From: Planctomycetota bacterium | Lineage (GTDB): Bacteria; Planctomycetota; PUPC01; DSUN01 | Reading direction: 5' to 3' | DNA length: 64,000 bases | Assembly (NCBI GenBank): GCA_035527715.1 | Contig: DATKZY010000187.1 | Coordinates: 49,388 to 113,387 of the forward strand | In this document: positions 1 to 64,000 of the stretch, in pieces | How the letters are laid out: the number at the start of each line of letters is the position of its first letter | Numbering within the stretch: position 1 is the first letter of the stretch | Made by a program: the position numbers and the translations under genes | Notes under the pieces: model-generated | What the model was told of the DNA's origin: nothing | The model's database searches: none | The model's input: the letters and a program-made list of their open reading frames with translations, nothing else

Positions 1-404
1 ACGCTCGGGTCCTTCGGCGAGCCCCTCAGCAGCGCGTCGGGCAGGTAGAGGAGCGCCGTGCCCAGGCTGCCCGAGCGATAGCTGTGCTGCCACTCCATCA
101 GCAGCGTGTCGCCGTGCTTTGCGAGAACCTCCCGCGCCCCCTCGCGGCTGAACACCACGTCGTCCTTCTCCGTCGCGACCGGGAAGAGACCCAGGTAGTA
201 GAGAAAGTAGACGAACTTCTCCTGCATGAGCTTGCCGGTGGACGCCTGGAGGCGGTAGCGGGCGTCGAGGCGGTCACCGGCCCGGTAGAACGTGTATTGC
301 CAGAGCGGGATCAGCAGGCAGCCGAGCGCGAGGGTGAGCGCCCGTGCCCGTCTGCCCTCGGCGAGGTGCGACTGCCGCTCCAGATTGCAAATGGGGACAG
401 TCAC
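1..404 (-). CDS. Hypothetical membrane protein. This is the N-terminal part only; the 3' end lies beyond the window start.
   Basis: The minus-strand frame is open from GTG at 404..402, immediately after the TAG of the upstream gene at 407..405, to the window edge. The translation VTVPICNLERQSHLAEGRRARALTLALGCLLIPLWQYTFY... is hydrophobic and protein-like with high GC3. It is absent from the ORF track only because it has no stop inside the window. Confidence 0.4.
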   Translation of the reverse strand, partial: MTVPICNLERQSHLAEGRRARALTLALGCLLIPLWQYTFYRAGDRLDARYRLQASTGKLMQEKFVYFLYYLGLFPVATEKDDVVFSREGAREVLAKHGDTLLMEWQHSYRSGSLGTALLYLPDALLRGSPKDPS

Positions 405-1394
405 CTATTTTTCCTCACGTATTCCCTCGGTCGCTTCGGCTTTCCACGCGACGACGTTGTGCTGGGGCAGGATGGGCCGGGCGATGGCCTCGAAAGGGCG
501 GACGAGGGCCCGCGCTAGGGCGCTCCGCGGCAGGAGCGAGCGGATGGCGAAGTGCGGCCCGAACGCCGCGCGCAGCAGGCGCCGCAACTCGAAGAGCGAG
601 AGCAGGCGCTTGCTGCGATAGGGCTTTCCCCGGCGCCATCGCACGTAGGGCTCCATCCAGCGCCGCGGCAGCCAGCCCACGCCCCAGAGCTTCACGTGCG
701 GCTCGCGCGTGAGCAGGGTGAAGCGGTTGGGCGAGTTGAAGAAGAACAGGCCGCCCGGGCGGAGGGCCCGGCGCACCTCGCCCAGCAGCCGCTCCTGGTC
801 GGGCACGTGCTCGACGACGTCGGTCGCGTTCGCCAGGTCGAAGCTCTGCTCGGCGAAGGGGAGCTCGAGCGCGGAGGCGGCGACGAAGGCCACGTTCGCG
901 ATCCCGGCCTCGGCGAAGCGCTTCTTCGCCAGCAGCAGATCGGTCAGCAGGATGTCGAGTCCGACCGCCAGGCGGGCCCGCCGCGCCAGGGCGAAGAGGG
1001 CGCTCCCCGCGCCGCAGCCGACGTCGAGGGCCGAGGCGTCCATCGGCACCGTGCGTCCGGCCGCCGCGGCGTGGCAGGCGATCTGTTCCCAGCGGCGCGC
1101 GCCGCGCTGGGGGGCCTCGGCCTCGTGCTTGTCCCAGAGGCGCTGAAGGGCGTCCCCCTCCTCGCGGTGATACAGCCCCCAAAGCTCGCGGTAGGAGCTG
1201 TCGAGCCAGCGGCGGATCACCTCGAGGCAGAAGTCCCCGTGGCGCGGGCCTTCGGGCGGGTCGGGCCGGAAGTCCGGGATGCCGTGGATGACCTCGAAGG
1301 TGCGCGGGCACGCGGGGCAGGTAAGCCCCGCCGAGGCCACTGTGAGCGCGCCCCGGCACGCTGGGCATCGGAGGAGGGGAAGCAGCTCCGCCAT
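405..1394 (-). CDS. Class I SAM-dependent methyltransferase with an N-terminal Trm112-like zinc ribbon
   Basis: 329 aa. The N-terminus has CPACRG...CPACP. A DVGCGAGS SAM-binding motif is present, together with Methyltransf_11-like motifs II and III (LPFAEQSFD, LRPGG). The ATG at 1394 is preceded directly by a heptamer array. Confidence 0.8.
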   Translation of the reverse strand: MAELLPLLRCPACRGALTVASAGLTCPACPRTFEVIHGIPDFRPDPPEGPRHGDFCLEVIRRWLDSSYRELWGLYHREEGDALQRLWDKHEAEAPQRGARRWEQIACHAAAAGRTVPMDASALDVGCGAGSALFALARRARLAVGLDILLTDLLLAKKRFAEAGIANVAFVAASALELPFAEQSFDLANATDVVEHVPDQERLLGEVRRALRPGGLFFFNSPNRFTLLTREPHVKLWGVGWLPRRWMEPYVRWRRGKPYRSKRLLSLFELRRLLRAAFGPHFAIRSLLPRSALARALVRPFEAIARPILPQHNVVAWKAEATEGIREEK

Positions 1395-1414
1395 TTCGGA
1401 TTCCGGATTTCGGA
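1395..1414. repeat. Heptanucleotide tandem array: coding-strand ATCCGAA ATCCGGA ATCCGAA, three units, directly abutting the ATG of the 405..1394 gene
   Basis: The plus strand reads TTCGGAT TCCGGAT TTCGGAT. On the coding (minus) strand the last unit runs straight into the start codon (…ATCCGAAATG). Confidence 0.8.
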
Positions 1415-1574
1415 TGTCGCTCTCTCCCGGTGGCCTTCGCGTTGAGGGTACGCGCCGTCCGCGCCCCTGTCAAGTTCCCCTCGCCGCTTGCGAAAGGGCA
1501 TGGGCCGTGGTATTATCCCTTCCGCGTTGATGTACGGCGTCTCCTCGCCCCTCCGGAGCTTGCAGGGAGCATCC

Positions 1575-3158
1575 ATGGACAGCGGCGAACAGGGTGCGTG
1601 TGGCATGCGGCGAACCGTCCTGTGGGTCGCCGCTGTCGTCCTGGCCACGTTCCTGGTGCGGGTGCCCACGTTCCGCCTGCCGCTCGACCAGGATGGCTCG
1701 GTGTTTGCCACCGTGGCGACGACGTGGGCGGATGGAGGCCTGCCCTACCGCGACGCGTGGGACCACAAGCCGCCACTGACCTATCTGGTCTACCGCGGCC
1801 TGTTCCTCTTCGGCCCCGCCACAGGCCCCGGGGTGAACTTCACCCTGCGGGTCGGCTCGGCGCTGTGCGACGCGGCGGCCGCGGTGCTGCTGTTTCTGCT
1901 GGCGCGGCGGTTCTTTGGCTTCCGGGCGGGGGTCGGGGCGGGGCTGGTCTACACGGTGTTCGCGGGGATGCCCATCCTTCAGCTCGAGGCGTTCCAGCCC
2001 GAGCGGCTCGCTGTCCTGTGCACCGTTGCAGGGGTGCTGGCGGCGGTGGCGTATGCCGATTGCCGCAGGTATTCGCTCGCGGCCCTGAGCGGGCTGCTGT
2101 TCGGCTTCGGCTTGATTGCCAAGCAGATCGTGGCCCCCGTGGGCGTGCTCGTGTGGGCGTGGCTCACGTGGGACGCCTTCCGCGCCGAGGGGCGGGCGGC
2201 CGTCCGCCGCGTCGTCATTCACTCCGTCCTGCTCGCCGTGGGGGCCGTGCTGCCGTGGGGGCTGTGCGTGGCGTACTTCGCGGCGCACGGGGCGTTCGGG
2301 GAGTTCTGGGAGTGCACCTGGCGCTTCAACCTGTTCTACGCGGAGGAGCATCGCAAGGGCTCGCTCCTGGCCGGCGCGGTGACGGCCGCCAGGACGATGG
2401 TCTTTGACCACGGCTTCCTCTGGCTCTCGGCCCTCGGCGGGATGGCGGTCGCCCTAGCTCGGCCGGCGTTGCGCCGCTGGGGCGTTCTCCTCGTCGGGTG
2501 GGTCCTCGTGGCCTTCCTGGCGCTGATCCTGCCCGGCCAGTTCGCCTACTACTACTACGTGCCGACCGTGGCGCCGCTGGCCATTGCCGCCGGCGTGGCC
2601 CTGGGCGGCTTGTGGCGGGCGGCTCGGACCTCCCCGGCGGCCGCCGTGGGAGCCGCACTGGCCGCGCTGGCGCTCCTGGCCCCGTTGGGCCTCGCCGCGA
2701 AGCGCTCGCACGCCGTCCTCGTCGGCCACGTGCGCCCCGACCAGACGAATGTCGTCGTGGCCGACGTGGCGCGCTACGTGCGCTCGAAGACGAACGAGGG
2801 CGCCCGCATCTACATGCGCGGCGGGCGGCCCCAGGTCTACGTCCTCGCCGGCCGCCGCAACATCTGCCCCTTCCTCTACGACTTCTACTACGGCCTGCCG
2901 CCCGACAAGGCCTACCACTATCAGCCGCACAAGCTCGAGGCCATCCTCGAGGCCCTCGACCGCTGGCAGCCCCCGTTCATCGTCGTCACCACCCGGGGCG
3001 ATGGGCCCGACACGGAGGTGTTCGGCGGCGCCTACGAGAAGCTCGGGGAGTACTTCCCCGAGTTCCTGAAGCGCCTGGGGGCGCAGTACGAGCTGGACAG
3101 GAAGTGGCCGGCGCGGCCCGTCTCCCTGATGGTCTTCCGCCGCAAGGAGGCGCCGTGA
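1575..3158 (+). CDS. GT-C fold membrane glycosyltransferase (GT39/ArnT/PMT-like)
   Basis: It has many TM segments and the DHKPPL motif typical of ArnT/PMT-family enzymes. AGGGAG lies 7 nt upstream of ATG 1575. The track ORF begins at 1488, so the start is somewhat uncertain. Confidence 0.75.
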   Translation: MDSGEQGACGMRRTVLWVAAVVLATFLVRVPTFRLPLDQDGSVFATVATTWADGGLPYRDAWDHKPPLTYLVYRGLFLFGPATGPGVNFTLRVGSALCDAAAAVLLFLLARRFFGFRAGVGAGLVYTVFAGMPILQLEAFQPERLAVLCTVAGVLAAVAYADCRRYSLAALSGLLFGFGLIAKQIVAPVGVLVWAWLTWDAFRAEGRAAVRRVVIHSVLLAVGAVLPWGLCVAYFAAHGAFGEFWECTWRFNLFYAEEHRKGSLLAGAVTAARTMVFDHGFLWLSALGGMAVALARPALRRWGVLLVGWVLVAFLALILPGQFAYYYYVPTVAPLAIAAGVALGGLWRAARTSPAAAVGAALAALALLAPLGLAAKRSHAVLVGHVRPDQTNVVVADVARYVRSKTNEGARIYMRGGRPQVYVLAGRRNICPFLYDFYYGLPPDKAYHYQPHKLEAILEALDRWQPPFIVVTTRGDGPDTEVFGGAYEKLGEYFPEFLKRLGAQYELDRKWPARPVSLMVFRRKEAP

Positions 3159-3205
3159 CCGCCTTGGCGGGTGCCGAACGCTCATAGCTCGTTCCTCGTG
3201 GGCTC

Positions 3206-3237
3206 GACGACGAGGACGACGACGAGGACGACGACGA
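3206..3237. repeat. Simple 12-nt repeat (GACGACGAGGAC)n
   Basis: The sequence gacgacgaggacgacgacgaggacgacgacgag sits immediately upstream of the GTG at 3238. Confidence 0.7.
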
Positions 3238-4446
3238 GTGAGCGACATCGAAGTCCAGACCATCACCACGGACGCCGCCTGGACGGAGCTGGAGGGGGAG
3301 TGGAACGCCCTCGTCGAGCGCTCCGCGAGCGCGACGGTGTTCCTCACGTGGGAGTGGCTTCGGCCCTGGTGGCGCCACTTTCGCCGCGCGGGCGACGAGT
3401 TGTGCATCCTGGCCGCGCGGGATGGGGCGGCGCTCGTCGGCCTCGCGCCGCTCTACCGCTGCCGCATCCGCGCCTCCTACGGCCTCGGCTCCCTGCGCCG
3501 CCTCGGGTTCCTGGGCGACCACTCGGGCGATTCGGAGTACCTGGACTTCGCCATCGAGCCGGGGCGCGAGGAGGAGGTGCTGCGGGCCTTCCTCGGCCAC
3601 ATCGAGACCGACCCGGCGGGCTGGGACCTCGTGCAGCTCTGGCTGCTGCCCGAGGGCTCGCCGAACCACGGTGTCCTGCGCCGCATGGCCGCCGAGCGCC
3701 ACTGGCTGGTCGAGAGCCGCCGATGGCCCTGCCTCGCCATCCCGCTGCCGGGCGACTGGGAGAGCTACCTGGCGATGCTTCAGCCCCGCTTCCGCTCGAA
3801 GCTGCGCTCGCTCCTGCGCAAGCTGCCCGATGAGCAGGGCGCCTCGTTCGACCAGTGCACCGACGCGGCGGAGCTGCCGGAGCGGCTGGAGTCGCTCTTC
3901 GCGCTCCACCAGCAGCGCTGGCGGGCGCAGGGCAAGCCGGGCAGCTTCGCGTCGGAGGCCAGGCGGGGCTTCTACCGCGAGATGGCCGAGGCGTTCCTGC
4001 GGCGCGGCTGGCTCCGCTTTCACTCGCTGCGCCTGGGCGGCCGCTTCGTCGCCCACGAGTTCAGCTTCGAGCACCTGGGCCGCGTGTACTTCCTCCAGCA
4101 GGCATTCGACACCGCCTGCGTGGAGCTCAACGTGGGCACGGCGCTGAAGGCCCACGTCATCCGCGAGAGCATCGCCCGCGGTGCCCGCGAGTACGATTTT
4201 CTGGGCGGCGACGCCGCCTACAAGCAGAAGTGGGGCACGCAGCGGAACGAGAGCGTGTTCCTCACGCTGGCGCGCCCCACGGGCCGCACCCGCGTGCATC
4301 TCGGGCTGCCGCGCCTGGGCCGGCGGCTGCGCGATGGCGGGCGCGCACTGACACCCGCTCCGCTGCTTCGCCTGAAGCGCCGGGCGCAGGAATGGCTGCG
4401 CCGCCGGCGCTTGCCGCCCTCGGAGGGCCAGGAGGCGAGCGAATGA
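3238..4446 (+). CDS. FemAB-like GNAT acetyltransferase (Acetyltransf_6, CelD/BioF2-like; the FemAB-related type found in exosortase-associated EPS loci)
   Basis: 402 aa. The HQQRWRAQGKPG...FYREMAEAFLRRGWLRF...YDFLGGDAAYKQKWG pattern matches FemAB/CelD-like GNATs. It starts at GTG and its stop overlaps the next start (ATGA). Confidence 0.75.
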   Translation: MSDIEVQTITTDAAWTELEGEWNALVERSASATVFLTWEWLRPWWRHFRRAGDELCILAARDGAALVGLAPLYRCRIRASYGLGSLRRLGFLGDHSGDSEYLDFAIEPGREEEVLRAFLGHIETDPAGWDLVQLWLLPEGSPNHGVLRRMAAERHWLVESRRWPCLAIPLPGDWESYLAMLQPRFRSKLRSLLRKLPDEQGASFDQCTDAAELPERLESLFALHQQRWRAQGKPGSFASEARRGFYREMAEAFLRRGWLRFHSLRLGGRFVAHEFSFEHLGRVYFLQQAFDTACVELNVGTALKAHVIRESIARGAREYDFLGGDAAYKQKWGTQRNESVFLTLARPTGRTRVHLGLPRLGRRLRDGGRALTPAPLLRLKRRAQEWLRRRRLPPSEGQEASE

Positions 4447-5576
4447 GGGTCGCCCTCGTCAACCGCTTCTTCCGCCGACCCGGCGCCGTGCCGAGCGTGG
4501 TCCGCGAGTGGGCCGACCACCTCGAGGCCGCGGGCCACGAGGTCGTCGTGTTCGCCAGCGACGTGGACGCGGCGCAGAGCTCTGCCCTGCGCACCTACGT
4601 GCCCGTGCGGATGGGCGGAACACGGGCCTTCGACCTGGCCGGGTGGGTCCTCGCCTGGAACGTCCGCAGGGCGCTGCGGCGGCAGGAGCGGGTGCCCGAC
4701 CTCGTGCTCGCGACCGACTCGACGGCGTACGTCGGCGCGTGGCTGGCCTGCCGACGCCTCGGCGTGCCCGCGATCATGGCCTTCCAGGGCTGGGTCTACA
4801 GCCCGGGCAAGCGCGGCCTCTATCCGCGCACAGTGACCTGGGTCTACAAGTGGTCGGTGCGCTTCTGCGCGCGGCGGGCGCCGCTGATCGCGTGCATCAG
4901 CCGGGAAATCTACGACGGGTTCCGCAACCTGGGCGTGCCGCCCGAGCGGCTGTGGCTGGCGGCGAACTGCATTGACCTGGCGGCGTGGGACACGGGGAAG
5001 GCGGGCGCTCACCAGCGGGCAGAGCGGCGGCTCCTCTTCGTCGGCCGCTTCTCGCCCGAGAAGGGGCTGCGCTATCTCCTGGAGGCCCTGCCGGCCATCG
5101 TCGCGCGCTTCCCCCAGGTGCGGGTCGTGCTCGTTGGCACGGATGAGCCCGACGACGGCGAATTCCACCAGATGGCCCGCCGGCTCGGGGTGGCCGAGCA
5201 CGTGACGTTTGGCGGCGTGGTGGCGCGCGAGGCTTTGCCGGCGATGTATGCGGAGGCCGATCTCCTGGTGGCGCCCTCGCTCGCCGAGGGGCACCCGCTG
5301 GCGCCCGTGGAGGCCCTCGCCAGCGGCACGCCCGTTGTCGGCAGCGACATCCCCGGCCTCAACGAGACCGTGAGCGACGGCTCGAACGGCTTGCTCGTGC
5401 CGCCGCGCGACCCCGCGGCGCTGGCTGAGGCCCTCTGCCGCGTGCTGGGCGACGAGGCGCTGCTCGACCGCCTCACACGCGCCGCGCGGCCCTCGGTCGA
5501 GCGTTATGCCTGGGAGCCGCGAATCCGCGAGCTGGCCGAAGTCCACGCGCGCCTCACCGCGCCCCGAGCGACGTGA
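4443..5576 (+). CDS. GT4-family glycosyltransferase (Pfam Glycos_transf_1)
   Basis: The N-terminus is MRVALVNRFF. The C-terminal half carries the GT4 E-X7-E region (FVGRFSPEKG...LLVAPSLAEGHPLAPVEALASGTPVV). Its start overlaps the preceding stop. Confidence 0.85.
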   Translation: MRVALVNRFFRRPGAVPSVVREWADHLEAAGHEVVVFASDVDAAQSSALRTYVPVRMGGTRAFDLAGWVLAWNVRRALRRQERVPDLVLATDSTAYVGAWLACRRLGVPAIMAFQGWVYSPGKRGLYPRTVTWVYKWSVRFCARRAPLIACISREIYDGFRNLGVPPERLWLAANCIDLAAWDTGKAGAHQRAERRLLFVGRFSPEKGLRYLLEALPAIVARFPQVRVVLVGTDEPDDGEFHQMARRLGVAEHVTFGGVVAREALPAMYAEADLLVAPSLAEGHPLAPVEALASGTPVVGSDIPGLNETVSDGSNGLLVPPRDPAALAEALCRVLGDEALLDRLTRAARPSVERYAWEPRIRELAEVHARLTAPRAT

Positions 5577-5579
5577 AGG

Positions 5580-7073
5580 ATGGTGCAGGGAATGCCCGAC
5601 GGCCTGCGCGAAAAAGCGATCAGCGGCGCGAAGTGGCGGGTGCTCACCACCTACTCGACGAAGGGCGTGCAACTCGTCGGTGCCGTCATCTTCGCCTGGC
5701 TGCTGGACAAGAATGACTACGGCCTGATGGCCGCCGCGATGGTCGTCGTGAGCCTCATCCGCGCCTGCACCAGCCTCGGCATCCACTACGCCATCATCCA
5801 GCGCCGCGACCGCGTGCAGGAGGCGGTGGACACGGGCCTCGTCCTCCTCCTGGCCACGGGGGCCTTGAGCTACCTCGTCCTGCTGGCCGTGGGGCCGTTC
5901 ACCAAAGCCTATGCTCTCGACAAGGCGCTGATGTTGGCGCTCGGCCTCCTGTCGTTCTTCCGCCCCGTCGCCGCCGTGACCGAGGGCGTCCTGTACCGGG
6001 AGTTCCACTTCGGGCGGCTGTTCGTCGTCGAGGTGGGCAGCATGGTGCTCAGCACGGGCCTGGGCGTCGGGCTGGCCTGGGCGCTGCCGGCGGGCAGCCG
6101 CTACTGGGCGCTCGCAGCCTCGGGCCTCACGCGCGAGGCCCTGCACTCGCTGCTTGGATGGACGGTGTCGCCCATTCGCCCCAAGCTGCGGTTCGACCGG
6201 GGCATGGCCAGGGACCTCCTGCACTACGGTAAGTACCTGTGGGGGGCCGCCCTCGTGATGGTGCTCTACGGCAATCTGGAGCGGCTTGTCCTGGTGGAGC
6301 TGCTCACGGTGGGCGCTCTGGGCCTCTACGCGTTCGCGGCCACCTGGGTGTCGCAGGCGGGGCTGATCAGCGAGACGATCTTCGGCAGCGTGGCCGTCTC
6401 GGTCTACGCGAAGTTGCAGGACGACGTGCCGCGCCTGCGGACGAGCTACTGCCGCATCGTGCGGCTCTCGGCGCTCCTCTCGACCGCGCTGCTGGGGGGC
6501 CTCGTGCTGTTGGCGCCCGAGGCGGTGCCGCTTGCGTTCCCCGTCCGCTGGCTGCCCAGCGTGCCCATCTTCCTGGTGTTCGGGTTGTTCTACCTCGTGC
6601 GGGCGGTGGACACCACGACGGGGCAGCTCTACGTCGCCGTGGGCAAGCCGAAGTACAACATGTACCTCGGCGTCGTGAACCTGGCTGTTCTGGCCGCGGT
6701 TGTCGTGCCGCTGGTGCTGTGGCGGGGCGCCGTGGGCGCAGCCCTGGCCCTCCTGATCGCCCGGGTCGTCACGATGGTCTGCAACGCCTTCGTCCTGCGG
6801 CGCGTGCTCCGGTGTCGGCTGAGACTCCTGGTCCGGGTGGTCACGCCCGCGTTGAGGGCGGCGCTCGTGATGGCGTTCGCGGTGTGTGCGGGCCTCGTCG
6901 CCGCCTATCGGCACTGGGGCCTCATCGGCTGGCTGCCGCTGGGCGGACTGGTCGTGCTGGGCGGCGTCGCCTATGCCGCCGGCATCTTCTTCTTCGAGCG
7001 CGAGCTGTTCCGGGAGGTGGTGACCCTGCTGCGCGACGCGCTGAGGGGCAAGAAGGCGGGGAGCAATGGGTGA
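5580..7073 (+). CDS. Polysaccharide biosynthesis protein / Wzx-like oligosaccharide flippase (MOP superfamily)
   Basis: 497 aa with 12 or more predicted TM helices. The N-terminus (KWRVLTTYSTKGVQLVGAVIFAWLL) is typical of PST/Wzx family proteins. An alternative start lies at ATG 5592. Confidence 0.8.
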   Translation: MVQGMPDGLREKAISGAKWRVLTTYSTKGVQLVGAVIFAWLLDKNDYGLMAAAMVVVSLIRACTSLGIHYAIIQRRDRVQEAVDTGLVLLLATGALSYLVLLAVGPFTKAYALDKALMLALGLLSFFRPVAAVTEGVLYREFHFGRLFVVEVGSMVLSTGLGVGLAWALPAGSRYWALAASGLTREALHSLLGWTVSPIRPKLRFDRGMARDLLHYGKYLWGAALVMVLYGNLERLVLVELLTVGALGLYAFAATWVSQAGLISETIFGSVAVSVYAKLQDDVPRLRTSYCRIVRLSALLSTALLGGLVLLAPEAVPLAFPVRWLPSVPIFLVFGLFYLVRAVDTTTGQLYVAVGKPKYNMYLGVVNLAVLAAVVVPLVLWRGAVGAALALLIARVVTMVCNAFVLRRVLRCRLRLLVRVVTPALRAALVMAFAVCAGLVAAYRHWGLIGWLPLGGLVVLGGVAYAAGIFFFERELFREVVTLLRDALRGKKAGSNG

Positions 7074-8073
7074 GCCTGCCGAGCGCGATGCCCCGACGAG
7101 TTGTCCGCTCTGCGGCGGGACGGAGCGGCGGCGCCTCGTGACGAAGCGCGGCTGCGACGTCGTGCGCTGCCGCGACTGCCGCCTTGTCTACGTGTGGCCG
7201 CCCCCGTCGCGCGAGGAGGTCGAGGCCCTTTATTCGGCGGGGGACTACCACGCCGTCATTGACGAGTCGGAGCGGCGGCGCTACTTCGCCCGACGGCTTC
7301 GCCAGATCGAGAAGTTCGCCCCGCGGGGTGGCCGCATCCTTGACGTCGGCTGCTCGAAGGGCTACTTCCTGGAGGCGGCCCGGGCCAACGGCTGGGAGGC
7401 CGTGGGGGTCGAGTTGAACCGCCGAGCCGTCGAGGACGCGCGAGCGCGCGGTCTCGACGTGCGGCATGGCGACCTGTGCGACCTGGCGCTCGACGAGGAG
7501 AGCTTCGACGTGGTGACCCTCTTCGACGTCCTCGAGCACACGGCGGCCCCGCGGGCGCTGCTGGCCGCGTGCCGCGCGGTGCTGCGGCTCGGGGGCCTCC
7601 TGGTGGTGACGACGCCCGACATTGGGGGCCTGGTGCCGCGCGTCACCTACGGCCTCTTCGCCTGCACGCTGGGGGCGTGGGAGCATCCGACCCCGCCCGG
7701 CCACCTCGTGCAGTTCTCGCGGCGCACGCTGCGGCGGGCACTTGGGGCCGAGGGCTTCGAGGCCCTGCGGGAGCGCTCCGAGCACATCCCCATCGCCTAC
7801 AGCGTCGGGAAGCTCGAGAACTCGATCATGGCCGTGTTGGCCGGCCGCCACCGGAACCCCCCGACGGCCGATGGCCGACGGCCGACGGCGGACGGAAGAC
7901 GACAGTCGCCCCTCCGTCGGGTGCCGCGATACGGGGTGCGCGCGCTGTCGTGGCTGGCCATCGGGCTGGCCGGCCTGGCGGCGCGCGCCACGGGTTGGGG
8001 CGATTCGATGTTCGTCGCTGCACGGCGCACCCAGACCGAGGGCGGAAGGAGCGAGCCGCTTGAGAGCAGCTAG
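7066..8073 (+). CDS. Class I SAM-dependent methyltransferase with an N-terminal Cys4 zinc ribbon
   Basis: CPLCGG...CRDCR is followed by ILDVGCSKGYF (motif I) and LRLGGLLVVTTPD. It overlaps the previous gene by 8 nt. It also contains a 21-nt tandem duplication encoding PTADGRR twice at about 7858..7899. Confidence 0.8.
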   Translation: MGEPAERDAPTSCPLCGGTERRRLVTKRGCDVVRCRDCRLVYVWPPPSREEVEALYSAGDYHAVIDESERRRYFARRLRQIEKFAPRGGRILDVGCSKGYFLEAARANGWEAVGVELNRRAVEDARARGLDVRHGDLCDLALDEESFDVVTLFDVLEHTAAPRALLAACRAVLRLGGLLVVTTPDIGGLVPRVTYGLFACTLGAWEHPTPPGHLVQFSRRTLRRALGAEGFEALRERSEHIPIAYSVGKLENSIMAVLAGRHRNPPTADGRRPTADGRRQSPLRRVPRYGVRALSWLAIGLAGLAARATGWGDSMFVAARRTQTEGGRSEPLESS

Positions 8074-8250
8074 CGGCGAGCAGACATGGGCAGTTCAGGG
8101 GCAGGGACGAGGCCGGAGAGAAGAATTGCATACTTGTTCAAGTATGCAATTCTCTCCGTCAGGCACGGGCGTGCCGGGGGCGCGTCCGGGACGGCCCACG
8201 CTCCAGTCAACGGTCTCCCTGGAGCGAGAGAAGGAGTTGGCCGTTTGAAC

Positions 8251-8278
8251 TCCGCACTCCGCACTCCGCACTCCGCAA
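8251..8278. repeat. Heptanucleotide tandem array TCCGCAC x3 + TCCGCAA
   Basis: tccgcactccgcactccgcactccgcaa lies just upstream of the GTG at 8287, the probable start of the GT-C-like gene. Confidence 0.8.
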
Positions 8279-8286
8279 TCTCACAC

Positions 8287-10434
8287 GTGGCGCCTTTCGC
8301 CGTGCTGGCGGGGGTGGTGCTTCTCACGGCGATCGTGGTGCCGCCGTTCTTCGAGACGCCGGTGTACGACGACTGGTCGTTCGCGCCGCAGGTGCTGCGG
8401 CTGGCCGAGACGGGGCAGCTCCGCTACATGGGCTACAACGTGCCCTGCCTGCTGAGCCAGGTGCTCCTGGGGGCGGGGTGGCTGCGGATCGTCGGGTCGA
8501 GCTTCTCGAACCTGCGGATCCTCAACCTGATGGTCAGCGCGGCGGGCGCGTGCGGGGCGTACGGGGTGCTGGCGGAGCTGGGTTGCGGGCGCCGCAGGAG
8601 CCTGCTGGGCGCGCTCGTGCTTGTGGCGAACCCGCTCTACGTGTTCTTCTCCTACGCCTGGATGACCGATGTGTTCTCATTGGCTTTCATGCTCCTCGCG
8701 TTGTGGGCCTACCTGGTCGCCTTCAGGCGGGGAGGGGGTTGGGCTGCCGCCCTCGCGGCGTTCCTGGCGTTGGTCGCGATCCTCGACCGGCAGACGATGG
8801 CGATGCTGCCGGTGGGGGTGCTGTTGTACCTCGTGTGGCGGCGGCGCGGTGCGCCGTGGGGCCTCTGGGCCGCGGCGGTCGCGCCGCTCGTCCTGGGCTT
8901 CGTGGGGGTGAAGCTCGCCGAGATGATCCCCGACTACCAGAAGACGGGGCTGCCGATGCCGTCGCTCCGCAAGCAGTACGCGGCCGCTCCGCGTGCGGTG
9001 AGCATCGGCCTGGGGTATCTGGCCTTCTCGCTCCTGCCGCTGGGCCTGGCGTACGGGCGGGCGCTGTGGCGTGCCGCGGCGCAGCGGCCCGGGCGCGCGG
9101 TGGTGGCGGTGGTGAGCGCGCTGCTGCTCGTGGCGGCCCTCGGCGCCCCGGGGCCGCGGCTGACGGAGGGCCGGCCGTGGACGTTCGACCTGGCCGCGGT
9201 TGCCTCGCGGGCGAGCGTGCCGTGGATCGAGCGCGGCAGCGGGCTCCTCATCGGGCTGGGCACCGACGTGTTGCCTCGGTCGGCGGGGCTGGCGATCGGC
9301 GCCGCGTCGTGCGTGTGGCTGGCGGTCCTGCTGGTGGCGTCGTGGGGCCGACTGGTCGCGCCCCGGCTGGCGGGCCGAGTGTGCCTCGAGCCACGGGGCG
9401 CGCGGTTCGGCCGGGTGGCCGCCGTGGCCCTCGCCGCGGCGCTGGCGCTCCTCGTGGCCGGGCTGCCGCTGCTGAAGCACCTGGCGTCGAGGCTGGTCAC
9501 CGTCGCCTACGAGCGGGGCGCCGGGCGGGCGATGGGCCTCGACTACTGGCTCGCGACGGCTCGCGTGGCGACGGTCCACGCGGCGTTGGTCCTGGGCGCG
9601 GTGTTGGCGTTCGGCCTCAGCGAGTTGGGTTGGCAGGCGGCCGCGCGGCGCTCCGCGGCTTGGGCGGGCCGGCTCCGGGGCGTGTGGGTGCTGTGGGGCT
9701 TTGTCGAGCTCTTCGTCCTGGCGGTGCTCGTGGGCTTCGTCGGCGGCTTCGTCGGCGTGGTCGTGCTCCGGTGCCTCTGGCGCTGGCGCCGTGGGAAAGC
9801 GGAAATCCGGAATCCGGAATCCGAAATCCGAAACGGGGAGTCGGGGCCACTGCCCGACGGGCGAGCGTGGCTCGTGCTCCTGCCCGCAGGCATCTACGCC
9901 GTGTTCCTCGTCGGGTTGATGAGTCGCTGGGACATCTTTCCCCGGTACTTCCTGCCGCTGCTCGTGCCTGCCGCGCTGCTGGGTCTCGTCGTCGGGCGCG
10001 GGGCCAGGCCGTCGTGGCTCGCGCCCGGTCTGGCGTTCGCCGCCTTCCTTGTCTACGCGTGGGTGCGGACGGACCTCTACGTGACGCGGGTCGTGGCGAC
10101 GGAGCGGCTGCGTCGGGAGCTGGTCGCCGAGGGCATCCCGCCGAAGCAGATCCGCGCGGGCCTGGAGATTGACGGCTGGCACTGGCGCTGGTACTGCCTC
10201 GACCACCCCGACGAGGGCGGCACGACGACGGGGCAGGCGTGGTGGCCCGGAGGCCTGACCCCCGCACTGGTGGAGAACTACGTCATCTCCGACCGTCCCG
10301 CCCCCTTGAACATGTGGGGGATAGACCTGTCGAACTACGAAGTCCTGCGCACGGAGGCGGTTCGGGCGAGGCTCTGGCCCCGCCCGTGCCCGCTCTACGT
10401 GATGCGCCGCGTGCCGCTCCTGGCCCCCGACTAA
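8287..10434 (+). CDS. Large polytopic membrane protein, GT-C/GT39-like glycosyltransferase family
   Basis: The translation from the GTG at 8287 begins VAPFAVLAGVVLLTAIVVPPFF and has many TM helices. The track ORF starts at 8086, but its first 67 codons look non-coding and include the heptamer array. The protein contains an in-frame heptamer array at 9801..9834 (see that entry). Confidence 0.6.
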   Translation: MAPFAVLAGVVLLTAIVVPPFFETPVYDDWSFAPQVLRLAETGQLRYMGYNVPCLLSQVLLGAGWLRIVGSSFSNLRILNLMVSAAGACGAYGVLAELGCGRRRSLLGALVLVANPLYVFFSYAWMTDVFSLAFMLLALWAYLVAFRRGGGWAAALAAFLALVAILDRQTMAMLPVGVLLYLVWRRRGAPWGLWAAAVAPLVLGFVGVKLAEMIPDYQKTGLPMPSLRKQYAAAPRAVSIGLGYLAFSLLPLGLAYGRALWRAAAQRPGRAVVAVVSALLLVAALGAPGPRLTEGRPWTFDLAAVASRASVPWIERGSGLLIGLGTDVLPRSAGLAIGAASCVWLAVLLVASWGRLVAPRLAGRVCLEPRGARFGRVAAVALAAALALLVAGLPLLKHLASRLVTVAYERGAGRAMGLDYWLATARVATVHAALVLGAVLAFGLSELGWQAAARRSAAWAGRLRGVWVLWGFVELFVLAVLVGFVGGFVGVVVLRCLWRWRRGKAEIRNPESEIRNGESGPLPDGRAWLVLLPAGIYAVFLVGLMSRWDIFPRYFLPLLVPAALLGLVVGRGARPSWLAPGLAFAAFLVYAWVRTDLYVTRVVATERLRRELVAEGIPPKQIRAGLEIDGWHWRWYCLDHPDEGGTTTGQAWWPGGLTPALVENYVISDRPAPLNMWGIDLSNYEVLRTEAVRARLWPRPCPLYVMRRVPLLAPD
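9801..9834. repeat. Heptanucleotide tandem array GGAAATCC GGAATCC GGAATCC GAAATCC GAAAC, in-frame inside a CDS
   Basis: Period-7 repeat of the same GGAATCC/ATCCGAA family found at 1395. It encodes AEIRNPESEIRNGE. Confidence 0.8.
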
Positions 10435-10888
10435 GTGCTTCGTTTCGCAATTGCCGTGACGTATGTTCGCCGCCGAGACGAAGCACTTCCATAGGGGCTA
10501 CCGCCCCTCTGGTGTTGCGCGGTGCTGCACCTGCTCGCGCCGCTCCACTGTCCCCCCAAGCCCCCCGCAGAGTGGCCGCTTCGGGGCGCTTGATACGTCA
10601 CTGGAAATCCGGATGCGGCCACTGAGCGCCCCCGCCACAGAATGCCAAGTCCAGGGAATGGAGGCTGGCACTCTGTGGTGGCACGCGGAGCGCCGGGAGG
10701 TGGCGGAACGCGTCTTGCGGAGGCGTAAGCTGCTGCCGTTGGAGCAGTTATGGCGGGGCAGCCCCTGGGGCGCCGCCTGCTCAGGTTGGGAGACACAGGA
10801 TGCCAACCCCAGGGGTACGCGGTTGGCATTCTGTGGCGGAATCGCGGCGGGGCAGGGGGGGCCGTCGCGTTGGATGAAAGGCGGGACA

Positions 10889-10897
10889 TATGGTAGA
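10889..10897 (+). promoter_or_regulatory. Putative extended -10 promoter element TGGTAGAAT about 9 nt upstream of ATG 10907, suggesting a leaderless or near-leaderless mRNA
   Basis: It lies in an AT-richer patch, atatggtagaattactgcgATG, within a 470-bp intergenic region. There is no SD sequence. Confidence 0.3.
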
Positions 10898-10906
10898 ATT
10901 ACTGCG

Positions 10907-11845
10907 ATGAGCACGAGCGCTCCAGCACAAGCGGCGGAGGGAGCGGGCCGATGGTTGGCGCTCCTGGCGGCCATGCGCCCGCACCAGTGGACGAAGAACC
11001 TGTTAGTCTTCGCCGCGTTGCTCTTTGCCAGGAAGTTCCTGGAGCCGGAGGCGGTTCGCTTCATCCTCCTGAGCGTGGCGGGGTTCGCCATCTTCTGTGC
11101 GGCGTCGAGCGCGTCGTATCTCCTGAACGACGTGTTGGATGCGGAGGCCGACCGGCAGCATCCGCTGAAGCGGCTGCGGCCCGTGGCGAGCGGGGCGCTG
11201 CCGACGGGCCGGGCGCTGGGGGTCGGGGCGCTGCTGGCGGCTGGGGCGGTGGCCGCGGGGTTCGCACTCGGCGTGCCGTTCGGCGCCGTGGTCGCGGCCT
11301 ACCTGGTGCTCCAGGTCGGCTATTCGCTGGTGCTCAAGCACGTGGTGATCCTGGACGTGTTGTGCATCGCGGCGAGCTTCGTGCTGCGGGCGGGCGCGGG
11401 GGCGCTGGTGATCGGCGTGGCGCTCTCCCACTGGCTGCTCATCTGCGCGGCGCTCCTCGCGCTCTTCCTGGCCCTGGCGAAGCGGCGGCACGAGCTGGTG
11501 GAGGTGGCGGAGGCATCGAGCCACCGGCGGAGCCTGGCCGACTACACGCCGCAGATGCTCGACCAGATGATCGCCGTGGTGACGGCCTCGACGCTGATGG
11601 CCTACACCCTCTACACGATTGACCGGGAGACGGTGGCGAAGTTCGGCACCGACAACCTGAAGTTCACCATCCCCTTCGTCCTCTACGGCGTGTTCCGATA
11701 CCTCTACCTCGTCTACGCGCAGCGCGGGGGCGGCAATCCGTCGCGACACCTGTTGACCGACAAGCCGCTGCTTCTCGACGTCTTCCTCTATGCCCTCACC
11801 AGCGCCTGGATCCTCTGGCGCTGGGGCGGGAGCGGAGCCCCATGA
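10907..11845 (+). CDS. UbiA-family prenyltransferase, decaprenyl-phosphate phosphoribosyltransferase (DPPR synthase)-like
   Basis: 312 aa with about 8 TM helices. The motifs NDVLDAEADRQHPLKRLRPVASG (Asp-rich site) and KNLLVFAALLFA are characteristic of the Rv3806c-like UbiA subfamily. Confidence 0.75.
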   Translation: MSTSAPAQAAEGAGRWLALLAAMRPHQWTKNLLVFAALLFARKFLEPEAVRFILLSVAGFAIFCAASSASYLLNDVLDAEADRQHPLKRLRPVASGALPTGRALGVGALLAAGAVAAGFALGVPFGAVVAAYLVLQVGYSLVLKHVVILDVLCIAASFVLRAGAGALVIGVALSHWLLICAALLALFLALAKRRHELVEVAEASSHRRSLADYTPQMLDQMIAVVTASTLMAYTLYTIDRETVAKFGTDNLKFTIPFVLYGVFRYLYLVYAQRGGGNPSRHLLTDKPLLLDVFLYALTSAWILWRWGGSGAP

Positions 11846-12927
11846 GCAAAGTCGCCGTCCTCAAGGCCACGCCCGAGACCGTCCTCGACGACTACGGTCG
11901 CCTGCTGGGCCTGGCCGACGTGTCGGCTCATCTGCCCAAGGGCCGCGAGACGGCTCTGAAGATCAACATCTCCTGGCACCGCTTCTACCCCGCGTGCTCG
12001 ACGACCCCCTGGCAGCTCGAGGGCGTCATCCGCGGCCTCGTGGCCGCCGGCTACCCCCCGGAAAACCTCTACGGCGCCCACAACCGCACCGTCGTCGTCA
12101 GCGCCCGGAAGGGCGAGGTCGCCAACAAGCACAAACCCGTCCTCGAAAAATACGGGGTCCGCAACGTCCACCTCTACGAGAAGGGCGAGGAGTGGGTGCG
12201 CTTCGAGCCGAAGCAGCACAAGTTCCACGTCCTCCACGAAATCTTCCCCGACGGCGTCAAGATCCCCAAGCGCTTCCTCGGCAGCAACATCGTCCACCTG
12301 CCGACCATGAAGACACACGTCTTCACCACGATGACGGGCGCGATGAAAAACGCCTTCGGCGGCCTGCTGAGCGAGCGGCGGCACTGGACCCACAGCCGCA
12401 TCCACGAGACGCTGGTGGACCTGTTGGCCATCCAGAAGGAGATTCACCCGGGCCTGTTCGCGGTGATGGACGGCACGTTCGCGGGCGACGGCCCGGGCCC
12501 GCGGTGCATGGTGCCGCACACGCCGGGCTACATCCTGGCGAGCGGCGACCCGGTGGCCATTGACGCCATTGCGGCGAAGATGATGGGCTTCGACCCGCTC
12601 GGGCTCGACTTCCTCCGCCTCGCCCACGAGGACGGGCTCGGCTGCGCCGACCCGCGCGAGATCGAGGTCGTGGGCGAGGACATTGCGGGCGTGAACTTCG
12701 GCTTCCGCGGCAACCAGAACACCTTCGCCAGCCGCGGCCAGAAGCTCATTTACTGGGGGCCGCTGAAGTTCCTCGAAAGGCTCCTGCTCCGGACCTTTCT
12801 CGTCCCCTGGTCCTACGCCGCCTCGATCCTCTACCACGACTTCTACTGGTATCCCTTCATCGGCCGGCGACGGGTGCGCCAGGCCCTGAAGACACCCTGG
12901 GGGAAGCTTTTTGAGCGCTACGAGTGA
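11842..12927 (+). CDS. DUF362-like domain protein
   Basis: 361 aa and soluble. The ATGA overlap with the previous gene indicates coupling. Sequence features are KINISWHRFYPACSTTPW and GDGPGPRCMVPHTPGYILASGDPVAIDAIAAKMMGF. The family assignment comes from memory of DUF362 and is not certain. Confidence 0.6.
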   Translation: MSKVAVLKATPETVLDDYGRLLGLADVSAHLPKGRETALKINISWHRFYPACSTTPWQLEGVIRGLVAAGYPPENLYGAHNRTVVVSARKGEVANKHKPVLEKYGVRNVHLYEKGEEWVRFEPKQHKFHVLHEIFPDGVKIPKRFLGSNIVHLPTMKTHVFTTMTGAMKNAFGGLLSERRHWTHSRIHETLVDLLAIQKEIHPGLFAVMDGTFAGDGPGPRCMVPHTPGYILASGDPVAIDAIAAKMMGFDPLGLDFLRLAHEDGLGCADPREIEVVGEDIAGVNFGFRGNQNTFASRGQKLIYWGPLKFLERLLLRTFLVPWSYAASILYHDFYWYPFIGRRRVRQALKTPWGKLFERYE

Positions 12928-12997
12928 CACGGCGGGGCGTCGAGAGGCGGCCGCTGCCACCGCCGCGGACGCGAAGCCCAGGACGGCGCGCGGCGAG

Positions 12998-14836
12998 ATG
13001 GCGTTGCTCGTCGCCATTCTCGCGGTGGCCGCCGCGCTCCGCCTGTGGGGCATCGGCCACGACCTGCCATTCGTCTACTACGGCGACGAAGTCCACAAGA
13101 TGAACCTCGCGATGGGCTTTGGGACCGGCGACCTCAACCCCCACTGGTTCCACAAGCCGGCGCTGTATATGTACACCCTGTTTCTCCAGTTCGGCGCGTA
13201 CTTCCTCGGGGGCTGGCTGCTGGGCGTGTTTCCGAACGCCGATGCCTTCGCCGTGCACTACTTGCAGGACAAGACGGTGTTCGCCCTCTGCGGCCGGCTC
13301 ACCTCGGCCGCGTGCGGCATCGGGTGCGTGCTGGTGCTCTACCGGCTCGCGCGCCGCCACTACGGCAGAGCGACGGCTCTCGTGGCCGCGGGCCTCCTGT
13401 CGGTCGCCTACGCCCACGTGCGTTCGTCGCACTTTGCGAAGGCCGACCAGCTCGCCGCGCTCTTCACCCTGCTCGGCGCGCTGTTCATCTTCCGGATCGC
13501 GGAGGCCGGGCAGTGGCGCGACTACTTGCTGGCCGGCCTGTTCCTGGGGCTCGGCACGGCCTCGAAGTACACGCCGATCCTGCTCGCCGTGCCGCTCTAC
13601 GTGGCCCACGTGGCCTACTGGCGGCGCAGCGAGGCCCCGTGGTGGAGCAAGGTAGCGGGCGCGCGGCTCTGGGCGGCGGCGGGCATGCTTCTCCTTGCCT
13701 TCTTCGTGGCGTCGCCGTACAACTTCCTCGACTCGTTCTGGCTGCGCGAGAACGTGCTCCCGCTTCTCGGGCTGGGCAAGGCCAGCAACCTCTACCACGC
13801 GCGGGGTCCCCTGGGCGAACAGGGCCTGCCCGCCCGGCTCTGGCGCTGGTCCCAGGTCGTGTTCAGCCCCCACGCCCTCGGCCCCGCGCTGGCGACGGCG
13901 GGCTGCCTGGGGTTGCTCTTCGTCGTCGCCCGCCTTCTGACGGGCTCAAGGCAGGCCGAGCCTGTCGAGGCCCGCCGGCGGCGCCAGGACGTGGTGCTCC
14001 TGGCGTGCATCGCCACGCTGTGGGCGCTGGCCTCGGTGTTGTGGCACGTGTACGAGCCGTGGCTGCTCAACGGCCTCTACCCGTTCTTGTGCCTCAGCGC
14101 CGCCGTCCTGGTCGTCAGCGGCATCGAGCTGGCGTCGCGACGCGTCGCTTGGCTCAAGGAGCGGCAGGCCCTGGCCACCGCGGTCGTGGCCATCGCCCTG
14201 GCCGGCCCATCGGCCGTCTGGTCGGTGCGGCTGGGGTATCTGCTCGGTCTGCCCGACACCCGGACCCTGGCGTGCCGGTGGGTGGAGGCCCACGTGCCGC
14301 CACGCTCACGGCTCCTGCTGGACGAGTACGGCCCCAAGCTGTCGGCCACGCCGGAGAGCCTGGGCGGGCTGCTGGCAAAGGCCAAGGACCTGGAGAATTC
14401 CACGCCGTTCACCTACCATCTCTCGAAGTACTACAAGTATCGCATCCTGGCGGCCCGGTCACCGGGCTACGACATCACGGAGCTCAGCCACCTGTGGTGG
14501 CGCGATGAGCCCGAGGGGGACCGGCTGATCGTCCTGAACAACCCGGAGGACGCGGACTTCGGCAACCCTGCCAAGCCCCGCGGCGCGCTGTCGCTGCGGG
14601 AGTACGTGAGCCGCGGCTACCAGTACGCGGTCATCTGCTCGACCAACTACGCGCGGTATCTCGGGGTCGAGGGAGATTCCCATTACGCCAAGGTGGGCCA
14701 GTTCTACAGGGACCTGATGTCGCAGGGCGAGCCGTTGCACGAGGAGATGCAGTGCCCCGGGCGCAGCCGCGGCCCAACGATCCGCGTCTACCGCCTGCCC
14801 GAGCAGGCCCTCCATGCGGACGGAGGTGGCCCATGA
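12998..14836 (+). CDS. GT-C fold glycosyltransferase family 39-like (ArnT/PMT-like) membrane protein
   Basis: It begins MALLVAILAVAAALRLWGIGHDLPFVYYGDE and has FHKPALYMY (a DKPPL-like loop) and more than 10 TM helices. An alternative upstream TTG lies at 12911. The stop overlaps the next gene's ATG. Confidence 0.75.
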   Translation: MALLVAILAVAAALRLWGIGHDLPFVYYGDEVHKMNLAMGFGTGDLNPHWFHKPALYMYTLFLQFGAYFLGGWLLGVFPNADAFAVHYLQDKTVFALCGRLTSAACGIGCVLVLYRLARRHYGRATALVAAGLLSVAYAHVRSSHFAKADQLAALFTLLGALFIFRIAEAGQWRDYLLAGLFLGLGTASKYTPILLAVPLYVAHVAYWRRSEAPWWSKVAGARLWAAAGMLLLAFFVASPYNFLDSFWLRENVLPLLGLGKASNLYHARGPLGEQGLPARLWRWSQVVFSPHALGPALATAGCLGLLFVVARLLTGSRQAEPVEARRRRQDVVLLACIATLWALASVLWHVYEPWLLNGLYPFLCLSAAVLVVSGIELASRRVAWLKERQALATAVVAIALAGPSAVWSVRLGYLLGLPDTRTLACRWVEAHVPPRSRLLLDEYGPKLSATPESLGGLLAKAKDLENSTPFTYHLSKYYKYRILAARSPGYDITELSHLWWRDEPEGDRLIVLNNPEDADFGNPAKPRGALSLREYVSRGYQYAVICSTNYARYLGVEGDSHYAKVGQFYRDLMSQGEPLHEEMQCPGRSRGPTIRVYRLPEQALHADGGGP

Positions 14837-15603
14837 CGGCTTCCGGGCGCGACGGCGCCGCCGCGGGGGCGCCGGCAGGCCTGGCGCTCTCGATCGTGAT
14901 CCCGGCGTACAACGAGAGCGCCGACATCGAGGCCGCGATGGAGGCCGCCGACGCCTACCTGCGCGAAGCCGGGCTGCACGGCGAGGTGGTCGTGGTGGAC
15001 GACGGGAGCACGGACGACACGGCGCAGCTCGTGGCCCGCTACGCCGAGCAGCACCCGGTGGTGCGCCTCCTCCGCAACGACCGAAACCGCGGCAAGGGCC
15101 ACTCGGTGCGGCACGGGGCGCTGGACGCGCGCGGCCAGATCATCCTCTTCAGCGACGCCGACCGCTCGACCCCGTTCAGCGAGGCCCCCAAGCTCCTCGC
15201 GGCGATCGGGTCGGGCGGAGCCGACGTCGCCATCGGCTCGCGGGCGCTCTCGGAGTCCCGGCTCGAGCGGCCGCAGCCCTGGTTCCGGCGAGTCATGGGC
15301 TGGGTGTTCCGCAACCTGGTGCGCCTCATCGTCTTGAGAGGGTTCCGAGACACCCAGTGCGGGTTCAAGGCGTTTCGTGCCGAGGCGGCCCGCGAAGTCT
15401 TCCGCCGCCAGACCCTCGAGGGCTTTGCCTTCGACGTCGAGGCCCTTTGGATCGCACGGCACTTGGGGTATCATATTAGGGAAGTGCCTGTGCGTTGGCT
15501 GGACTCGCGCGACTCGCGGGTCCATCCCGTGCGCGATTCGGCTCGCATGTTTCTCGATCTCGTGCGCATCCGCCTTCGGGCCCTGCGCGGCGTGTACCGG
15601 TAG
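14833..15603 (+). CDS. GT2 polyprenol-phosphate glycosyltransferase (DPM1/ArnC/GtrB-like)
   Basis: LSIVIPAYNESADI...[12 protein letters not shown]...ILFSDADRSTPF...QCGFKAFR is the classic DPM1-like GT2 pattern. GGAGGTGG is its RBS. It is translationally coupled to the upstream GT39-like gene. Confidence 0.85.
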   Translation: MTASGRDGAAAGAPAGLALSIVIPAYNESADIEAAMEAADAYLREAGLHGEVVVVDDGSTDDTAQLVARYAEQHPVVRLLRNDRNRGKGHSVRHGALDARGQIILFSDADRSTPFSEAPKLLAAIGSGGADVAIGSRALSESRLERPQPWFRRVMGWVFRNLVRLIVLRGFRDTQCGFKAFRAEAAREVFRRQTLEGFAFDVEALWIARHLGYHIREVPVRWLDSRDSRVHPVRDSARMFLDLVRIRLRALRGVYR

Positions 15604-15620
15604 GTTGTCAGGGGCCGCCC

Positions 15621-16979
15621 GTGTTCCGAGTGCCCATCTTCGTCGCCTGGCTGGCCATCGTCGTGCTGGTCACGATCCGCAGGCCGTTCTTCGGCTCCCT
15701 GGTGATCCTCGTGCATTACGTGCTCCGCGACGTCCTGGTCGCCGAGACCTACTGGTGGTTCCGCCACAACAGCAACTTCGAGCTCCTCTATCTGGCCACA
15801 GTCGTGGGTGTGCTGACCACGCGGGGCGGCCGCCTGGGAGAGTTCATGCCGTCCGGCCCCGTGGACTGGGGGGTGCTGGGCTTCCTGTTCGTGCTGGTCG
15901 CCGCCGCGCTGGTCAACGGGGTCGTGGTCGTGGGCCACAAGTACATTGACCTGTACTTCAAGGCCATGGTGCTGTACTTCCTGCTGTCGCGGTTGGCCGA
16001 CACGCCGCGGCGGGTGACCACTGTGGCCCTCTGCCTGGTGTTCGCCACGGGCTACCTGGCGTACGTGGCGTGGCGCAAGTACCGCACCGGCGAGCTCACC
16101 ATCGCCCGGCCGTACTGGTTCTCCAGCTTCCACGAGTTCGGGCTCCAGATCATCATCACTCTTCCCTTGGCCGGGGCGCTCGTGCTGGCGCGGTTCCGTC
16201 CCTACGTGCGCGTGCTCCTGTTCGCGCTGATCCCCCTCTTTGTCCTGATGGCCCTGCGTTCGTACTCGCGTTCCGCCTACCTGGGCGCGGGTCTGGGGGT
16301 GGCCATGCTGCTCTGGCACTACCGGCGCCATTGGTACCTCGCGTTCGCTGCCGCGCCGCTCGTCGTGTATGCTGTGCTGCACCAGCCGGCGCGCGTCAGC
16401 GCGCGGCTCGAGAGCATCTGGACCCACAAGACGGCCGAGGGCTCGGTTGACACCTCGATCGAGATGCGGCTGGAGCAGATGCGCACCGCCATGAACGTCC
16501 TCTCCTCCCACCCCGTGCTCGGCATCGGCCCGCGCCAGTTCTTCCAGCAGTACGATCAGTATGCTAACCCAGAGGACTTCGGCCAGCACGAGTGGACCTA
16601 CACGATGCACAGCGTGCCCCTGCTGATCCTGTGCGAGGAGGGGATACTAGGCTTTGCCGTCTACTATGGGCTGATCGTCTTCGGCGCGATCCGCGCCGCC
16701 AGGCTCGCGGTGCGAAGGTCCCGCGACGTGCCGGGGCTCGAAACGGTCGGCATTGTTGGCGTCGGCGCGCTCATGGGCTATCTGGCCTACCTCGCCTACA
16801 GCCTCACGCAGCCGACCATGTGGACGATCAACATCTACGGCACGGTGGCGCTCGTCGAGGCGGCGCGCCGCGTGGTCGTCGCCCACTTCCGTGAGGCGGC
16901 GGAGGAGCGCGAGACCGTGCCGAGCGCTGCGCCCGGCTGGGCCCCGTCGCAGCCCACGACCCAAGTCCTCTTCCCCTGA
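15621..16979 (+). CDS. O-antigen ligase / O-antigen polymerase family protein (Wzy_C domain)
   Basis: It is polytopic. The Wzy_C-like signature LMALRSYSRSAYLGAGLGVAMLL is followed by a periplasmic loop and more TM helices. It starts at GTG. Confidence 0.7.
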   Translation: MFRVPIFVAWLAIVVLVTIRRPFFGSLVILVHYVLRDVLVAETYWWFRHNSNFELLYLATVVGVLTTRGGRLGEFMPSGPVDWGVLGFLFVLVAAALVNGVVVVGHKYIDLYFKAMVLYFLLSRLADTPRRVTTVALCLVFATGYLAYVAWRKYRTGELTIARPYWFSSFHEFGLQIIITLPLAGALVLARFRPYVRVLLFALIPLFVLMALRSYSRSAYLGAGLGVAMLLWHYRRHWYLAFAAAPLVVYAVLHQPARVSARLESIWTHKTAEGSVDTSIEMRLEQMRTAMNVLSSHPVLGIGPRQFFQQYDQYANPEDFGQHEWTYTMHSVPLLILCEEGILGFAVYYGLIVFGAIRAARLAVRRSRDVPGLETVGIVGVGALMGYLAYLAYSLTQPTMWTINIYGTVALVEAARRVVVAHFREAAEERETVPSAAPGWAPSQPTTQVLFP

Positions 16980-17000
16980 TGCCCCGCGAGGAGAGCGCGT

Positions 17001-17972
17001 GTGCGATACCTGGTCACGGGCGGCGCGGGCTTCATCGGCTCCCACCTCGTTGAGGCGCTCCTCGCCCGCGGCGGCGAGGTGGACATCGTGGACGACCTCT
17101 CGACCGGGCGCGCCGCCAACATCGAGCCGCTCAAGAGCGACCCGCGGTTCCACTATCACATCGACTCGGTGATGAACGGCCCGCTGGTTGCGGAGCTGGT
17201 GGACGAGGCGGATGTGGTGTTCCACCTTGCGGCCGCCGTGGGCGTCTTCCTGGTGGTCGAGAGCCCCGTCCGCACCATCGAGACGAACGTGCGCGGCACC
17301 GAGACGGTGCTGCGCCACGCCGCCAAGAAGCGGCGCAAGGTGCTGCTGGCCTCCACCTCCGAGGTCTACGGGAGCACGGTGAGCGCGCGCTTCCGCGAGG
17401 ACGACGACCTGGTGCTCGGCCCGCCTACTCAGGGGCGTTGGAGCTACGCGTGCTCGAAGGCGCTCGACGAGTTCCTCGCCCTCGCCTACCACCGCGAGCG
17501 CGGGCTGCCCGTCGTCATCGCGCGCCTCTTCAACACCGTGGGGCCGCGGCAAACGGGGCGCTACGGCATGGTGATCCCGCGCTTCGTCGCCCAGGCCCTC
17601 GCCGGCGGGCCGATCACCGTCTACGGCGAGGGCACGCAGACCCGCGCCTTCTGCCACGTGGGCGACACGGTGCGCGCGCTGGTCGGCCTCGCCGGCGACG
17701 AGCGGGCCGTCGGCCAGGTCTTCAACGTCGGCAGCGACCACGAGGTCACCATCAACGACCTCGCCGAGCGCGTCCGCCGCATCGTCAACCCCGAGGCCCC
17801 CATCGTGCACGTGCCCTACGACGAGGCATACGCCCCCGGCTTTCGCGACATGCTCCGCCGCGTGCCTGACATCACGAAGCTCCGCCAGTTCCTCGGCTTC
17901 GAGCCCTCGATGCCCATAGACGGCATTATCGAGAGCGTCCGCGACCACATTGCGGCCCACGGCGACCGATGA
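17001..17972 (+). CDS. NAD-dependent epimerase/dehydratase, UDP-glucuronate decarboxylase (UXS/ArnA-C)-like
   Basis: MRYLVTGGAGFIGSHL (GxxGxxG), ASTSEVYG and YACSK (catalytic YxxxK) are present. GAGGAGAG is the RBS before GTG 17001. Confidence 0.85.
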   Translation: MRYLVTGGAGFIGSHLVEALLARGGEVDIVDDLSTGRAANIEPLKSDPRFHYHIDSVMNGPLVAELVDEADVVFHLAAAVGVFLVVESPVRTIETNVRGTETVLRHAAKKRRKVLLASTSEVYGSTVSARFREDDDLVLGPPTQGRWSYACSKALDEFLALAYHRERGLPVVIARLFNTVGPRQTGRYGMVIPRFVAQALAGGPITVYGEGTQTRAFCHVGDTVRALVGLAGDERAVGQVFNVGSDHEVTINDLAERVRRIVNPEAPIVHVPYDEAYAPGFRDMLRRVPDITKLRQFLGFEPSMPIDGIIESVRDHIAAHGDR

Positions 17973-17974
17973 GG

Positions 17975-18023
17975 AAATGCGGATTGCGGAATCCGGATTG
18001 CGGAATGCCGAATGCCGAATGTG
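17975..18023. repeat. Heptanucleotide tandem array of 7 units: AATGCGG ATTGCGG AATCCGG ATTGCGG AATGCCG AATGCCG AATGTGG
   Basis: It starts 3 nt after the TGA of the epimerase gene and fills the spacer before the GT4 gene. Confidence 0.85.
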
Positions 18024-18079
18024 GCACAGCCGCCCCCGGCTGTGCTGCCACAGGCAAGGGCGCCTGTGCCACACGCGCG

Positions 18080-19174
18080 GTGCTGCAATTCGTAGACGCG
18101 CTGCTCCGCGGCGGGGCCGAGCGGCTGCTCGTGGAGTTGGCTGTGCGCCTCGACCGCGCCCGCTTCGCCCCCGCCGTTGCGTGCTTCCGTCAGGAGGCGT
18201 TCGGCGCCGAGCTGGCCGCCGCGGGGCGCACGGTGCACGTCGTCCCAAAGCGGCGCGCGTTCGACGTCGGGTTGCTCTTCCGCCTCACGCGCCTGTTGCG
18301 CCGCGAGAAGATCGCCGCCGTGCACGCGCACGACCTCCAGTCGGCCACCTACGGCCTGCTGGCGGGGGTCGTGGCGAGGGTGCCCGTGGTGCTGACGGTG
18401 CACGGCCTGGGCATCTTCCGCCAGAAGCGCGCGGCCTGGCTTCTCCCGCGCCTGGGGCGATGGCTCGCCCGCGTGGTCTTCGTGGGCCACTGGCTCCAGC
18501 GCGCCGCGGCCGACGAGTTCGGCGTCCGTCCTCGCCGCCCGATGGTCGTGCACAATGGGGTGGACCTCTCCGCGTTCCAGCCCGGCCCGCCCGAGCCGGA
18601 GCTGCGGGCCGACATGCGGGTGGGGGAGGGGACACTGGTTGTCGGCACCGTGGGCAACCTGAGGGCGGTGAAGGACTATCCGTGCCTGCTTCGCGCCTTC
18701 GCCGTGGCCCGCGCGCGCGCGGCGAATGCGGTGCTGGTGTTCGTGGGCGAGGGGGCGGAGCGCCCGGCCCTCGAGGCCCTGGCGCGCGAGCTCGGCATCG
18801 AGCGCGCCGTGCGCTTCGCCGGGGCGAGGAGCGACGTGGCGCGCCTGCTGCGCCTCTTCGACATCTTCGCCCTCTCGTCGCAGACCGAGGGCATCTCGGT
18901 GGCGCTCCTCGAGGCCATGGCCACGGGCCTCCCCGCCGTCGTGACCCACACGGGCGGCAACCCCGAGGTCGCCATCGAGGGGCGGACGGCGCACCTCGTG
19001 CCCGTCGGCGACCCGGCGCAGATGGGCGAGGCGCTCGCCAGGCTCCTCGCCGACCCCGCTCGTCGCCGCGCCTGGGGGCAGGCCGCCCGCACGCGCGTCG
19101 AGGAGGAGTTCTCGCTCGACAGGATGGTGCGAGCCTATGAGGCCGTCTACGAGGAACTCACGCGGCGGCGCTGA
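18080..19174 (+). CDS. GT4-family glycosyltransferase
   Basis: From GTG 18080 the translation reads VLQFVDALLRGGAERLLVELA, a typical GT4 N-terminus. The C-terminal part has FVGEGAER...ALSSQTEGISVALLEAMATGLPAVVT. The track ORF starts at 17969 inside the repeat array, and an in-frame ATG at 18008 is also possible. Confidence 0.75.
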   Translation: MLQFVDALLRGGAERLLVELAVRLDRARFAPAVACFRQEAFGAELAAAGRTVHVVPKRRAFDVGLLFRLTRLLRREKIAAVHAHDLQSATYGLLAGVVARVPVVLTVHGLGIFRQKRAAWLLPRLGRWLARVVFVGHWLQRAAADEFGVRPRRPMVVHNGVDLSAFQPGPPEPELRADMRVGEGTLVVGTVGNLRAVKDYPCLLRAFAVARARAANAVLVFVGEGAERPALEALARELGIERAVRFAGARSDVARLLRLFDIFALSSQTEGISVALLEAMATGLPAVVTHTGGNPEVAIEGRTAHLVPVGDPAQMGEALARLLADPARRRAWGQAARTRVEEEFSLDRMVRAYEAVYEELTRRR

Positions 19175-19976
19175 CGAGGTCGCCGTCCTCACCTACCACG
19201 CTCTCGCGGCGCAGGCGGGCGAGCTGGAGCGTCGCCCGGCCGGCACGCGGCTCTACGTCTTCACCCTCGACGAGTTCCGCCGCCATCTCGACCACCTCGC
19301 CGCCGAGGGGTTCACAACAATCTTGATGGCCGACTTCGTGCAGTGGCACCAGGGTGAGGCGAAGGAACTGCCCGAGCGGCCGATCGTCGTGTCGTTCGAC
19401 GACGGCCACCGCAGCCAGGCCGAGCTCGCCCTGCCCGAGTTGCGGCAGCGCGGCCTGAAGGCCATCTTCTTCATCACCGCCGGCCGCGTCGGCGCCGGCG
19501 ACTGGGTCACGTGGGACCACGTGCGCGCGATGCGGGCCGCCGGCATGGAGGTCGGCTCCCACACCCTCACGCACCCGAGCCCTTCGACCCTGGCGCCCGA
19601 CGCGCTGCGCCGCGAGCTGGCCGAGTCGAAGCGCGTGCTCGAGTCGGGGCTGGGCGGGGCCGTGGACTTCGTGGCGTCGCCGACGGGCTACGACAGCCGC
19701 CACTTTGGCCGCCTCGCCCGCGAGGTCGGCTACAAGGCCGCTCTTCAGGGCGTGATCGGCCGCAACCGCCGCTCGACCGGCCTCTTCGCGCTGCGCCGCC
19801 TCGTGCTCAAGCGCTCCTACGGCTTCGAGCTGTTCTGCCGACTGGTGGACCCCGTGCGGCGCGCCTATCGGCCTCTTCGGATGCGGCAGGCGCTCCGCAA
19901 TGCGGCGCGCCGCGCGATCGGCGCGTCCGCCTACGAGGCCATCCGCAGCCTTGTCCTCAAGCGCCGGGGGGACTAG
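19137..19976 (+). CDS. Polysaccharide deacetylase (NodB/CE4) family protein
   Basis: IVVSFDDGHRS (catalytic Asp-Asp motif), HTLTHPS and a His-containing motif are present. The ATG at 19137 overlaps the previous gene by 38 nt, so the start is uncertain. Confidence 0.75.
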   Translation: MRPSTRNSRGGADEVAVLTYHALAAQAGELERRPAGTRLYVFTLDEFRRHLDHLAAEGFTTILMADFVQWHQGEAKELPERPIVVSFDDGHRSQAELALPELRQRGLKAIFFITAGRVGAGDWVTWDHVRAMRAAGMEVGSHTLTHPSPSTLAPDALRRELAESKRVLESGLGGAVDFVASPTGYDSRHFGRLAREVGYKAALQGVIGRNRRSTGLFALRRLVLKRSYGFELFCRLVDPVRRAYRPLRMRQALRNAARRAIGASAYEAIRSLVLKRRGD

Positions 19977-19979
19977 TCC

Positions 19980-21134
19980 GTGGCCATCGCGTTCTGGGTG
20001 CTTGTTGGCCTGGTCGGCTTCGCCTATGCGGGCTATCCGCTGCTGCTGGCGCTGCTGGTGCCGCTCTTCCGCCGGCCGCCCAGAAGCGCCGACGTGACGC
20101 CGAGCGTCACGCTGTTGGTGCCCGCCTACAACGAGGAGCGCTCCCTGGCCGCGAAGCTCGAGACCTGTCTCGCGCTCGACTACCCGCGCGAGAGGCTCCA
20201 GATCCTCGTGCTCAGCGACGGCTCGACCGATGGCACGGCCGGCGTCGCCGCCCGGTACGCCCGGCACGGCATCGGCCTCATGGCCTTCCAGGAGAACCGG
20301 GGGAAGCTGGCCGTGCTGCGCGACGGCCTGGCCGCGGCGACGGGCGAGATCGTGGCCTTCTCCGACGCCGCGTCGCGCCTGCGGCCCGACAGCCTGCGGC
20401 GGCTCGTTCGCGCGTTCGCTGACCCCGCGGTCGGTTGCGTGAGCGGCGTCTACCAGGTGCTGCGCTCCGAGGCTACGCGGCTCGGCGGCGAGGAGGGCTT
20501 CTACTGGAGGTACGAGACGTTTGTGAAGCGTTGCGAGAGCGACCTGGGGAGCATCCTGGGCGCCCACGGCTCGCTCTACGCCATCCGTCGCTCGTTGTGC
20601 CCCGACCTCGGCCGCATCCGCGTCAACGACGACTACGAGATCCCCGTCCACATTGTCGCGGGCGGCCACCGCGCCGTCTACGCCCCCGACGCGGTGGCGT
20701 GCGAGGAGGCGGCGGAGATGGGCGGCTTCGACCGCCGCGTGCGCATCGCCATCGGCAACTTCCGCCAAGTACGCCTCCTGGGCCTGCTGCTGTGGCCGCC
20801 GAGGCCGTGGCTCGTCTTCGGGTTCGTGGCCCACAAGCTCCTGCGGCTTCTGGGGCCGCTATGCCTTCTCGCGGCGCTCGCGCTCAATGTGTTCCTGCCG
20901 GGCCCCGTCTATCGCGTCACGTTGGCCGCGCAGGGGGCCTTCTACGTGGCGGCCGCGGCGGGGGGACTGGCCGGGCGGCGGCTGGCGCGGGCGCGGCTGT
21001 TGAAGCTGCCCTTCTACTTTTGTATGATCAATGCCGCCTACCTGGTTGGCCTGGTGCGTCTCCTGACACGGTCGGGGCGCGTGCGCTGGAACGCCCCGCG
21101 CGGCGGCAATTCCCCCGGCAGGGAAGGGGTCTGA
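19980..21134 (+). CDS. Membrane GT2-family glycosyltransferase (NodC/IcaA/cellulose-synthase-like processive type)
   Basis: It has an N-terminal TM, then TLLVPAYNEE, VLSDGSTDGT and FSDAASR, and a C-terminal TM bundle. It starts at GTG. Confidence 0.8.
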   Translation: MAIAFWVLVGLVGFAYAGYPLLLALLVPLFRRPPRSADVTPSVTLLVPAYNEERSLAAKLETCLALDYPRERLQILVLSDGSTDGTAGVAARYARHGIGLMAFQENRGKLAVLRDGLAAATGEIVAFSDAASRLRPDSLRRLVRAFADPAVGCVSGVYQVLRSEATRLGGEEGFYWRYETFVKRCESDLGSILGAHGSLYAIRRSLCPDLGRIRVNDDYEIPVHIVAGGHRAVYAPDAVACEEAAEMGGFDRRVRIAIGNFRQVRLLGLLLWPPRPWLVFGFVAHKLLRLLGPLCLLAALALNVFLPGPVYRVTLAAQGAFYVAAAAGGLAGRRLARARLLKLPFYFCMINAAYLVGLVRLLTRSGRVRWNAPRGGNSPGREGV

Positions 21135-21136
21135 CG

Positions 21137-21853
21137 TTGGGCTCTGTGGGGCAGAAAGTTCGCTCGCACTTTCACGCCACGGCGCGCGAGTTCGACGCGA
21201 TCTACAGCGGCGAGAAGGGCGCCGCGGCGCGCTGGCTCGACCGCCTGCTGCGCTGGGACATGTACGAGCGCTTCCGCCGCACCGTGGGCGAGTGCTCCGA
21301 GCCCGGGCTGCGCGTGCTCGACGTCGGCTGCGGCTCCGGCCGCTTCAGCGTCGCCGTGGCCAGGGCGGGGGCGAGCGAGGTGCTGGGCCTCGACTTCGCC
21401 GAGAACATGCTCGAGATCGCTCGGCAGCTCGCGCAAAGGGAGGGGGTGGGCGAGCGCTGCCGCTTCCTCGCCGGCGACTTCATGGAACGCACGTTCGACC
21501 AGCCGTTCGACGTCACGCTGGCGATCGGGCTGTTCGACTACGTGGCGGACTGCCGCCCCTTCCTGCGGAAGATGCGCCGGGTGAGCCGCAGGAAGGTGGT
21601 CGCCACGTTCCCGCGGCGCTGGACGTGGCGGGCACCCGTCCGCAAGCTGCGCCTGGCCCTGTGCGGCTGCCCCGTCTTCTTCTTCACCCGCTCTGAGGTC
21701 GAGCGGCTTATGGCCGACGCGGGGTTTGCCCGCTTTGCCATCCAGCGCATCGGTAAGATCTACTTCGTGGTCGGCCACTGCGAGGGGTCACATCTTCATT
21801 TGGCACCTGGCCGCCCGGTGCGAAATGAAGATGTGACCCCGGGGGCAAGCTGA
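21137..21853 (+). CDS. Class I SAM-dependent methyltransferase. Its C-terminal 20 codons are supplied by a palindromic element.
   Basis: VLDVGCGSGRFSVAVA is motif I. The start is TTG 21137 or GTG 21146, after GGGAAGGGG. The last ~20 codons (GSHLHLAPGRPVRNEDVTPG) are encoded by palindromic element copy A1. Confidence 0.65.
   Translation: MGSVGQKVRSHFHATAREFDAIYSGEKGAAARWLDRLLRWDMYERFRRTVGECSEPGLRVLDVGCGSGRFSVAVARAGASEVLGLDFAENMLEIARQLAQREGVGERCRFLAGDFMERTFDQPFDVTLAIGLFDYVADCRPFLRKMRRVSRRKVVATFPRRWTWRAPVRKLRLALCGCPVFFFTRSEVERLMADAGFARFAIQRIGKIYFVVGHCEGSHLHLAPGRPVRNEDVTPGAS
21784..21840. mobile_element. Palindromic element family A, copy A1, about 57 bp: GGGGTCACATCTTCATTTGGCAC-11 nt-GTGCGAAATGAAGATGTGACCCC
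   Basis: The 23-nt arms are complementary at 22 of 23 positions. The element is in-frame at the 3' end of the methyltransferase CDS. Confidence 0.8.
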
Positions 21854-23289
21854 TGCGCGTGTGCGTCGTGGTCAACGGCTTGGGCGAGGAGCGGGCGGCG
21901 CTGGCTTCCTACGTGCTGCGAACGCTGCTCGGAACCATGGGCCTGTCCCTTTCTCCGCGCCGAGCGGACGGCCTTCTTGTGAGCTATGGGTGCCCCATCC
22001 CTGCCGATGGCGCAGGGGTCGAGATCGCGTGCGGCGACCCTCCGACGCCTGAGGAGGCAATTCAGGTGCACCGCCGCGTGACGAGCGAGGGGCCATCCCT
22101 CCTCGTGGCGGAGGGGCCGCGGGTGCGCGTGACGGCGGACCTCGTGGGCGCGGCGGGCCTCTGGCTCGCCGGCGGCGAGGAGCGAGCGGAGGGCTTCGAC
22201 GCATTCGGCCGCGCGTGCGGCGCCGCGAGCCCCCGCGCCGCTGCCGGCCTGCTTCGCACCCCCATGGTCCACGACCTGATGAGCCTGTTGTGCGCGGCGC
22301 TCTCCCGAGCGGCTGAGGCGGCCGGGCTTTCGCTCTCGCGTGTTCCCGCGTGGCCCGAGGGCCGCAAGTTCGCCGTCCTCCTGAGCCACGACGTGGACCT
22401 CTGGCGCAAGCGAACCGCTCGGCAGCTTGCCAAGGAGACGGTGAAGAGCCTCGCGCGCCCCTGGCGACTGCCCGGTGTCGCACGGGCCTTCTGCTGCGGG
22501 CCGGACCCGTGGAGCGATCTCGACGCCATCGCCGACCTCGAGGGACGCTACGGCATGCACTCGACCTTCTTCGCGCTGCCTGGCCGCCCGAACCGGGTAG
22601 TGGATGGCGTGGGGGTGGTGAACTCCTATGGCGCGAGGGCTGGCGCCGTCGGGGAGGCGTTGCGCCGCCTCGTCGCCCGCGGCTGGGAGGTGGGCCTCCA
22701 CGGCAGCTTCGACTCGTATCGGTCGACCGAGGCCCTCGCCGGCGAGCGGCGCGACGTGGCGGCGCTCCTGGGGGTCACATCTTCATTTGCCACTTCTCGG
22801 CAAGTGCGAAATGAAGATGTGACCCTCGTCACGGGCTGCCGCCAGCACTTCCTGCGCTTCGAGCGACCCGTCACATGGCGTGCCCAGGCCGAGGCCGGCC
22901 TGCGCTACGACGCGACCCTCGGCTACCACGACACCGACGGCTACCGCGCCGGCTTCTCGTTCCCCTTCCGGCCCTTCGCGGGCGAGGAACTGCTGCTCCT
23001 GGAGCTCCCGCTCGCCGTGATGGACGGGGCGCTCCTCGAGCGACAGGGGCTCGACGCCGAGGCCGCCTGGGGCCTCGTTGAGGGGTATCTCAAGCGCACG
23101 GAGGCGGACGGCGCGATGCTGGGCCTCCTGTGGCACAACAACTACTTCTGCGACCTGGACGCGCCCGGCTACCGAGGCGTCTACGAGCGAGCGCTCGGCT
23201 GGACCCGCGACCACGGCGGCTGGGGCGCCTCGGCGCGCGAGATTGCCGAGTGGTGGGAGCGCCGCGCCGCGCTCCTCCAGGAGGGCTGA
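21853..23289 (+). CDS. Polysaccharide deacetylase (NodB/CE4-like) family protein with an N-terminal extension
   Basis: 478 aa. FAVLLSHDVDLW, LHGSFDSYRS and GCRQHFLRFERP are deacetylase-like motifs. Element copy A2 is inserted in-frame, encoding GVTSSFATSRQVRNEDVTLV. Confidence 0.75.
   Translation: MRVCVVVNGLGEERAALASYVLRTLLGTMGLSLSPRRADGLLVSYGCPIPADGAGVEIACGDPPTPEEAIQVHRRVTSEGPSLLVAEGPRVRVTADLVGAAGLWLAGGEERAEGFDAFGRACGAASPRAAAGLLRTPMVHDLMSLLCAALSRAAEAAGLSLSRVPAWPEGRKFAVLLSHDVDLWRKRTARQLAKETVKSLARPWRLPGVARAFCCGPDPWSDLDAIADLEGRYGMHSTFFALPGRPNRVVDGVGVVNSYGARAGAVGEALRRLVARGWEVGLHGSFDSYRSTEALAGERRDVAALLGVTSSFATSRQVRNEDVTLVTGCRQHFLRFERPVTWRAQAEAGLRYDATLGYHDTDGYRAGFSFPFRPFAGEELLLLELPLAVMDGALLERQGLDAEAAWGLVEGYLKRTEADGAMLGLLWHNNYFCDLDAPGYRGVYERALGWTRDHGGWGASAREIAEWWERRAALLQEG
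22771..22825. mobile_element. Palindromic element family A, copy A2
   Basis: GGGGTCACATCTTCATTTGCCAC-10 nt-GTGCGAAATGAAGATGTGACCC, in-frame inside a deacetylase gene. Confidence 0.8.
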
Positions 23290-23292
23290 GGC

Positions 23293-23904
23293 GTGGCGGC
23301 GTTGCTGAGGGCGGCCAGGCGGGTTGGCGGCATCATCCGGGTCCGGCGCCAGCAGCTCTTCGAGCTGACCGACCCGGCGGACATCCTTGCGGTGCAGCCG
23401 AAGCTGGACATCGCTATGGTGTTCGTGACCGAGGAGAATGTGGACCGCGTGACGGACTTCCGCGACGAGACCGTTGCCGCCGCGTTCCGCGGGTTCCTGC
23501 GCGAGGGGCAGCTCGGCGTCTACGCGGTCGCGGGCGGCCGCGTGGTCGGCCACGCCTGGGCGCTCGTGTGCGCCCGGGAGCGGTGCCGCGCCAACGGCTA
23601 CCTCGCGCTCCGCCAGGGCGAGGCCTGCATCCACTTCTGCCAGGTGCGGGAAGAGCGTCGCGGGCGGAACGTGTACCCCGCCATGCTCGTGGCCCTGTGC
23701 GGGCGGCTGTTCCAGGAGGCGAAGGTGCGCAGGGTCATCATTGACGCGGCGCTGGACAACACGGCCTCGCTCCGCGGCATCCGCAAGGTCGGCTTCCGGC
23801 CCACGGAGCGGCGGCTCTATGTCCAGCTCGCGGGCCGGCTGCTCCTCGGGAGACGGCTGACGGACGCCATCGGCGCGGCGCAACACGGCGGCTCAGGGGG
23901 CTAG
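23293..23904 (+). CDS. GNAT-family N-acetyltransferase
   Basis: 203 aa. The acetyl-CoA-binding-like segment is QVREERRGRNVYPAMLVAL. It starts at GTG after GGAGGGC. Confidence 0.65.
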   Translation: MAALLRAARRVGGIIRVRRQQLFELTDPADILAVQPKLDIAMVFVTEENVDRVTDFRDETVAAAFRGFLREGQLGVYAVAGGRVVGHAWALVCARERCRANGYLALRQGEACIHFCQVREERRGRNVYPAMLVALCGRLFQEAKVRRVIIDAALDNTASLRGIRKVGFRPTERRLYVQLAGRLLLGRRLTDAIGAAQHGGSGG

Positions 23905-23909
23905 ACGCT

Positions 23910-24929
23910 ATGGACAGCGACCCGGGCTCGAACATTGCGGTGCTGCGGCCCACGGATGCGCTCGACGAGTGGGACCGGTTCGTAGACGAGTCGCCCCAGG
24001 GCTGCCTTTTCTGCCGCTCCTGGTGGCTCCAGGCGGTCTCCCCCGGCCAGTTTGAGGTTCTCGTGCTGCGTAAGGGTGGGCGAATCGTGGCCGGGATGCC
24101 ACTCGTCCGCTACCGCAGGTGGGGCTTCCAGGCCATCCACATGCCGCAGCTCACCCAGACGCTCGGCCCGCTCCTTGGGCCGCCGACCAGCGAGAACTAT
24201 GAGAAGCAGCTCTCGAACGAGATGGAGCTTCTGGCCGACCTCGTCGCGGCGATCCCACGGGTTGCCCACACGAGCTTCTTCTGCCACTACAGCTTCACGA
24301 ACTGGCTGCCCTTCTACTGGGCCGGCTACCAGCAGACCACCCGCTACACCTACGTCATCGAGGACCTGAGCGACCCCGAGGCCGCGTTCGCCCGCTTCGC
24401 GCACTCGAAACGCAAGAACGTCAAGAAGGCCGAGCGCCTCGTCGAGGTGCGCGAGGACATGCCGCCCCGCGAGTTCTACGACCACCACGCGGCGAGCCTC
24501 CGGAAGCAGGGCGACGCGATCTTCTACACGTACGAGCTCTTCGAGCGCATCCACCGCGCCACAGCCGAGCGCGGCGCGGGCAAGACGTGGCTCGCCGTGG
24601 ACGCCGAGGGTCACGTGCACTCCGCGATCTTCGTCGTCTTCGACGCCAGGTCGGCCTACTACCTGATCAGCACGATTGACCCCGACCACCGCAGCAGCGA
24701 CTCGGCGACGCTGCTGGTCCAGCGCGCCATCGGCTACGTCGCCAGCCGCACGAGGCGGTTCGACTTCGAGGGCTCGATGATCCAGAGCGTCGAGGGCTCC
24801 TTCCGCAAGTTCGGCGCCGTCCAGAAGCCCTACTTCCACATCCACAGGAACGACCTGCCGCTCGTCGTGAGGCTGGCGCTCGCGGCGCGCACCGAGGTGG
24901 CCAGGAGCTTTCGCAAGCTGGGGCGTTGA
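23910..24929 (+). CDS. FemAB-like GNAT (Acetyltransf_6), paralog of the 3238..4446 gene
   Basis: 339 aa. The region FARFAHSKRKNVKKAERLVEVRED...DFEGSMIQSVEGSFRKFGAVQKPYF is typical of FemAB-related proteins of exosortase EPS loci. Confidence 0.75.
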   Translation: MDSDPGSNIAVLRPTDALDEWDRFVDESPQGCLFCRSWWLQAVSPGQFEVLVLRKGGRIVAGMPLVRYRRWGFQAIHMPQLTQTLGPLLGPPTSENYEKQLSNEMELLADLVAAIPRVAHTSFFCHYSFTNWLPFYWAGYQQTTRYTYVIEDLSDPEAAFARFAHSKRKNVKKAERLVEVREDMPPREFYDHHAASLRKQGDAIFYTYELFERIHRATAERGAGKTWLAVDAEGHVHSAIFVVFDARSAYYLISTIDPDHRSSDSATLLVQRAIGYVASRTRRFDFEGSMIQSVEGSFRKFGAVQKPYFHIHRNDLPLVVRLALAARTEVARSFRKLGR

Positions 24930-26128
24930 TGCCTACTCCGCGATCCGCAACCCGCGACCCGCAGTCCCGGTCAGGCCCTCTCCGTGTCCTCGTCCTCGCC
25001 GGTATCTTCCCCTACGAGGGGAACGAGACGTTCGGCCTGTCCACCTGTCGCCGCACCATCGAGCTGGCGCGGCTGTGCGACGTCAAGGTGCTGGCGCCGA
25101 CGTGGCGGCGGGGCCTCCCGGCCAGGGAGGCGTTGGCCGGCGTGGACGTGCTCCGCCCGCGGTGGCGCCGCGTGCCGAAGCTGGGCGTGCTTGTGGACGG
25201 CTTTCGCTACGCGGCGCGCGCGGCCAGGGCGATTGACGCCATCCGGCCCCCCTTCGACTTCGACCTGATAGATGCCCACTGGCTCTACCCCGACGCCTTC
25301 GCCGCCGTGCGCCTCGGGCGGCGGTTCGGCAGGCCGGTCGTGGTCACAGGCCGCGGCAGCGATGTGGACGAGTTTCTCGTCCGCTGGCCCGTGCGATACT
25401 TCGCCCGTGCGGCGCTTCGCGGGGCGGCCCAGATCGTTGCCCTCACGCGCCACCACGAGCAGAAGATGATCGAGGCCGGCGCCCCGGCCGGGCGAATCGC
25501 CGTGATCGCCAACGGCGTGGACACGGCGCTCTTCCGCCCGGGCGACCGCGGGGAGGCGCGGCGGGCGTTGGGCCTGCCGCCCGACGGTTTCGTGCTGTTC
25601 TCCGCCGGCGCACTCGTCGAGGACAAGGGCCACCACCACCTCATCCGGGGGCTTTCGCTCCTCGGCAGCGAGGCCCAGGCGAGCCTCTACATCGCTGGGC
25701 CAGGCTCGTACCGGGAGACGCTCCTGCGGCTCATCGAGTCGCTGAGCCTTCGGGACAGGGTCGCCCTCCTCGGGCGCGTCGAGCAGCGGCAGATGCCGCT
25801 CTGGTATCAGGCGGCGGACTTCTTCTGCTTCGGGAGCTATCACGAGGGCTGCCCAAACGTGGTTCTGGAGGCTGTCGCGTGCGGCACCCCGGTTGTCTCG
25901 ACCAACGTCGGTGGCATCCCCGACCTCGTCGAGGAGGGGCGCTCGGGCATTCTCTTCAAGCCGCGCTCCGACGAGGCATTCGCCTCCGCCCTTCGCACGG
26001 CGCTGGAGCGGCCCTGGGACCGGGCCGCGATTGCCGCCCTGGGCGCCCGACGCTCCTGGGCACACGTCGCCGCCGAATACCTGGCCCTCTTCGAGCGGCT
26101 CTTGGCAGGCAAGCATGGAGCAGTCTGA
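24926..26128 (+). CDS. GT4-family glycosyltransferase
   Basis: The C-terminus has FSAGALVEDKGHHHL...CFGSYHEGCPNVVLEAVACGTPVVST. It overlaps the neighbouring genes at both ends. Confidence 0.85.
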   Translation: MMPTPRSATRDPQSRSGPLRVLVLAGIFPYEGNETFGLSTCRRTIELARLCDVKVLAPTWRRGLPAREALAGVDVLRPRWRRVPKLGVLVDGFRYAARAARAIDAIRPPFDFDLIDAHWLYPDAFAAVRLGRRFGRPVVVTGRGSDVDEFLVRWPVRYFARAALRGAAQIVALTRHHEQKMIEAGAPAGRIAVIANGVDTALFRPGDRGEARRALGLPPDGFVLFSAGALVEDKGHHHLIRGLSLLGSEAQASLYIAGPGSYRETLLRLIESLSLRDRVALLGRVEQRQMPLWYQAADFFCFGSYHEGCPNVVLEAVACGTPVVSTNVGGIPDLVEEGRSGILFKPRSDEAFASALRTALERPWDRAAIAALGARRSWAHVAAEYLALFERLLAGKHGAV

Positions 26129-27221
26129 AATCGGAAATCGAAGAACCCTGCTTCTCCTCACAGTGGATACCGAGTCGAGCATGGCCGGCGTGCGCCCGCT
26201 GCCGCCCGAGGCGATGGTGTGGGGGTCACCTCTTCATTTCGCACATGGCGGCTATGTGCCAAATGAAGATGTGACCCCTGGCGGCACCTGGGGCATCGAG
26301 CGGCTGATGGACTGCTTCGACGCCCGCGGCCTCAAGGCCACGTTCTTCGTGAGCACGCTGGAGGAACTCCACCACGGTGAGGAGCACGTGAAACGCATTT
26401 GCTCGGCCGTTCTGGACCGCGGCCACGACGCGCAGCTCCACCTCCACCCCAACTGGTGGAAGGGCGATTTCGCCCGCAAACGGCTCACCGACTACTCGCT
26501 CGAGGAGCAGACCGAGCTCGTGCGTCTCGCCAAGGAGGCATATCGCCGCGCGTGCGGCTCGGAGCCCGTAGCGCATCGCGCCGGCGGGCTGCTCGTGAAT
26601 GCCGACACGTTCCGCGCCCTGGCGGCGAATGGGATTCCGATGGATTCCTCGGTCGCCATCGGCCACATCCCCTATGAGCTTGGCGAAGGGGTGACGCCGC
26701 CCAACGTGCCCCGACGGCTCGGCTCCGTCATCGAGGTGCCCGTCACTACCTTTGCCCAGATGCGCCTCGGCCCCTGGGCGCCGCGGCGCCACTTCGACCT
26801 GAATGCCGATTCCCTCTCGGAGCTGAAGCTCGTGGTGGACCGCGCCGTGCAGCAAGGCGCGGCGGCGGCGTGCCTGCTGATGCACAGTTTCTCGCTCATT
26901 GCTCGGAACCGCGAGGGGACGGAGTTCAGGCCCGCCGAAGCCGAGTGCCGCAAACTCGAGCGATTCCTCGACTATATTGCCACGCGTGGGGATGTGGAGG
27001 TCGTGACCGTTCGCGAGGTGGCCCGCCGCATCGAGGGCGAGCCCGCGCTGCTCGCGGGGCCGGACCTCGAGGCGACCGCAGGCGTCTTCCGCACGTGGCG
27101 GCGGAGCTGCGAACGCTTCGGCGCGGGCTGGAAGAGCAAGGCATTCGCGCTGGGCCTCCCCCTCGGGCTGGCGGCCCTTGCGGCGCTGGTGATAGGAGCC
27201 ATCTGGTGGCTGACGTCCTGA
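26115..27221 (+). CDS. Polysaccharide deacetylase-like protein (divergent NodB-like LTVDTE type). Palindromic element A3 is inserted in-frame.
   Basis: It begins MEQSEIGNRRTLLLLTVDTESS and contains HLHPNWW plus a C-terminal TM. ATG 26115 overlaps the previous gene by 14 nt, and ATG 26181 is an alternative start. A heptamer array at 26124..26144 spans the junction. Confidence 0.6.
   Translation: MEQSEIGNRRTLLLLTVDTESSMAGVRPLPPEAMVWGSPLHFAHGGYVPNEDVTPGGTWGIERLMDCFDARGLKATFFVSTLEELHHGEEHVKRICSAVLDRGHDAQLHLHPNWWKGDFARKRLTDYSLEEQTELVRLAKEAYRRACGSEPVAHRAGGLLVNADTFRALAANGIPMDSSVAIGHIPYELGEGVTPPNVPRRLGSVIEVPVTTFAQMRLGPWAPRRHFDLNADSLSELKLVVDRAVQQGAAAACLLMHSFSLIARNREGTEFRPAEAECRKLERFLDYIATRGDVEVVTVREVARRIEGEPALLAGPDLEATAGVFRTWRRSCERFGAGWKSKAFALGLPLGLAALAALVIGAIWWLTS
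26124..26144. repeat. Heptanucleotide array TCTGAAA TCGGAAA TCGAAGA overlapping the TGA stop of the GT4 gene
   Basis: It is period-7 and belongs to the same family as the 28251 and 59637 arrays. Confidence 0.75.
26222..26278. mobile_element. Palindromic element family A, copy A3, in inverted orientation relative to A1/A4
   Basis: GGGGTCACCTCTTCATTTCGCAC-11 nt-GTGCCAAATGAAGATGTGACCCC. It is in-frame and encodes GSPLHFAHGGYVPNEDVTPG. Confidence 0.8.
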
Positions 27222-28285
27222 AGCTCGCCGCGCGGCAGGCCGTGGCGTTCCTGGCGGTGCGCTCGCGGCTGTGGCCCGTCGTGCCGAAGGGCCGCGCCCT
27301 CGTGCTTCGCTACCACCGGGTCGCCCGTGCCGGCGCGCCGCCCGTGCCGCTCGCGGTGCCTGCGGCGGAGTTCGAGGCCCAGTTGCGCTTTCTCGCCGCG
27401 CGCGCTCACGCGATGACCGCGGGCGAGATCGCCGCCGCAGCGGCCGGCGGCCAGCCCTTGCCCCCCAACGCCGTCGCTATCACCTTCGACGACGGCTACG
27501 AGGACAACTGCTCGCAGGCCCTCCCGCTCCTCCAGCGCTACGGCCTGCGAGCCACCTTCTTCGTCACCGCAGGCTGGATCGGCACCGAGAACGTCCTGTG
27601 GTGGGACCGGCTCCACGACTACATCCGCCAGGCGGCGGCGCTGGCCGCGCGGCCCATAGACTACCAGGACCTCCCGAAGCCGCTGGTCGCCGCACTGGCG
27701 GCCGCGGACCTCCGCACCGGCGCCGGCGCCGCGCGGCTCGAGCGCGACCTCGCCGCGGCGCTCGGCGGCCTGGCCCTCACGCCCGAGGAGACCGATCTCC
27801 TCGTCGAGCGCGTCGCCTCCGCGCTGGGGTCCGACGTGGCCGACCCCGAGCCCTACCGCCCCATGACCTGGGACCAGGTGCGCGAACTGCACCAGGCGGG
27901 CATGGAGATCGGCTCGCACACCATGTCGCATGGCCGCCTGGTCCACGTGCCTGCCGAGCGCGCCTACGAGGAGCTGGAACGGTCAAAGCAGGCTATCGAG
28001 CGGGAGTTGGGTGCCCCCGTCTCGCTCCTCGCCTATCCTGCCGGGAGCCACAACCAGGACGTCGTGGACCTCGCGGTGGAGACGGGCTACGAGGCCGCCT
28101 TCACGACGGCCAGCGGCCCCGTGGCCCCGGGCGACGACCTGTTCCGCCTCCGCCGCATCGGCGTCTGGGCGGGCGGCTATCGTGGGGCGCTCAACAGCTT
28201 TTCTGATTCCGTCTTTGGCCTCCAGCTCGGACGCTTGGCGCGTCAGCCAAGCGGAAATCGGAAACCGGAAACCGGCAATGCCTAG
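27206..28285 (+). CDS. Polysaccharide deacetylase (NodB/CE4) family protein
   Basis: [19 protein letters not shown] and LAYPAGSHN are present. It starts at GTG 27206, overlapping the previous gene by 16 nt, so the start is uncertain. Confidence 0.75.
28251..28278. repeat. Heptanucleotide array GCGGAAA TCGGAAA CCGGAAA CCGGCAA ending exactly on the A of the ATG at 28278
   Basis: Four units. It encodes the C-terminal tail ([11 protein letters not shown]) of the upstream gene and forms the immediate 5' context of the next start codon. Confidence 0.85.
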
Positions 28286-29261
28286 GGTCAGCGTGGTGAT
28301 CCCAGCGTTCAACGCCGAGCGGTATCTCCGCGAGACGCTGGAGTCGGTGCTGGCCCAGACGTACCGGGACTTCGAGGTGGTGGTGGTGGACGATGGGTCG
28401 TCGGACGGCACGGCGGAGCTGGCAGCCAGCTTTGGCGAGCCCGTGCGGTGCATCCGCCAGGCCAACGCCGGGCCGTCCGCCGCCCGCAACCGCGGCATTC
28501 GCGAGGCCCGGGGCGAGCTGATCGCCTTCGTGGATTCCGACGACCTGTGGCTGCCCGAGAAGCTGGCCGAGCAGGTGCCGCTCTTCGATGGTGGCACAGG
28601 CTTCCAGCCTGTGGGCCTCGTCTACTGCCACGCAGAGCGGGTGGACGCCGAGGGGCGGCCGCTGCCCACGGCGCAGGCGCCGAAGCCGGTCGGCCGGGTT
28701 CCCGGGGACTTCCTTTTCCGCAACCACTGCCCGACCTCGGCCGCAGTGATCCGCCGCGAGTGCTTCGAGCGGTGCGGCTACCTCCCCGAGGACATGATTT
28801 GGGCGGAGGACTGGCATCTGTGGCTGCGGATCGCCCGCCGCTACGAGTTCGCCGCCGTTCCGCGCGTCCTCGTGCGGCACCGCGTCCACTCGGGCGCGCT
28901 CACGAAGCACATTGAGAAGGCGTATCTGGGCGCACGCCGCGTGCTCGAGACGGCGCTGGAGCCGGGCGACCCGCCGGAGTTGCGCGCCGCGCGGCGAAGC
29001 GGCCTCCACCGCCTCGACCGCAACCAGGCCCTCAACCTGCTGGCTTTGGGCGAGACGCGCGCGGCCCGCCGCTGCTTCCGCCGGGCCATCGGCAACGGGC
29101 CGGGCGACCCGCACGTCTGGGCCGGCTGCGCCCTGAGCCTTCTCCCCGCGGCTCTGCGGAGGCCCCTGATGCGCGCGTGGAAGCGCCGCGTGCCCTGGGT
29201 GCCCTGGGGCCCCGACGGACGGGCCGAGGCCCGAAGGTGGATGGACAGTGCAGGCGATTAA
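28278..29261 (+). CDS. GT2-family glycosyltransferase (soluble type)
   Basis: [17 protein letters not shown]...[12 protein letters not shown]...[16 protein letters not shown]-ttcca-GCCTGTG hairpin is inserted in-frame at 28595..28613. Confidence 0.85.
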
Positions 29262-30210
29262 GGACCTGGTCAAGAACACCTATGGTGGGGCGCTCTGGCA
29301 TACGGGCGCCCTGGCAGCTTGGCTGCGCCTGCGCCCCGGCCGCCGCTGGCCGTGGATCCTCAACTACCACCACATCGCCCCCGCGGCGTTCGAGGACCAC
29401 TTGCGCTGTCTCGTGCGCCGCTACCGCATCGTCCCCCTCGACGCCTGCATGGCGACGCTGAGCAGCGGCGAGCCGCTCCCAGACAATGCCGTGGCCATCA
29501 CGTTCGACGACGGCTATCAACAGGTCTACAACGAGCTGTTTCCCCTGCTGGCCAGGTACGAGGCGCCCGCCACAGTCTTCGTGCCCACGACGCCCGTGGA
29601 CACAGGGCAGCCGCTCTGGTTCAACCGCGTGAAGACCCTCGTCCGCACGACGACGGAGACCTCCTTACGCCTCGGCGACAAGGAGTTTCCCCTTGGGGGC
29701 GACCGCGAGGCGGCCTATGTGGCCGTGATGCGGCACCTCAATGCCCAAGGCATCTGCGCCCGCGACGCGATGCTGGCCGACTTGCTCGAAGGCGTGGACC
29801 TGCCGCCGGACAGGATGCTCCGCTACCAGCCCCTCACGTGGGACCAGATGCGGGCGATGCAGGGGCTGGTGACGATGGGCGGCCACACGCGGACGCATCC
29901 CTGGCTGAGCCGGCTGTCGCGCGCCGAGGCGGAGGATGAAATCCTGGGCTCGAAGGCGCGCCTCGAGGAGATGCTCGGCGCCCCCGTGCGCCATTTCGCC
30001 TACCCATTCGGCTCGCCCGACTCGTTCACGGACGAGACGGTGGAGGTCCTCAAGGCGGGCGGGTTCGTGAGCGCGGCGACGACGTGCCGCGGCCCGTGCA
30101 GGCCCGGCGTGTCGCCCTTCGCGCTGCCGCGCATCCTCTTCGATGGCAGTGTCGGAGGCAAGGTCGTCGCCGCCCGCCTCAGCGGCCTGTGGCTCTTCCT
30201 CTCCACGTGA
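29248..30210 (+). CDS. Polysaccharide deacetylase (NodB/CE4) family protein
   Basis: [18 protein letters not shown] and AYPFGSPD are present. It starts at GTG, overlapping the previous stop. Confidence 0.8.
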
Positions 30211-30275
30211 GGCAGGGGGCCGAAACAAATGGTACAATACTCCAGTGAGGGAGTCCTGGCCTGGGAAGCGACCGG

Positions 30276-31163
30276 ATGAACCAGAAAGCGGCGGTTGTCG
30301 AGCACTTCGACCGGTTCGCAGCGGACGATCGTTGGTCGAGTCTCTACGACGAGATCCGGGATCCGTTGGCGGCCCACAGCTTCCTGATGCGCAAGCGGCG
30401 GGTCGAAGAGCTGTCCGAGCCGCTCGTGGGGCAGGGCTCGAAGGTGCTCGACGTCGGCTGCGGCACGGGCCTCAGCGCGCCCTTCTACATCGAGAAGGGC
30501 TGCCGCTACCAGGGCGTGGACATCGCGGCGAAGATGATCGAGCAGGCGCGGACCAAGGTATGTGGGCGGGGGCTCTGTCCCCCGAGAGAAGCAGGAGAAG
30601 AAGCGGGGCGCGGAGGCCCCGCCCACAACGGTACAGCCGTCTTCGCCATCGGCGACGTCGAGGCCGGCCTCGCCTTTCCCGACGGGCATTTCGACCTCGT
30701 CATCGGCCTCGGCCTGCTCGAGTACCTGGACCGGCTGGACGCGGCGCTCGACGAGATGGTGCGGGTGACACGGCCGGGCGGGAGTCTGATCCTCACGGTG
30801 CCGAATCGCAATTGTGTGAATTACTTCGCCACCCGCGCCCTCGGGCCAGTCGTGTCGAGCGCCTGGTGGCTCGTCAAGCGTCTGCTGCGGCGGCCCATCG
30901 AGAAGCACGGCGTCTATCATCGGCGGTTCACGGCGGCCCGATTCGCGCAGTGGCTCGCCGACCGCGGCTGCGCGAAGACCGGCCAGGCGTATTACAACCT
31001 GGAGGCGCTCTTCTACCCGCTCCACCGCATTTGCCCCAGGCTGGCCTACGCCCTCAAGCGCCGCGTCGAGCGCCGCCACGAGGGCTGGATGCACGTCCTT
31101 GCCACTGGCTACATCCTTCGCTGCCAGAAGGGTGGGGGAGAGGAGGGGGGCGCCGGTGCCTGA
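30276..31163 (+). CDS. Class I SAM-dependent methyltransferase carrying an in-frame compound palindromic insert
   Basis: VLDVGCGTGL is motif I and LILTVPNR is also present. An insert of about 68 nt at 30561..30628 (TGTGGGCGGGGGC...GCCCCGCCCACA) encodes VCGRGLCPPREAGEEAGRGGPAHNG between motifs. Confidence 0.8.
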   Translation: MNQKAAVVEHFDRFAADDRWSSLYDEIRDPLAAHSFLMRKRRVEELSEPLVGQGSKVLDVGCGTGLSAPFYIEKGCRYQGVDIAAKMIEQARTKVCGRGLCPPREAGEEAGRGGPAHNGTAVFAIGDVEAGLAFPDGHFDLVIGLGLLEYLDRLDAALDEMVRVTRPGGSLILTVPNRNCVNYFATRALGPVVSSAWWLVKRLLRRPIEKHGVYHRRFTAARFAQWLADRGCAKTGQAYYNLEALFYPLHRICPRLAYALKRRVERRHEGWMHVLATGYILRCQKGGGEEGGAGA

Positions 31164-32223
31164 CGAGCGCCAGCTCGGGCTGGAGACAGAGCAGCGGCAC
31201 AGCCTCCTCGGCAAGGTGCGCCGCGGGCTCGGGATGTGGTGGCGGGGCGAGGCATCGCTCCGCCGCGTCGTCAACGCCGGGCTGTGCAATCTCTCGCTCC
31301 GCTGGCGCCTCGGGCGCGTGCTCGGCAGGCCCTACTTCCTGATGATCGAGCCGACCAACGCCTGCAACCTCCGCTGCCCGCTGTGCCCCACGGGGCGAGG
31401 CACCCTCGGCCGCGAGACCGCGTTCCTGCCGCTCGACCTGTTCCGCCGGTGCATCGCCGAGCTGGGCCGCTGCCTCATCGAGGTCAACGTGTCCAACTAC
31501 GGCGAGCCGATGATGCACAAGGACCTGCCCGCGATGATCGCCTGCGCGAAGGGGGCCGGCGCCCGCGTGTCCATCGGCTCCAACGGACACTTCCTCAACG
31601 ACGGATCGGCGCGGCAGCTCATCGAGAGCGGCCTCGACCTCATTTACATCTCGTTCGACGGCCTCGACCAGGCGACGTATGAGAAGTACCGCGTCCGCGG
31701 CAGCTTCGGGAAGGTCGTCGCAGGCGTCAAGTCCCTCCTCGCGCAGCGGAAGGCCCTTGGCAGGACGAACCCCTTCGTCGAGCTTCAGTTCCTCGTGATG
31801 AAGCACAACGAGCAGCAGCTCGACGGCTTCCGCACGCTCGCCGACGAGTTGGGCGCCGACCGGCGGGTCATCAAGCCCGTGAGCTTCAACGTCGCCGACT
31901 GGGACGACCCGGCCACCCAGGCCGCCTTCGGCGAGTTCTGCCCCACCAACGAGCAGTTCCAGGTCTATCGGCGGGAGGGCGAGGCGTGGCGCTGGAAGCG
32001 GGCCGAGCTGGCCTTCTGCACGGCCCCGTGGCGCTCGCTCACGGTGCTGGCCGACGGCTCGATCGTGCCCTGCTGCCGCGACCCGCGCGGCCACTACACG
32101 ATGGGCAACGCGGCCGACGGCGTGCTGCGGGTGTGGAACAACGCGCGCTTCCGCGCCTTCCGCAAGGCCCTGGCGCGCCGGCGTGGCCAGATGCCCATCT
32201 GCAAGGTGTGCCCAGGCGAGTGA
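31156..32223 (+). CDS. Radical SAM protein with a C-terminal SPASM/twitch domain
   Basis: CNLRCPLCP is the CxxxCxxC motif. The C-terminal Cys cluster is CCRDPRGHY...CKVCPG. GGAGAGGAGGGGGG is a strong RBS before GTG 31156. It overlaps the upstream stop by 8 nt. Confidence 0.8.
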   Translation: MPDERQLGLETEQRHSLLGKVRRGLGMWWRGEASLRRVVNAGLCNLSLRWRLGRVLGRPYFLMIEPTNACNLRCPLCPTGRGTLGRETAFLPLDLFRRCIAELGRCLIEVNVSNYGEPMMHKDLPAMIACAKGAGARVSIGSNGHFLNDGSARQLIESGLDLIYISFDGLDQATYEKYRVRGSFGKVVAGVKSLLAQRKALGRTNPFVELQFLVMKHNEQQLDGFRTLADELGADRRVIKPVSFNVADWDDPATQAAFGEFCPTNEQFQVYRREGEAWRWKRAELAFCTAPWRSLTVLADGSIVPCCRDPRGHYTMGNAADGVLRVWNNARFRAFRKALARRRGQMPICKVCPGE

Positions 32224-32231
32224 GGACCGCG

Positions 32232-33173
32232 ATGGCCGAGCCGCAGATGCCCTTCGTTTCGGTCGTCGTCGCGGCCTACAACTCGCGCGACACGATGGCC
32301 CGCTGTATCGAGGCCCTCCAGGGGCTCGACTACCCGAGCTTCGAGATCATCGTGGTGGACAACGCTTCGACCGACGGTACGCGGGACATTGCGGCGCGCT
32401 ATCCGGTCACGGTGCTCGACGAGTCGCGCCGCGGCTGGCCCGCCGCCCGCAACCGCGCCTGGCACTGGTCGAAGGCGCCCTTCGTGGCGAACATTGACGC
32501 CGATTGCTTCGCCGAGCCGTCGTGGCTGCGCGAGCTGGTCGCCGCCCTCCTGGCCGACCCTGGGGCCGGCTGCGCCGTCGGCCGCACGAAGGTCGAGCCG
32601 GGGAAGACCCTCGCCGAGCAGCACTATGCGGCGTGCGACCCGTTCAACATCGAGAAGTACGTGCAAGGCACGGCGCGGGCCTTCGGGCGGGCCTGCCCCT
32701 GGGGCGGGGGGAACAACTGCTTTCGCCGCGAGGTGCTCGAGGCCGTGGGCGGCTACGACGCCGAAACCTACACCTCGGGCGCCGACCGCGAGTTCCACCG
32801 CCGCTTCGAGGAGGCCACGGGCCTCCGCACCGTCTACGCCCCCAAGGCCGTCATCTGGCACGCCGCGCGCGGCTCCGTGCGCGAGCTGTTCCGCAACGCC
32901 GCGAAGTACGCCTCCGACGCCGTCCTCCACGCCCGGTTCGACCCCGGCGTGCGCGACCACCTGCGCGGCTTCGTCCGCCGCAACCTTGGCTTCATCGCCC
33001 GCAACGCCGCGGGCCTCGTGTGGCGGGCCGCGAAGTTCCTGATCGGGCGCGAGACGCGGCTGGGCGTATCACGCCCCTTCTTCTATAGCGTGCAGGAGTC
33101 GGGCTCGATCTGGGGCTATCTCAAGGGCCGGCGCCGCGTCAGGAGGATGCAGAGGAACCTCCCGCAGGTTTGA
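32232..33173 (+). CDS. GT2-family glycosyltransferase
   Basis: VSVVVAAYNS...IIVVDNASTDGT...DADCF. The stop codon TGA forms the loop of a perfect 13-bp hairpin. Confidence 0.8.
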   Translation: MAEPQMPFVSVVVAAYNSRDTMARCIEALQGLDYPSFEIIVVDNASTDGTRDIAARYPVTVLDESRRGWPAARNRAWHWSKAPFVANIDADCFAEPSWLRELVAALLADPGAGCAVGRTKVEPGKTLAEQHYAACDPFNIEKYVQGTARAFGRACPWGGGNNCFRREVLEAVGGYDAETYTSGADREFHRRFEEATGLRTVYAPKAVIWHAARGSVRELFRNAAKYASDAVLHARFDPGVRDHLRGFVRRNLGFIARNAAGLVWRAAKFLIGRETRLGVSRPFFYSVQESGSIWGYLKGRRRVRRMQRNLPQV

Positions 33174-33186
33174 AACCTGCGGGAGG
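33158..33186. repeat. Palindromic element family B: 29-nt perfect hairpin CCTCCCGCAGGTT-tga-AACCTGCGGGAGG whose loop is the stop codon of the GT2 gene
   Basis: A 13-bp perfect stem. A second copy at 61262..61290 has a compensatory base-pair change. There is no U-tract, so it is not a classical intrinsic terminator. Confidence 0.75.
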
Positions 33187-33208
33187 CTGAGACAAGGGGT
33201 GAGCCAAC

Positions 33209-34420
33209 ATGCCGGACGCGCCCGCAGTCGTCCTGTATATGAGCTATCTCGGCCTCGGGCTCGTGCGGGCCTTGGGGCGCGAGGGCGTGCGCGTCTTCGC
33301 CCTCGACCCGCACCCCGACGCCTTGGGCATGAACTCCCGCTACTGCCAGCCCGTCGTCACCCCCGACATCAAGCAGGACGAGGCGCGCTACCTGGAGTTC
33401 CTGCTGGACTTCGGCCGCCGCCTGCCCGCGAAGGCCGTGCTCTATCCCACCGGCGATCCGACGGTGGTGCTCCTGTCGCGCGAGCGTGAGGTCCTGTCGC
33501 AGTACTACCATTTCGTCATGCCGGACCACGCGACCGTGCTGAAGCTGCTGACGAAGGACGGGCTGGACGCCGTGGCCCGCGAGCACGGCATCCCGGCCCC
33601 CCGCACGGCCATCCCCGCCGACCGCGCGGCGGTGGAGGCCGCGGCGCGCGACCTCCAGTTCCCCGTCCTTCTCAAGCCCGCGGAGAGCCACGCCTGGAAG
33701 GCGAAGGCCATCGTGGACCTCATTGGCGTCGGCACCAAGGTCATCCCGTGCTCCAGTCCAGAGGAGTTGCTCGTCCAGTACGACCGCATCGCCGCCCACA
33801 ACCCCAACGTGATTGTCCAGGAACTCGTCCCCGGCGAGGACGAGCGGCTGGTGTACTTCTGCTTCTACGTCGGGCGGGACGGCGAGCCACTGGGCGTCTT
33901 CGCGGGGCGGAAGCGCCGCGTGCTGCCGCCCGGCCTCGGCTCGGCCAGCTTCGCCGAGACCATGGCCGACCCCGCGCTCACCGACGTGGCGCTGCGGCTC
34001 CTCCGCGCCGTGGACTATCGCGGACTCGGCGGCGTCGAGTTCAAGCTCGACCCGCGCGACAATACGTACAAGCTCATCGAGTTCAACGTGCGGTTCGGCC
34101 TCTGGGACGCGTTGGGCGCCCGCTGCGGGGTGAACCTGGCGCACCTCGCCTGGCGCGATGCGCTCGGGCTGCCCGTCGAGCCGCAGGTCCGCTGCCGCAC
34201 GGGCGTCAAGTGGGTCTCGATGCAGCGCGACCTGTCGGCATTCCGGCTCTACCGTCGCCAGGGCAAGCTGACCACGTGGCGCTGGCTCCGCTCGCTCGCC
34301 GGCGAGAAGATGTGGGCCGTCCTGGCGTGGGACGACCTGGCCCCGTTCTTGTCGAGCGCCCCAGGCTACGTGTGGGGACTCCTCGCGCCGCGGCTGGGAA
34401 TCGGGCGGGGCAGGGTGTAG
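33209..34420 (+). CDS. ATP-grasp domain protein (carbamoyl-phosphate-synthase/D-Ala-D-Ala-ligase-like fold)
   Basis: 403 aa. The patterns VLLKPAESHAWKAK...VIVQELVPGED...GVEFKLDPRDNTYKLIEFNVRFG resemble the ATP-grasp B and C subdomains. Confidence 0.7.
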   Translation: MPDAPAVVLYMSYLGLGLVRALGREGVRVFALDPHPDALGMNSRYCQPVVTPDIKQDEARYLEFLLDFGRRLPAKAVLYPTGDPTVVLLSREREVLSQYYHFVMPDHATVLKLLTKDGLDAVAREHGIPAPRTAIPADRAAVEAAARDLQFPVLLKPAESHAWKAKAIVDLIGVGTKVIPCSSPEELLVQYDRIAAHNPNVIVQELVPGEDERLVYFCFYVGRDGEPLGVFAGRKRRVLPPGLGSASFAETMADPALTDVALRLLRAVDYRGLGGVEFKLDPRDNTYKLIEFNVRFGLWDALGARCGVNLAHLAWRDALGLPVEPQVRCRTGVKWVSMQRDLSAFRLYRRQGKLTTWRWLRSLAGEKMWAVLAWDDLAPFLSSAPGYVWGLLAPRLGIGRGRV

Positions 34421-34434
34421 AATGGGAGAAGGCA

Positions 34435-34560
34435 GTGCGAAATGTAAAATGCAAAAGGCAAAGTGCAAAATCCAGAACACACCTGGGGCTAGGGGAGTAA
34501 GCGACATCGGGGCTCACCATTTTGCCTTTTGCACTTTGCCTTCTGCATTTTGCATTGGGA
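34435..34560. promoter_or_regulatory. AT-rich long imperfect inverted repeat immediately upstream of the B12-radical-SAM gene. It could be an operator/promoter or an RNA hairpin.
   Basis: The arms are gtgcgaaatgtaaaatgcaaaaggcaaagtgcaaaatcc and cattttgccttttgcactttgccttctgcattttgcattggga, separated by about 45 nt. It is the only strongly AT-rich patch in a 70% GC locus. Confidence 0.4.
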
Positions 34561-34570
34561 TTTCTCCGCG

Positions 34571-35953
34571 ATGAAGGTTGCGCTGATCCAGCCGCCAATG
34601 GATTCGGACTACCCGCCGCTGAGCCTCGGCTCGCTGGCGGCGTATCTGGCGTCGAAGGGGCACACGCCGCGCGTCTTCGACCTCCAGGTGCCGGCGCAGC
34701 GGGCCGAATGGCCGCGGGCGTTGGCGGAGTTCGCGCCCCAGCTCGTCGGCGTCACGGCGATGACCCCCACCATCGCCGCCGCGGCCGAGGTCGGTCGCAC
34801 CTGCAAGCAGGCCCTCCCCGACGCCACACTCGTCCTCGGCGGCTATCACGTGAGCTTCCTGCCCGAGGAGACGATGCGGCGCTACCCTGCCTTCGACGTG
34901 GGGGTGATCGGCGAGGGCGAGGTGACGCTGCACGAGCTGGTCGAGGCACTGGACGCGGGCCGCGAGTTGGACCAGGTGAGCGGGCTGATCCTCCGCCGTG
35001 GCGACGGCCTGGTGACGACCCCGCCGCGCGCGCGCATCCAGGACCTGGACGCCCTGCCCTGGCCCCACGAGCACTACGACCTCGGCCACTACCTGTGGTA
35101 CGGCGGCTACACGGGGCGCTGGACGTTCAAGTGCGCGAGCGCCATCGTCTCGCGCGGCTGCCCGTTTCGCTGCCGCTTTTGCGCCTCGCAGCGCTTCTGG
35201 TCGAAGCGTTACCTCGTCGGCTCGCCCGAGCACGTGGTGGACGAGATGCGGTGGCTGGCCCGCCACGGCGCGCGGAGCGTGTACTTCCGCGACAGCACGT
35301 TCAACGTCAAGAGGAAATGGCTCCGCGAGTTCTGCGCGGCGAAGCGGCGGGCGGGCCTCCGCATGCGCTGGCTGTGCAACAGCCGCGTGGACACGCTGGA
35401 CGAGGAGCAGCTCACGCTGATGGCCGAGGCGGGCCTCGAGGCCCTCTACTTCGGCGTCGAGAGCGGCAGCCAGCGCATCCTCGATTACTACAACAAAGGC
35501 GTCACCGTCGAGCAGACCCGCGAGGCATTCCGCCTCTGCCACAAGTACCGCGTCGCCACGGCGGCCTACTTCATGATCGGCGCGCCCATCGAGACGCGGG
35601 CCGACATCGAGGAGAGCCGCAAGCTCGCCCGCGAGCTGCGGGCGAAGTACACCTACTGGTTCATCTACACGCCGCTGCCGGGCGCCCCGCTTTACGACGA
35701 CTTCGTCGAGCGGGGCTACAAGCCCGACTTCGAGCACTTCGTCTTCAGCCGTGCGACGATTCCCGTGGGCGACCTGGCCCCCGAGGAGCTGGAGGCCCTC
35801 CACCACCAGCTCGTCGCCGAGTTCCGCCGCAAGACCACGCGGGGCGATGTCTGGCGGCGACGCTGGGAGATTCTCCGGTCCGTCCGCTCCTGGCGCGACG
35901 TGCGCCACCTGGGCCGCAAGCTCGCGCGGCGAATGGGGCTAGGTGGCCAGTAG
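34571..35953 (+). CDS. B12-binding domain radical SAM protein (class B radical SAM)
   Basis: The N-terminal B12-binding-like region is MKVALIQPP...VGVTAMT. SRGCPFRCRFC is the CxxxCxxC motif. The track ORF start at 34529 lies inside the AT-rich repeat, so the ATG at 34571 is preferred. Confidence 0.85.
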   Translation: MKVALIQPPMDSDYPPLSLGSLAAYLASKGHTPRVFDLQVPAQRAEWPRALAEFAPQLVGVTAMTPTIAAAAEVGRTCKQALPDATLVLGGYHVSFLPEETMRRYPAFDVGVIGEGEVTLHELVEALDAGRELDQVSGLILRRGDGLVTTPPRARIQDLDALPWPHEHYDLGHYLWYGGYTGRWTFKCASAIVSRGCPFRCRFCASQRFWSKRYLVGSPEHVVDEMRWLARHGARSVYFRDSTFNVKRKWLREFCAAKRRAGLRMRWLCNSRVDTLDEEQLTLMAEAGLEALYFGVESGSQRILDYYNKGVTVEQTREAFRLCHKYRVATAAYFMIGAPIETRADIEESRKLARELRAKYTYWFIYTPLPGAPLYDDFVERGYKPDFEHFVFSRATIPVGDLAPEELEALHHQLVAEFRRKTTRGDVWRRRWEILRSVRSWRDVRHLGRKLARRMGLGGQ

Positions 35954-36166
35954 TGGGCAAGTCAAGATGCTCACCCCCTCCCGTCCGGAGTGGTCTGAGC
36001 GCCTTGACTCAGCTCCACAACGAGGGTTCAGGAGAGCCACATGTCATTGCTGTGTATATGGTTGTGGCTCCGTCCGCGGCGCCGGTCGTCGGCCCGCCAA
36101 GATGTTCACCCCCTATTGCGCGCGCGTGAGCATCTTGAACACCTTGAGTTCGAGGTCTGACCCCGA

Positions 36167-37525
36167 ATGCGCGTGACGCTGGTGCAACCCGACACGGGCG
36201 GGAGCTATCCGCCGCTGAGCCTGGGCTACCTGGCGGCCTATGCCGCCGCGCGGGGCCACGAGGCGCGGATTCTCGACCTCCAGGTGCCCGCGCAGCGCGA
36301 GCGCTGGGAAGAGCTTCTCGTCGAGGCTCGGCCCGACCTCGTCGGCTTCACGGCCCTCACGCCGAGCATTCGCCAGGCGGGTGAGCTGGCCGCCCGCGCC
36401 CGCGAGCTTCTCCCCAGCGCGAAGCTCATCGTCGGCGGATTTCACGCCTCGATGGAGCCTGAACAGACGCTTCGCGACTATCCCGCCTTCGACTACCTGT
36501 GCATTGGCGAAGGCGAGGAAACGCTGGCCGAGCTGTGCGGGCGGCTCCAGGACGGCCAGTCGCCGGAAGGCATCGCGGGCCTCGCGTGGCGGAAGGGCGA
36601 GGCCGTCGAGCTCGGGCCGCCGCGGGGCCGGATCGCCGACCTCGATCTTCTGCCGAGCCCCCATGGCTTCTACGGCCTCGAGCACTACCTCGAATCGGGC
36701 AGTTTCACCTACCAGTATGGCTATCGCTGCGCGTCGGTCATCGCGTCGCGGGGTTGCCCGTTTCGCTGCCGGTTCTGCTCGATTCCGGGCAAGTACGTTC
36801 ATCAGTCGGTCGAGCGCCTGGCCGACGAGATTGCGGAGCTGCTTCGGCGGGGGGCCGACGGCGTGTTCTTCCGCGACAGCACGTTCACGATCCGGCGCGA
36901 CTGGGTGCTGGCCTTCTGCGAGGCCGTGCGCCAGCGGCGGATGCGGTTCCACTGGATCGCGAACGCGCGGCCGGACCTCGTGGACGACGAGCTGCTGGCG
37001 GCGATGAAGCGCGCGGGCTGCTTCGCCCTCTGCTACGGCGTCGAGAGCGGCCGCGACAGCGTGCTCGACTACTATGGCAAGGACCACACGGTCGAGGACA
37101 CCCGCCGCGCCGTGGCCGCGACGAAGCGCGCGGGCATTCGTGTCATCGCCTACTTCATGCTCGGCGCGCCCATCGAGACGCGGGCCGACATCGAGGCGAG
37201 CCACCAGTTCGCCCGCGAGCTGGGCGCCGAGCGCACGATCTGGAAGATCTTCGCCCCGCTCCCCGGCTGCGAGATCTACAACGAGCTGAAGGCCAAAGGC
37301 GTGAAGCTGGACTTCGATGCGATTCGCACCGACCGGGCCTCGTATCCGCTGGCAGACATGACCGAGGCGGAGATCGAGCAGCGGTTCCGCGAGCTACAGG
37401 CAGAGTTCGCCTACACCCGCGGCAGCCGCCTCCGCGTCTTCTGGCGTCAGCTTCGCCGCGTCCGCTCGCCCCGCGACGCCTGGCGCCTCGCCCGCCGGGT
37501 GGCAGCCAGGCTGCTTCGTGGGTAG
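36167..37525 (+). CDS. B12-binding domain radical SAM protein, tandem paralog of the 34571..35953 gene
   Basis: MRVTLVQPD...SRGCPFRCRFCSIPGKY. The domain order matches the upstream paralog and the two are about 50% identical by eye. Confidence 0.85.
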   Translation: MRVTLVQPDTGGSYPPLSLGYLAAYAAARGHEARILDLQVPAQRERWEELLVEARPDLVGFTALTPSIRQAGELAARARELLPSAKLIVGGFHASMEPEQTLRDYPAFDYLCIGEGEETLAELCGRLQDGQSPEGIAGLAWRKGEAVELGPPRGRIADLDLLPSPHGFYGLEHYLESGSFTYQYGYRCASVIASRGCPFRCRFCSIPGKYVHQSVERLADEIAELLRRGADGVFFRDSTFTIRRDWVLAFCEAVRQRRMRFHWIANARPDLVDDELLAAMKRAGCFALCYGVESGRDSVLDYYGKDHTVEDTRRAVAATKRAGIRVIAYFMLGAPIETRADIEASHQFARELGAERTIWKIFAPLPGCEIYNELKAKGVKLDFDAIRTDRASYPLADMTEAEIEQRFRELQAEFAYTRGSRLRVFWRQLRRVRSPRDAWRLARRVAARLLRG

Positions 37526-37630
37526 GATGGTTGGATGAATGGATGACTGGATGATTGTCAGAGGAGCCTTGCCGCCTTCCCATTCATCCATCCATCCACC
37601 CATCCATTCATCCTCCTCCAGGAGGCGCAT

Positions 37631-38647
37631 GTGAGCCGCTGGGCCAGGCAACTCGTCGTCACCGTGTCCGTCGAGCCCGACGATCCGTCGGTCGTGGGCC
37701 GGTCGGGAGCGTATCGCTCACTCGACGGGCTTGAGCGGTTCCACGAGCTGTGCCGACGCTACGGCGTGCGGCCGACGTATCTCGCCACGTACTCGGCGGC
37801 GGGGGAGACCCGGTGCGTGGACCTCTTCCGCTCCTGCGGCGACGAGGCCGAGGTCGGGGCGCACCTGCACCCCGAGGAGGTGCCGCCCATCGCCGAGGGC
37901 GAGCGTGGCAACCACACGCTGCGCCCGAGCGCGGTCGAGCCCGGCCGCCTGCGGGAAAAGCTGGCCAACCTCGTCGAGCGCGTGGCGGAGGCGGCGGGGC
38001 GGCGGCCCACCGCGTATCGCGCCGGCTTCTTCGACCTCACGCCCAGCCAGGTCGTCGCGCTTGTTGGGCTGGGGATCGAAGCCGACTCCAGCCTTGGCCC
38101 CCTGGAAAAGGTCGGCGGCAAGTACCCGTTTCTTCGCGTTCCCTTTGAGCCATACGTCGCTGACCCCGCGAACCCGTGCACAGAGGCTCACGCGTCACGC
38201 GTCACGCGTCACGCATCACTCGTCGAGGTTCCCCTCACCAGCGTCTTCCGCCGTCCTTTTCCCAGGCGGCTTTTTGGTGTATACTTCGGGATGCCGGGTG
38301 TCGTGCGAGGGGCGCTGCGCGCGCTCGGCGCCGCCGAGGTGCTGCGGTTCCGCCCGGCAGTGGCCTCCGCCGACGACTTGCTGGCCGTGTGCCGGCGCAC
38401 GGAGCGGCTGGGCGTGCCCGCGGTCATGACCATTCACTCGAACGAGTTGTGGCCGGGCACGAGCGCGGGGTCACATCTTCATTTGGCACCTGGCGGCGAA
38501 GTGCGAAATGAAGATGTGACCCCCGAGGCGGCCTGTGCCGCCTACTTCGAGCGCCTCGAGCGGGTGTTCGCGCATTGCCAGGCGGACGGCTGGGCGAGCC
38601 GCACGCTCACGGAGATCGCCCGCGCAACCCGGGGGAATGCGGGATGA
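37631..38647 (+). CDS. Polysaccharide deacetylase-like protein (LTVDTE-type paralog of 26115..27221). It carries palindromic element A4 and an in-frame GTCACGC heptamer array.
   Basis: VVTVSVEPDD...HLHPEE. Element A4 encodes GSHLHLAPGGEVRNEDVTPE. The array at 38187..38214 encodes AHASRVTRHAS. Confidence 0.65.
   Translation: MSRWARQLVVTVSVEPDDPSVVGRSGAYRSLDGLERFHELCRRYGVRPTYLATYSAAGETRCVDLFRSCGDEAEVGAHLHPEEVPPIAEGERGNHTLRPSAVEPGRLREKLANLVERVAEAAGRRPTAYRAGFFDLTPSQVVALVGLGIEADSSLGPLEKVGGKYPFLRVPFEPYVADPANPCTEAHASRVTRHASLVEVPLTSVFRRPFPRRLFGVYFGMPGVVRGALRALGAAEVLRFRPAVASADDLLAVCRRTERLGVPAVMTIHSNELWPGTSAGSHLHLAPGGEVRNEDVTPEAACAAYFERLERVFAHCQADGWASRTLTEIARATRGNAG
38187..38214. repeat. Heptanucleotide array CTCACGC GTCACGC GTCACGC ATCACTC, in-frame in a CDS
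   Basis: The same GTCACGC array recurs at 63815..63842 inside the last gene. Confidence 0.8.
38467..38523. mobile_element. Palindromic element family A, copy A4
   Basis: GGGGTCACATCTTCATTTGGCAC-11 nt-GTGCGAAATGAAGATGTGACCCC. It is nearly identical to A1. Confidence 0.8.
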
Positions 38648-39051
38648 TGGGGCCGGCGACCCACTTCTTGTTCGGCATGCTGTGCGGAGCGGCGATCGGG
38701 GGGGTGGCCGTGGCCCTGCGCCGCAGGTGGCTGGCGTGGCTGCCGGCTTTCATCCTGGCCTGCGGCTTCTGGGCCGAGATGCCCTGCCTCGTCGGCGTGC
38801 GCGACGTCGCCCACCCGCTGGCCAATGTGTTCTTCGGCTACGCCTGGCTGCATCCGTGGCTCGAGGCCGACGAGCTGACGGGCTTCTCCTTCGTCCTCGG
38901 GCTGGCGAACCTGATGATGCTGGCCTGCGTGGTCTTCCTGTACCGGTTCTTCGCCGCGGTGGACTTGGTGCGGTGGGAACGCGAGGAGCCTCCGCGCGAG
39001 CGGGAGCGCTCCCGGCCGCATCGCTCCCGCCGCCATCGCGCGAGGGAGTGA
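38644..39051 (+). CDS. Small membrane protein. It is a paralog of the N-terminal domain of the downstream giant protein.
   Basis: 135 aa. It shares the conserved blocks RRRWL.WLP, ACG and ANVFF...WL with residues 1-110 of the 39059 gene. ATGATG overlaps the previous stop. Confidence 0.5.
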   Translation: MMGPATHFLFGMLCGAAIGGVAVALRRRWLAWLPAFILACGFWAEMPCLVGVRDVAHPLANVFFGYAWLHPWLEADELTGFSFVLGLANLMMLACVVFLYRFFAAVDLVRWEREEPPRERERSRPHRSRRHRARE

Positions 39052-39058
39052 CGCCGCC

Positions 39059-42000
39059 ATGCCGATGCCCCAGGTGCACTTCGCGGTCGGCATGGGAGCG
39101 GCCTCGCTGCTGGGCGTGCCGCTGCTCGTGCTGCGCCGGCGCTGGCTCCTGTGGCTGCCGCTCGTCATGACCGCGTGCGGCGCGCTGGCGCTGGTGCCCG
39201 ACGTGGTAGCGCGGGGCAGGGACTTCCTGCCCGGGCCCGCGGCCGAGCGGGGGCGCACGCACACCCCCGCGGCCAACGTGTTCTTCCTGCACACGTGGCT
39301 CGACCGGCAGCCGGCCCTCTACGCGCCGGCCGTGGCCGACCTGGCGTTCCAGGCCGTGGCGCTGATGTACCTGGCCTCCGCCATCGGCTATGCGGCCTTC
39401 CTCCGCTGGGGGCTCCCTCGGATGGCCGAAGCGGGGGAGGCGTTAGCGCGGCTGCGGCGCGAGACGGCGAGCTATCGCCCCGTGGCCGCCCTGCTCGGCC
39501 TGCTGCCGCTCGTGGTGGCCGGCGCGGCGGCGGTGTGGACGCTGTGGCCCAAACGCCCCGCGGGCGCGCCCGCCCAGGGGCAGGAGGCGCTCGACCCCGC
39601 GCAGTGGGCGCAACTTGTCTCGCGGCGCCTCGGCGTCGCGGTCGGCCAGCGCCTCGGCGTCGTCCATTCGACATGGGACAGCCATGGGGCCTGGCTGTGC
39701 GGCGACCTGGGGGCGAGGGTGTCGCCCGACGCGCCGGGCGCCGCCGAGCTCGTCGAGCGCGCGAAGGCCAATGGCTGCGATTTCGTGGCGTTGCTGGACG
39801 GCGCGAGCCCTGACGACCTTGCCGCGGCGCGACAGAAGCACCCCGACATGGCCCTCCTGGCGGGCCTGGTGTGGGACGCGCCGACGAGGCGGGGGGCCGA
39901 GCGAGCCATCGTGCTGGTGCCGCCGCAAGCGCGCGAGGCCGCGGTGCTGGCCGACTTCCGCCGGCAGTTCGCCGGCCCGGGCGGATCGGCAGAGGATGCC
40001 CTGCGATGGCTCGACGCCCACGGCGCCTCGCCCAAGGCACAGCCCGTGGTCCTGGCGGCACAGGCTTCCAGCCTGTGGGCCACAGGCAAGATGCCTGTGC
40101 CACCGGGCAGCGGGGAGGGCTGGCCGGATCTCTTCTCGTGGCGGCGGACGAATGGGCTGTTCATCGGCTTCCTCGGCCTTCCGGGCGCCGAACGCCTGTC
40201 CGCCCGCGAGGCCCGCAGCCAGTGGGACCCCCGCGTGGCCGCCGTGGGGGGCATGTGGGACAGGTTCCTGGACGGGGGCTTCCGGCTCTGGGGCGCGGCC
40301 GCGGCATCCGGCTTCCAGGACCCTGCCCGGCAGTTCTGGCCGGGCGAGTTCGCCCGCACCCACGTGTGGTGCCGCGGGCGCGCCGCGGAGGACGTGTTGG
40401 GCGGCCTCCGGGACGGGTGCTTCTGGGCCGTCGAGGGCGCGGTCGTGCGCGCGCTGGACTTCGGGGTCAACGCCCCGACGCTCGAGCGGCCCGCGCGGAT
40501 GGGCGAGGTGGCCCGCGTGGCGCCGGGCGACGAGGTGACCGTGGAGCTGGCCCTGGACGTGCCGCCCACCGACTTCGCCGGGCGCCCGAGCCAGCTCGAC
40601 GAGGTGGAGCTGGTCTCGAACTTCGGCGGCGAGGCCGAGGTCGTCGCGCGGTTCCGCAACGTGCACGACGTGCGCCGCCTCGAGCACCGCCTGCCGCCGG
40701 CCCAGGACGCCAACGGCGGCCTCGGCTTCTACGTGCGCGCCCGAGGCTCCCGCCGCGTGGATGCGGGAGCGCGGCTGTTCTTCTACACGAACCCCATCCG
40801 CGTCCTCGTGCGGCCGGGGCTGGCGCCGCCGGCGCCGCCGGGCGCGGCCCCCGTCCGCGTGGCCTCGGCGCACCGCCCCGTCGAGCCCGCGCCGCCGAAG
40901 CCCAAGACGGCGACGCCCGTAGCGCCGCCGCCCGAGGACGACGTGCGGGCGCGGCTCGCCGCCGTCGGCCTGCCGGCCGGCGTGAGCCCCGTGTGCGTCG
41001 AAACGTTTCAGAAGCCGCCCGGGCGCCAGTGGCTTGGCGCCCACGTGAGCATCATCGGCGACCGCGGCCCGGCCCTGGGCGACGAGGAGCTGCGCGTCGA
41101 GCTCCTCCAGCGCATCCCCCTTGGCGAGGCCACCCGACTGTTCTTCCGGTGCTACGCCTTGGACTGTGCCCGGCTGACGCTTGTCGCGCGCCCCGGCGGC
41201 GGAGCGGCCGCCTGCCAGGCCGTCCGCGAGCTCCCCGAGCGTCAGTGGGTCGAGTTCGACCTCTCGCTCGGCGACGACTTCCTGCCCCTGCGCGGGACCT
41301 CGGGCCGCCTGGGGCCGCCGGGCGAGGTCCAGGCCCTCGAGTGGGCTGGCGCCCGCCTCGGGCCGCTCTCGCGCTTCTACGTGACCGATGTCGTCGTCTA
41401 CGAGCCCACGCCTGCCAGCCGCCAGGGGCTGGCCCTGAAGCAAGCGGTGGACCTGGACGCGGCGCTGCGCGAGACGGCGGGCCGAGGGGCGACCGCAGCC
41501 ATGCAGCAACGGGCCCAGGCCGCCCTGGACCGCCTCGCCGCCTGGCGCGCGCGGCTCGACCCCAGACGAGGGCCACCGACGCCCGACGAACTGGCCGCCG
41601 TCCGCCGCGACCTGGCCGAGTTGGCCGCCGAGAGCCGTTGTCTTGGCTGGCAGGCCGCCATGACTCGCACCTTCCGCCTCGGCGACCCCAGGTTCGCCGT
41701 CACCCTCGCCGCCCCCGGCCAGCGCATCTCGGCGCGCAACCCCGCGCTCAACCCGTCGCCACAGATCGCCCGCTCGTGGGACCTGGCCGCCGCCGGCGCC
41801 GAGGCCGAGAGCGTCCAGATCGTCGTCATCGCCCTCTGGGACAGGCTCGAGGCCGTCGCCGTCGGCGTCTCGCCGTTCGTCCCTGTGGCTCGGGATGGGG
41901 CCGAGGGCCCGCCCGGCGGCGAGCGGGCCGCCACGCTGCCGACCTCGCTTGCCCTCGTGGGCGAGGCGATGGTGCGCCCAGGCCCCCTCCTCGCCCCCGA

Positions 42001-43882
42001 GCAGGCGGGGTGGATGCCCGACCCGTTGCTGCCGTTCCAGCTCTTCGACGTCGAGCCGGGCGAGGCCCGCTCGCTGCTTCTCACCGTGGAGGTGCCGCCC
42101 GACCTGTTGCCCGGCGAGTACGAGAGCGAGGTCACCGTGCAGCCGCGGGGCATGGAGCCCGTGCGAGTGGCGGTGCGCCTGCGCCGCTGGGGCTTCACCC
42201 TCGAGGGCCACCCCCTCGCGGTGTTCGGCCCGCTCGACGAGCGGGCGCTCAGCGCGCACTGCGCCTCCGGCAAGGCCGTTCCCCAGCCGCTTCGCCGCGC
42301 GCTCTACGAAATGCTGCTGCGCCACGGCGTGACCCCGGTGCCCCTGCTCGGCGGCGACGAGGCGGCGGACCTCGAGGAGGCCCTCTTCTGCCTCGAGGCC
42401 GGCGCGGGCGTAGTGGTCCTGCGCGAGGCTGCCTCCGTGGCCCCCGGGCCGCGGGAGGCCGACGTGGCTCGCGCCGCGCGCTGTGCCGACAGGATTCGCG
42501 AGGCCGGCTGGGGGCGCCGCGGCGCGCTCCTCCTGCCCCTGGCGCCCGACGCCGAGAGGGAGCGCTCCCGGATGGCCGCCTTCGCCCGCACCCTCGCCCG
42601 CGAGCACCCGGCGCTCCTGCTCCTCGCGGGGGGCGACAGCGACCCGCCCCTCGACCTGGTGACCCACGTGTGGCGCCGTCCCCTGGGCGCCGACCCGCCG
42701 CGCCGGCCCCACGACAACGACGTGGATGTCCGCCTCTCCCGCACCGCCCGCCGCGAGGGCTGGGAGCTTGTCGCCGGCTCGCCCGAATCCCCCGTGCCCG
42801 GTCTCCTCGTCACCAGCCCACTCCACCACGTCCGCCTCCTGCCCTGGCTCGCCTGGCAGCACGGCGTCCGAGCCCTCTTCCTCCGCGGCGTGACCCGGTG
42901 GCAGGAGGACGACGATTTGCGCGACGGCGCCCTCGTCTACCCGCTCCCTCTTCCCGCACACCCCGCTCCCGGGGGGGGAGGGTGCTGCGCCTCGCTGCGC
43001 CTCGTGGCCCTCCGCGACGGCATCGAGGACTACGCCTGCCTGCGCCTGCTCTGGGACCGCGCGCGCCTGCTGCGCGAGCGCGCCGCCGCACGACACGGGC
43101 CCCTCCTGGCCGCGGCGGAACGCCTTCTCGCCGACGCCGCCGGCGGCATCGGCACCCTCCAGCGCCCGTGCCGCGACCCACACGTGCTCGCGACCCTGCG
43201 CGCGCGGCTGGCCCGCGAGCTCGAGCGTCTCGACGCCGCCTGGTGGGCCGAGGTGGACGCCGCGAAGGACCTCCCGCCTCCGCCGCCCGCCCTCACCGCG
43301 AAGCCGGGCGACGGCCAGATCGTCCTCACCTGGGGCAGGAGCCCCGACGCCAAGGTCGTCGGCTACAACGTCTTCCGCAGCCGCGCTCCCGAGGCCGGCT
43401 TCGCGCGCCTCAACGCCCTTCCCATCGAGGGCCTCACCTACGTGGACCGCTCGGTGGCCAACGACGTCACCTACCACTACTTCCTGCGCTCGTGCCGCGA
43501 CGGGCTGGTGGACGGCCCTCGGAGCGCCCTGGCCTCCGCCCAGGCCCGCCCGGCGCCGCGCATCGTGTGGCTGCCCGGCGCCACGCCCCGCCACGGCGTC
43601 GCCGGGCCCTGCCGCATCGCGCTCCGCGTCGAGGGGCCCGGCACGGCCGGCCTCCTGCCCCTCGTGCGCCCGCAGATGGACTACGCGGCCGCCGGCGCCG
43701 CGTTCGACGGCTTCGAGGACATGACGCGCCAGGACGACGGCACCTGGGCCTTCGACATTCCCGACCTCGGCTGGCGCCGCCTCGCCGGCGAGAGGCTCCG
43801 CATCCAGGCGCGCATCGTGGACCGCCAGGGCCGCGTCGTCACGCCCCCGGTCGAGCGCAGCGAAACCATCGGCGCGCCCTGA
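39059..43882 (+). CDS. Large (1607 aa) membrane-anchored multidomain protein: N-terminal membrane domain, central DUF4091-like (glycoside-hydrolase-associated) region and C-terminal fibronectin type III-like domain
   Basis: The frame is continuous with high GC3. WMPDPLLPFQLFDVEPGEARSLLLTVEVPPDLLPGEYESEVTV resembles DUF4091. The Fn3-like region is PGDGQIVLTWGRSPDAKVVGYNVFRS. A double CACAGGC hairpin is inserted in-frame at 40057..40101. Confidence 0.65.
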   Translation: MPMPQVHFAVGMGAASLLGVPLLVLRRRWLLWLPLVMTACGALALVPDVVARGRDFLPGPAAERGRTHTPAANVFFLHTWLDRQPALYAPAVADLAFQAVALMYLASAIGYAAFLRWGLPRMAEAGEALARLRRETASYRPVAALLGLLPLVVAGAAAVWTLWPKRPAGAPAQGQEALDPAQWAQLVSRRLGVAVGQRLGVVHSTWDSHGAWLCGDLGARVSPDAPGAAELVERAKANGCDFVALLDGASPDDLAAARQKHPDMALLAGLVWDAPTRRGAERAIVLVPPQAREAAVLADFRRQFAGPGGSAEDALRWLDAHGASPKAQPVVLAAQASSLWATGKMPVPPGSGEGWPDLFSWRRTNGLFIGFLGLPGAERLSAREARSQWDPRVAAVGGMWDRFLDGGFRLWGAAAASGFQDPARQFWPGEFARTHVWCRGRAAEDVLGGLRDGCFWAVEGAVVRALDFGVNAPTLERPARMGEVARVAPGDEVTVELALDVPPTDFAGRPSQLDEVELVSNFGGEAEVVARFRNVHDVRRLEHRLPPAQDANGGLGFYVRARGSRRVDAGARLFFYTNPIRVLVRPGLAPPAPPGAAPVRVASAHRPVEPAPPKPKTATPVAPPPEDDVRARLAAVGLPAGVSPVCVETFQKPPGRQWLGAHVSIIGDRGPALGDEELRVELLQRIPLGEATRLFFRCYALDCARLTLVARPGGGAAACQAVRELPERQWVEFDLSLGDDFLPLRGTSGRLGPPGEVQALEWAGARLGPLSRFYVTDVVVYEPTPASRQGLALKQAVDLDAALRETAGRGATAAMQQRAQAALDRLAAWRARLDPRRGPPTPDELAAVRRDLAELAAESRCLGWQAAMTRTFRLGDPRFAVTLAAPGQRISARNPALNPSPQIARSWDLAAAGAEAESVQIVVIALWDRLEAVAVGVSPFVPVARDGAEGPPGGERAATLPTSLALVGEAMVRPGPLLAPEQAGWMPDPLLPFQLFDVEPGEARSLLLTVEVPPDLLPGEYESEVTVQPRGMEPVRVAVRLRRWGFTLEGHPLAVFGPLDERALSAHCASGKAVPQPLRRALYEMLLRHGVTPVPLLGGDEAADLEEALFCLEAGAGVVVLREAASVAPGPREADVARAARCADRIREAGWGRRGALLLPLAPDAERERSRMAAFARTLAREHPALLLLAGGDSDPPLDLVTHVWRRPLGADPPRRPHDNDVDVRLSRTARREGWELVAGSPESPVPGLLVTSPLHHVRLLPWLAWQHGVRALFLRGVTRWQEDDDLRDGALVYPLPLPAHPAPGGGGCCASLRLVALRDGIEDYACLRLLWDRARLLRERAAARHGPLLAAAERLLADAAGGIGTLQRPCRDPHVLATLRARLARELERLDAAWWAEVDAAKDLPPPPPALTAKPGDGQIVLTWGRSPDAKVVGYNVFRSRAPEAGFARLNALPIEGLTYVDRSVANDVTYHYFLRSCRDGLVDGPRSALASAQARPAPRIVWLPGATPRHGVAGPCRIALRVEGPGTAGLLPLVRPQMDYAAAGAAFDGFEDMTRQDDGTWAFDIPDLGWRRLAGERLRIQARIVDRQGRVVTPPVERSETIGAP
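40057..40101. repeat. Palindromic element family C: GGCACAGGC-ttcca-GCCTGTGGGCCACAGGC-aagat-GCCTGTGCC, nested hairpins, in-frame in a CDS
   Basis: 24 nt are identical to 28593..28616 in the GT2 gene. It encodes [17 protein letters not shown]. Confidence 0.75.
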
Positions 43883-43955
43883 GGCCACGCCGCGCCCACC
43901 CGGCCGGGTTTCGTCGCCCCGCGCCGAAGCGCATTGTGTTCGAAGGAGTGACCCG

Positions 43956-44786
43956 ATGTCGTTCGCCCAGAAGCTCCTCGCCGCCCTCTGGCTGGCCGCC
44001 GCCGCGCTCGCCGGCGGAGTGCCCGGCCGCGAGCCGCCCCTGAACTTCCCCGACATCGTGGCGCGCGTGCGCTGCGGGATCGGCGTCGTCGGCACCTACA
44101 ACCCGGCCAAGCGCCCCTCCCTCGAATTCCACGCCTCCGGCTTCTTCCTCAGCGACAAGGGCCACTTCGTCACCGCCAACCACGTGCTCGAAACCATCGC
44201 CCAGCGCAAGCGCCTCGGCGACCTGCGCGTCTTCCTGCCCAGCGACGCCACCCGCGACGGCCACCGCGCCACCGTCGTGGCCACCGACGCCAGGCACGAC
44301 GTCGCGCTGCTCCTGGTCGAGGGCGGCGACTTCGTCCCCCTCGAGCTGGGCGACTCCGCCCGCGTCCGCGAGGGGCAGGCCATCGCCCTCACCGGCTTCC
44401 CCTTCGGCTTCTTCCTCGACCTGCACCCCTCCACCTGCGTCGGCATCATCAGCAGCATCAGCCCCATCGCCCTCCCCATGCACGGCAGCCGCCTGCCGGA
44501 TGCCGAGATGCGCGAGGCCCTGCGCAGCCCGTTCAACGTCTTCCAGCTCGACGCCACGGCCAACCCCGGCCACAGCGGCGGGCCGCTCTTCGACCCCGAG
44601 ACCGGCAAGGTCCTGGGCGTCGTCAACAGCGGCTTCATCCGCAAGACCAAGGAACAAGTCATCTCCACCGGCATCAGCTACGCCATGCCCATCCACCTCG
44701 CCAGGCCCACGCTCGACGAGGGCCTGAAGGCCAAGCCGGGCCTCCTGCCGCTGAAGGTGGGTGGCCAAGAGCCTTTGAGGAAATGA
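43956..44786 (+). CDS. Secreted trypsin-like (S1/chymotrypsin-fold) serine protease
   Basis: It has a signal peptide. The catalytic triad context is TANHV (His), DVALLLV (Asp) and GHSGGPLF (Ser). GAAGGAG is the RBS. Confidence 0.8.
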   Translation: MSFAQKLLAALWLAAAALAGGVPGREPPLNFPDIVARVRCGIGVVGTYNPAKRPSLEFHASGFFLSDKGHFVTANHVLETIAQRKRLGDLRVFLPSDATRDGHRATVVATDARHDVALLLVEGGDFVPLELGDSARVREGQAIALTGFPFGFFLDLHPSTCVGIISSISPIALPMHGSRLPDAEMREALRSPFNVFQLDATANPGHSGGPLFDPETGKVLGVVNSGFIRKTKEQVISTGISYAMPIHLARPTLDEGLKAKPGLLPLKVGGQEPLRK

Positions 44787-44935
44787 GCCGCAACCACCCA
44801 CGTTGTCATTCCGAGCTTGTCGAGGAACCTTTCAAGGGTATTGCCGCAACAGCGAGTTCTGCCTCGATCTGCGTCAGTTCCCCGCCCGAGCGTTGTGCCA
44901 GGCCTTACAGCGGCGGCGTCGAGAAAGTCACCCCG

Positions 44936-45151
44936 CCCTTGCACGCCGGCTTGCCCCTCGCCCAGGTCGCCGCGGAGTTCCTCGGCCTGGAGCGCGGCCA
45001 CACGCCCCTGGTCCCCGCCCTCGAGTGGTCGCGCACCCACGGCTCCCGCCTCGCCGTCACGTTCGACGGCGCGGCCCTGTTCCGGGGCTTCCTTGCTGCC
45101 ATAGACCAGGCCTGGTCGAAGCCATTCGAGGAACGACCGGGCGACCGTTAG
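44936..45151 (+). CDS. Hypothetical small protein. It may be a spurious ORF.
   Basis: Only the 3' 70 codons of track ORF 44783..45151 have coding-like GC3. The 5' part has low GC3 and no homology was recognised. Confidence 0.2.
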   Translation, partial: PLHAGLPLAQVAAEFLGLERGHTPLVPALEWSRTHGSRLAVTFDGAALFRGFLAAIDQAWSKPFEERPGDR

Positions 45152-45187
45152 CCTGTAGCGGGGCCGCCGGAACACTGCGACCAGAGC

Positions 45188-45216
45188 GGGGTCACATCTT
45201 CCTTGTCATTTGGCAA
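45188..45216. mobile_element. Degenerate solo left arm of palindromic element family A (GGGGTCACATCTTC-cttgtc-ATTTGGCAA), intergenic
   Basis: It matches the A-family left arm apart from a 6-nt insertion. No right arm follows. Confidence 0.5.
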
Positions 45217-45343
45217 TCAGAGTCGGCCCATTGACTCCGGGGGGCGGTCGGGGTAGTCTATTGTGTTAGTGCGATGGCGGGGCGGGTCAGAAGGCGCGGA
45301 GCCTGGCGTGACACCCGTAACACGAAACCCGGAACAAGGCATC

Positions 45344-46258
45344 GTGAATGCGATGAGCTGCGACCTCGAGGAGTACTTCCAGGTGCAGTGCTGCGACGGG
45401 GTGATCGCGCCCGAGGCGTGGGACACCATGCCTTCGCGCCTGGAGCCGAGCACGGAACGGGTGCTGGCGCTGCTCGACGAGGCAGGCGTGAAAGCGACCT
45501 TTTTCGTCCTGGGCTGGAACGCCGAGCGGCACCCCGACCTGGTGCGGCGCATCGCGGCTGCGGGCCACGAGATCGCCTCGCACGGCTACGCGCACAAGAT
45601 GATCCCCGACCAGAGGCCCGAGGAGTTCCGGGCCGACGTGTGCCGGGCCAAAGCGCTGCTGGAGGACCTCACGGGCCGGCCCGTGCTGGGCTACCGGGCG
45701 CCGACCTTCTCGATCACCGAGCGCTCGCGGTGGGCCATCGCCATCCTGGCCGAGGCCGGCTACCGCTACGATTCGAGCGTCTTCCCCATCCGCCACGACC
45801 GCTACGGCATCCCCGACGCCCCGCGATTCCTGCATGAGCTGAACGGGGCGGAGTGCGGAATGCGGGGTGCGGAATGCGGGGTGCGGAATGCGGAAGGGAC
45901 GGACAGGCCGCACCTCATTGAGTTCCCGCCCACGACTCTGCGGGTGCTGGGCACGAACGTGCCGGTGGCGGGCGGCGGCTACCTGCGGCTCCTTCCCGCG
46001 CGGCTGATTCTGGCCGCGCTGCGCCGCGTGAACCGCCTGGGGCACCCGGCCATCGTGTACTTTCATCCCTGGGAGCTGGACCCCGAGGCGCCGCGGCTGC
46101 CGCTGCGGGGCCTGCGCCGCTTCCGCCACTACGTGGGCCTTGCCCGCGCGGCCGCCAAGTTGCGGCTCCTGCTGCGCGGCCTCGCCTTCACCACTGCCGC
46201 CACGGTCGTCGGGCACTGGGTGGCCGCGCACCACAAGGGGGAAACAGCGAATGGGTAG
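45344..46258 (+). CDS. Exosortase-system-associated polysaccharide deacetylase (TIGR03006-like, DUF3473 + NodB). It carries an in-frame 49-nt heptamer array.
   Basis: VNAMSCDLEEYFQV...ATFFVLGW...ASHGYAHK...LGYRAPTFS matches the XrtA/PEP-CTERM-locus deacetylase family. An alternative start is ATG 45352. The array at 45848..45896 encodes GAECGMRGAECGVRNAEG. Confidence 0.8.
   Translation: MNAMSCDLEEYFQVQCCDGVIAPEAWDTMPSRLEPSTERVLALLDEAGVKATFFVLGWNAERHPDLVRRIAAAGHEIASHGYAHKMIPDQRPEEFRADVCRAKALLEDLTGRPVLGYRAPTFSITERSRWAIAILAEAGYRYDSSVFPIRHDRYGIPDAPRFLHELNGAECGMRGAECGVRNAEGTDRPHLIEFPPTTLRVLGTNVPVAGGGYLRLLPARLILAALRRVNRLGHPAIVYFHPWELDPEAPRLPLRGLRRFRHYVGLARAAAKLRLLLRGLAFTTAATVVGHWVAAHHKGETANG
45848..45896. 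repeat. Heptanucleotide array of 7 units: GCGGAGT GCGGAAT GCGGGGT GCGGAAT GCGGGGT GCGGAAT GCGGAAG, in-frame in a CDS
   Basis: It also reads as a 14-mer (GTGCGGAATGCGGG) repeated three times. Confidence 0.85.
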
Positions 46259-46574
46259 TCTCGCAACCGTGCTGGATTGCGTGTTTATCGTCGCGTTCGG
46301 CGCCTGGGCCTACGTGGCAGCCGGGCGCAAACGACGCGATCAGGTGGGCTGGCCCCTCATCGCCGCCGTGGCCTTCTGGCTCCCCGGCTATCTCATGCAG
46401 GACGTGATCTTCCCGCTCCTGGCCGAGAAGCTGGGCTGGACGGCCGAGTGCCAGGCGGCGTGGCGAAAGCCGTCGGCCTACATCGTCGGCGGCCTGTGCG
46501 CCCTGGGGGTGGACCTGTACCTGACGTTCTTCGTGCGCCCGGCAGCGGAGCCGCCGAAGCAGGCGGCGCCGTAG
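46252..46574 (+). CDS. Small 2-TM membrane protein. It is a paralog of the N-terminal domain of the exosortase gene.
   Basis: 107 aa. It is about 75% identical to residues 1-100 of the 46623 gene (FIV.FGAWAYV...KRRD.VGW.LIAAVAFWLPGYLMQDV.FPLLA). Confidence 0.55.
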
Positions 46575-46622
46575 GCGGCCCCGCGCGGCCGCACGCCAGG
46601 CCCCCGGCGGGAGAATCTGCGA

Positions 46623-48191
46623 ATGGATAAGATCGCCGCTCTGCTGGATGGCGTCTTCATCGTCGTCTTCGGCGCCTGGGCCTACGTCGTCGCCAAGAGG
46701 AAGCGGCGCGACGAGGTCGGCTGGCTGCTCATTGCCGCCGTGGCCTTCTGGCTGCCGGGGTACCTGATGCAGGACGTCCTCTTCCCGCTTCTGGCGAAGC
46801 ACCTCGGGTGGACGCCCGAGTGCCAGGAGACGTGGCGGAAGCCCTCGGCCTTCATCGTCGGCGGCCTGTGTGCCCTGCTCGTGGACCTCTATCTGACGTT
46901 GTTCGTCAAGCCGCTGCCCCCGGCGCCCGAGGCGGGCGGCGGGGCGCCGCCGGCCGCCGGGGCCGGCCCGACCCCTCCGCCGGGCGAGGGCGGCGAGGCC
47001 CAGCCGCCCGCGGCCGGCGACGAGGGGGCCGCTGCACAGGAGATGGGCGCGCCCGCCCCAGCGGCCGGCCCCGACCTCCGCGCCGAGGGCCCCCTGGACT
47101 ACCTGGCCCGCTACTGGCCCACGGGCATCATCGTCCTCATGTACCTCCTCCCTACCCTCGATGCCTTCGAGCCGATCATGCCGCGCCTCGGCTTCACCCG
47201 AGTCCACGGCGGGCCCTACCCGCCCTATCGCGAGCTCGCGGCGTCCCTGCTCGTGGGCGTGCAGGTGTGGCTCTGGGGCCGGCGACTGGCGCCTGCGCTC
47301 CTGTGCGCCCTGTTCTGCGCGGCGTTCATCCCCGAGATGAACTGGATGGAGTGGCAGTGGAGCCGCGGCAGCTCCTACTACTCGCACGGCTACCTGGTGC
47401 CCTTCGTGACCCTGTGGCTCGTGTGGATGAACCGCCAGCGCCTGGCGAAGCTGGAGCCGAAGGGCGACCTGTGCGGCGTGGGGCTTCTCACCCTCGGGTT
47501 TGGCCTGCTGCTCCTGCTGGCGGGCGCCTACCTGCGCATGGGCTCCATTCAGGGGGCGAGCTTTCTCGTCGTGCTCTGCGGCCTCGTGTTCTTCCTCTAC
47601 GGCCGCGCGATCAGCCGCGTGCTCCTCTTCCCCCTGCTGTTCACCGCCTCGATGATCCCGCTGTCCATGTGGGCGCTCGACGCCTTCACGTTTCCGCTGA
47701 AGATGTTCGCCACCGCCGGCACGGTGCAGGTCGTCAACGGCCTCCACACCGCCGGGATGCATCCCCACCGCGTGGCGCAGGAGGGGAATGAGGTGACGTG
47801 GCGCCTGGCCGACGGCACGAAGGACAAGCTGACGGTGGCCGAGGCGTGCAGCGGCCTGAAATCGCTCATCGCCCTCCTCACCTTCGGCGCCCTGCTGGCC
47901 TACCTGGCCAAGCTCTCGCGGCGGCACAAGCTCGTGCTGTTCCTCGCCGGGATCCCCGTGGCGCTCCTGGCCAACATGTGGCGCATCATCACCCTGGTTC
48001 TGCTCGCGGGCCGCTGGGGCTCGAAGGTGGCGCAGCCCGACCACTTCGTGCACGATGCGACCGGCCTGGGCATTTTCGTCGTGGCCTTCATCCTTTTCTT
48101 CACCTTCGAGCGCGTGCTCCAGAGGTTCGAGCCCGGCGGCGCCGAGGCGGAGCCGCAGGACCTTGGACCCCTCGTCGCCGCCTCACCCTGA
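46623..48191 (+). CDS. xrtA: Exosortase (XrtA-like) fused to an N-terminal small-membrane-protein domain and a Pro/Gly/Ala-rich linker
   Basis: The exosortase hallmarks are SSYYSHGYLVPFV, the catalytic-Cys motif VAEACSGLKSLIAL and LANMWRIITL (N..R). It is polytopic. The first 100 aa duplicate the upstream small gene. Confidence 0.8.
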   Translation: MDKIAALLDGVFIVVFGAWAYVVAKRKRRDEVGWLLIAAVAFWLPGYLMQDVLFPLLAKHLGWTPECQETWRKPSAFIVGGLCALLVDLYLTLFVKPLPPAPEAGGGAPPAAGAGPTPPPGEGGEAQPPAAGDEGAAAQEMGAPAPAAGPDLRAEGPLDYLARYWPTGIIVLMYLLPTLDAFEPIMPRLGFTRVHGGPYPPYRELAASLLVGVQVWLWGRRLAPALLCALFCAAFIPEMNWMEWQWSRGSSYYSHGYLVPFVTLWLVWMNRQRLAKLEPKGDLCGVGLLTLGFGLLLLLAGAYLRMGSIQGASFLVVLCGLVFFLYGRAISRVLLFPLLFTASMIPLSMWALDAFTFPLKMFATAGTVQVVNGLHTAGMHPHRVAQEGNEVTWRLADGTKDKLTVAEACSGLKSLIALLTFGALLAYLAKLSRRHKLVLFLAGIPVALLANMWRIITLVLLAGRWGSKVAQPDHFVHDATGLGIFVVAFILFFTFERVLQRFEPGGAEAEPQDLGPLVAASP

Positions 48192-48856
48192 TGCCGGAGA
48201 AAACGCCCATGCGCACCCTCAACCAGCGCTACGCCGTGGCCAGCGTTCTCCTGGGGGCTGTGGCGCCCCTCGTCCTTTACCTGAGCTACAGCGTCCCGCC
48301 GCCCTCCGACGTCGGGAACATCGCCAAGGCCATCCCCTCGGACCTCGGGAAGTGGACGGCTGTGGACGAGAAGGTCGGCGGGACCCCTGAGGAAAGGGCG
48401 ATCCTCCAGACCGATGCCATCTTCACGCGCACCTACTCGTGCGGCACCTTCCCCAGTTTCGACCTCTCGATCGTCTACGCCCAGGACAACCCCAACGCCA
48501 TCCATCCCCCCGAGCTGTGCTACAAGGGCAGCGGCTGGACCGAGACGGTCCGCGACACGATCGCGCTCGCCGTCGGCGAGCAGGTGTTCCACCTGAATCG
48601 CCGGCACTTCGTCCGCGGCACGGGAGCCCGCATGTGGGTCCTCTACTGGTTCAAGGCCGGCTCGGAGAACACCCCCCGCTACCTGAGCTTCCACTGGGCG
48701 GCGCTCAAGGCGCGGCTGCTGCGGAGCGGCTGCTCGTGCGCCCTCCTCCAGGTGCGGGCCGAGTTCGACCCGTCCGCCCACGGCAGCGAGGTGCTGGCGG
48801 AGCTTCAGAAGTTCGCCGCTGTCGCCATACCGGCCGTCAGCGCCGCCATCCCCTAG
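48191..48856 (+). CDS. epsI: EpsI-family exosortase-associated protein
   Basis: It has an N-terminal TM. IHPPELCYKGSGW matches the EpsI signature (HsPe.Cl.G.GW). TGATG overlaps the exosortase stop. An alternative start is ATG 48209. Confidence 0.75.
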   Translation: MPEKTPMRTLNQRYAVASVLLGAVAPLVLYLSYSVPPPSDVGNIAKAIPSDLGKWTAVDEKVGGTPEERAILQTDAIFTRTYSCGTFPSFDLSIVYAQDNPNAIHPPELCYKGSGWTETVRDTIALAVGEQVFHLNRRHFVRGTGARMWVLYWFKAGSENTPRYLSFHWAALKARLLRSGCSCALLQVRAEFDPSAHGSEVLAELQKFAAVAIPAVSAAIP

Positions 48857-49318
48857 GCTCCCACGGGCGTCCCGCGGGGGCCGCCAGCCGCGCGCGTGGG
48901 ACCCATCACCTGTCCGAAATCCCTGAATGCCCGCCGGGCCGCCCCAACACTGTTTGCGAATGGACACATGCGGTTCCGGGGAGCGAACACGACGCCATGT
49001 CCAGACCCAGCCGCGACTTAGGTGCGCGGACCCTCTCTCAGGCGTCTGGTGCTGCTGACAACGGGCGGCCCCGTGCTCGGGGCGCCGCGGAGGGGGAGGG
49101 CGCCCCATGTCGGAGGCCGGCTCCGCAAGTCCTGCTTCCATAAGCCTTTAGCTATTCTCGCGGCGGCGGCTGCGCCCCGTGCCGCAACCGGCATGAATGT
49201 TGCTGTGTACCCCACCGGGCGGAGTGGTGCGCGAGGCGACGCTGCGCAGAGATGTGTTGGCGGCGAGCCGCCACCTTCCGCCAGAGAACCCCCGGACGGC
49301 TCGGTGGGAGTGCGCCCG

Positions 49319-49723
49319 ATGAGTGCCCCGACGCGACCATCGGTAGAGCGGCGCAGGTATCGGCGCTTCGAGCTCTCCGCGCCCCTCGTCTTCACCGTCA
49401 AGACGAAGGCCGGCACCAGCGTGTCCCACTCCGGCATCACCCGCAACGTGAGCCCCGGCGGCCTCTACTTCTGCACCCTCGCGGCGCAGGATCTCCATCC
49501 ACAGCAAGAAGTTACGGTGAACATCATCGTCCCGCGCCGGGGGAACCCCTCCGAGGCGACCGTGTCCCTCTCTGGCGAGGCGAGGGTCGTTCGAGCCGAG
49601 CGATTGCCTGCGTCGGCCGACGCCTTGGCCCGCGATGGCGAATGGTGGGGGGTCGCCGCGCAGTTCACGGGCCGGCCCCGCGTTGACCTCTCCAGCGTTG
49701 ACGACCTCTTCGGCGGCACGTAG
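49319..49723 (+). CDS. PilZ domain protein (putative c-di-GMP receptor)
   Basis: 134 aa. The RRYRRFEL (RxxxR) and NVSPGGLYF (DxSxxG-like) motifs are correctly spaced. The track ORF starts at 49022, but the upstream part is not protein-like. Confidence 0.7.
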   Translation: MSAPTRPSVERRRYRRFELSAPLVFTVKTKAGTSVSHSGITRNVSPGGLYFCTLAAQDLHPQQEVTVNIIVPRRGNPSEATVSLSGEARVVRAERLPASADALARDGEWWGVAAQFTGRPRVDLSSVDDLFGGT

Positions 49724-50041
49724 CCAACGGCCGTTTCCCACGCGCCGCAGCCATCCCGCGCCGCTCGAGCGGGGGCCTGCTGGGGCCATCGGCGGCCCGG
49801 ATTCCGAAAAACAAGACAGGCCCGCGCTGCGGAGCGGACAACTCGCCTGCCCGGCCGCGCGCCGCGGCGGGCCGGCTGCGGGTCGCCCGCGGAAGCTGCC
49901 GGCGTAAGCTACAGGTGCGTAACGACTTGTGAAGTGCCGCCAGAGCGAGGCCGCGAACTGGTATTTCCGCGTCGGACGGCACGGTTGTTGCAGCCTCCCA
50001 CCACAGGTGTGTGTGGCAGTTGCCTGTGAGGGTCTTTGTCG

Positions 50042-50725
50042 ATGCCAGAGCCGGCAACCATTCTCGTCCTTGGCGGTGGAGCGGGCGCGCTATACCTGCG
50101 CTTCTTCCGCAACCGCTACGCCGAGTTCAAGCGTGCGACTGACATCCTGTTCGCCCTGCCGGGTGTCGCGATCGCGGCCCCGATCACCCTGTTCCTCGCC
50201 CTCCTGGTCAAGCTCACCTCGCGCGGGCCGGCCTTCTACCTCCAGGAGCGGGTGGGCAAGGACGGTAGGGTCTTCAAAATCATAAAGTTACGCACAATGG
50301 TCGCCAACGCCGAGGCGGCCACCGGCCCCGTGTGGGCGGCGGCGAACGACCCGCGCGAAACCTGGCTCGGCCGGATCCTGCGGCGCACCCATCTTGACGA
50401 GTTGCCGCAGTTCTGGAACGTTCTGCGCGGCGACATGAGCCTCATCGGCCCCCGGCCCGAGCGCCCCGTGTTCGTCGAGAAGTTCCGGAGGGAGATCCCC
50501 GGCTACGCCGCGCGCCTCACCGTCCGCCCGGGCATCACCGGCTGGGCACAAGTCAACCACCCCTACGACCGATCCGTCGAGGACGTGCGGCGCAAGGTCG
50601 AGTTCGACGCCGAGTACATCCGTAAAATGGGCTGGGGCATTGACTTGCGCATCATGGCCGCCACCGCCGCCCGCATGCTCAGCCTCCGTTCTCGTCCCGC
50701 CGCCAACGCGGGCAAGCACTCCTGA
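50042..50725 (+). CDS. Polyprenyl-phosphate sugar phosphotransferase (bacterial sugar transferase, WbaP/WcaJ C-terminal domain type; EpsL-like)
   Basis: KRATDILFALPGVAIAAPITLFLALLVKLTSRGPAFYLQERVGKDGRVFKIIKLRTM...DELPQFWNVLRGDMSLIGPRP is the canonical Bac_transf pattern. TTG 50036 is an alternative start. Confidence 0.85.
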   Translation: MPEPATILVLGGGAGALYLRFFRNRYAEFKRATDILFALPGVAIAAPITLFLALLVKLTSRGPAFYLQERVGKDGRVFKIIKLRTMVANAEAATGPVWAAANDPRETWLGRILRRTHLDELPQFWNVLRGDMSLIGPRPERPVFVEKFRREIPGYAARLTVRPGITGWAQVNHPYDRSVEDVRRKVEFDAEYIRKMGWGIDLRIMAATAARMLSLRSRPAANAGKHS

Positions 50726-50897
50726 CGTCCGGCAACCCCCTCTCCCTCCCACGGCCCATCGCACTGTGCTGCGTCTGCCACGCCCGTGGCAGCCCAGGCT
50801 GACCGGTTTGGCTGACACGGTCGGGGATGAGGCCCGCGCGACGAGAAGCTCGCTTCGCGACCACGGGCCAGGCCAGGAGTTCTTGGGGGGAGGTGGG

Positions 50898-50935
50898 CGG
50901 GGAGGGGACTTCCTTGCGAGGAAAGTCCCTCCCCG
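50898..50935. terminator. Strong GC hairpin cGGGGAGGGGACTTCCT-tgcg-AGGAAAGTCCCTCCCCg between convergent genes. It is a putative bidirectional terminator.
   Basis: About 16 bp of stem. It lies 12 nt downstream of the minus-strand TIM-barrel gene stop and about 170 nt downstream of the plus-strand sugar transferase. There is no clear U-tract. Confidence 0.4.
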
Positions 50936-50946
50936 CTGCATTCGTG

Positions 50947-51744
50947 TCAGCCGAGATAGCTTTTCATCGTGGCGAGTTCGCGGGGGAGGTGGGTCTGCCA
51001 GGGCTCCCAGTTGATCCATTCGCCGCTGAGGTAGCCGTCGTAGCCGATGCTGCGGAGGAGCGCGACGGCGCGGCGGTGGTCTATGAAGCCCTGGCCGATG
51101 GGGCAGAGCTGAGTGCCCTTGTCGCCGCGCGTGCCGTCGTGGAAGTGGACGTGGCGGATGTCGGGGCGGAGGACGTCGAACGCCTCGTCCATCGTCATGC
51201 CCGCGGCGTTGACGGGATGCATGATGTCCCAGTTGACGCGGACGTTGGGGTGTCCGACGCGCTCGATGACGGCGGCGAGGTCGTGGGCGTTGCACCAGGA
51301 GTCGTGGGTCTCGACGCAGAGGGTGACGCCGGCGGCGCGGGCCTCGGGGGCGAGGGCGGCGAGGGAGTCGGCGAGCTGCGTCGCGGCGGTGTCGCGGGTC
51401 ATGCCCTGGGGGATGCCGCCTCCGAAGACGCGCATGGTGGGGGCGCCGAGGTCGTGCGCGAGGGCGATGAGGGCGCGGGAGTCGGCCATCATGCGGCTCA
51501 GCTCGGCGGGGGTCGGCGCCGTGTAGGAGCAGGAGGTGGCGAGGCAGGCGATGCCCACGTCGGCGTCCTCGGCCATGCGGCGGAGCAGGGCGCGCTGGCC
51601 CGCGGTGGTGGACGGCTCGACGCCGTGGAGGTGCTTGGCCTGGGCGCGCGGCTCGACGCCGTCGTAGCCCAGGCGGCGGGCCACGTCGAGCACCTCGGCC
51701 CAGGTGAGGTCGGGGCACGAGAAGGTCATGAAGCTGAACTTCAC
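50947..51744 (-). CDS. Sugar phosphate isomerase/epimerase (xylose-isomerase-like TIM barrel)
   Basis: Metal-binding-like motifs CVETHDSW and HVHFHDG are present. AGGAG lies 8 nt upstream of GTG 51744. The track's upstream ATG at 51762 is less likely. Confidence 0.8.
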   Translation of the reverse strand: MKFSFMTFSCPDLTWAEVLDVARRLGYDGVEPRAQAKHLHGVEPSTTAGQRALLRRMAEDADVGIACLATSCSYTAPTPAELSRMMADSRALIALAHDLGAPTMRVFGGGIPQGMTRDTAATQLADSLAALAPEARAAGVTLCVETHDSWCNAHDLAAVIERVGHPNVRVNWDIMHPVNAAGMTMDEAFDVLRPDIRHVHFHDGTRGDKGTQLCPIGQGFIDHRRAVALLRSIGYDGYLSGEWINWEPWQTHLPRELATMKSYLG

Positions 51745-51783
51745 CGGCGAACTCCTAATCATGGCAAGACTCGATCAGCCGGC

Positions 51784-51817
51784 CGGGATTCCGCGTGCAA
51801 GTATGCACACGGAATTC
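51784..51817. promoter_or_regulatory. Imperfect palindrome GGGATTCCGCGTGCA-agta-TGCACACGGAATTCT in the 130-bp spacer between the TIR gene and the TIM-barrel gene
   Basis: Inverted repeat built from the GGATTCC/CGGAAT heptamer motif. It is followed by ATCCGAAATCG. It is a candidate operator or attenuator. Confidence 0.3.
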
Positions 51818-51874
51818 TGGCACCATCCGAAATCGAGCCGGCGGGCTTGCTACACGAACTCCTGAAACAGGACC

Positions 51875-54736
51875 CTACTTCGGGAGGGCGAAGAGAATGA
51901 CATGGTCGTCTCCTGCATACGCCACGCGCCGGCCGTTTGGGGAGAACGCGAAGTCGTGCCGCAGCAGAGGGGAAACCGCTTTGGGGTGTTCCATGCGTTC
52001 GAGAGACCGAAAGTGGCCGAGCGCTTGCGGCTTGTCGAGATCCCAGAGCTGCACGACGCACTCGCCGTCGCACGAGAGAAGGCGGCGCGAGTCCGGCGCA
52101 AATGCCACGCGGGCGACATCGGCGGAGGCATTCAGGTCGAAGAGCCGCTGTTCGGCGAGCACATCCCAGACCTGAATGATCATGGGGGAAGCGGCTGCCA
52201 GCATGGCAGCACGCCCTCCGTCGGGGGAAACAGCCGCTATCCCAGCCCCAGGAACCAGAAGATCGGCGATGAACACGTGAGACAGGCTGCCATCCTTCAC
52301 CGACCTCCGCCCGATAGTGGAGCCACCGCACGAGACGATCGAAGAGCCATCGGGGGTGAACCAGACGCGCCAGAAGTCATCAGTGTCCACCAACCGGTCA
52401 CAAGGTTCTGGGCCACCCAGCCACAACGGTTCTCCCGTTGCGGCATTCCAGAGTCTGATCGTCTTGTCATTGGCGCAGGATACGGCGTTTCGCCCGTCCG
52501 GGGAGATGGCCACGCAGTTCGCGAGCGCCGTGTGCCCTTCGAAGGAGCGCAGCTCCCTGTGCGCTTCCCACTCGAGAAGGTGAAGCCTGTTGTCGGCACC
52601 AGGAGCAAGGATCTGTGAGCCGTCCGGAGAGAAGGCCAAGTTGCCACCCGGTGCGAACTGGATGCCCCTTTCAAACCTGGAGGTCACGAGCCCCGTCCCG
52701 GCGTCCAGCACGACGATTTCGTCACCCGAGCCCACTGCGATACGGTCACCCTGGGGTGAGAAAGCGATGCAGTGCAGGTGGGCAAGTGGCCATCGCCACA
52801 GTTCGCCTACGACCTGTTCCTCAATGGCCTGCATGGCCCGCCGGACATTGTCCTTGGTGGGGTCCTTCTGCAGCAAGCCGAGCAGAATGCCGTGGGCCCG
52901 CGACACATCGCCCTTGCTCATAGCTGAGAGCGCCGCGGTGAGGCGTTCGAGCTCGTCGGTCGGGCACCGCGGGTACTCGCTGCCACCGGGGCCCAGGAAG
53001 CGGGTGAATAGCGACGCGAACCCGAAGTCACCCGAATCATCCGGTTTGAAGCCCACCAGCCGCGCTAGGGCCAGGAACCACGCGCCGACGTCACCAGACT
53101 GGGACGCCCTGACCGCGAGTGCCCTGAGTCTCATGAGCTCAGTGGCTTGCCGTTCTGCGTGCGTAAGAGCCTTCTCGGTCTCTGGGCTGCGAAGCTCCTT
53201 CGGAATCTGGTCCAACGCTCCCCACGCCTTCACGTAATCCTGTTTGTCGTAACCAGCCTTGGAGGCGGCTTGTTGGTCGCGGACGGCCTTGGCCAGAAAT
53301 TCGCGGCCCTTCTCGTGGTCCGGCTTGAGTTGCAGGTAACGATGAAGGCTGGTTAGCATGGCCTTCACTTCACCTGCACCGCGCGCTCGGTTGAACTCTT
53401 CGGTCAGCCTCTTGAGCGCCTCCGCGGTCTGGCTCGCGCGGTCTTGAAGTTCATTGATGGCCTTCGTCCGTAGTCGCTCAGGCACCTGCCGGAGGAGAGC
53501 TGCGGCCTGAGCATACTCGTAACGGCCCAGCGCGGCCTTGGCCGCATCACACACATTGCGGACCAGGGGGGCGCCGAGCTCTTCCACCTCATTCAGATAC
53601 GGCCTCAGTTCGAGATAGCGTTCGAGTCTAGGTGCGACGCTGGAGAGTTGGCCCGCCTGGGCGGCTTGCTCGATTTCGGCTCTCAGGCTGGCGAGCTCAG
53701 CGGCCTTGGCGCGGGCGTCGGCAAGAAGGCTCTGAATCTGAGGCGTGCGCAACGGCTCGGGGACCTGTTCCAGCAGCGCCACGGCCTCGGCATACTCGTG
53801 TCTGCCCAGGCATTCCGTGGCGCTGGCGAGGAGCTCGTCGCGCCGGCGCTCAAGCTGGTCGTTCTCGTCACGGACCGCCTGGACGACGCCGCTGGCCCAC
53901 TCGGCGAATGGTTTGAGCCGCGGGTGTTGGAGCGCGGCCATCTCCTCGAGGAGGCGGATGGCCTCGGCGTGCTGGTATCCGCTGCGAAGGGCTTCGACTT
54001 GCTCCTTCCTGGCCTGGAGTTCTCCGATGCGGCTCTGCCGCAGGGCGGGGAGATCGGCGCCGCAGTCGCCGCAGAACCTGTCCCAGGTGGAGTTGGTGTG
54101 GCCGCAGGCCAGGCACGGCTCCTGGAGGGGCTCGCCGCATCCGCCGCAGAACTTCCGGTCCGCCGGGTTCTTGCGGCCGCAGCCGGGGCATTGGCCCGCG
54201 GCCTCGGCGGGGGCAGGGGCCGCGGCTTCGTTTGGCGCGGCGGGAGCGCGCGTCGCTTCGTCCCCCTCCGGCAGCTCGGGGGCGGGCGGAAGGCTCTGGA
54301 CGAGGCGATCTACGTCCGCGCGGAAGGTGCGGCCGGAATTGACCTCTGCGGCATTGCGGAAGGCGAGGGGCTGGAGGTCCAAGGGGAGCTCTTCGGGCCT
54401 CGGCATGGCGGCCCCGTGGACGAGGACGGGGACGACGACGATGCCGCGCGCGAGGGCGAGCTCGATCTCGGCCCGCACGAAGTCCCCGGGGTCATCGAGC
54501 CGCCGTGTGCCGTCCCGGCCAAGCACCGTCAGCCACCTCTGGCCGATGATGGCGAGGAGGACGTGGCACTTGCCCAGCTCCTGCTCAATATGCCGGCGGA
54601 AGTCGGCGCCGTACGGGATCGTGTCCACATCAATGAAGAGCGATTGGGCGCCGAAGCGGGCCTCGAGGTGGTCGTAGATGCGCCCGGTGACGTCGGAGCT
54701 ATCCTCGCGTCGGTAGGAGACGAAAATCTTGGGCAT
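51875..54736 (-). CDS. TIR-domain protein with a double zinc ribbon, a long coiled-coil/helical region and C-terminal WD40 beta-propeller repeats
   Basis: 953 aa. The N-terminus IFVSYRREDS...DFVRAEIELAL has TIR motifs including the conserved Glu. CPGCGRK...CGGCG...CLACGH...CGDCG are two zinc ribbons. WD40-like repeats carry LWN, VWD and LWD motifs. GGGAG is the RBS. Confidence 0.85.
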   Translation of the reverse strand: MPKIFVSYRREDSSDVTGRIYDHLEARFGAQSLFIDVDTIPYGADFRRHIEQELGKCHVLLAIIGQRWLTVLGRDGTRRLDDPGDFVRAEIELALARGIVVVPVLVHGAAMPRPEELPLDLQPLAFRNAAEVNSGRTFRADVDRLVQSLPPAPELPEGDEATRAPAAPNEAAAPAPAEAAGQCPGCGRKNPADRKFCGGCGEPLQEPCLACGHTNSTWDRFCGDCGADLPALRQSRIGELQARKEQVEALRSGYQHAEAIRLLEEMAALQHPRLKPFAEWASGVVQAVRDENDQLERRRDELLASATECLGRHEYAEAVALLEQVPEPLRTPQIQSLLADARAKAAELASLRAEIEQAAQAGQLSSVAPRLERYLELRPYLNEVEELGAPLVRNVCDAAKAALGRYEYAQAAALLRQVPERLRTKAINELQDRASQTAEALKRLTEEFNRARGAGEVKAMLTSLHRYLQLKPDHEKGREFLAKAVRDQQAASKAGYDKQDYVKAWGALDQIPKELRSPETEKALTHAERQATELMRLRALAVRASQSGDVGAWFLALARLVGFKPDDSGDFGFASLFTRFLGPGGSEYPRCPTDELERLTAALSAMSKGDVSRAHGILLGLLQKDPTKDNVRRAMQAIEEQVVGELWRWPLAHLHCIAFSPQGDRIAVGSGDEIVVLDAGTGLVTSRFERGIQFAPGGNLAFSPDGSQILAPGADNRLHLLEWEAHRELRSFEGHTALANCVAISPDGRNAVSCANDKTIRLWNAATGEPLWLGGPEPCDRLVDTDDFWRVWFTPDGSSIVSCGGSTIGRRSVKDGSLSHVFIADLLVPGAGIAAVSPDGGRAAMLAAASPMIIQVWDVLAEQRLFDLNASADVARVAFAPDSRRLLSCDGECVVQLWDLDKPQALGHFRSLERMEHPKAVSPLLRHDFAFSPNGRRVAYAGDDHVILFALPK

Positions 54737-55099
54737 CGGCCACTCCCGCGGGGCCGCGCTCGTGCGCTTCCAGCACAGGCTCGCGACACAAGGGTAGCCT
54801 GAGACGCTGGCCGTGTCAAGTGAGTCCGATGCGGGGCAGGAGCGGGGAGAGCCAATCGAGCGATCTTACAGGGGCCTAGCTGCCCATGCGCACACACGAG
54901 ATCGCTGTTCCGCAGCGGCAGGGAGATTCTACCAAGCTTGCCGAAGGGAAAAGCTCGCTTGCTTTGCCCGCGCCAATCCGCTACCCTATGCACGCGGCTG
55001 GTGAGCACAGGAGCGACGCGTGGCAGCTTACCCCTGGTATCTCATCTCGGAACGAGTCCAGCGCCTCTACGGGAAAGCGGGGGGATAGGAGGGCCGCTC

Positions 55100-56965
55100 G
55101 TGTTCAGAAGGAAGCCCATCGTGCTCTGCTGCTGCTGCCTTCTGGGGAGAGCACTCGCCGGCGCGGGGGAGCCCGACGCGGCGGCCCCCGACACGGCCAT
55201 CCTCAAGACCCTTCGGCCGGGCCACCCGCGCCTGGTCGCGCTCGAGGCGGACCTCGCGCGGGTGCGGGAGATGATCGCGAAGGAGGCGCTGGCCAGGGAG
55301 TACCACGCCGCGCTGCGCGCGCAGGCCGAGCGCTACGTGAAGGAGCCGGTGCTGGAGTACAAGCTCGTCGGCCCGCGGCTCCTGCACGTGAGCCGCGCGG
55401 CGTGCGACCGCATCTACACCCTCGGCCTCCTGTTCCGCCTCGACGGCCACGCGGAGTTCGCCGACCGAGCCGTCCGCGAGCTCGTGAACGTGTGCGGGTT
55501 CAAGGACTGGCATCCCTCGCACTTCCTCGACACGGCCGAGATGACGCACGCGGCGGCGATCGGCTACGACTGGCTCCACGACAGGCTCACGGCCGAGCAG
55601 CGCCGCGCCGTGGTGGACGCCATCGTGGCGAAGGGGCTGCTGCCCGCGAAGAAGGTGTACGACGGCGGCGGCTGGTGGTCGCGCTCGACGCACAACTGGA
55701 ACCAGGTGTGCAACGGCGGCATCGCCATCGGCGCCCTGGCCGTGGCCGACGAGCGGCCCGAGCTGGCCGCCGAAATCCTCGCCGCCGCCCGCGCCTCCAT
55801 CGTGCGCGCCATGCGTAGCTACGAGCCCGAGGGCGGCTGGAACGAGGGCCCCGGCTACTGGCACTACGCCACCCGCTACAACGTCTACTACCTGGCCGCG
55901 CTCCAGACGGCGCTGGGCACGGACCTCGGCCTGATCCGCGAGATGCCCGGGTTCGCGAAGGCGGGCGACTTCCGCCTCTACTTCGCCGGGCCCGTGGGCC
56001 GCACGTTCAACTACGCCGACGCGGGCGACCGCACCGGTCGCGCCGCCGAGATGTTCTGGCTCGCCCGCACCCTCGACGCGCCGCGCTATGCGTGGCACGA
56101 GCGGTCCTGCGACGGACGCCCCGACGCCCTCGACCTCCTGTGGTTCGACCCGCGCGGCCAGGGGCCGAAGGCGGAGGTGTGGCCCCTCGACCGCTGGTTC
56201 CGCGGCGTCGAGGTCGCCTTCCTCCGCTCGGTCTGGGAGGACCGCGACGCCGTCTTCGTGGGTTTCAAGGGTGGCGACAACCGCGCCAACCACTCGCACC
56301 TCGACCTGGGGACCTTCGTGCTCGACGCCCTCGGCGTCCGCTGGGCGCTCGACCTCGGCGGCGACAACTACAACCTGCCCGCCTACTTCGGCGGCAAGCG
56401 CTGGACCTACTACCGCCTGCGCACCGAGGGCCATAACACCCTGACCCTCGGCGGCGAGAACCAGGACCCCGCCGCGAAGGCGCCCATCCTCGCCTTCGCC
56501 TCGTCGGAGGCTCGGGCATTCGCCGTCGCCGACCTCTCGCGCGCCAACAAGGGCGCCGCTCGCTGGTGGCGCGGCATCGCGCTCCTCGACCGCCGCGAGG
56601 TGCTCGTCCAGGACGAGGTCGAGTTGAAGGCACCATCGGATGTCGTGTGGGCGATGCACACCCCGGCGGTCGTGCAGGTCGCCGGCGCGACGGCCACGCT
56701 CAAGGTGGGGGAGGCCTGTCTGCGAGCATGGGTTCTGGAGCCGGCGGGGGCGAGGTTCGAAACCGCCTCGGCCACGCCGCCGAAGCCTCAGGCCCAGAAC
56801 GAGGGCGTGAGCCGCCTGTTCATCCGGTTGGCGGGGGCCAAGGAGGCGCGGGTCGCCGTGCTCCTCACGCCCTATCGCGGACCCGCGCCGCCGCCGACGG
56901 GCCGAGACGTCGTGCCGTTGAAGCAGTGGATCGCGGAGACGCCGGGCTCCGCCACCAGGCCGTGA
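55100..56965 (+). CDS. Secreted heparinase II/III-like family protein (polysaccharide lyase-like; DUF4962 + Hepar_II_III)
   Basis: The signal peptide is MFRRKPIVLCCCCLLGRALA. GGWNEGPGYWHYAT and ANHSHLDLGTFVLDALGVRWALDLG match the heparinase II/III C-terminal domain. It starts at GTG 55100 after GGAGGG. Confidence 0.8.
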   Translation: MFRRKPIVLCCCCLLGRALAGAGEPDAAAPDTAILKTLRPGHPRLVALEADLARVREMIAKEALAREYHAALRAQAERYVKEPVLEYKLVGPRLLHVSRAACDRIYTLGLLFRLDGHAEFADRAVRELVNVCGFKDWHPSHFLDTAEMTHAAAIGYDWLHDRLTAEQRRAVVDAIVAKGLLPAKKVYDGGGWWSRSTHNWNQVCNGGIAIGALAVADERPELAAEILAAARASIVRAMRSYEPEGGWNEGPGYWHYATRYNVYYLAALQTALGTDLGLIREMPGFAKAGDFRLYFAGPVGRTFNYADAGDRTGRAAEMFWLARTLDAPRYAWHERSCDGRPDALDLLWFDPRGQGPKAEVWPLDRWFRGVEVAFLRSVWEDRDAVFVGFKGGDNRANHSHLDLGTFVLDALGVRWALDLGGDNYNLPAYFGGKRWTYYRLRTEGHNTLTLGGENQDPAAKAPILAFASSEARAFAVADLSRANKGAARWWRGIALLDRREVLVQDEVELKAPSDVVWAMHTPAVVQVAGATATLKVGEACLRAWVLEPAGARFETASATPPKPQAQNEGVSRLFIRLAGAKEARVAVLLTPYRGPAPPPTGRDVVPLKQWIAETPGSATRP

Positions 56966-56994
56966 GGGCGGCTGAGATAGCTTCCGCCGACCGG

Positions 56995-58347
56995 TTACTT
57001 CGTCGCGTTCACCGTCCCATCGCTGTTGCGGACAGGGAGCCAGACGCTGAGGCCCTCATCCGCAATCCGTGGGGACGGGGACTTGCCGGCGGGCCTGTTG
57101 TCGAACAGGCAACTGCGGTCGCCCCATTCGTAGCTCACGATGTCCATGATGTTGTGCGGCATCGCGCGGCCGTCGAAGTAGAGGCAGGCGGTGCGCTTGT
57201 TGTGGCGCGGCACAGGCCGCCACGCGTTATTGTAATCGGGCAGACCCATGCCGTCGGGCGACGGGGTGTAGCGGGAGTAGAATGCCTTGTAGTATCCGAT
57301 GCGCTTCTTCGACAGCCAGTACACGTCGCTCCAGGCCAGATCCACGCCGGTGTAGAGCGGCGAGAGCGGGTAGCGGGTGTAGCCCATCCAGCACTCGGCG
57401 GCGAAGCCGCTGGTGTGCTCGGCCCACTCCAGGGGCGGGTGCGTCTCTTCGGTTGGCAGCCACGCGTCGGGCAGGCCGGCCATGACCTGCTGGTAGCCCC
57501 ACACGGGGTCGTTCGTGACCAGCCCGGTGTCGCACACGGCGATCTGCTGGCTGGGGATGGTCAGGGTGCCGAAGTGGACGGATTGCCCGTACCAGAGGAT
57601 GGGCGCCGCCGCCGACTCGCCGAGCATGTAGCACGGATAGGGCCTGAAGCCCTTGGGCTCGGTCGTCTCGGCGCCAGTCGTGTAGGGCCAGCAGAACTGG
57701 TCCTGCGAGGTGTCCTTGAGCGCTTTGGTGCCCGCATTCGCGTCGCGGCAGGCCCAGGAGGGGTAAACGTCCGCGTACTTCACCTTGTCAAAGGGGTAGA
57801 TGATCGACTCCCCGAACGGTGCCGCGTAGTTGTAGCCGTAGCCGAGCACGGCCTGCTTCTTGGCCGGGCAGGAGTACATCATGCACAGCCGGGCGATTTC
57901 CATGTAGATATACGTGTCGTCCTTCACGTCCGAGGGCCTCTTGCCCGTGCGCGCGCAGTAGGCGGTCAACGCGTTCTTCCACGTGGCGCTGGGGTTGACG
58001 TAGGGCGCCAGGGCGACGTACCAGAAGGGGAACTTGCCGCCGGTGACGATTTTCGTGGCATCTATGAGGCTCATGGGGGGCTCGCGGAAGGGGCCGCTGG
58101 TCGCCGACAGCTTCGTCGGGGCCCCCGCGGACACCATCCAGGAGTCAAAGTCCTTGTTGTAGTTCGTGAATGCCTGGCCCATCTGGCGCATGTTGCTCAG
58201 GCAGTTCGTGAGATCGGCCGTGCCCAAGGCATAGATGATGGCCGGCAGCAGCAGGCCGGCAAGGATCGTGATGATGCCGATCACGACGAGGAGCTCGACC
58301 AGGGTGAACCCCTGCGACCGCGATCTCGTAAGTGCTGTGATACTCAT
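56995..58347 (-). CDS. DUF1559 family protein with an N-terminal prepilin-type cleavage/methylation motif
   Basis: The N-terminus MSITALTRSRSQGFTLVELLVVIGIITILAGLLLPA is a class III signal with a type IV pilin-like N-methylation site. The C-terminal LYFDGRAMPH resembles the HX9DG region. Confidence 0.85.
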   Translation of the reverse strand: MSITALTRSRSQGFTLVELLVVIGIITILAGLLLPAIIYALGTADLTNCLSNMRQMGQAFTNYNKDFDSWMVSAGAPTKLSATSGPFREPPMSLIDATKIVTGGKFPFWYVALAPYVNPSATWKNALTAYCARTGKRPSDVKDDTYIYMEIARLCMMYSCPAKKQAVLGYGYNYAAPFGESIIYPFDKVKYADVYPSWACRDANAGTKALKDTSQDQFCWPYTTGAETTEPKGFRPYPCYMLGESAAAPILWYGQSVHFGTLTIPSQQIAVCDTGLVTNDPVWGYQQVMAGLPDAWLPTEETHPPLEWAEHTSGFAAECWMGYTRYPLSPLYTGVDLAWSDVYWLSKKRIGYYKAFYSRYTPSPDGMGLPDYNNAWRPVPRHNKRTACLYFDGRAMPHNIMDIVSYEWGDRSCLFDNRPAGKSPSPRIADEGLSVWLPVRNSDGTVNATK

Positions 58348-59636
58348 AGCTTAGGACCCCTGTGTTGCAGTCTCACCCCTACCTCGCTTCGCGCACTCCT
58401 CCCCGCCCTCATTATATCCCCGTGGCTCTTGCCTTGTCAAGCAATTCGCGCCGCTTTCCGGGGATTTGCGCTTTCGCCCTCGCCCGGTATAATCGCGCCC
58501 TCGTGTCCCGCAGTTCGGGCTTGCGGGAGAGCCCACGACAGGGGTTGGCAGGATGTGGCGAGCGTTTGCTCTGGCACTCGTTGTGCGGGCAGCAGGGGCG
58601 TGCGCGCCGAGGCATGCACGGCCCAAGGCCATGCCCAGTCCCGTGCCGCCCGCGCGAGCGGCGCCCGAGAGCAGGGGAGGGGAGGCCCCGCCGCTCTCCG
58701 CCTCCGCCGCGAGCCGTGACCCTCCTCGACTCGCCGTTTGGCGATTCTCGCCCTTCTGGCCAAGCGTTTCCCAAGCTCCCCGGCCTCGCGACTCGAGAAT
58801 CGGCGATCCTCGGCCTTCCGGCTCAAGGTCCCCCAAGCTCCCCATACTCCCCACTTCTGCGCCCCCTGGGGTCAGGCCGCAACTTACAACTTAACTGCCG
58901 TGGCACCCAACATGTTGTGGTGGCCTCCTAGCTGACCACAATATAGCCTAACTCGCCTGAGTCGCCTGACTCGCCGGTTCATGGGGGAGGTCCCGCCCGC
59001 CGCCGCGGAGCCGAGCCGGCAGTGGCAGAGAGCCGTCCACAGATTTCGCCGATGGACACAGATGAAAGTCGACGGTTGTCCAGTGTCCACCGGCCACTGC
59101 ATAGCGCGTCTAACTGGTCTTCTACAGTTGCTTTCCCTATCTATCCGCTTGGCAAGGGGTTAGGGAAATGCGAAATGGTGTTGGCACTACAGGAGCCTGA
59201 TCCAGCGATGGGGCGGGCCGGTGGTTCACCGACGAGTTCGGGGGACGCCTTACTCGATTGCCGCGACAGAGAGAAGAAGTGGCAGGGGAATGGGGGCAGG
59301 GGAATGGGGGAGGGAAGACCGCCTGAAGGCGGGACTACGAACAGGCAGCGCGGCGAAGCGAATCATGACCAGTCGTGAGCGATGCGTGAGCCCTTGGAGT
59401 GCGGCGGCTTGACGCCGCTTTCCATGCCGTCGAGAGCGGGGCGCTGAGCCCAAGGTCTTTGGAACGCGGCATCGAGATGCCGCACTCCGAAAGGCTGCCG
59501 CACGGCACGCGCCGCCGCGGTTCTCCCTTTGGCTCCATTCCCTTGTCCCACATTCCCTTGTCGTTCCTCTTCCTGCGCCGAGAGGGGAGGGTCGGTGTCT
59601 CGGCAACACGCCCGCTGAAGAGGGGAGGCCACTGTT

Positions 59637-59657
59637 CTGAAATCGGCAATCGCAAAT
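59637..59657. repeat. Heptanucleotide array TCTGAAA TCGGCAA TCGCAAA, intergenic
   Basis: Same unit family as 26124 and 28251. It lies about 160 nt upstream of the 59816 gene. Confidence 0.7.
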
Positions 59658-59696
59658 TTTTCCAAGCCCCCCTCCCCCACTGCCCCCCGCCCCGCG

Positions 59697-59706
59697 CCCC
59701 CCCCCC
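59697..59706. repeat. Homopolymeric C10 tract within a C-rich stretch upstream of the giant secreted gene
   Basis: ccccctcccccactgccccccgccccgcgCCCCCCCCCCgtgggg, 110 nt upstream of ATG 59816 and about 85 nt upstream of TATATAT. Confidence 0.7.
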
Positions 59707-59791
59707 GTGGGGCCATTCTGAGCGAGGCGAGATGCTTCGCAGGGCCTCAGCATGACCGACTGATGTCGTGTTGCGCTCGGCGGGCAATCGC

Positions 59792-59798
59792 GCTATAT
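59792..59798 (+). promoter_or_regulatory. Putative -10 element TATATAT followed by AAGGAAG RBS and ATG 59816
   Basis: cgcTATATATtAAGGAAGacccccTATG. The AT-rich hexamer is unusual in this GC-rich DNA. Confidence 0.3.
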
Positions 59799-59815
59799 AT
59801 TAAGGAAGACCCCCT

Positions 59816-62800
59816 ATGTCCCCCACGGAGAAGCCGATGCTTCGTGCCTGTCTCGCCTGCGTGCTTGCGATGGCGGCGTTCGCCGCGGAGGCGGCCGCCC
59901 CTCGACGCGCTCGGGGCGCCGTGAGCCTGCCGAGCGCCGCCGACCCCGCGTACTACGTGAAGAAGGCCACGTGGCAGGAAACGATGCTGGCCTCGCGCGA
60001 GGCCCTGGCCACGGCCCAGGCCGAGGCGCCCAAGGAGTCGGCCTTCAAGCCCTATGTGACAGGCGTCATTCGCGGCGGCCAGCCCGCTCAGCAGATTTCC
60101 CTCGATGTGTCCACGCTCGACCAGCTCTGGCTCCTGGCCGACGTGGGCGACGACAACTACGATTCCGACCAGGCCATCTGGGGCGAGCCCACGCTCGTCG
60201 CCAGGGACGGCACCAGGGTGCCCCTCACCACGCTCAAGCCCGTCTCGGTCAAGGTCGGCTGGGGCAACCTGATCGTCAACAACAACCACACCAAGGCTGG
60301 CCTCCGCATCGCCAACAAGAAGTACGAGCATGGCTTCTGGGCCCACGCCCCGAGCGCCCTGTGCTTCGCTCTGGGCAAGAAATACGTGAGGTTCGAGGCC
60401 TGGGCCGGCATTGACGCGACGGCGACCTCGCACGGCTCGGTGAGGTTCCACGTGCTCGACAAGGCCGGCCGCACGAGCGACCTCGATGCCCTCTGGTCGC
60501 TCGTGGGCCGCGACTTTCCCAACGCCAGCCGCGAGATGCAGTGGGAGCGCCAGGACCGCATCTGGGACGACGATTGGCGGCCTGGCGACCTCGCCATGCT
60601 CGGCGCCCGCTACGCGAAGTGCGCGGCGACCCGAGCCAAATCCATGGCCGCCGAGGCCCAGAAGCTTGCGCCCGCTGTGGCCGATGCCGTGGCCCTTCAG
60701 AAGGTGCGCGAGCTGTACTACCGCGCGCACACCATCGAGGAGAACCTGGCGAAGCTGGGCGACCTGAAGTTCGAGCCCCTCCGCCTCGCCCTCGCCGACC
60801 TCATCGAGACCCACGGCGACACGTATCCCAAGGGCCGCGAGTTTCTCCAGCGCCTCGACGCACTCGAGAAGTCGGCCTCGGCCGACGACAAGGCGGCGGA
60901 CCCCGAGCGCAAGGCGAAACTCGTCGAAGAGTTCGAGTCACTCAAGCGCGAGGCGCTGCTCGCCAATCCGCTGCTCTCGTTCGACAAGCTGCTTGTCGTG
61001 CGCCGCAGCGCGCGCAACCTCGCCCTGCCCGCCAACTGGCAGGGCAACTCGTGCCTGCCCCGCAGCGGACTCGACAACGAGATCGCCATCCTCTCGCTCC
61101 GCGCTGTGGGCGGGGCGTCCCTGCCCCGCGTCCAGACCCTCTACAAGCCCGAGGGCGGCAGGTTCGTGGGCGATGTGGACCTGCATTTCGATGCCGACCG
61201 CCTGCTCTTCTCCTCGCTCGACGCGAAGAACAAATGGCAGGTCTTCGAGATGACGCTCAAACCTCCCGCGGGTTCGCAACCCGCGGGAGGTTATCCCATC
61301 CGCCAGCTCACCGGCGAGCAGCCCGACGTGGACAGCTACGACGCCTGCTACCTGCCCGACGGCCGCATCATGTTCTGCTCGACCGCGCCCTTCGTCGGCG
61401 TGCCCTGCGTCTTCGGCTCCTCGCACGTCGCCATGCTCTACCGCATGGACGCCGACGGCAAGAACATCCGCCAGCTCTGCTTCGAGCAGGACCACGACTG
61501 GTGCCCCGCCGTGCTCAATAACGGCCGCGTGCTCTACCTCCGCTGGGAGTACACCGACACGCCGCACTCGCAGACCCGCATCCTCTTCCACATGAACCCC
61601 GACGGCACCGAGCAGATGGAGTACTACGGCAGCAACTCGTACTGGCCGAACGGCGTCTTCTACGCCCGCCCGATCCCCAATCACCCGACAAAGGTCGCGG
61701 GCATCGTGACCGGCCACCACGGCGTGCGGCGGATGGGCGAGCTGGTGATCTTCGACCCCGGCAAGGGGCGCCACGAAGCATCGGGCGCCATCCAGCGCAT
61801 CCCCGAGCGCGGCAAGGAGGTCGAGCCAATCATCCGCGACGGCCTGGTCAACGCCTCCTGGCCGAAGTTCCTCCACCCCTATCCCCTCAGCGACAAGTAT
61901 TTCCTCGTCGCCTGCCAGCCCACGGCGAAGTCACTCTGGGGCCTCTACCTGGTGGACACGTTTGACAACATGCTCCTCCTGCACGAGGAGCCGGGCTACG
62001 CAATCCTCGAGCCCGTGCCGCTCCAGAAGACCCTCAAGCCGCCCGTCATCCCCGACAAGGCCGACCCGAAGCGCAAGGACGCCGTGGTGTACATGGTGGA
62101 CGTCTACCAGGGCGACGGCCTGAAGGGCGTGCCGCGCGGCACGGTGAAGAAGCTGCGCATCTTCTCCTACCATTTCGCCTACCACGGCATGGGCGGCCTG
62201 CTCGGCGTGGTGGGCATGGACGGCCCGTGGGACCCGAAGCGGATCGTGGGCACGGTGCCCGTCGAGAGCGACGGGTCGGCGCTCTTCCGCGTGCCGGCCA
62301 ACACGCCCATCTCCATTCAGCCGCTCGATGCCGAGGGCAAGGCGCTTCAGCTCATGCGAAGCTGGATGACCGCCATGCCCGGCGAGGTGCTCTCGTGCGT
62401 CGGCTGCCACGAGCGGCAGAACAGCTCGCCGCCCGCGAGGCAAACGCTCGCCCAGGCCAGGCCGCCCGCCGAGATCGAGCCCTGGCGCGGCCCCGCACGC
62501 GCCTTCAGCTATCCCCGCGAGGTCCAGCCGGTCATTGACAAGTATTGCATTGGCTGCCACAACGGTGAGAAGCGGCCCGATGGCAAGGTGGCCGCCGACC
62601 TCCGCGGCGACAAGCGCCTCGCCGACTTCAGGCTCGTCACGCCCGGCAACGGCGGCGGCAACGCAGGCCGCTTCTCCGTCGGATACGGCGAGCTCCACCG
62701 CTACGTCCGCCGCAACGGCATCGAGGGCGACTACCACCTGCTCACGCCCCTGGAGTTCCACGCCGACACCACGGAGCTCGTCCAGCTCCTCCAGAAGGGC

Positions 62801-64000
62801 CACTACGGCGTGAAGCTCGACGCCGAGGCCTGGGACCGCTTGGTCACCTGGATTGACCTCAACACCCCCTACTATGGCACCTGGACCGACATGGGCCACA
62901 ACCCTGGCAAACAGCGCGAGCGGCGCCTCGAGCTGGCCCGGCTCTACGCCAACCTCGACACCGACCCCGAAGCCGACGCCGGTCAGCCCCCCGCCAAGCT
63001 CCAGGACCCGACCCCCCCTCCCCTTCCCTCTGCCGTACCCGAACACCGAACACCGAACACCGATGGCCCGGCTTTGGCCGGCTGGCCCTTCGACAAGGCC
63101 GAGGCCCAGCGTCGCCAGGCCGCCTTGGGTGTGGCGACGCGCTCGGTCGAGCTCGCGCCCGGGGTCAAGCTCGACCTCGTCCTCATCCCCGCCGGCGAGT
63201 TCCTCATGGGCGACCCCAGCGGCTCGCCCGACGAGCAGCCCGTCCACCGCGTCAAGATCGAGCGGCCCTTCTGGATGGGCCGCTGCGAGGTCTCCAACGA
63301 GCAGTTCGCCTGCCACGATTCCGCCCACGATAGCCGCGTGGAGGACAAGAATACCTACCAGTTCGGCGTCCACGGCTACCCCTGCAACGAGCCCAAGCAG
63401 CCCGTCGTCCGCCTCTCGTGGCACCAGGCCGTGGCTTTCTGCGAGTGGCTCTCGAAGAAGACCGGCGAGCACGTCACCCTGCCGACGGAGGCCCAATGGG
63501 AGTGGGCCTGTCGGGCAGGGACGGCCACGCCCTTCTGGTATGGTGGCCTCGACGCCGATTTCTCGAAGTGCGCCAACATGAGCGACGCCAAGATGCGCGA
63601 GTTCGCCAGCAACCCCTACACCATCTGGCAGCCCCAGCCCAACGCCACGAAGTACGACGACTGGATTCCCAAGGACACCCGCTTCAACGACGGCTATCTC
63701 GTGGCTGCCCCCATCGGCACCTACCAGCCCAACCCCTGGGGCCTCGCCGACATGCACGGCAACATGGCCGAATGGACCCGCTCACCCCATCGCCCCTACC
63801 CGTCCGACGGTTCGGTCACGCGTCACGCGTCACGCGTCACTGAACCCGCTGCGGCCACGCGCTACGTCGTCCGCGGCGGCTCCTGGCGCGATCGTCCCTA
63901 CCGCTGCACCTCCGCCTATCGCCTCGCCTACCCCGCCTTCCAGCGCCCCTACAACGTCACCTTCCGCATCGTGTCCGAGGGCCTCGTCAAGACCGCGGCG
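59816..64000 (+). CDS. Large secreted multidomain protein, 3'-truncated at the window end: signal peptide, NPCBM-like carbohydrate-binding domain, beta-propeller-like middle, two CXXCH motifs, C-terminal FGE-sulfatase (SUMF1/formylglycine-generating-enzyme-like) domain
   Basis: I translated this by hand from 59816 and found no stop to 64000; GC3 is high throughout. The NPCBM-like part is VKVGWGNLIVNNNHTKAGLRIANKKYEHGFWAHAPSALCF...GSVRFHVLD. CVGCHE and CIGCHN are the CXXCH motifs. FGE motifs include RVKIERPFWMGRCEVSN...HQAVAFCEWLS...RGGSWRDRP. It contains a family-B hairpin at 61262..61290 and a GTCACGC array at 63815..63842. Confidence 0.75.
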   Translation, partial: MSPTEKPMLRACLACVLAMAAFAAEAAAPRRARGAVSLPSAADPAYYVKKATWQETMLASREALATAQAEAPKESAFKPYVTGVIRGGQPAQQISLDVSTLDQLWLLADVGDDNYDSDQAIWGEPTLVARDGTRVPLTTLKPVSVKVGWGNLIVNNNHTKAGLRIANKKYEHGFWAHAPSALCFALGKKYVRFEAWAGIDATATSHGSVRFHVLDKAGRTSDLDALWSLVGRDFPNASREMQWERQDRIWDDDWRPGDLAMLGARYAKCAATRAKSMAAEAQKLAPAVADAVALQKVRELYYRAHTIEENLAKLGDLKFEPLRLALADLIETHGDTYPKGREFLQRLDALEKSASADDKAADPERKAKLVEEFESLKREALLANPLLSFDKLLVVRRSARNLALPANWQGNSCLPRSGLDNEIAILSLRAVGGASLPRVQTLYKPEGGRFVGDVDLHFDADRLLFSSLDAKNKWQVFEMTLKPPAGSQPAGGYPIRQLTGEQPDVDSYDACYLPDGRIMFCSTAPFVGVPCVFGSSHVAMLYRMDADGKNIRQLCFEQDHDWCPAVLNNGRVLYLRWEYTDTPHSQTRILFHMNPDGTEQMEYYGSNSYWPNGVFYARPIPNHPTKVAGIVTGHHGVRRMGELVIFDPGKGRHEASGAIQRIPERGKEVEPIIRDGLVNASWPKFLHPYPLSDKYFLVACQPTAKSLWGLYLVDTFDNMLLLHEEPGYAILEPVPLQKTLKPPVIPDKADPKRKDAVVYMVDVYQGDGLKGVPRGTVKKLRIFSYHFAYHGMGGLLGVVGMDGPWDPKRIVGTVPVESDGSALFRVPANTPISIQPLDAEGKALQLMRSWMTAMPGEVLSCVGCHERQNSSPPARQTLAQARPPAEIEPWRGPARAFSYPREVQPVIDKYCIGCHNGEKRPDGKVAADLRGDKRLADFRLVTPGNGGGNAGRFSVGYGELHRYVRRNGIEGDYHLLTPLEFHADTTELVQLLQKGHYGVKLDAEAWDRLVTWIDLNTPYYGTWTDMGHNPGKQRERRLELARLYANLDTDPEADAGQPPAKLQDPTPPPLPSAVPEHRTPNTDGPALAGWPFDKAEAQRRQAALGVATRSVELAPGVKLDLVLIPAGEFLMGDPSGSPDEQPVHRVKIERPFWMGRCEVSNEQFACHDSAHDSRVEDKNTYQFGVHGYPCNEPKQPVVRLSWHQAVAFCEWLSKKTGEHVTLPTEAQWEWACRAGTATPFWYGGLDADFSKCANMSDAKMREFASNPYTIWQPQPNATKYDDWIPKDTRFNDGYLVAAPIGTYQPNPWGLADMHGNMAEWTRSPHRPYPSDGSVTRHASRVTEPAAATRYVVRGGSWRDRPYRCTSAYRLAYPAFQRPYNVTFRIVSEGLVKTAA
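61262..61290. repeat. Palindromic element family B, second copy: CCTCCCGCGGGTT-cgc-AACCCGCGGGAGG, in-frame within a CDS
   Basis: A 13-bp perfect stem, identical to 33158..33186 except for one compensatory pair (A-T becomes G-C). It encodes KPPAGSQPAGGYP. Confidence 0.75.
63815..63842. repeat. Heptanucleotide array GTCACGC x3 + GTCACTG, in-frame in the FGE-domain gene
   Basis: It encodes SVTRHASRVTEP. The same array occurs at 38187. Confidence 0.8.

Follow-up and report, generated by a model that had tools for sequence, protein, structure and literature searches.

A short-tandem-repeat foldback element upstream of a B12-radical SAM gene in a planctomycetal polysaccharide locus

In a Planctomycetota bacterium (GCA_035527715.1, contig DATKZY010000187.1), the spacer in front of the first of two B12-radical SAM genes is occupied by a long inverted repeat that is AT-rich for its surroundings. 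A sequence-only reading of this DNA had taken the repeat to be a possible control site dedicated to the radical SAM pair, acting either as an operator for a dimeric regulator or as a large RNA hairpin that hides the start of translation. We asked whether the repeat is such a site or one copy of something more general. The stretch of DNA that we analyzed, referred to here as the window, comprises 64,000 nt (positions 49,388 to 113,387 of the forward strand), and the genomes nearest to it are Planctomycetota MAGs. We are highly confident that the element belongs to a class of short-tandem-repeat foldbacks, and we consider it probable that it does not serve specifically to regulate the radical SAM genes. 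The fuller description toward which we lean is that of an STRR-like foldback simple-sequence-repeat element, a member of a lineage-wide class, which would be co-transcribed with its operon and have at most a generic effect rather than serve as a dedicated switch.

The hairpin element and its genomic setting

From position 1 to approximately 51,000, the window constitutes a single co-oriented exosortase/XrtA-type polysaccharide locus. The locus encodes a flippase, a Wzy-like polymerase, glycosyltransferases of the GT2, GT4 and PMT_2 types, FemAB-like proteins, a priming sugar transferase, the exosortase EpsH (46623–48191) and several polysaccharide deacetylases, one of which scored above the curated cut-off for the XrtA-system deacetylase. 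No transposase and no RAYT was detected among the window proteins scanned. The ATP-grasp gene upstream of the radical SAM gene ends in a TAG stop codon at 34418–34420, the left arm of the element begins 15 nt further on, and the element fills the 150-nt spacer between this stop codon and the radical SAM ATG. Given that the genes are co-oriented and that they overlap or are separated by very short spacers in relatives (10 nt at the g9–g10 junction in L010 and L013, and <50 nt upstream of the radical SAM gene in L004 and L008, with L numbers denoting loci of relatives and, below, viral contigs), they appear to form one operon. The parts of the locus around the element are as follows.

33209–34420, + strand: upstream ATP-grasp gene (g8); Pfam CPSase_L_D2 / ATPgrasp_Ter; JGI gene call; GC3 of 0.94
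34436–34477, + strand: left arm, purine-rich; TRF period 7, 5.1 copies; approximately five heptamers, 36% GC
34478–34517, + strand: spacer or loop; 65% GC; small internal stems; sequence differs in the homologous element of L012
34518–34557, + strand: right arm, pyrimidine-rich; TRF period 7, 5.6 copies; 40% GC
34558–34573, + strand: unpaired tail with a weak SD-like GGGA (34558–34561) and the ATG at 34571, both outside the large stem
34571–35953, + strand: first B12-radical SAM gene, with its ATG at 34571

Both arms are tandem arrays of heptamers. The left arm consists of the units TGCGAAA, TGTAAAA, TGCAAAA, GGCAAAG, TGCAAAA and TCCAGAA, and the right arm of CATTTTG, CCTTTTG, CACTTTG, CCTTCTG, CATTTTG and CATTG; the direct repeats of TTTGC(A/C) described earlier within the arms are these same period-7 arrays of TGCAAAA and CATTTTG. 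In the best register, arms of 37 nt (34441–34477 and 34520–34556) that lie 42 nt apart are 86% complementary, which confirms the presence of a long inverted repeat directly before the first B12-radical SAM gene. In a search for arms no more than 120 nt apart, it was the longest inverted repeat in the window. The variant GGCAAAG unit pairs in register between the two arms, and its occurrence at matching positions suggests that the arms were copied from each other rather than having originated as two independent arrays. The 21-mer TGCAAAAGGCAAAGTGCAAAA was confined to the two arms (matches in shuffles, 0 of 100) and was found nowhere else in the 64-kb window, and the window contains only one TGCAAAA-type element. 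The sequence of the element was identical between two independent metagenome assemblies. The GC content of the 140 nt before the ATG is 49%, compared with 70% for the window, so that the earlier description of an AT-rich upstream region stands with regard to the drop and not with regard to its value of about 45%.

The predicted RNA fold of positions 34421–34590 had a free energy of −68.8 kcal/mol (z = −4.8), with none of 200 shuffled sequences being as stable, and that of positions 34433–34560 as DNA had a free energy of −33.9 kcal/mol (z = −5.9). These predictions, in which the region proved far more stable than its shuffles, indicate that a large hairpin very probably forms here, whether in RNA or in single-stranded DNA. 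The predicted stem ends at 34556–34557, however, which is 14 nt short of the ATG, and leaves both GGGA and the ATG free, so that a large RNA hairpin is retained from the earlier proposal but its occlusion of the start is not. An SD-like motif is present 8 to 12 nt before the start codon in orthologues, also outside the element. A search of the whole window against Rfam at the gathering threshold yielded no match, and a search of 34300–37700 with E values of up to 1 yielded only sub-threshold matches to generic microRNA-precursor hairpins.

Turnover of the same repeat class in the operon and in relatives

With Tandem Repeats Finder and a threshold of 2.9 copies, we counted 13 period-7 arrays in the window, compared with 0.57 in dinucleotide shuffles (maximum of 2), corresponding to an enrichment of heptamer arrays of approximately 20-fold. 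More than 10 different unit sequences were found in the 64 kb. Further members of the class in the window are as follows.

37526–37613, + strand: second foldback, consisting of four GGATGNNT octamers, a spacer of approximately 25 nt, and four to five inverted CATCC-type units
17976–18021, + strand: direct, unpaired heptamer array (AATGCGG/ATTGCGG) at a gene junction
38188–38224, + strand: array of five TCACGCG units, in frame inside the operon gene g11
1393–1419, 8249–8277, 24945–24963 and 28252–28275: other arrays at or beside gene ends
7861–7901: array just within the C-terminal end of an ORF

The second foldback separates the second radical SAM gene from the gene that follows, and its left arm touches the TAG stop codon. 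The recurrence of a similar motif far downstream, which had been placed at 59178–59200, was also found, but at 59165–59178 and with only two heptamer units (GAAATGC GAAATGG).

In the syntenic operon of L003 (85% protein identity), such foldbacks are present at 8 of 14 junctions. Those at g0–g1, g2–g3 and g9–g10 are built of GGATGAAT octamers, that at g6–g7 of CGTAATC heptamers, those at g7–g8 and g8–g9 of the 16-mers GG(C/T)AAAATGATTG(A/C)GC, and that at g11–g12 of GGAAGGCA/GGAATGCA units, with a direct CGAAACT array at g12–g13. Foldbacks of differing units were also found at loci L004, L008, L011, L012, L014 and L015. The g9–g10 junction, which is only 10 nt long in L010 and L013, contains an orthologous GGATGAAT foldback in L003 and L011, a foldback built of 9-mers in L012, a CGTGACG foldback whose loop encloses a REP-like hairpin in L014, other hairpins in L008 and L015, and an element of 215 to 257 nt in the window and L004. 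Where an intercistronic spacer of this operon is long, its length is thus due to an inserted repeat element. At g11–g12, the arms of the element hardly differ among L003, L004 and L011, whereas the spacer varies; such invariance hints at a sequence-level constraint or at a trans-acting factor. At most other operon junctions, no alignable sequence was apparent between genomes.

The class is not restricted to intergenic DNA. The site in g11 that is occupied by the TCACGCG array in the window contains five GAAATCG units in L004, five GCAATCG units in L003, four CAGAAAT units in L011, a complete foldback in L008, and nothing in L010 and L013. The single-base difference between GAAATCG and GCAATCG is uniform through all units of the array, and slippage-driven concerted evolution is recognized by such homogenization of a base change over a whole array. 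At one site in L003, L004, L011 and L012, the radical SAM gene is itself interrupted in frame by arrays or adjoined by a foldback, which adds 11 to 23 residues. Given that the class inserts into enzymes, gene-specific regulation cannot explain it.

We compared the junction upstream of the radical SAM gene among the related loci. The gene before the radical SAM gene in L014 and L015 does not encode an ATP-grasp protein, and these loci were therefore compared with regard to the radical SAM–upstream junction rather than g8–g9 itself. The junction contents are as follows.

Window: TGCAAAA foldback
L012: homologous TGCAAAA arrays around an unrelated spacer; left arm of six units, right arm truncated to 2.5 units
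L003: foldback of the 16-nt unit GGCAAAATGATTGAGC, which still holds GGCAAAA and has ATTTTGCCTTCT in common with the window
L011: five direct GGCAAAA units with no inverted partner
L015: CGTGACG heptamer foldback
L004 and L014: unrelated GC-rich hairpin, CCTCCCG(C/A)AGGT(T/G)TGAAACCT(G/T)CGGGAGG
L008, L010, L013, L016 and L017: neither array nor hairpin

In L014, the REP-like hairpin at this junction lies beside a remnant left array. A neighbor-joining tree of the radical SAM proteins grouped the window with L003, L004, L011 and L012, and some GCAAAA-type array is present at the junction in four of these five members of the window clade. The tree fits a single origin of the GCAAAA array, which would have been followed by restructuring and by loss in L004, and the persistence of the array in four members of the clade would be compatible with some local function. 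Wherever both arms exist they co-vary, as heptamers in the window and as 16-mers in L003; this joint alteration of both arms between lineages indicates that complementarity is maintained. The hairpin and its sequence are without the conservation expected of a riboregulator or operator. Riboregulator-like or operator control dedicated to the radical SAM pair is thus not borne out by the comparison, in that the element is absent or replaced at orthologous junctions and the same class occurs elsewhere, including inside genes.

Regularities of the class and known repeat systems

The members of this class are composed of four to six units of 7, 8, 9 or 16 nt, arranged singly or as inverted pairs around a spacer of 20 to 55 nt. 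The class is strongly enriched, includes a few recurring unit families, and turns over between relatives with arm complementarity kept. Among 47 period-7 arrays in 178 kb (the window plus relatives), the median was 4.6 units (32 nt) and none exceeded 5.9 units. Array length is thus bounded at approximately 32 to 35 nt, which free slippage would not predict. A few unit families recur across unrelated loci and genomes in these 178 kb, which represent partial genomes. Unit families and foldbacks are also shared with IMG/VR viral contigs: L165 has a GGATGATT foldback as well as arrays of TCACGCG and of CACTCCG, and array density is about one or more per kilobase in both L019 and L020. The loose pattern GCAAAANGCAAANNGCAAAA, with at least 120 stretches on viral contigs, was uninformative. 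The L010/L013 lineage yielded zero arrays in 13 kb. Two assemblies with 99.9% identity over 20 kb are distinguished only by a 15-nt indel and a single nonsense mutation, both of which are located outside arrays.

A test of 18 elements for strand asymmetry, as would be expected of selection at the RNA level, revealed none: folding energies and G·U counts (36 versus 45) were alike in the sense and antisense orientations. The complementarity therefore appears to be a property at the DNA level. The purine-rich arm came first in the direction of the gene in nine of nine independent intergenic spaced foldbacks, a polarity that a purely neutral DNA palindrome would not predict. Together, these regularities leave room for a trans-acting process.

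Several known elements resemble this class in part. REP/REPIN sequences and MITEs, such as the Correia element of Neisseria, are extragenic hairpin-forming inverted repeats of approximately 100 nt that lie within operons and are co-transcribed, and effects on mRNA stability or cutting by RNase III are known or proposed for them. REP/REPIN sequences occur as hundreds of near-identical palindromes of 20 to 40 nt per genome, often with GTAG/CGTC tags and in association with a RAYT (Y1 transposase), whereas the arms described here are tandem arrays of 7- to 8-nt units rather than one conserved palindrome and their spacers are unconserved. Eukaryotic foldback (FB) elements also have inverted terminal arms of short tandem repeats around a variable center, but they are of kilobase scale and sometimes contain transposase genes, and the likeness of the planctomycetal element to them is architectural only. 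Rickettsia palindromic elements are small repeats that are tolerated in frame within protein-coding genes. They resemble the in-frame heptamer arrays and a 57-nt palindrome at 38467–38523 rather than the intergenic copy at 34436–34557, and they differ from the planctomycetal elements in sequence, size and host.

The closest likeness in kind is to the STRR sequences of cyanobacteria. In both cases, tandem 7-nt units belong to a limited number of unit families dispersed mostly between genes (as in Nostoc and Anabaena), and inverted arrays form a hairpin in an intercistronic operon spacer, as in the 7-bp STRR hairpins between hupS and hupL, for which a role in transcript stability or translational coupling has been proposed but not proven (PMC2670836). 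The element in the window displays the features by which STRRs are recognized: a 7-nt unit with at least three copies, many dispersed arrays of a few families, and an inverted intercistronic hairpin. The planctomycetal elements differ in being found in another phylum, at 70% GC and with unrelated unit sequences, and the class adds units of 8, 9 and 16 nt, regular arms of four to six units, and in-frame foldbacks in genes. Given that the relatives are Planctomycetota and that the units are unrelated to the cyanobacterial ones, we regard the element as an analogue rather than a homologue of STRRs.

A second parallel is provided by the TAACTGA heptamer repeats of Beggiatoaceae, cyanobacteria and Bacteroidetes, of which two to six lie just upstream of gene starts and which, at one junction, are present in some relatives and absent in others, with slippage as the proposed origin (PMC4679880). 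Summarizing earlier work, the same source describes heptanucleotides as the commonest long simple-sequence repeats in prokaryotes and proposes polymerase slippage as the cause (PMC4679880). The TAACTGA genomes are characterized by one dominant heptamer and by 169 direct sets as opposed to one indirect set (PMC4679880), whereas the planctomycetal window contains many families and frequent inverted pairs. Our literature search found no paper linking heptamer repeats with Planctomycetes. The kind of element is thus already known, as STRR-like heptamer hairpins, and the phylum is new for such repeats in the literature searched.

Explanations for the element

The reading that we favor, of an STRR-like foldback of a lineage-wide class, would account for the observations as follows. 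Arrays would arise and become homogenized through replication slippage, and the complementarity of the arms would be kept by hairpin-templated DNA copying, that is, by quasi-palindrome correction. The class would colonize gene junctions and tolerated loops of proteins. At the radical SAM junction, the element would be co-transcribed with the operon and would fold on itself in the mRNA, looping out approximately 120 nt; the fold would bring the upstream stop codon and the downstream ribosome-binding site close together, and the insertion might be tolerated for this reason. The resulting RNA duplex of 30 to 37 bp might have a generic effect, as a barrier to 3′ exonucleases, a substrate for RNase III, or a modifier of translational coupling. 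Any repeat-recognizing binding protein, as a candidate, would be a general factor of the class and not a regulator of these two genes. Because the element is one copy of a class that litters junctions and genes, it is unlikely to serve the radical SAM genes as a dedicated switch.

Movement of the whole foldback by a transposase encoded elsewhere, with the arms as recognition sites, would make the element a non-autonomous mobile element of the MITE or REPIN type. Consistent with such mobility, GGATGNNT foldbacks with four units per arm are present at g10–g11 in the window, at g0–g1, g2–g3 and g9–g10 in L003, and on viral contig L165; one L003 gene is flanked by two homologous GG(C/T)AAAATGATTG copies; the REP-like hairpin of L014 is both nested in the g9–g10 foldback loop and located beside the remnant array upstream of the radical SAM gene; array length is uniform; and otherwise conserved junctions differ in whether they contain an element. 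We nevertheless consider this explanation unlikely. No target-site duplication, in the form of a direct repeat symmetrically flanking the arms, was found, and the arm ends carry no GTAG/CGTC tag. The spacers differ between copies of a unit family, in place of the common internal sequence of a MITE, so that recent identical copies are not seen. The 64 kb contain a single TGCAAAA-type element, neither a transposase nor a RAYT was found among the window proteins scanned, and the homogenized unit substitution at one site (GAAATCG versus GCAATCG) fits slippage in situ. The mobile-element reading overlaps with the STRR-like reading, the sole difference being how copies arise. The dedicated cis-regulatory site proposed earlier, at which a repeat-reading protein would bind the heptads cooperatively or an RNA hairpin would be sensed by a factor, we regard as improbable. 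Ribbon-helix-helix repressors bind 7-bp heptads, and contiguous heptads are present here, as are an AT-rich island immediately upstream of the radical SAM gene and sense-strand GCAAAA-type repeats upstream of its orthologue in L012, L011 and L003 as well as in the window. Deletion of heptamer repeats at Nostoc recO altered promoter output in reporter assays (bioRxiv 10.1101/2022.06.06.494920), which also counts in favor of such a site. Against it, the element is absent or replaced in seven lineages (L004, L008, L010, L013, L014, L016 and L017), and its hairpin is not conserved even where arrays are found, the array of L011 being direct only and one arm of L012 being truncated. Given the more than 10 unit sequences in 64 kb, as many regulators would be needed; no regulator gene was identified among the scanned proteins; the class is also found within coding sequences, and the SD-like motif and ATG are not covered by the stem. 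No promoter-like site was detected either, in a scan of 33000–38000 restricted to sigma-70-type promoters (−35/−10 hexamers with a spacing of 16 to 18 nt), as distinct from planctomycetal promoter types.

That the hairpin punctuates transcription, by terminating or attenuating that of the upstream genes or by providing a promoter for the radical SAM genes, is very improbable in our view. A highly stable hairpin does lie directly behind a stop codon, within an AT-rich island in a genome of 70% GC, and a role in transcriptional pausing or termination has been suggested for STRR hairpins (PMC2670836). No U-tract follows the stem, however, and the sole terminator-like site found between 33000 and 38000 is located at 33062, with none at the element; that no terminator-like or sigma-70-like site overlaps the element is weak evidence, given the promoter types covered by the scan. 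The co-oriented genes and their overlapping or very short spacers in relatives also suggest a single operon. Finally, the ORF at 34449–34574, which encodes 41 amino acids (MQKAKCKIQNTPGARGVSDIGAHHFAFCTLPSAFCIGISPR) and whose TGA stop codon overlaps the radical SAM ATG (ATGA), might specify a small protein, possibly a RiPP precursor on which the ATP-grasp and radical SAM enzymes would act. This ORF covers the whole element and ends in ATGA, equivalent-frame ORFs also span the elements of L003 and L012, and ATP-grasp, SPASM and B12-radical SAM proteins are typical peptide-modifying enzymes. We regard this possibility as extremely remote, given that the GC3 of the ORF is 0.49, compared with 0.8 to 0.95 for genes of the window, that the central part of the peptide bears no relation to its counterparts in L003 and L012, that the ORF is absent from most orthologous loci, and that no family hit was obtained. 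The heptamers lack a stop codon in any frame, and open frames are therefore a by-product of the repeat. The locus is, moreover, of the exosortase/XrtA polysaccharide type, with glycosyltransferases, a flippase, Wzy and deacetylases.

A bolder extension of the STRR-like reading, to which we assign a low probability, is that an undescribed active process in these Planctomycetota, and in viruses with which they have repeat families in common, seeds and maintains cassettes of approximately 32 to 35 nt composed of 7- to 9-nt units. The units would be drawn from a small number of families, and the cassettes, single or paired as foldbacks, would occupy gene junctions and, in frame, loops of proteins. 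Purine-first foldbacks would then serve as modular RNA hairpins that set the expression of neighboring cistrons, and a dedicated trans-acting enzyme or binding protein would be responsible. If this reading were true, the elements would represent a new type of bacterial micro-element rather than passive products of slippage. The class-level features of note in this regard are the multiple unit lengths, the bounded arms, the in-frame foldbacks, the intergenic polarity and the unit families found on viral contigs. The abundance of the elements in a distant GC-rich phylum and their quick turnover at fixed landing sites suggest a lineage-level process, as do the arms kept complementary, the in-frame tolerance in enzymes, and the unit families in common with viral contigs.

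For annotation, these results remove a tempting but wrong label, that of a riboregulator or operator for the B12-radical SAM pair, and assign the element to a kind of repeat first described in cyanobacteria. In MAGs, such elements have the practical effect of inflated intergenic spacers, spurious small ORFs, shifted start-codon calls and low-complexity insertions in proteins.

Two candidate motifs were considered and set aside. A CsrA-type decoy function of the GGATGAAT arrays, based on their GGA motifs, was rejected on the grounds that GGA is missing from the other unit families and that the stem encloses the motifs. A loop motif, CAGAAC / GAGAAG, proved to be a continuation of the purine-rich stem into the spacer rather than a discrete conserved unit. 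The 8-mer GCGAAATG occurs 8 times in the window, compared with 1.5 expected; four of these copies are part of a separate 57-nt palindromic repeat family, and membership in that other family is the main reason for the over-representation.

In-frame repeats and their distribution among lineages

Heptamer arrays were found in frame within protein-coding genes of the window and its relatives, and complete foldbacks, beyond plain arrays, also lie in frame within genes of the related Planctomycetota loci L008 (6446-6530) and L011. These arrays and foldbacks lengthen the encoded proteins by 7-23 residues, which are hydrophilic. At a single site in g11, a gene of the operon, the heptamer differs by genome (TCACGCG, GAAATCG, GCAATCG or CAGAAAT), and the same site is empty of heptamers in the related loci L010 and L013.

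In-frame arrays and insertions within genes
Window 9802-9833, heptamer array
Window 38188-38224, TCACGCG heptamer array in g11
Window 45848-45895, heptamer array
Window 63039-63063, heptamer array
Window 63815-63840, heptamer array
L003, L004, L011 and L012 (e.g. L011 3430-3499), insertions inside the radical SAM orthologue

The L010/L013 lineage shares 80-81% protein identity with the window and is equal in closeness to the array-rich L003, whereas no period-7 or period-8 array was detected in the 13 kb that make up the whole L010 and L013 loci, in which the two radical SAM genes are just 10 nt apart. Given that lineages of the same closeness differ in this manner, the proliferation of repeats is, as judged from these sequences, lineage-specific. 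Two assemblies of the source population, L001 and L002, were 99.9% identical across 20 kb, and no repeat array differed between them in the region compared. They differ by an in-frame 15-nt indel in the deacetylase gene g2 (window ~27237) and by a CAG-to-TAG nonsense change (window ~41330), which leaves the 1607-aa gene of L002 in two parts.

The same unit families, namely the GGATGATT foldback, TCACGCG, CACTCCG and the CGATTTC/CAATCGG foldback, were also present on IMG/VR viral contigs (61-65% GC) at a density of at least one array per kb. Either the same process operates in phages of these hosts, or the contigs are host or prophage DNA.

Repeat-bearing sites on viral contigs
L165, 2222-2292, 6742-6766 and 8083-8115
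L019, 1015-1112, 1434-1522 and 5161-5244
L020, 15 arrays in 12.9 kb

Palindromic and hairpin families

A palindromic element of ~57 nt, GGGGTCACATCTTCATTT(G/C)GCAC...GTGC(G/C)AAATGAAGATGTGACCCC, is present in four copies in the window and has GTGCGAAATG in common with the left edge of the 34436-34557 foldback. The copy within g11 coincides with an in-frame insertion of ~14 residues that is missing from L003 and L004, an arrangement that recalls the Rickettsia palindromic elements.

Copies of the ~57-nt palindrome and of a GC-rich hairpin
Window 21784-21840, palindrome
Window 22772-22825, palindrome
Window 26222-26278, palindrome
Window 38467-38523, palindrome, within g11
Window 33156-33187, GC-rich hairpin, end of g7
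L004 9955-9990, GC-rich hairpin, end of g8
L014, GC-rich hairpin, upstream of and after the radical SAM gene

The GC-rich hairpin family, CCTCCCG(C/A)AGGT(T/G)TGAAACCT(G/T)CGGGAGG, showed compensatory changes in the stem when copies were compared. Its loop provides the TGA stop of the preceding gene (g7 in the window, g8 in L004), and in L014 the hairpin sits within the loop of a heptamer foldback. Another hairpin family, GGCACAGGC...GCCTGTGCC, occupies two window sites, 18020-18092 and 40051-40107, the latter within the 1607-aa ORF, and a related hairpin is found between the two radical SAM genes of L008.

Spacer between the radical SAM genes

In both the window (35954-36166) and L004 (11417-11670), the two radical SAM genes are separated by a shared spacer of 215-257 nt, an element missing from L003, L010 and L013. 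It contains direct repeats CAAGATG(C/T)TCACCCCC near ~35962 and ~36108 as well as an inverted copy, GTGAGCATCTTG, near ~36137, with two compensatory changes between the window and L004 (GCTCAC/GTGAGC versus GGCCAC/GTGGCC). Pairing of the inverted copy with either the first or the second direct repeat, as alternatives, would resemble the layout of an attenuator.

Locus type and a large non-coding region

Window positions 1-51000 correspond to an XrtA-type exopolysaccharide locus with the exosortase EpsH (46623-48191). Given that glycosyltransferases and deacetylases surround the ATP-grasp, SPASM and B12-radical SAM enzymes, these enzymes probably act not on a peptide but on a glycan or lipid, which they would modify. 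A large non-coding region (59130-59720) contains inverted GGGAATG/GGCAGGG arrays at 59281-59314 and ~59525-59570 that enclose ~210 nt, with a hairpin of 29-nt arms, GGAGTGCGGCGGCTTGACGCCGCTTTCCA / TGGAACGCGGCATCGAGATGCCGCACTCC, between them (59396-59488), as well as a C-rich tract at 59666-59706.

Follow-up and report, generated by a model that had tools for sequence, protein, structure and literature searches.

The locus raises the question of how an exosortase gene came to begin with a near copy of the small membrane-protein gene standing directly before it: did a small free-standing gene first duplicate, with one of its copies joining the sortase afterwards, as the first-pass annotation had proposed, or was the small gene itself derived from the exosortase gene? 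The window, by which we mean the whole stretch of 64,000 nucleotides (64 kb) that was analysed, comes from an uncultured planctomycete, and the locus forms the protein-sorting end of a very large gene cluster for exopolysaccharide (EPS). Exosortases are widespread; to our knowledge they are almost uncharacterised biochemically and we know of no solved structure, and accessory parts offer one of the few ways to approach their assembly and control. Our reading as a whole, to which we give a probability of about 0.7, is that the enzyme represents a subfamily of its own, that the free gene arose by duplication of the 5' part of the exosortase gene, that the system probably serves protein sorting and that it may stand under c-di-GMP and sigma-54 control. 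The two genes and the parts of the exosortase are the following:

46251..46574, forward strand: free paralogue of the N-module, 107 aa, three predicted TM segments and a short Pro-rich tail
46623-48191, forward strand: exosortase ORF, 522 aa
46623..46913, forward strand: fused N-module, aa 1-97, three helices with an invariant K/R-rich-RDEVGW loop
46914..47090, forward strand: linker, aa 98-156, low-complexity Pro/Gly/Ala/Glu, variable in length, predicted disordered
47091..47285, forward strand: two extra helices, aa 157-221, clade-specific, preceding the canonical exosortase domain
47286..48191, forward strand: exosortase catalytic core, aa 222-522 (PF09721, TIGR02602, TIGR04178)

The family models recognised the exosortase well above their cut-offs: PF09721 with 180.6 bits (cut-off 25.7, aa 228-495), TIGR02602 with 139.1 vs 105.55 and TIGR04178 with 68 vs 23. 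[quoted passage not shown] The invariant motifs of EpsH are Cys-x-Gly, Asn-x-x-Arg and His-x-x-x-Gly (PMC1569441), and they are found here as C409-S-G411, N451-M-W-R454 and H477-D-A-T-G481, all invariant in the alignment of 38 homologues; the strings YSHGYLVP, AEACSGLKS and NMWRI, on which the enzyme had originally been recognised, are indeed present in the ORF. Classification with the Xrt models, the check suggested for it, was carried out. The best-scoring named type was XrtA (TIGR03109), yet with 150.4 bits against a cut-off of 208, and in the type-specific HMM scoring all the other models (XrtB-D, G, H, K, N, O, S-X, Z; CrtA-C; ArtB, ArtC, ArtE, ArtF) remained far below their type cut-offs, for example XrtW (143 vs 425), XrtV (138 vs 313), XrtD (132 vs 400) and XrtB (99 vs 275). 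No named exosortase type has this architecture, and the enzyme is a member of an unnamed, lineage-restricted subfamily.

What sets the protein apart is its N-terminal extension, which exists together with its linker as first described, except that it spans about 225 aa instead of about 100 aa: the 97-aa module is followed by a disordered linker of about 55 aa and by two further helices. The module was taken for a two-transmembrane (2-TM) domain; this does not hold, because AlphaFold2 gives three helices (2-26, 31-61 and 65-93) at pLDDT 93-98. It has no Pfam or NCBIfam match. Its residues D9, G17, A24, R29, D30, E31, G33, W34, G46 and G80 are invariant in 38 homologues, and E31, V32 and G33 are conserved to 98-100% across 45 fused modules. 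The linker has pLDDT below 50 over about aa 105-148, and its alignment columns are gappy and poorly conserved. The extra helices are modelled at 157-178 and 201-219, with W165, P166, P198, R203 and W216 invariant in the homologue alignment. Unfused relatives align to the exosortase only from about aa 217-243 on.

The free gene starts at 46251, one base before the position 46252 given previously, where it overlaps the stop codon of the deacetylase gene in front (ATGGGTAG) and keeps a ribosome-binding-site-like GGGGGAA. Its product has no Pfam or NCBIfam family, and it is identical to the exosortase at 76 of 97 positions (78%, BLASTP E = 1e-51, residues 1-97 of both), by which the earlier estimate of about 75% is borne out and both the fused module and the free paralogue are seen to be real. 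Its orthologues P0002-P0006 share 71-86% identity with it. The composition resembles that of coding sequence (GC3 0.89, GC2 0.50), and the sequence comparisons indicate that the gene is under purifying selection, with dN/dS of 0.19-0.38 vs 0.17-0.35 in the fused modules, values which are rough because extreme codon bias compresses dS and only about 100 codons are available. The otherwise invariant E31-V32-G33 positions are changed in the free copies, and this relaxation suggests that part of the role of the loop is needed only in the tethered copy.

The fused architecture is common to at least 38 full-length homologues (479-584 aa, 95-100% query coverage, down to 39% identity), all of them from metagenome-assembled genomes (MAGs) of Planctomycetota or 'Ca. 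Brocadiia'; matches starting from residue 1 come from such MAGs only, and the relatives in Scalindua and Omnitrophota match from about aa 220. Searching 1.84 billion representative proteins with a profile of the N-module gave 14 matches at E <= 0.001: nine with E <= 1e-20, all belonging to these exosortases as whole proteins or fragments, and five weak ones. Among the strong matches no stand-alone homologue was found away from these exosortases. The fused form occurs in every sublineage, including the deepest at 39-48% identity, and 18 of the 28 distinct loci have the fused copy only. The free gene is present in the other ten, always directly upstream of the fused copy; the one case of a free gene with no fused copy adjacent is on an apparently broken contig (L094). 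In the ten loci the free copies are intact ORFs of 94-127 aa, and they fall into five types in five sublineages. No free module paired with an unfused exosortase was found among the loci compared. A close relative, L011, has no free gene, which was either lost or never gained there.

Since the fused form is ubiquitous, the free gene never stands alone (L094 apart), outside homologues are missing from the strong profile matches and the free copies nest among the fused modules in the tree, the most economical reading is that the exosortase gene gave rise to the free gene when part of it, the 5' end, was copied in tandem, an event that occurred at least once and probably more than once. The opposite direction, in which a small free-standing membrane-protein gene was duplicated in tandem and one copy was fused to an ordinary exosortase, was the proposal of the first-pass annotation and has become quite improbable. 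The two copies are adjacent and 78% identical, as it would demand, and a tandem duplication is needed under either scenario; against it stand the deep members and the 18 fused-only loci, the nesting of the free copies inside the fused-module tree, and the lack of both a free module beside an unfused exosortase and a strong free homologue elsewhere among the proteins searched. That the whole arrangement is an artefact, with two genes run together through an error in sequencing or assembly, or a free gene cut off by a false stop, hardly deserves credence. Such a suspicion could be raised by the window, where the copies share a reading frame at a distance of 372 nt and are separated by a single TAG, but four independent assemblies (ENA, JGI and two Logan assemblies) have 0 mismatches over 46251-48191, at least 38 homologues have the fused ORF without interruption, and in other loci the free and fused genes are in different frames.

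Within the preferred direction, from fused to free, it is harder to say how often the duplication took place. That one ancient partial duplication preceded the radiation of the main clade from its base, and was followed by many losses and by occasional gene conversion with the fused neighbour, is the less probable course in our view. It would agree with the spread of the free copies over five sublineages, with three of the five types (the L090/L102/L104 type, L099 and L101), whose free copies are no nearer to their own partner than to other modules, and with the derived RDEIVW loop (I32, V33) shared by two of the types, which hints at common ancestry; moreover the tree, made from 97 aa, has a weak backbone. 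However, none of 200 bootstraps made the free copies monophyletic, those of the window type and the L093/L103 type are nearest to the subclade of their own partners, the five types differ in their C-terminal tails, gaps, stop positions and gene spacing, and many losses are required because 18 loci are single-copy. The window-type free clade itself has 92% bootstrap support, and its placement as sister of its partners 43% only. At the presumed duplication junction the DNA similarity is no higher than in shuffled controls. Whether the 107-aa gene is of any use to the cell is a separate matter, and that it is a functionless by-product of the duplication, a decaying fragment, appears unlikely. Its absence from most loci, including L011, and the relaxed loop residues would fit with decay, but the ORFs are intact in ten distinct loci, dN/dS resembles that of the fused module and GC3 is coding-like, the GGGGGAA and the overlap with the deacetylase stop are retained, and the hydrophobic helices are conserved.

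The module exosortase stands in a conserved set of genes, comprising a 1607-aa protein, a trypsin-like protease, a TIGR03006 deacetylase, the exosortase, EpsI, a PilZ protein and a priming sugar transferase. Besides the exosortase, its members and the putative control elements lie in the window as follows:

39059..43882, forward strand: conserved 1607-aa protein, no Pfam/NCBIfam match, always upstream of the module in related loci
43956..44786, forward strand: trypsin-like serine protease, 276 aa, PF13365 (Trypsin_2) with 88.7 bits
45263..46258, forward strand: XrtA-system-type polysaccharide deacetylase, TIGR03006 with 354.8 vs 276.2, also PF01522 and PF11959
48191..48856, forward strand: EpsI, TIGR02914 with 68.7 vs a cut-off of 42.8, PF11984 with 87 vs 26.1
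48951..48968, forward strand: near-palindromic element TGTTTGCGAATGGACACA, unique in the window
49190..49204, forward strand: -24/-12 element of sigma-54 type, GGCATGAATGTTGCT, 115 nt before the start of PilZ
49319..49723, forward strand: stand-alone PilZ protein, 134 aa, PF07238 with 30.4 vs a cut-off of 22.5
49978..49992, forward strand: second -24/-12 element of sigma-54 type, GGCACGGTTGTTGCA, 44 nt before the sugar transferase
50036..50725, forward strand: short polyprenyl-phosphate sugar-phosphate transferase, 229 aa, the priming enzyme, PF02397 with 214.5 bits

According to tblastn, orthologues of the 1607-aa protein that are 39-48% identical occupy the same position in L013, L014, L015 and L017, and the protease is kept upstream of the deacetylase in L013-L017, L100, L102-L105, L107 and L112. 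EpsI follows the exosortase directly, as was first noted, with both of its models above their cut-offs; it begins at the exosortase stop codon, and gene callers place its start at 48209. The transferase aligns to the C-terminal catalytic part of TIGR03025/TIGR03013, below their cut-offs, and its orthologues are 75-90% identical across the clade. The XrtA-system models TIGR03088, TIGR03097, TIGR03019 and TIGR03013 gave only sub-cut-off matches in the window, and PrsK, PrsR and PrsT were not found among the window ORFs scanned.

The PilZ protein was said to follow EpsI; it does lie downstream, not directly, since an intergenic region of 462 nt separates the two genes. Its assignment is real by HMM, motifs and fold, and binding of c-di-GMP is predicted. 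The RxxxR motif reported for it is present (R12-R13-Y14-R15-R16, in the string RRRYRR), and the supposed DxSxxG is in fact NxSxxG (N42-V-S-P-G-G47); among 32 homologues R12, R15, R16, V44, P46 and G47 are invariant and S45 nearly so, and most of 35 homologues also carry PF07238. The top Foldseek match of the AlphaFold2 model (pLDDT 77) is the c-di-GMP-bound PilZ domain of YcgR (5y6g, E = 5e-5, TM 0.53), and further matches are MrkH, MotI, VCA0042, BcsA, MapZ and Alg44. It is confirmed that a PilZ protein with intact c-di-GMP-binding motifs belongs, with EpsI, to the conserved module. The protein is specific to this clade and absent from 72 loci with unfused exosortases, and in the literature searched we found no paper linking a PilZ protein with an exosortase module.

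The sigma-54 pattern (-24 GG / -12 GC, TGGCAC-N5-TTGCW) has two matches in the 64 kb vs 0.08 expected. Both are conserved: the GGCATGAATGTTGCT-type element keeps its position ahead of PilZ in 13 of 13 related loci, and the GGCACGGTTGTTGCA-type element stands upstream of the transferase in 12 of 12. The TGTTTGCGAATGGACACA block is conserved in L014, L016 and L017 and is a candidate site for a sigma-54 enhancer-binding (activator) protein; the window contains neither rpoN nor a gene of a cognate enhancer-binding protein. There is a precedent for PEP-CTERM systems under the control of sigma-54 (PMC1569441).

As has been proposed for EpsH/XrtA, the exosortase and EpsI would act on the inner membrane, at its outer face, and remove PEP-CTERM-type anchors from secreted proteins. 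According to the positive-inside rule, judged from the charge distribution only, the basic-RDEVGW loop and the linker would face the cytoplasm; the N-module may be a membrane docking or oligomerisation element, with which the free copy, where present, might associate as a separate subunit, and c-di-GMP acting via PilZ together with a sigma-54 activator could set the timing of EPS priming and sorting. A more daring version, to which we give little chance, is that of a docking platform: the tethered RDEVGW loop would bind PilZ, the free paralogue would pair with the module and set stoichiometry or activity, and c-di-GMP would gate sorting and priming post-translationally. If true, this would be the first c-di-GMP-controlled exosortase.

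Compared with the known systems, the module exosortase with its free copy is a real but modest variation. It shares with EpsH/XrtA-EpsI (Haft et al. 2006, PMC1569441; TIGR02602, TIGR03109, TIGR02914, TIGR03006) the multi-helix membrane enzyme with CxG, NxxR and HxxxG, EpsI directly downstream in an EPS biosynthesis locus, the adjoining XrtA-system deacetylase above cut-off and sigma-54 promoters. It differs in its score below the XrtA cut-off (150 vs 208), in the 225-aa extension of five helices and linker, which is absent from XrtA, in the free module paralogue and the PilZ gene of the conserved module, in having no PrsK, PrsR, PrsT or PEP-CTERM protein in the window, and in that the sigma-54 sites precede the PilZ and priming transferase genes, not substrate genes. 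As in the PrsK/PrsR regulation of Proteobacteria (PMC1569441), -24 GG/-12 GC elements are placed in intergenic regions of some length, and a conserved element upstream of them is a possible enhancer-binding protein site, but the phylum, the upstream motif and the genes behind the elements are different. With Alg44, the PilZ domain of BcsA and the stand-alone YcgR, MapZ and MotI the PilZ protein has in common the PilZ fold with RxxxR and [D/N]xSxxG; the structures nearest to its model are those of PilZ proteins that bind c-di-GMP, determined with ligand or without, and like the receptors of polysaccharide secretion it is encoded inside an EPS locus. It differs in being a single-domain, stand-alone protein, not fused to a synthase or co-polymerase. 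Exosortases combining the core and an extra domain in one polypeptide also exist in other types: XrtD and XrtW are exosortase-EpsI fusions, and XrtN, XrtO, XrtT and XrtZ are longer forms. There the addition is C-terminal (the core of the present protein aligns near the profile starts), whereas here it is N-terminal, unrelated in sequence and accompanied by a stand-alone paralogue, and EpsI is a separate gene.

The practical impact is limited, since all members come from uncultured organisms and their function is inferred. The subfamily nevertheless adds an N-terminal membrane module that the strong matches place in this subfamily alone, and the naturally 'split' module in about a third of the loci is a ready-made experiment on function in trans. 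The linked PilZ gene and the two putative sigma-54 promoters would tie sorting and EPS priming to c-di-GMP and to enhancer-dependent transcription in Planctomycetota, and the free gene would show cleanly how partial 5' duplication of a larger gene can give rise to a new gene for a small membrane protein.

As regards substrates, six-frame scans of the 64-kb window and of about 16 kb beyond its ends (about 80 kb) detected no PEP-CTERM tail, in agreement with the original remark on the window. A canonical PEP-CTERM protein of 763 aa, ending PEPATLTLLALGGLALLRRRRKS, is encoded in the related locus L006.

The exosortase of the window is a member of an unnamed, lineage-specific subfamily. Particular to it are a new module at the N-terminus, a stand-alone paralogue of this module, which is optional, and a linked regulatory layer consisting of a PilZ protein and sigma-54 elements. 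In this clade the conserved order of the genes is a 1607-aa protein, a trypsin-like protease, a TIGR03006 polysaccharide deacetylase, the exosortase, EpsI, PilZ and a sugar transferase. The features of this region (window G+C content approximately 70%) are the following:

39059-43882, + strand: 1607-aa protein, no Pfam or NCBIfam match
43956-44786, + strand: secreted trypsin-like protease
from 45263, + strand: polysaccharide deacetylase; XrtA-system model TIGR03006, 354.8 bits (cut-off 276.2)
46251-46574, + strand: small free gene, 107 aa, no Pfam or NCBIfam family
46341-46349, + strand: module residues 31-33 in the free copy
46623-48191, + strand: exosortase, 522 aa; PF09721, 180.6 bits over aa 228-495; TIGR02602, 139.1 (cut-off 105.55)
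46713-46721, + strand: module residues 31-33 in the fused copy
48191/48209-48856, + strand: EpsI; TIGR02914, 68.7 (cut-off 42.8)
49190-49204, + strand: sigma-54 type -24/-12 element, 115 nt 5' of PilZ
49319-49723, + strand: PilZ protein, 134 aa; PF07238, 30.4 (cut-off 22.5); 462-nt gap after EpsI
49978-49992, + strand: sigma-54 type -24/-12 element, 44 nt 5' of the priming sugar transferase
50036-50725, + strand: short polyprenyl-phosphate sugar transferase; 312-nt gap after PilZ

The 1607-aa protein and the protease stand 5' of the exosortase in most of the related loci whose sequence reaches that far, with 39-48% and 55-61% identity, respectively, in the compared loci L013-L017, and they are probably members of the functional module of the exosortase. 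An Rfam scan of 43800-51000 gave no credible RNA family.

The typing of the exosortase with the NCBIfam Xrt models, as proposed in the first-pass annotation, was carried out and no named type fits: XrtA was the best named match, yet it remained under its cut-off (150.4 versus 208), and XrtW, XrtV, XrtD, XrtB and the remaining types scored far lower relative to theirs. The EpsH family is defined by the three motifs CxG, NxxR and HxxxG (Haft et al. 2006, PMC1569441); here these are C409-S-G411, N451-M-W-R454 and H477-D-A-T-G481, invariant throughout the family alignment. Since a Foldseek search of the PDB with the full exosortase model gave nothing below E = 1, the protein has no solved structural relative there.

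The search with the full protein yielded 38 homologues of 479-584 aa (95-100% query coverage, identity down to 39%), which all share the layout of module, linker, conserved stretch and exosortase core. In the module of about 97 aa D9, G17, A24, R29, D30, E31, G33, W34, G46 and G80 are invariant among the 38 homologues, and its loop follows the pattern K/R-rich-RDEVGW. The linker is variable and of low complexity (Pro/Gly/Ala/Glu), and W165, P166, P198, R203 and W216 are conserved in the stretch between it and the core. In an AlphaFold2 model built on the family alignment (mean pLDDT 83) the module forms three long helices (2-26, 31-61 and 65-93; pLDDT 93-98), the linker is predicted to be disordered (pLDDT < 50 over approximately 105-148), and two extra helices, 157-178 and 201-219, precede the core. 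The small membrane domain had been described as 2-TM, which is replaced by three helices in this model; the extension ahead of the core, earlier given as about 100 aa, measures about 225 aa. When a single genome of each species was searched (GTDB), matches beginning at residue 1 were restricted to MAGs of Planctomycetota or 'Ca. Brocadiia', and in the next relatives, among them Scalindua, Anammoxibacter and Omnitrophota, the alignment starts only near residue 220. With a threshold as permissive as E <= 5, neither the small protein nor the N-terminal module hit any Pfam or NCBIfam family. When 1.84 billion representative proteins were screened with a profile built from 40 modules, 14 matches reached E <= 0.001, and the nine strong ones (E <= 1e-20) were these exosortases or their fragments; the weak matches P0076-P0080 were uninformative, being either repeats of no relation or small membrane proteins of a generic kind in which the basic loop looks similar.

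The free protein and the exosortase align residue 1 on residue 1 with 76/97 identities (78%, E = 1e-51, BLASTP). The stretch 46251-48191 is identical in four independent assemblies (ENA, JGI and two Logan), thus the fusion is not an assembly error. Together with the recurrence in 38 homologues these data bear out the fused module with an adjacent free paralogue, as first reported, except that the small gene starts at 46251, one base earlier than annotated. Its ATG overlaps the stop of the deacetylase (ATGGGTAG) and is preceded by GGGGGAA, and its composition is coding-like (GC3 0.89). Nei-Gojobori dN/dS values, which are rough given about 100 codons and strong codon bias, were 0.19-0.38 between orthologous free copies and 0.17-0.35 between orthologous fused modules. 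Across 45 fused modules E31, V32 and G33 show 98-100% conservation; in the free copies they are altered, V32 being replaced by I in most and G33 by V, M, A or S in every type other than that of the window (the loops read RDQVGW in the window, RDEIVW in L093 and L102, FDPVAW in L099 and RDGLSW in L101); therefore part of the constraint on the loop is limited to the tethered copy.

The module copies were located by tblastn in every fetched locus and their ORFs were extracted, and the counts cover 28 distinct loci with a visible exosortase gene start. The fused copy stands alone in 18 of these, including all deep-branching members (L013, L014, L016, L017, L110-L113) and also L011, a close relative of the window. 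An extra free copy was found in the other 10/28, each time directly 5' of the fused gene, and none of the 28 has a free copy beside a module-less exosortase. On L094 (494-1758) a truncated module ORF of 150 aa stands after the deacetylase and leads into GAF-like genes of no relation and a stretch of Ns; the contig is probably broken or chimeric, and not a free-only locus. Five types of free copy were distinguished (window, L091 and L006; L090, L102 and L104; L093 and L103; L099; L101), and their C-terminal tails, stop positions and distances to the fused gene vary. In the second of these sublineages the free copy (L090 946-1291; L102 and L104 3670-4008) has 112 aa, ends in ...PANG* and overlaps with its stop codon the fused gene's start (ATGGGTAG), the same motif as in the overlap of deacetylase and small gene in the window.

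Neighbour-joining placed the six window-type free copies together in one clade (92% bootstrap) and their fused partners in another (83%); the two clades are sisters in the best tree with a support of only 43%, and monophyly of all free copies appeared in 0/200 bootstraps. The first-pass annotation had proposed that the small free gene was duplicated and one copy then fused to the exosortase; the distribution and the trees favour the reverse direction. Taking together the tree, the differing tails, stops and spacing and the distribution in the 28 loci, the economical reading of the sequences is that the fused form came first and the free copy would be derived from it by partial 5' duplication. 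Concerted evolution in the window subclade does not fit, since free and fused copies fall in separate clades. There may have been one duplication or several: the own fused partner is the most similar module for the window-type and L093-type free copies and not for the other three types, and I32 and V33 of the loop are common to two free-copy types. The sequence 5' of the fused gene (GGGAGAA...GCGAATGGATAAG) was considered as a remnant of the deacetylase 3' end, duplicated along with the module; aligning the spacer locally with the deacetylase end and with the linker gave no DNA homology above shuffled controls at the presumed duplication junction, and the 'TAA' at the start of the fused gene is part of its codons 2-3 (Asp-Lys), so this resemblance was dropped as evidence of duplication. 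The fused copy of the window lies in frame with the free one, at a distance of exactly 372 nt (124 codons) and with a single TAG between them (46251-46625), which may be chance or the trace of an in-frame tandem duplication later split by the stop. Programmed read-through of this TAG as a conserved feature was rejected, because no other locus has the two genes in one frame.

The stand-alone PilZ protein with c-di-GMP motifs proved to be a genuine PilZ by PF07238, motifs and fold. In the gene order EpsI comes immediately 3' of the exosortase, and the PilZ gene, which is next, is set apart from EpsI by 462 nt. Thirteen of the 14 fused loci with a visible region 3' of EpsI have it (L013 lacks it), and tblastn (E <= 1e-5) detected it in 0/72 loci with unfused exosortases. 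All 35 homologues in the databases have a length of 114-134 aa and share at least 56% identity with the protein of the window. The RxxxR and [D/N]xSxxG motifs are conserved in orthologues. A phmmer search gave no match to PDB sequences; the best fold match of the AlphaFold2 model (pLDDT 77) was YcgR (5y6g, E = 5e-5), followed by MrkH, MotI, VCA0042, BcsA, MapZ and Alg44, all c-di-GMP-binding PilZ proteins. No report of PilZ or c-di-GMP tied to an exosortase was found in the literature searched.

The sigma-54 elements were recognized by aligning the long intergenic regions. The 64-kb window contains only 2 instances of the pattern GGCAYG-N4-TTGCW, where chance alone would give 0.08, and the elements are positionally conserved before 13/13 PilZ and 12/12 transferase genes in related loci (L006, L011, L014, L016, L017, L099, L100, L102-L104, L106 and L110). 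About 240 nt 5' of the PilZ element lies the near-palindrome TGTTTGCGAATGGACACA (48951-48968), conserved as ATGTTTGCGATTGGAAACAT in relatives (L014 ~12464, L016 ~3060, L017 ~9234), and the distant relatives L014, L016 and L017 have repeated intergenic TGTTGACGATCGTCAACA palindromes 5' of the transferase promoter. Both are candidate sites for the binding of enhancer-binding proteins. For sigma-54 control of genes of PEP-CTERM systems, Proteobacteria provide a precedent (PMC1569441). The scan for sigma-70 promoters and terminators performed no better than shuffles.

The absence of a visible PEP-CTERM substrate in the window was upheld by scans of its ORF tails, and no such tail was found within ~16 kb beyond it either; regex scans of window and flanks gave only noise outside coding frames. 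In the Lake Tanganyika relative L006 a 763-aa Gly-rich repeat protein right after the transferase (6634-8925, - strand) has the canonical PEP-CTERM tail PEPATLTLLALGGLALLRRRRKS (ending ...IPEPATLTLLALGGLALLRRRRKS), and the window has no counterpart of it.

The enzyme family, catalytic motifs, domain layout, paralogy, selection on the free gene, synteny, PilZ fold and motifs and promoter elements were demonstrated here, and a mechanism can be proposed beside them. By analogy with the EpsH/XrtA model, exosortase and EpsI would work at the periplasmic face and cleave the C-terminal anchors off secreted proteins. The positive-inside rule would place the basic RDEVGW loop and the linker in the cytoplasm, and with these cytoplasmic and five extra helices the core would keep its usual orientation. 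The N-terminal module might be a docking or oligomerisation element, which the free paralogue could join in trans, and the timing of EPS priming and sorting might be set by c-di-GMP via PilZ together with a sigma-54 activator. The first-pass observation is confirmed and its interpretation partly supported.

The EPS cluster upstream (window 1-38600) contains an unusual wealth of modifying enzymes, among them three radical-SAM proteins (31099-32223, 34529-35953 and 36167-37525), two of them with B12-binding domains, several SAM methyltransferases, three PMT_2/ArnT-like GT-C proteins, further deacetylases and a decaprenyl-phosphate phosphoribosyltransferase-like UbiA enzyme (10463-11845). The cluster exceeds 64 kb, since it continues past the left end of the window with more glycosyltransferases and a second polysaccharide deacetylase of DUF3473 type (15926-16813 in L117, about 5-6 kb 5' of position 1). 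At the right end a large protein (59816-64000, + strand; 1400 aa in L115) runs off the window; it unites NPCBM, hydrazine-synthase-alpha middle and FGE-sulfatase domains and has no PEP-CTERM tail. Directly 3' of the exosortase module (51875-54736, - strand) a 953-aa protein is encoded, which, according to a gene-call table, combines an N-terminal TIR domain with a double zinc ribbon and WD40 beta-propellers.

Follow-up and report, generated by a model that had tools for sequence, protein, structure and literature searches.

A predicted exported c-type cytochrome of the HzsA superfamily with a PvdO-like C-terminal domain

What kind of protein joins a glycan-binding module, a propeller-like middle, two CXXCH haem motifs and a formylglycine-generating enzyme (FGE) domain, and what might it do? 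The question is raised by a gene at the end of the window, the 64,000-nucleotide stretch of Planctomycetota DNA analysed here, in which that combination had been noticed from the letters and translations. Frame 1 runs without a stop for 1,395 codons from 59816 to the window end, with a GC3 of 0.91 in a window of 70% GC. The remainder comes from a metagenome contig with 100% identity across 17 kb, in which the gene ends 18 nt beyond the window with the tail KPTSR and a stop codon. The JGI gene call places the start at the ATG at 59816, while the NCBI record of the protein begins at Met8 and has 1,393 residues. Since the full length is 1,400 residues, the protein, previously described as giant, is better called large. 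It is encoded by one intact gene for an exported multidomain protein, and every domain and motif named in the sequence-only reading is present (Table 1).

Table 1. Features of the gene and its product, in window coordinates
Feature	Residues	Position	Strand	Basis or remark
Shine-Dalgarno-like AAGGA		59802..59806	+	9 nt ahead of ATG; read from sequence
Coding sequence	1-1,400	59816..64000	+	frame 1 open, then 18 nt past window
Sec-type signal peptide	~1-27	59816..59896	+	basic n-region, hydrophobic 11-24, AEA-A site; by inspection
NPCBM (CBM51-like) beta-sandwich	~88-215	60077..60460	+	Pfam PF08305, AlphaFold strands
All-helical linker domain	222-382	60479..60961	+	eight helices; model; 35% mean identity
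TolB/HzsA-like beta-propeller	~391-735	60986..62020	+	
Hairpin, perfect 15-nt arms, 3-nt loop		61260..61292	+	in frame in propeller loop; encodes PPAGSQPAGG
HZS_alpha middle domain	775-866	62138..62413	+	Pfam PF18582, E 2e-33; first haem motif at its end
CXXCH-1 (CVGCH)	861-865	62396..62410	+	counterpart of HzsA haem alphaI motif CSGCH
Helical haem-2 domain	~895-1050	62498..62965	+	helices in model
CXXCH-2 (CIGCH)	911-915	62546..62560	+	counterpart of HzsA haem alphaII motif CAMCH
CCGAACA x3.6 heptamer array		63039..63063	+	low-confidence, poorly conserved linker; encodes PEHRTPNTD
FGE-fold, PvdO-like domain	1120-1386	63173..63973	+	without catalytic Cys pair
GTCACGC x3.7 heptamer array		63815..63840	+	variable surface loop, FGE-like domain; encodes VTRHASRVT

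From N- to C-terminus the protein comprises a signal peptide, an NPCBM module, a helical spacer, a six-bladed-type propeller (the propeller-like middle being a beta-propeller in the AlphaFold model), an HZS_alpha domain with haem 1, a helical haem-2 domain, a linker and a PvdO-type FGE fold. The model covers 1,189 residues with a pLDDT of 85, and its pTM of 0.82 suggests that the domains hold a fixed mutual arrangement. The N-termini of homologs resemble the signal peptide, and the protein is probably periplasmic or surface-exposed. The NPCBM assignment, already made from sequence, is confirmed by Pfam (residues 135-214, E 2e-23, 83 bits against a cut-off of 24) and accompanied by modelled strands at 92-214 with pLDDT above 90; the Foldseek match of this region to CBM51 is weak (E 0.098). 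For the all-helical domain that follows, Foldseek found no known relative.

Homology to HzsA, the hydrazine synthase alpha subunit of Kuenenia stuttgartiensis (PDB 5C2V), extends over the propeller, the middle domain and the two CXXCH motifs. Chain A/D of that structure is the top Foldseek match (E 4e-21, about 808 columns, target-normalised TM 0.60), and 5C2V_A is the sole PDB match of the family profile (E 1.2e-11), the alignment being collinear across all of these elements, with the HZS_alpha domain falling on HzsA chain residues 485-561. Both proteins are exported and share the N-terminal beta-propeller, HZS_alpha and two c-type haem motifs in identical order at about 14% identity. Because they align with the alphaI and alphaII haem sites of the solved HzsA, the CXXCH motifs are credible c-type haem sites in a cytochrome context. 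Chance would supply 0.009 such motifs per shuffled sequence, at least two occurred in none of 20,000 shuffles, and both are invariant among 66 homologs. Pfam also gives a weak Cytochrome_CBB3 match at residues 902-932, and the invariant His996 is a candidate distal haem ligand. Taken together, these features mark the protein as an exported multidomain c-type cytochrome of the HzsA superfamily, as judged by comparison of sequence and modelled structure. The sequence-only reading made no mention of hydrazine synthase alpha.

The likeness to HzsA has clear limits. The NCBIfam hydrazine_alpha model gives 35 bits against an equivalog cut-off of 800, and 50 residues, rather than about 100, separate the haem motifs. 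Tyr591, the iron ligand in HzsA (PMC12758564), has no equivalent at or near position +4 after CXXCH-1, where the window protein reads CVGCHERQNSSPP and the family consensus is CHExQNTxPP. No beta-gamma (HzsBC-like) partner is encoded in the window or near the genes of the closest relatives. On the low score, the absent tyrosine and the partnerless locus we reject identity as hydrazine synthase; nor is the host an anammox organism, as far as the window shows. A related nitrogen chemistry, with NO, hydroxylamine, ammonia or another small nitrogen compound handled at haem 1, would accord with homology over the whole core and both haem motifs in register, but we regard it as distinctly unlikely: score, ligand and motif spacing all count against it, published analyses find that homologs outside the anammox bacteria do not retain key HZS residues (PMC12758564), and it leaves no role for the carbohydrate modules or the FGE-like domain, the NPCBM, helical and FGE-like domains being additions relative to HzsA. 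The HZS-like alpha / beta-gamma pairs of non-anammox organisms (Hagglund et al. 2025, PMC12758564; Dalcin Martins et al. 2023, PMC10732223) are likewise HzsA-like cytochromes, and one FGE-fused member is listed in a supplementary BLAST table of that literature, yet the two papers describe neither the fusion nor carbohydrate modules, and the FG-GAP/CRTAC1 and ABC genes linked to HZS-like clades I-III are not among the ranked recurrent neighbour clusters of the present family. No function has been demonstrated for this family or for any non-anammox HzsA homolog (PMC12758564, PMC10732223).

The C-terminal FGE-sulfatase domain stands as first described (Pfam E 2e-40), sharing its fold and Pfam family with SUMF1/FGE and retaining the equivalents of the human structural cysteines C218 and C235 and the GN..EW calcium-site motif. 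It differs in its fusion to a cytochrome, in the deletion or replacement of human residues ~150-200, which we take to be part of the substrate groove, and in a 40-residue insertion elsewhere. The copper-binding pair Cys336/Cys341, on which the proposal of an FGE-type enzyme had been made to depend, is missing; the single Cys that follows GGSW is kept in 44 of 66 homologs and is Ala, Ser or Gly in the other 22. The suggested analogy with EgtB/OvoA fares no better, Pfam and NCBIfam searches finding no DinB iron domain. Lacking both, the domain is neither a formylglycine-generating enzyme nor a non-haem-iron sulfoxide synthase of the EgtB/OvoA type, and both candidates were rejected. A sulfatase maturase might still operate independently of copper, the FGE-like domain binding CxPxR and the haems carrying out the oxidation in the periplasm. 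Domain homology favours this, the phyla concerned are known to be rich in sulfatases, and 5 of about 39 neighbourhoods contain sulfatase genes, although by rough reasoning that is not above expectation for sulfatase-rich genomes. With the cysteine pair and the human ~150-200 segment gone, the lone Cys replaceable, the carbohydrate modules unexplained and the domain closer to PvdO than to FGE, we consider it highly improbable.

By sequence comparison the nearer relative is indeed PvdO, a periplasmic Pseudomonas protein (PDB 5HHA) that likewise lacks the FGE cysteine pair and shares in alignment a W-x-(D/E)-x-P loop after the GG(S/N)(W) motif. PvdO is needed for an oxidation step, and the purified protein has no cofactor and is inactive, an electron-transfer partner being suspected (PMC6206403). 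Unlike the fused domain studied here, it stands alone (about 285 residues) within pyoverdine clusters; no pvd genes are present at this locus, the NCBIfam PvdO model gives 107 bits where its cut-off is 500, and the family-specific HDSR...YQFG.HGYP segment is missing from PvdO. As for other versions of the fold, the T9SS context of the non-catalytic PorK/GldK is lacking, the window holds neither the DGR template repeat nor the reverse transcriptase expected of a variable protein such as TvpA, and the FGE-like domain is strongly conserved rather than hypervariable.

Homologs number in the hundreds, at 50-85% identity, in Planctomycetota, Verrucomicrobiota (including Kiritimatiellae and Lentisphaerae), Bacteroidota and Armatimonadota, phyla of glycan degraders. 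Within this large, widespread and uncharacterised family the window protein is unexceptional, and the domain combination, at first thought unusual, is what defines the family. Averaged over several phyla, identity reaches 70% in the propeller, 78% in the middle domain, 66% in the haem-2 region and 63% in the FGE-like domain, whereas the CBM, helical domain and linker lie near 35%, a pattern that fits conserved chemistry with variable targeting. Among the N-terminal modules are NPCBM, F5/8 type C, CBM6, LamG and a SASA carbohydrate esterase, and some members have none; such variation makes the link to glycans drawn earlier plausible. A non-catalytic role, in which the CBM and a C-type-lectin-like FGE fold bind ligands or partners while the haems pass electrons along, in the manner of a scaffold for extracellular or periplasmic electron transfer, would suit the PATR, PKD and additional cytochrome c domains of giant relatives, which are typical of surface proteins, and the invariant Met847 and Met854 before CXXCH-1 and His996 after CXXCH-2, which could make the haems six-coordinate. 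It is nevertheless unlikely, since the FGE-like domain comes close to the haem core in conservation, whereas true binding modules diverge or are swapped out, since it carries invariant family-specific polar residues (the HDSR motif, Asp1359 and His1314), and since the HzsA counterpart of haem 1 is the catalytic site (PMC12758564).

Gene context varies. The heparinase II/III homolog noted upstream exists (54938-56965, + strand, Hepar_II_III_C E 1e-13) and ends 2.85 kb away, but an opposite-strand gene intervenes and the arrangement is not conserved even in an 83%-identical ortholog; no conserved neighbours were found at the window locus or in the closest relatives. In Bacteroidota the gene shares its operon with that of an IclR regulator and is near sugar-catabolic genes, although carbohydrate genes are very common in these phyla and some adjacency may be chance. 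Ten of 39 related loci, from three phyla, have an HzsBC-like gene for a fused propeller/di-haem protein 0-6 kb away and on the same strand. Such partners adjoining many family members lend the nitrogen-chemistry reading some weight, as does a RidA/FkbO-like gene in the Bacteroidota operons, RidA-family proteins being enamine/imine hydrolases. Besides HzsBC, the matches of the partner gene take in MauG, MbnH and further MauG-like families, and MauG-family enzymes modify partner proteins. One could therefore envisage a MauG-type partner installing a protein-derived cofactor in the propeller or FGE-like domain, an amine or alcohol being oxidised there and electrons passing to the haems; the RidA/FkbO-like neighbour would be compatible with an imine intermediate, and quinohaemoprotein amine dehydrogenase has a similar set of di-haem, propeller and small catalytic unit. 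This is very unlikely, as the partner is missing from 29 of the 39 loci and from the window, and no Cys/Trp pattern of the CTQ or TTQ kind came to notice.

We favour, with a probability of roughly 0.55, a glycan-targeted periplasmic haem oxidoreductase of the hydrazine-synthase-like superfamily. The variable N-terminal module would tether the protein to glycan, and the substrate would be held at haem 1, at the interface of propeller and middle domain, and/or in the strongly conserved PvdO-like pocket. Haem 2 would exchange electrons with a partner in the periplasm, which at roughly one in four related loci is probably the adjacent HzsBC-like protein with its propeller and MauG/CCP-type di-haem domain. 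Were that partnership true, the pair would form a two-component hydrazine-synthase-like enzyme acting on a different, probably carbohydrate-derived, substrate.

The hairpin and the GTCACGC array reported within the gene both lie in its reading frame and leave it unbroken. A second copy of the hairpin is intergenic (33156-33188), and for the loop with the GTCACGC array the model has a pLDDT under 50 (model residues 1127-1137). As repeats, the hairpin and the heptamer arrays inside the frame are genuine and recur across the genome.

The propeller-like middle of the protein encoded from position 59816 of the window, together with its two CXXCH motifs, is a homologue of the anammox hydrazine synthase alpha subunit (HzsA; PDB code 5C2V), with a propeller, the HZS_alpha middle domain and two haem motifs in HzsA order. 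When an AlphaFold model (residues 207-1395, 66 homologues as input; mean pLDDT 84.9, pTM 0.82) was compared with the PDB using Foldseek, chains A and D of 5C2V ranked first with an E-value of 4e-21 over about 808 aligned columns, the TM score normalised to HzsA being 0.60 and the sequence identity about 14%. A profile of the core built from ten homologues had 5C2V_A as its sole PDB match (E-value 1.2e-11), with matches in the same order from the propeller across the middle domain to the two haem motifs. The first motif, CVGCH at residue 861 (numbered from the ATG at 59816), aligned with CSGCH of haem alphaI, and the second, CIGCH at residue 911, with CAMCH of haem alphaII. Both are invariant among 66 homologues; shuffled versions of the protein contained a mean of 0.009 CXXCH motifs, and at least two were seen in none of 20,000 trials. 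By the alignment, the two motifs are homologous to the proven haem sites of 5C2V, and the protein is predicted to be a c-type cytochrome with attached haem. Since they align, in register, where a solved relative binds covalent haem, they lie in a cytochrome context rather than in a non-cytochrome fold. The sequence-only reading had proposed haem-binding motifs behind a propeller-like middle, and the Foldseek and profile matches to the HzsA propeller bear out the latter as well.

In spite of this homology, it is not a hydrazine synthase that the gene encodes. It scores 35 bits against the NCBIfam hydrazine_alpha model, for which the cut-off is 800. At haem alphaI of HzsA, Tyr591 is the iron ligand and His587 and Cys303 bind zinc, according to PMC12758564. 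This Tyr has no counterpart behind the first motif, where the following ten residues (CVGCHERQNSSPP) contain no Tyr and the family consensus reads CHExQNTxPP. Further, the haem motifs are 50 residues apart, compared with about 100 in HzsA, and tblastn found no hzsB- or hzsC-like gene in the 64-kb window or in the 1 kb downstream. Nitrogen chemistry of the hydrazine synthase kind, which the shared scaffold and haem sites would favour and the missing Tyr ligand and the closer motif spacing would not, is unlikely.

The reading frame (frame 1) runs for 1,395 codons without a stop up to the end of the window. Sequence from beyond it, the obtaining of which had been recommended earlier, places the gene end 18 nt further on (NCBI protein P0001 is identical and metagenome contig L086 is 100% identical over 17 kb), giving a product of 1,400 amino acids from the ATG at 59816 or 1,393 from Met8, the start in the NCBI call. 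An AAGGA motif lies upstream of the first ATG, third-position GC in the gene is 0.91 in a window of 70% GC, and the N-terminus resembles, by inspection, a signal peptide for export. The domains initially read from the sequence, i.e. the NPCBM module, the two CXXCH motifs and an FGE-sulfatase domain, are all present by Pfam and motif position. The NPCBM/CBM51 module scores 83 bits against a Pfam gathering score of 23.9, its best stretch covering profile positions 3-82 of 137, and forms a β-sandwich in a confident AlphaFold model; a Foldseek match of the N-terminal region to CBM51 (2VNG) was weak (E-value 0.098, rank 50). A fold search with the N-terminal 400 amino acids gave nothing at E < 1e-3, and these include a helical domain without a matched relative. 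A search for regulatory RNAs with Rfam across 58000-64000, covering the upstream region and the inside of the gene, returned nothing at E <= 0.1.

Features of the protein and of the window (aa, residues of the protein; other positions are nucleotides of the window)
Feature	Position	Strand	Details
NPCBM	aa 135-214		Pfam, E 2e-23
HZS_alpha	aa 775-866		Pfam, E 2e-33
FGE-sulfatase	aa 1120-1386		Pfam PF03781, E 2e-40
Spacer	58348-59815		1.4 kb, upstream of gene; no convincing ORF
Direct repeat, 62 nt x2	58727-58850		In spacer upstream of gene
GGCAGGGGAATGGG x2.5	59281-59314		In spacer upstream of gene
C-rich tract	59666-59706		In spacer upstream of gene
Promoter, perfect TTGACA-18-TATAAT	58440-58411		Towards opposite-strand DUF1559 gene
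Heparinase II/III-like gene	54938-56965		Further upstream
953-aa protein gene	51875-54736	-	TIR, double zinc ribbon, WD40 repeats; GC lower, 62-65%
Exosortase (EpsH) cluster	45263-51762		Polysaccharide deacetylase/DUF3473, EpsI, PilZ, sugar transferase, xylose-isomerase-like TIM barrel gene
Direct repeat, 298 nt, 81% identity	46237-46534 and 46609-46906		Inside exosortase cluster stretch
Palindromic element	61260-61292		In gene, in frame
Palindromic element	33156-33188		Intergenic
Second hairpin family, arms about 28 nt	21780-21846, 22770-22825, 26218-26284, 38463-38529		GGGGTCACATCTTCATTTGGCAC...GTGCGAAATGAAGATGTGACCCC; four copies
GTCACGC array	63815-63840		In gene
Period-7 arrays (positions)	1393, 7861, 8249, 9802, 17976, 28252, 34436, 34518, 38188, 45848, 59666, 63039, 63815		TRF

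The C-terminal domain has the FGE fold, its closest solved relative being the pyoverdine protein PvdO. A PDB sequence search returned PvdO at an E-value of 1e-21 and FGEs at about 1e-11, and Foldseek matched FGEs at about 1e-11. Against the NCBIfam PvdO model the score is 107 bits with a cut-off of 500, and no pvd genes were seen among the neighbours in the window. FGE activity, as originally suggested, is not supported, since the Cu(I)-binding Cys336/Cys341 pair of FGE (SUMF1) is missing. In the family alignment, for which the human FGE sequence was checked against 1Y1E (100% match), human Cys336 falls opposite a gap or, if the gap is disallowed, opposite the invariant Asp1359. After the invariant RGGSW comes a single Cys (residue 1364), kept in 44 of 66 homologues and replaced by Ala, Ser or Gly in the other 22. 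Pro1361 is, like Asp1359, invariant in the FGE-like domain of the family, and the W-G-E-P-P loop of PvdO is paralleled by a similar W-x-D-x-P. A haem-coupled sulfatase maturase would agree with the fold and would disagree with the loss of the catalytic pair; it is highly improbable.

The EgtB/OvoA type of non-haem iron chemistry fares no better. An EgtB, OvoA or SenA sulfoxide or selenoxide synthase would have, N-terminal and next to its FGE-like part, a DinB-like domain whose iron site is formed by three His residues. Pfam detected none, and the NCBIfam scores, which involve the FGE-like part only, are far below the cut-offs (EgtB 46 bits against 360, SenA 47 against 420, OvoA 30 against 400). 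The database name ‘nonheme iron enzyme’ rests on membership of these families, and the data speak for a haem protein without a non-haem-iron site. Assignment as a DGR variable protein, with an FGE-type C-lectin, was rejected as well, since nowhere in the window is the 3' end region of the gene directly repeated, as a template repeat would require.

Mean identity across phyla is 63% for the FGE-like domain, 66-78% for the haem core and about 35% for the carbohydrate-binding module, the helical domain and the linker. In place of human FGE residues at about 150-200, the family has its own invariant segment, HDSR...YQFG.HGYP. To judge from these comparisons the FGE-like domain is not a freely evolving binding module, because its conservation is near that of the haem core and it bears invariant, family-specific polar residues. 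A non-catalytic role for the protein, in binding or as an electron conduit, would sit well with the carbohydrate modules and paired haems and less well with this conservation, and we consider it doubtful. PvdO is needed for a periplasmic oxidation, was inactive and without cofactor when purified, and is suspected to rely on an external electron-transfer system (PMC6206403). The cytochrome fusion is suggestive for PvdO biology. It may help to explain how cofactor-less FGE folds of the PvdO type take part in oxidations, c-type cytochromes being suggested as their redox partners.

The gene typifies a large conserved family in which an HzsA-like di-haem cytochrome is combined with carbohydrate modules and an FGE fold of the PvdO type. 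A word-index search with the protein, limited to E <= 1e-10, yielded 687 proteins; the top 120 of these, at 51-100% identity, all contain HZS_alpha and FGE-sulfatase, so that the domain combination, first described as unusual, is in fact common. With the core alone, an exhaustive search recovered 5,968 clusters at E <= 1e-3 and 1,580 at E <= 1e-30 (counted as 50%-identity representatives). Species-representative genomes of Planctomycetota, Verrucomicrobiota (Limisphaerales, Opitutaceae, Kiritimatiellae, Lentisphaerae and Victivallales), Bacteroidota (including the cultured Carboxylicivirga sediminis JR1) and Armatimonadia contain full-length relatives. The N-terminal module varies, being NPCBM, F5/8 type C, CBM6, LamG, a SASA carbohydrate esterase or nothing at all, a pattern familiar from carbohydrate-active enzymes, in which glycan-binding heads are exchanged on a catalytic body that is itself conserved. 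In the group of homologues P0127, P0198 and P0208, some join the core and FGE-like domain to the SASA esterase and others reach 2,800-3,200 amino acids and also have PATR, PKD and further cytochrome c domains. Several genomes contain two or more paralogues (L007 with L019; L013 with L022), which in one case lie near each other on a single contig (L006, 60-2819 and 7257-11294). The gene in the window is itself of low interest, and a moderate interest lies in the unexplored enzyme family. Hydrazine synthase is regarded as a biochemical singleton of debated origin; the HzsA scaffold is seen here in thousands of clusters outside anammox bacteria, in this family with a PvdO-like domain and carbohydrate modules. 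The family thereby offers a tractable way into the chemistry of hydrazine synthase-like enzymes on other substrates.

Clustering of all flanking ORFs from 39 full-length loci revealed one recurrent neighbour, a protein of about 600 amino acids that joins a YncE/YVTN propeller to a di-haem domain of the CCP/MauG type. Among NCBIfam models it matches the hydrazine synthase beta-gamma fusion best (HzsBC; 112 bits, cut-off 1250). At 10 of the 39 loci, in three phyla, this HzsBC-like gene is on the same strand at a distance of 0-6 kb. In Bacteroidota the family gene forms part of a same-strand operon, the order at locus L041 (2353-11963) being IclR, HzsBC-like, FkbO/RidA-like, a 236-aa TAT-signal protein, a Mal s 1-like propeller and the HzsA-FGE gene; in L041 the HzsBC-like gene spans 3167-4951 and the HzsA-FGE gene 7941-11963. 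Loci L038 (285-11222), L033 and L031 share with it the IclR, HzsBC-like, FkbO/RidA-like, 226-236-aa protein and HzsA-FGE genes; the 226-236-aa protein has no family match, its TAT-like signal being present in the L041 copy. DhaK/DhaL and an LsrF-type aldolase also occur in the L038 and L033 operons, and glycoside hydrolases, sugar transporters and kinases surround the Bacteroidota operons. Two papers record hydrazine synthase-like alpha and beta-gamma pairs outside anammox bacteria and regard their function as unknown (PMC12758564; PMC10732223). The searched text of both leaves the FGE fusion undescribed; one FGE-fused protein figures as a weak match in a supplementary table.

Our general reading, to which we assign a probability of roughly 55%, is that of a periplasmic or surface haem oxidoreductase of the HzsA type. 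Substrate would bind at haem 1, at the interface of propeller and middle domain, and/or in the conserved PvdO-like pocket; haem 2 would serve as an electron relay, and the N-terminal module would tether the enzyme to a glycan. Tentatively, the family may represent the alpha-type subunit of a two-component haem enzyme resembling hydrazine synthase, taken over for another use in PVC and Bacteroidota bacteria that degrade glycans. Here the HzsBC-like propeller/MauG-type di-haem partner would make or activate an intermediate, or install a cofactor. Oxidation of a carbohydrate-derived, possibly N-bearing substrate would be completed by the HzsA-like haem site together with the PvdO-like domain, and the swappable N-terminal module would hold that substrate. 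Such a two-component enzyme, if real, would constitute a new class of periplasmic oxidoreductase, give non-anammox hydrazine synthase homologues their first function and offer a lead to the mechanism of PvdO-type domains. An enzyme of the quinohaemoprotein kind, its cofactor installed by MauG, would suit the MauG-type domain of the partner, and would suit less well the absence of that partner from the window and from 29 of the 39 loci; it is distinctly unlikely.

In the window the gene stands alone in its locus, preceded by a repeat-rich spacer and then by an opposite-strand DUF1559/N-methyl gene, beyond which lie the heparinase-like gene, the TIR-WD40 gene, with an architecture that we take to be associated with defence or signalling proteins, and the exosortase/EPS cluster. 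The downstream neighbour, a gene for 257 amino acids to which Pfam gave no match, is unrelated to its counterpart in position beside an 83%-identical orthologue. An operon partner in this genome was considered and rejected, the upstream gene being on the opposite strand behind the spacer and the downstream gene unconserved. Neighbours differ entirely in the 83%-identical orthologue and likewise in two 55%-identical relatives, and the adjacency of the heparinase II/III gene, invoked in the sequence-only reading, therefore carries no weight. Of that reading's interpretation, the cytochrome context of the haem motifs stands, while FGE/EgtB catalysis, rarity and the heparinase link fall.

The repeats within the gene do not bear on protein function. 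The in-frame hairpin and GTCACGC array noticed initially are both present. The hairpin is a perfect palindrome with 15-nt arms (AACCTCCCGCGGGTT-nnn-AACCCGCGGGAGGTT; predicted -30 kcal/mol) that lengthens a propeller loop by about nine codons (PPAGSQPAGG). Homologues of 83% and 70% identity keep it and an 81%-identical one lacks it; this independence of overall identity among close homologues suggests a mobile or recurrent element. Its behaviour is that of a small element of REP/RPE type which the reading frame tolerates. The palindrome was also noted at about 7890-7930 of locus L001. The second hairpin family is probably the other one named initially. TRF located 13 period-7 arrays across the window, in genes and spacers, and the papers searched contained nothing on heptanucleotide repeats in Planctomycetota. 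Apparent copy-number polymorphism near a CCGAACA array in contig L087 was dismissed, the differences being error-rich contig-end sequence. Perfect heptamer arrays of at least three copies number four, with none expected, and other periods from 5 to 12 gave none. Two of the four are in the gene, in low-confidence, poorly conserved loops, and homologues have heptamer-type peptide repeats at these two sites.
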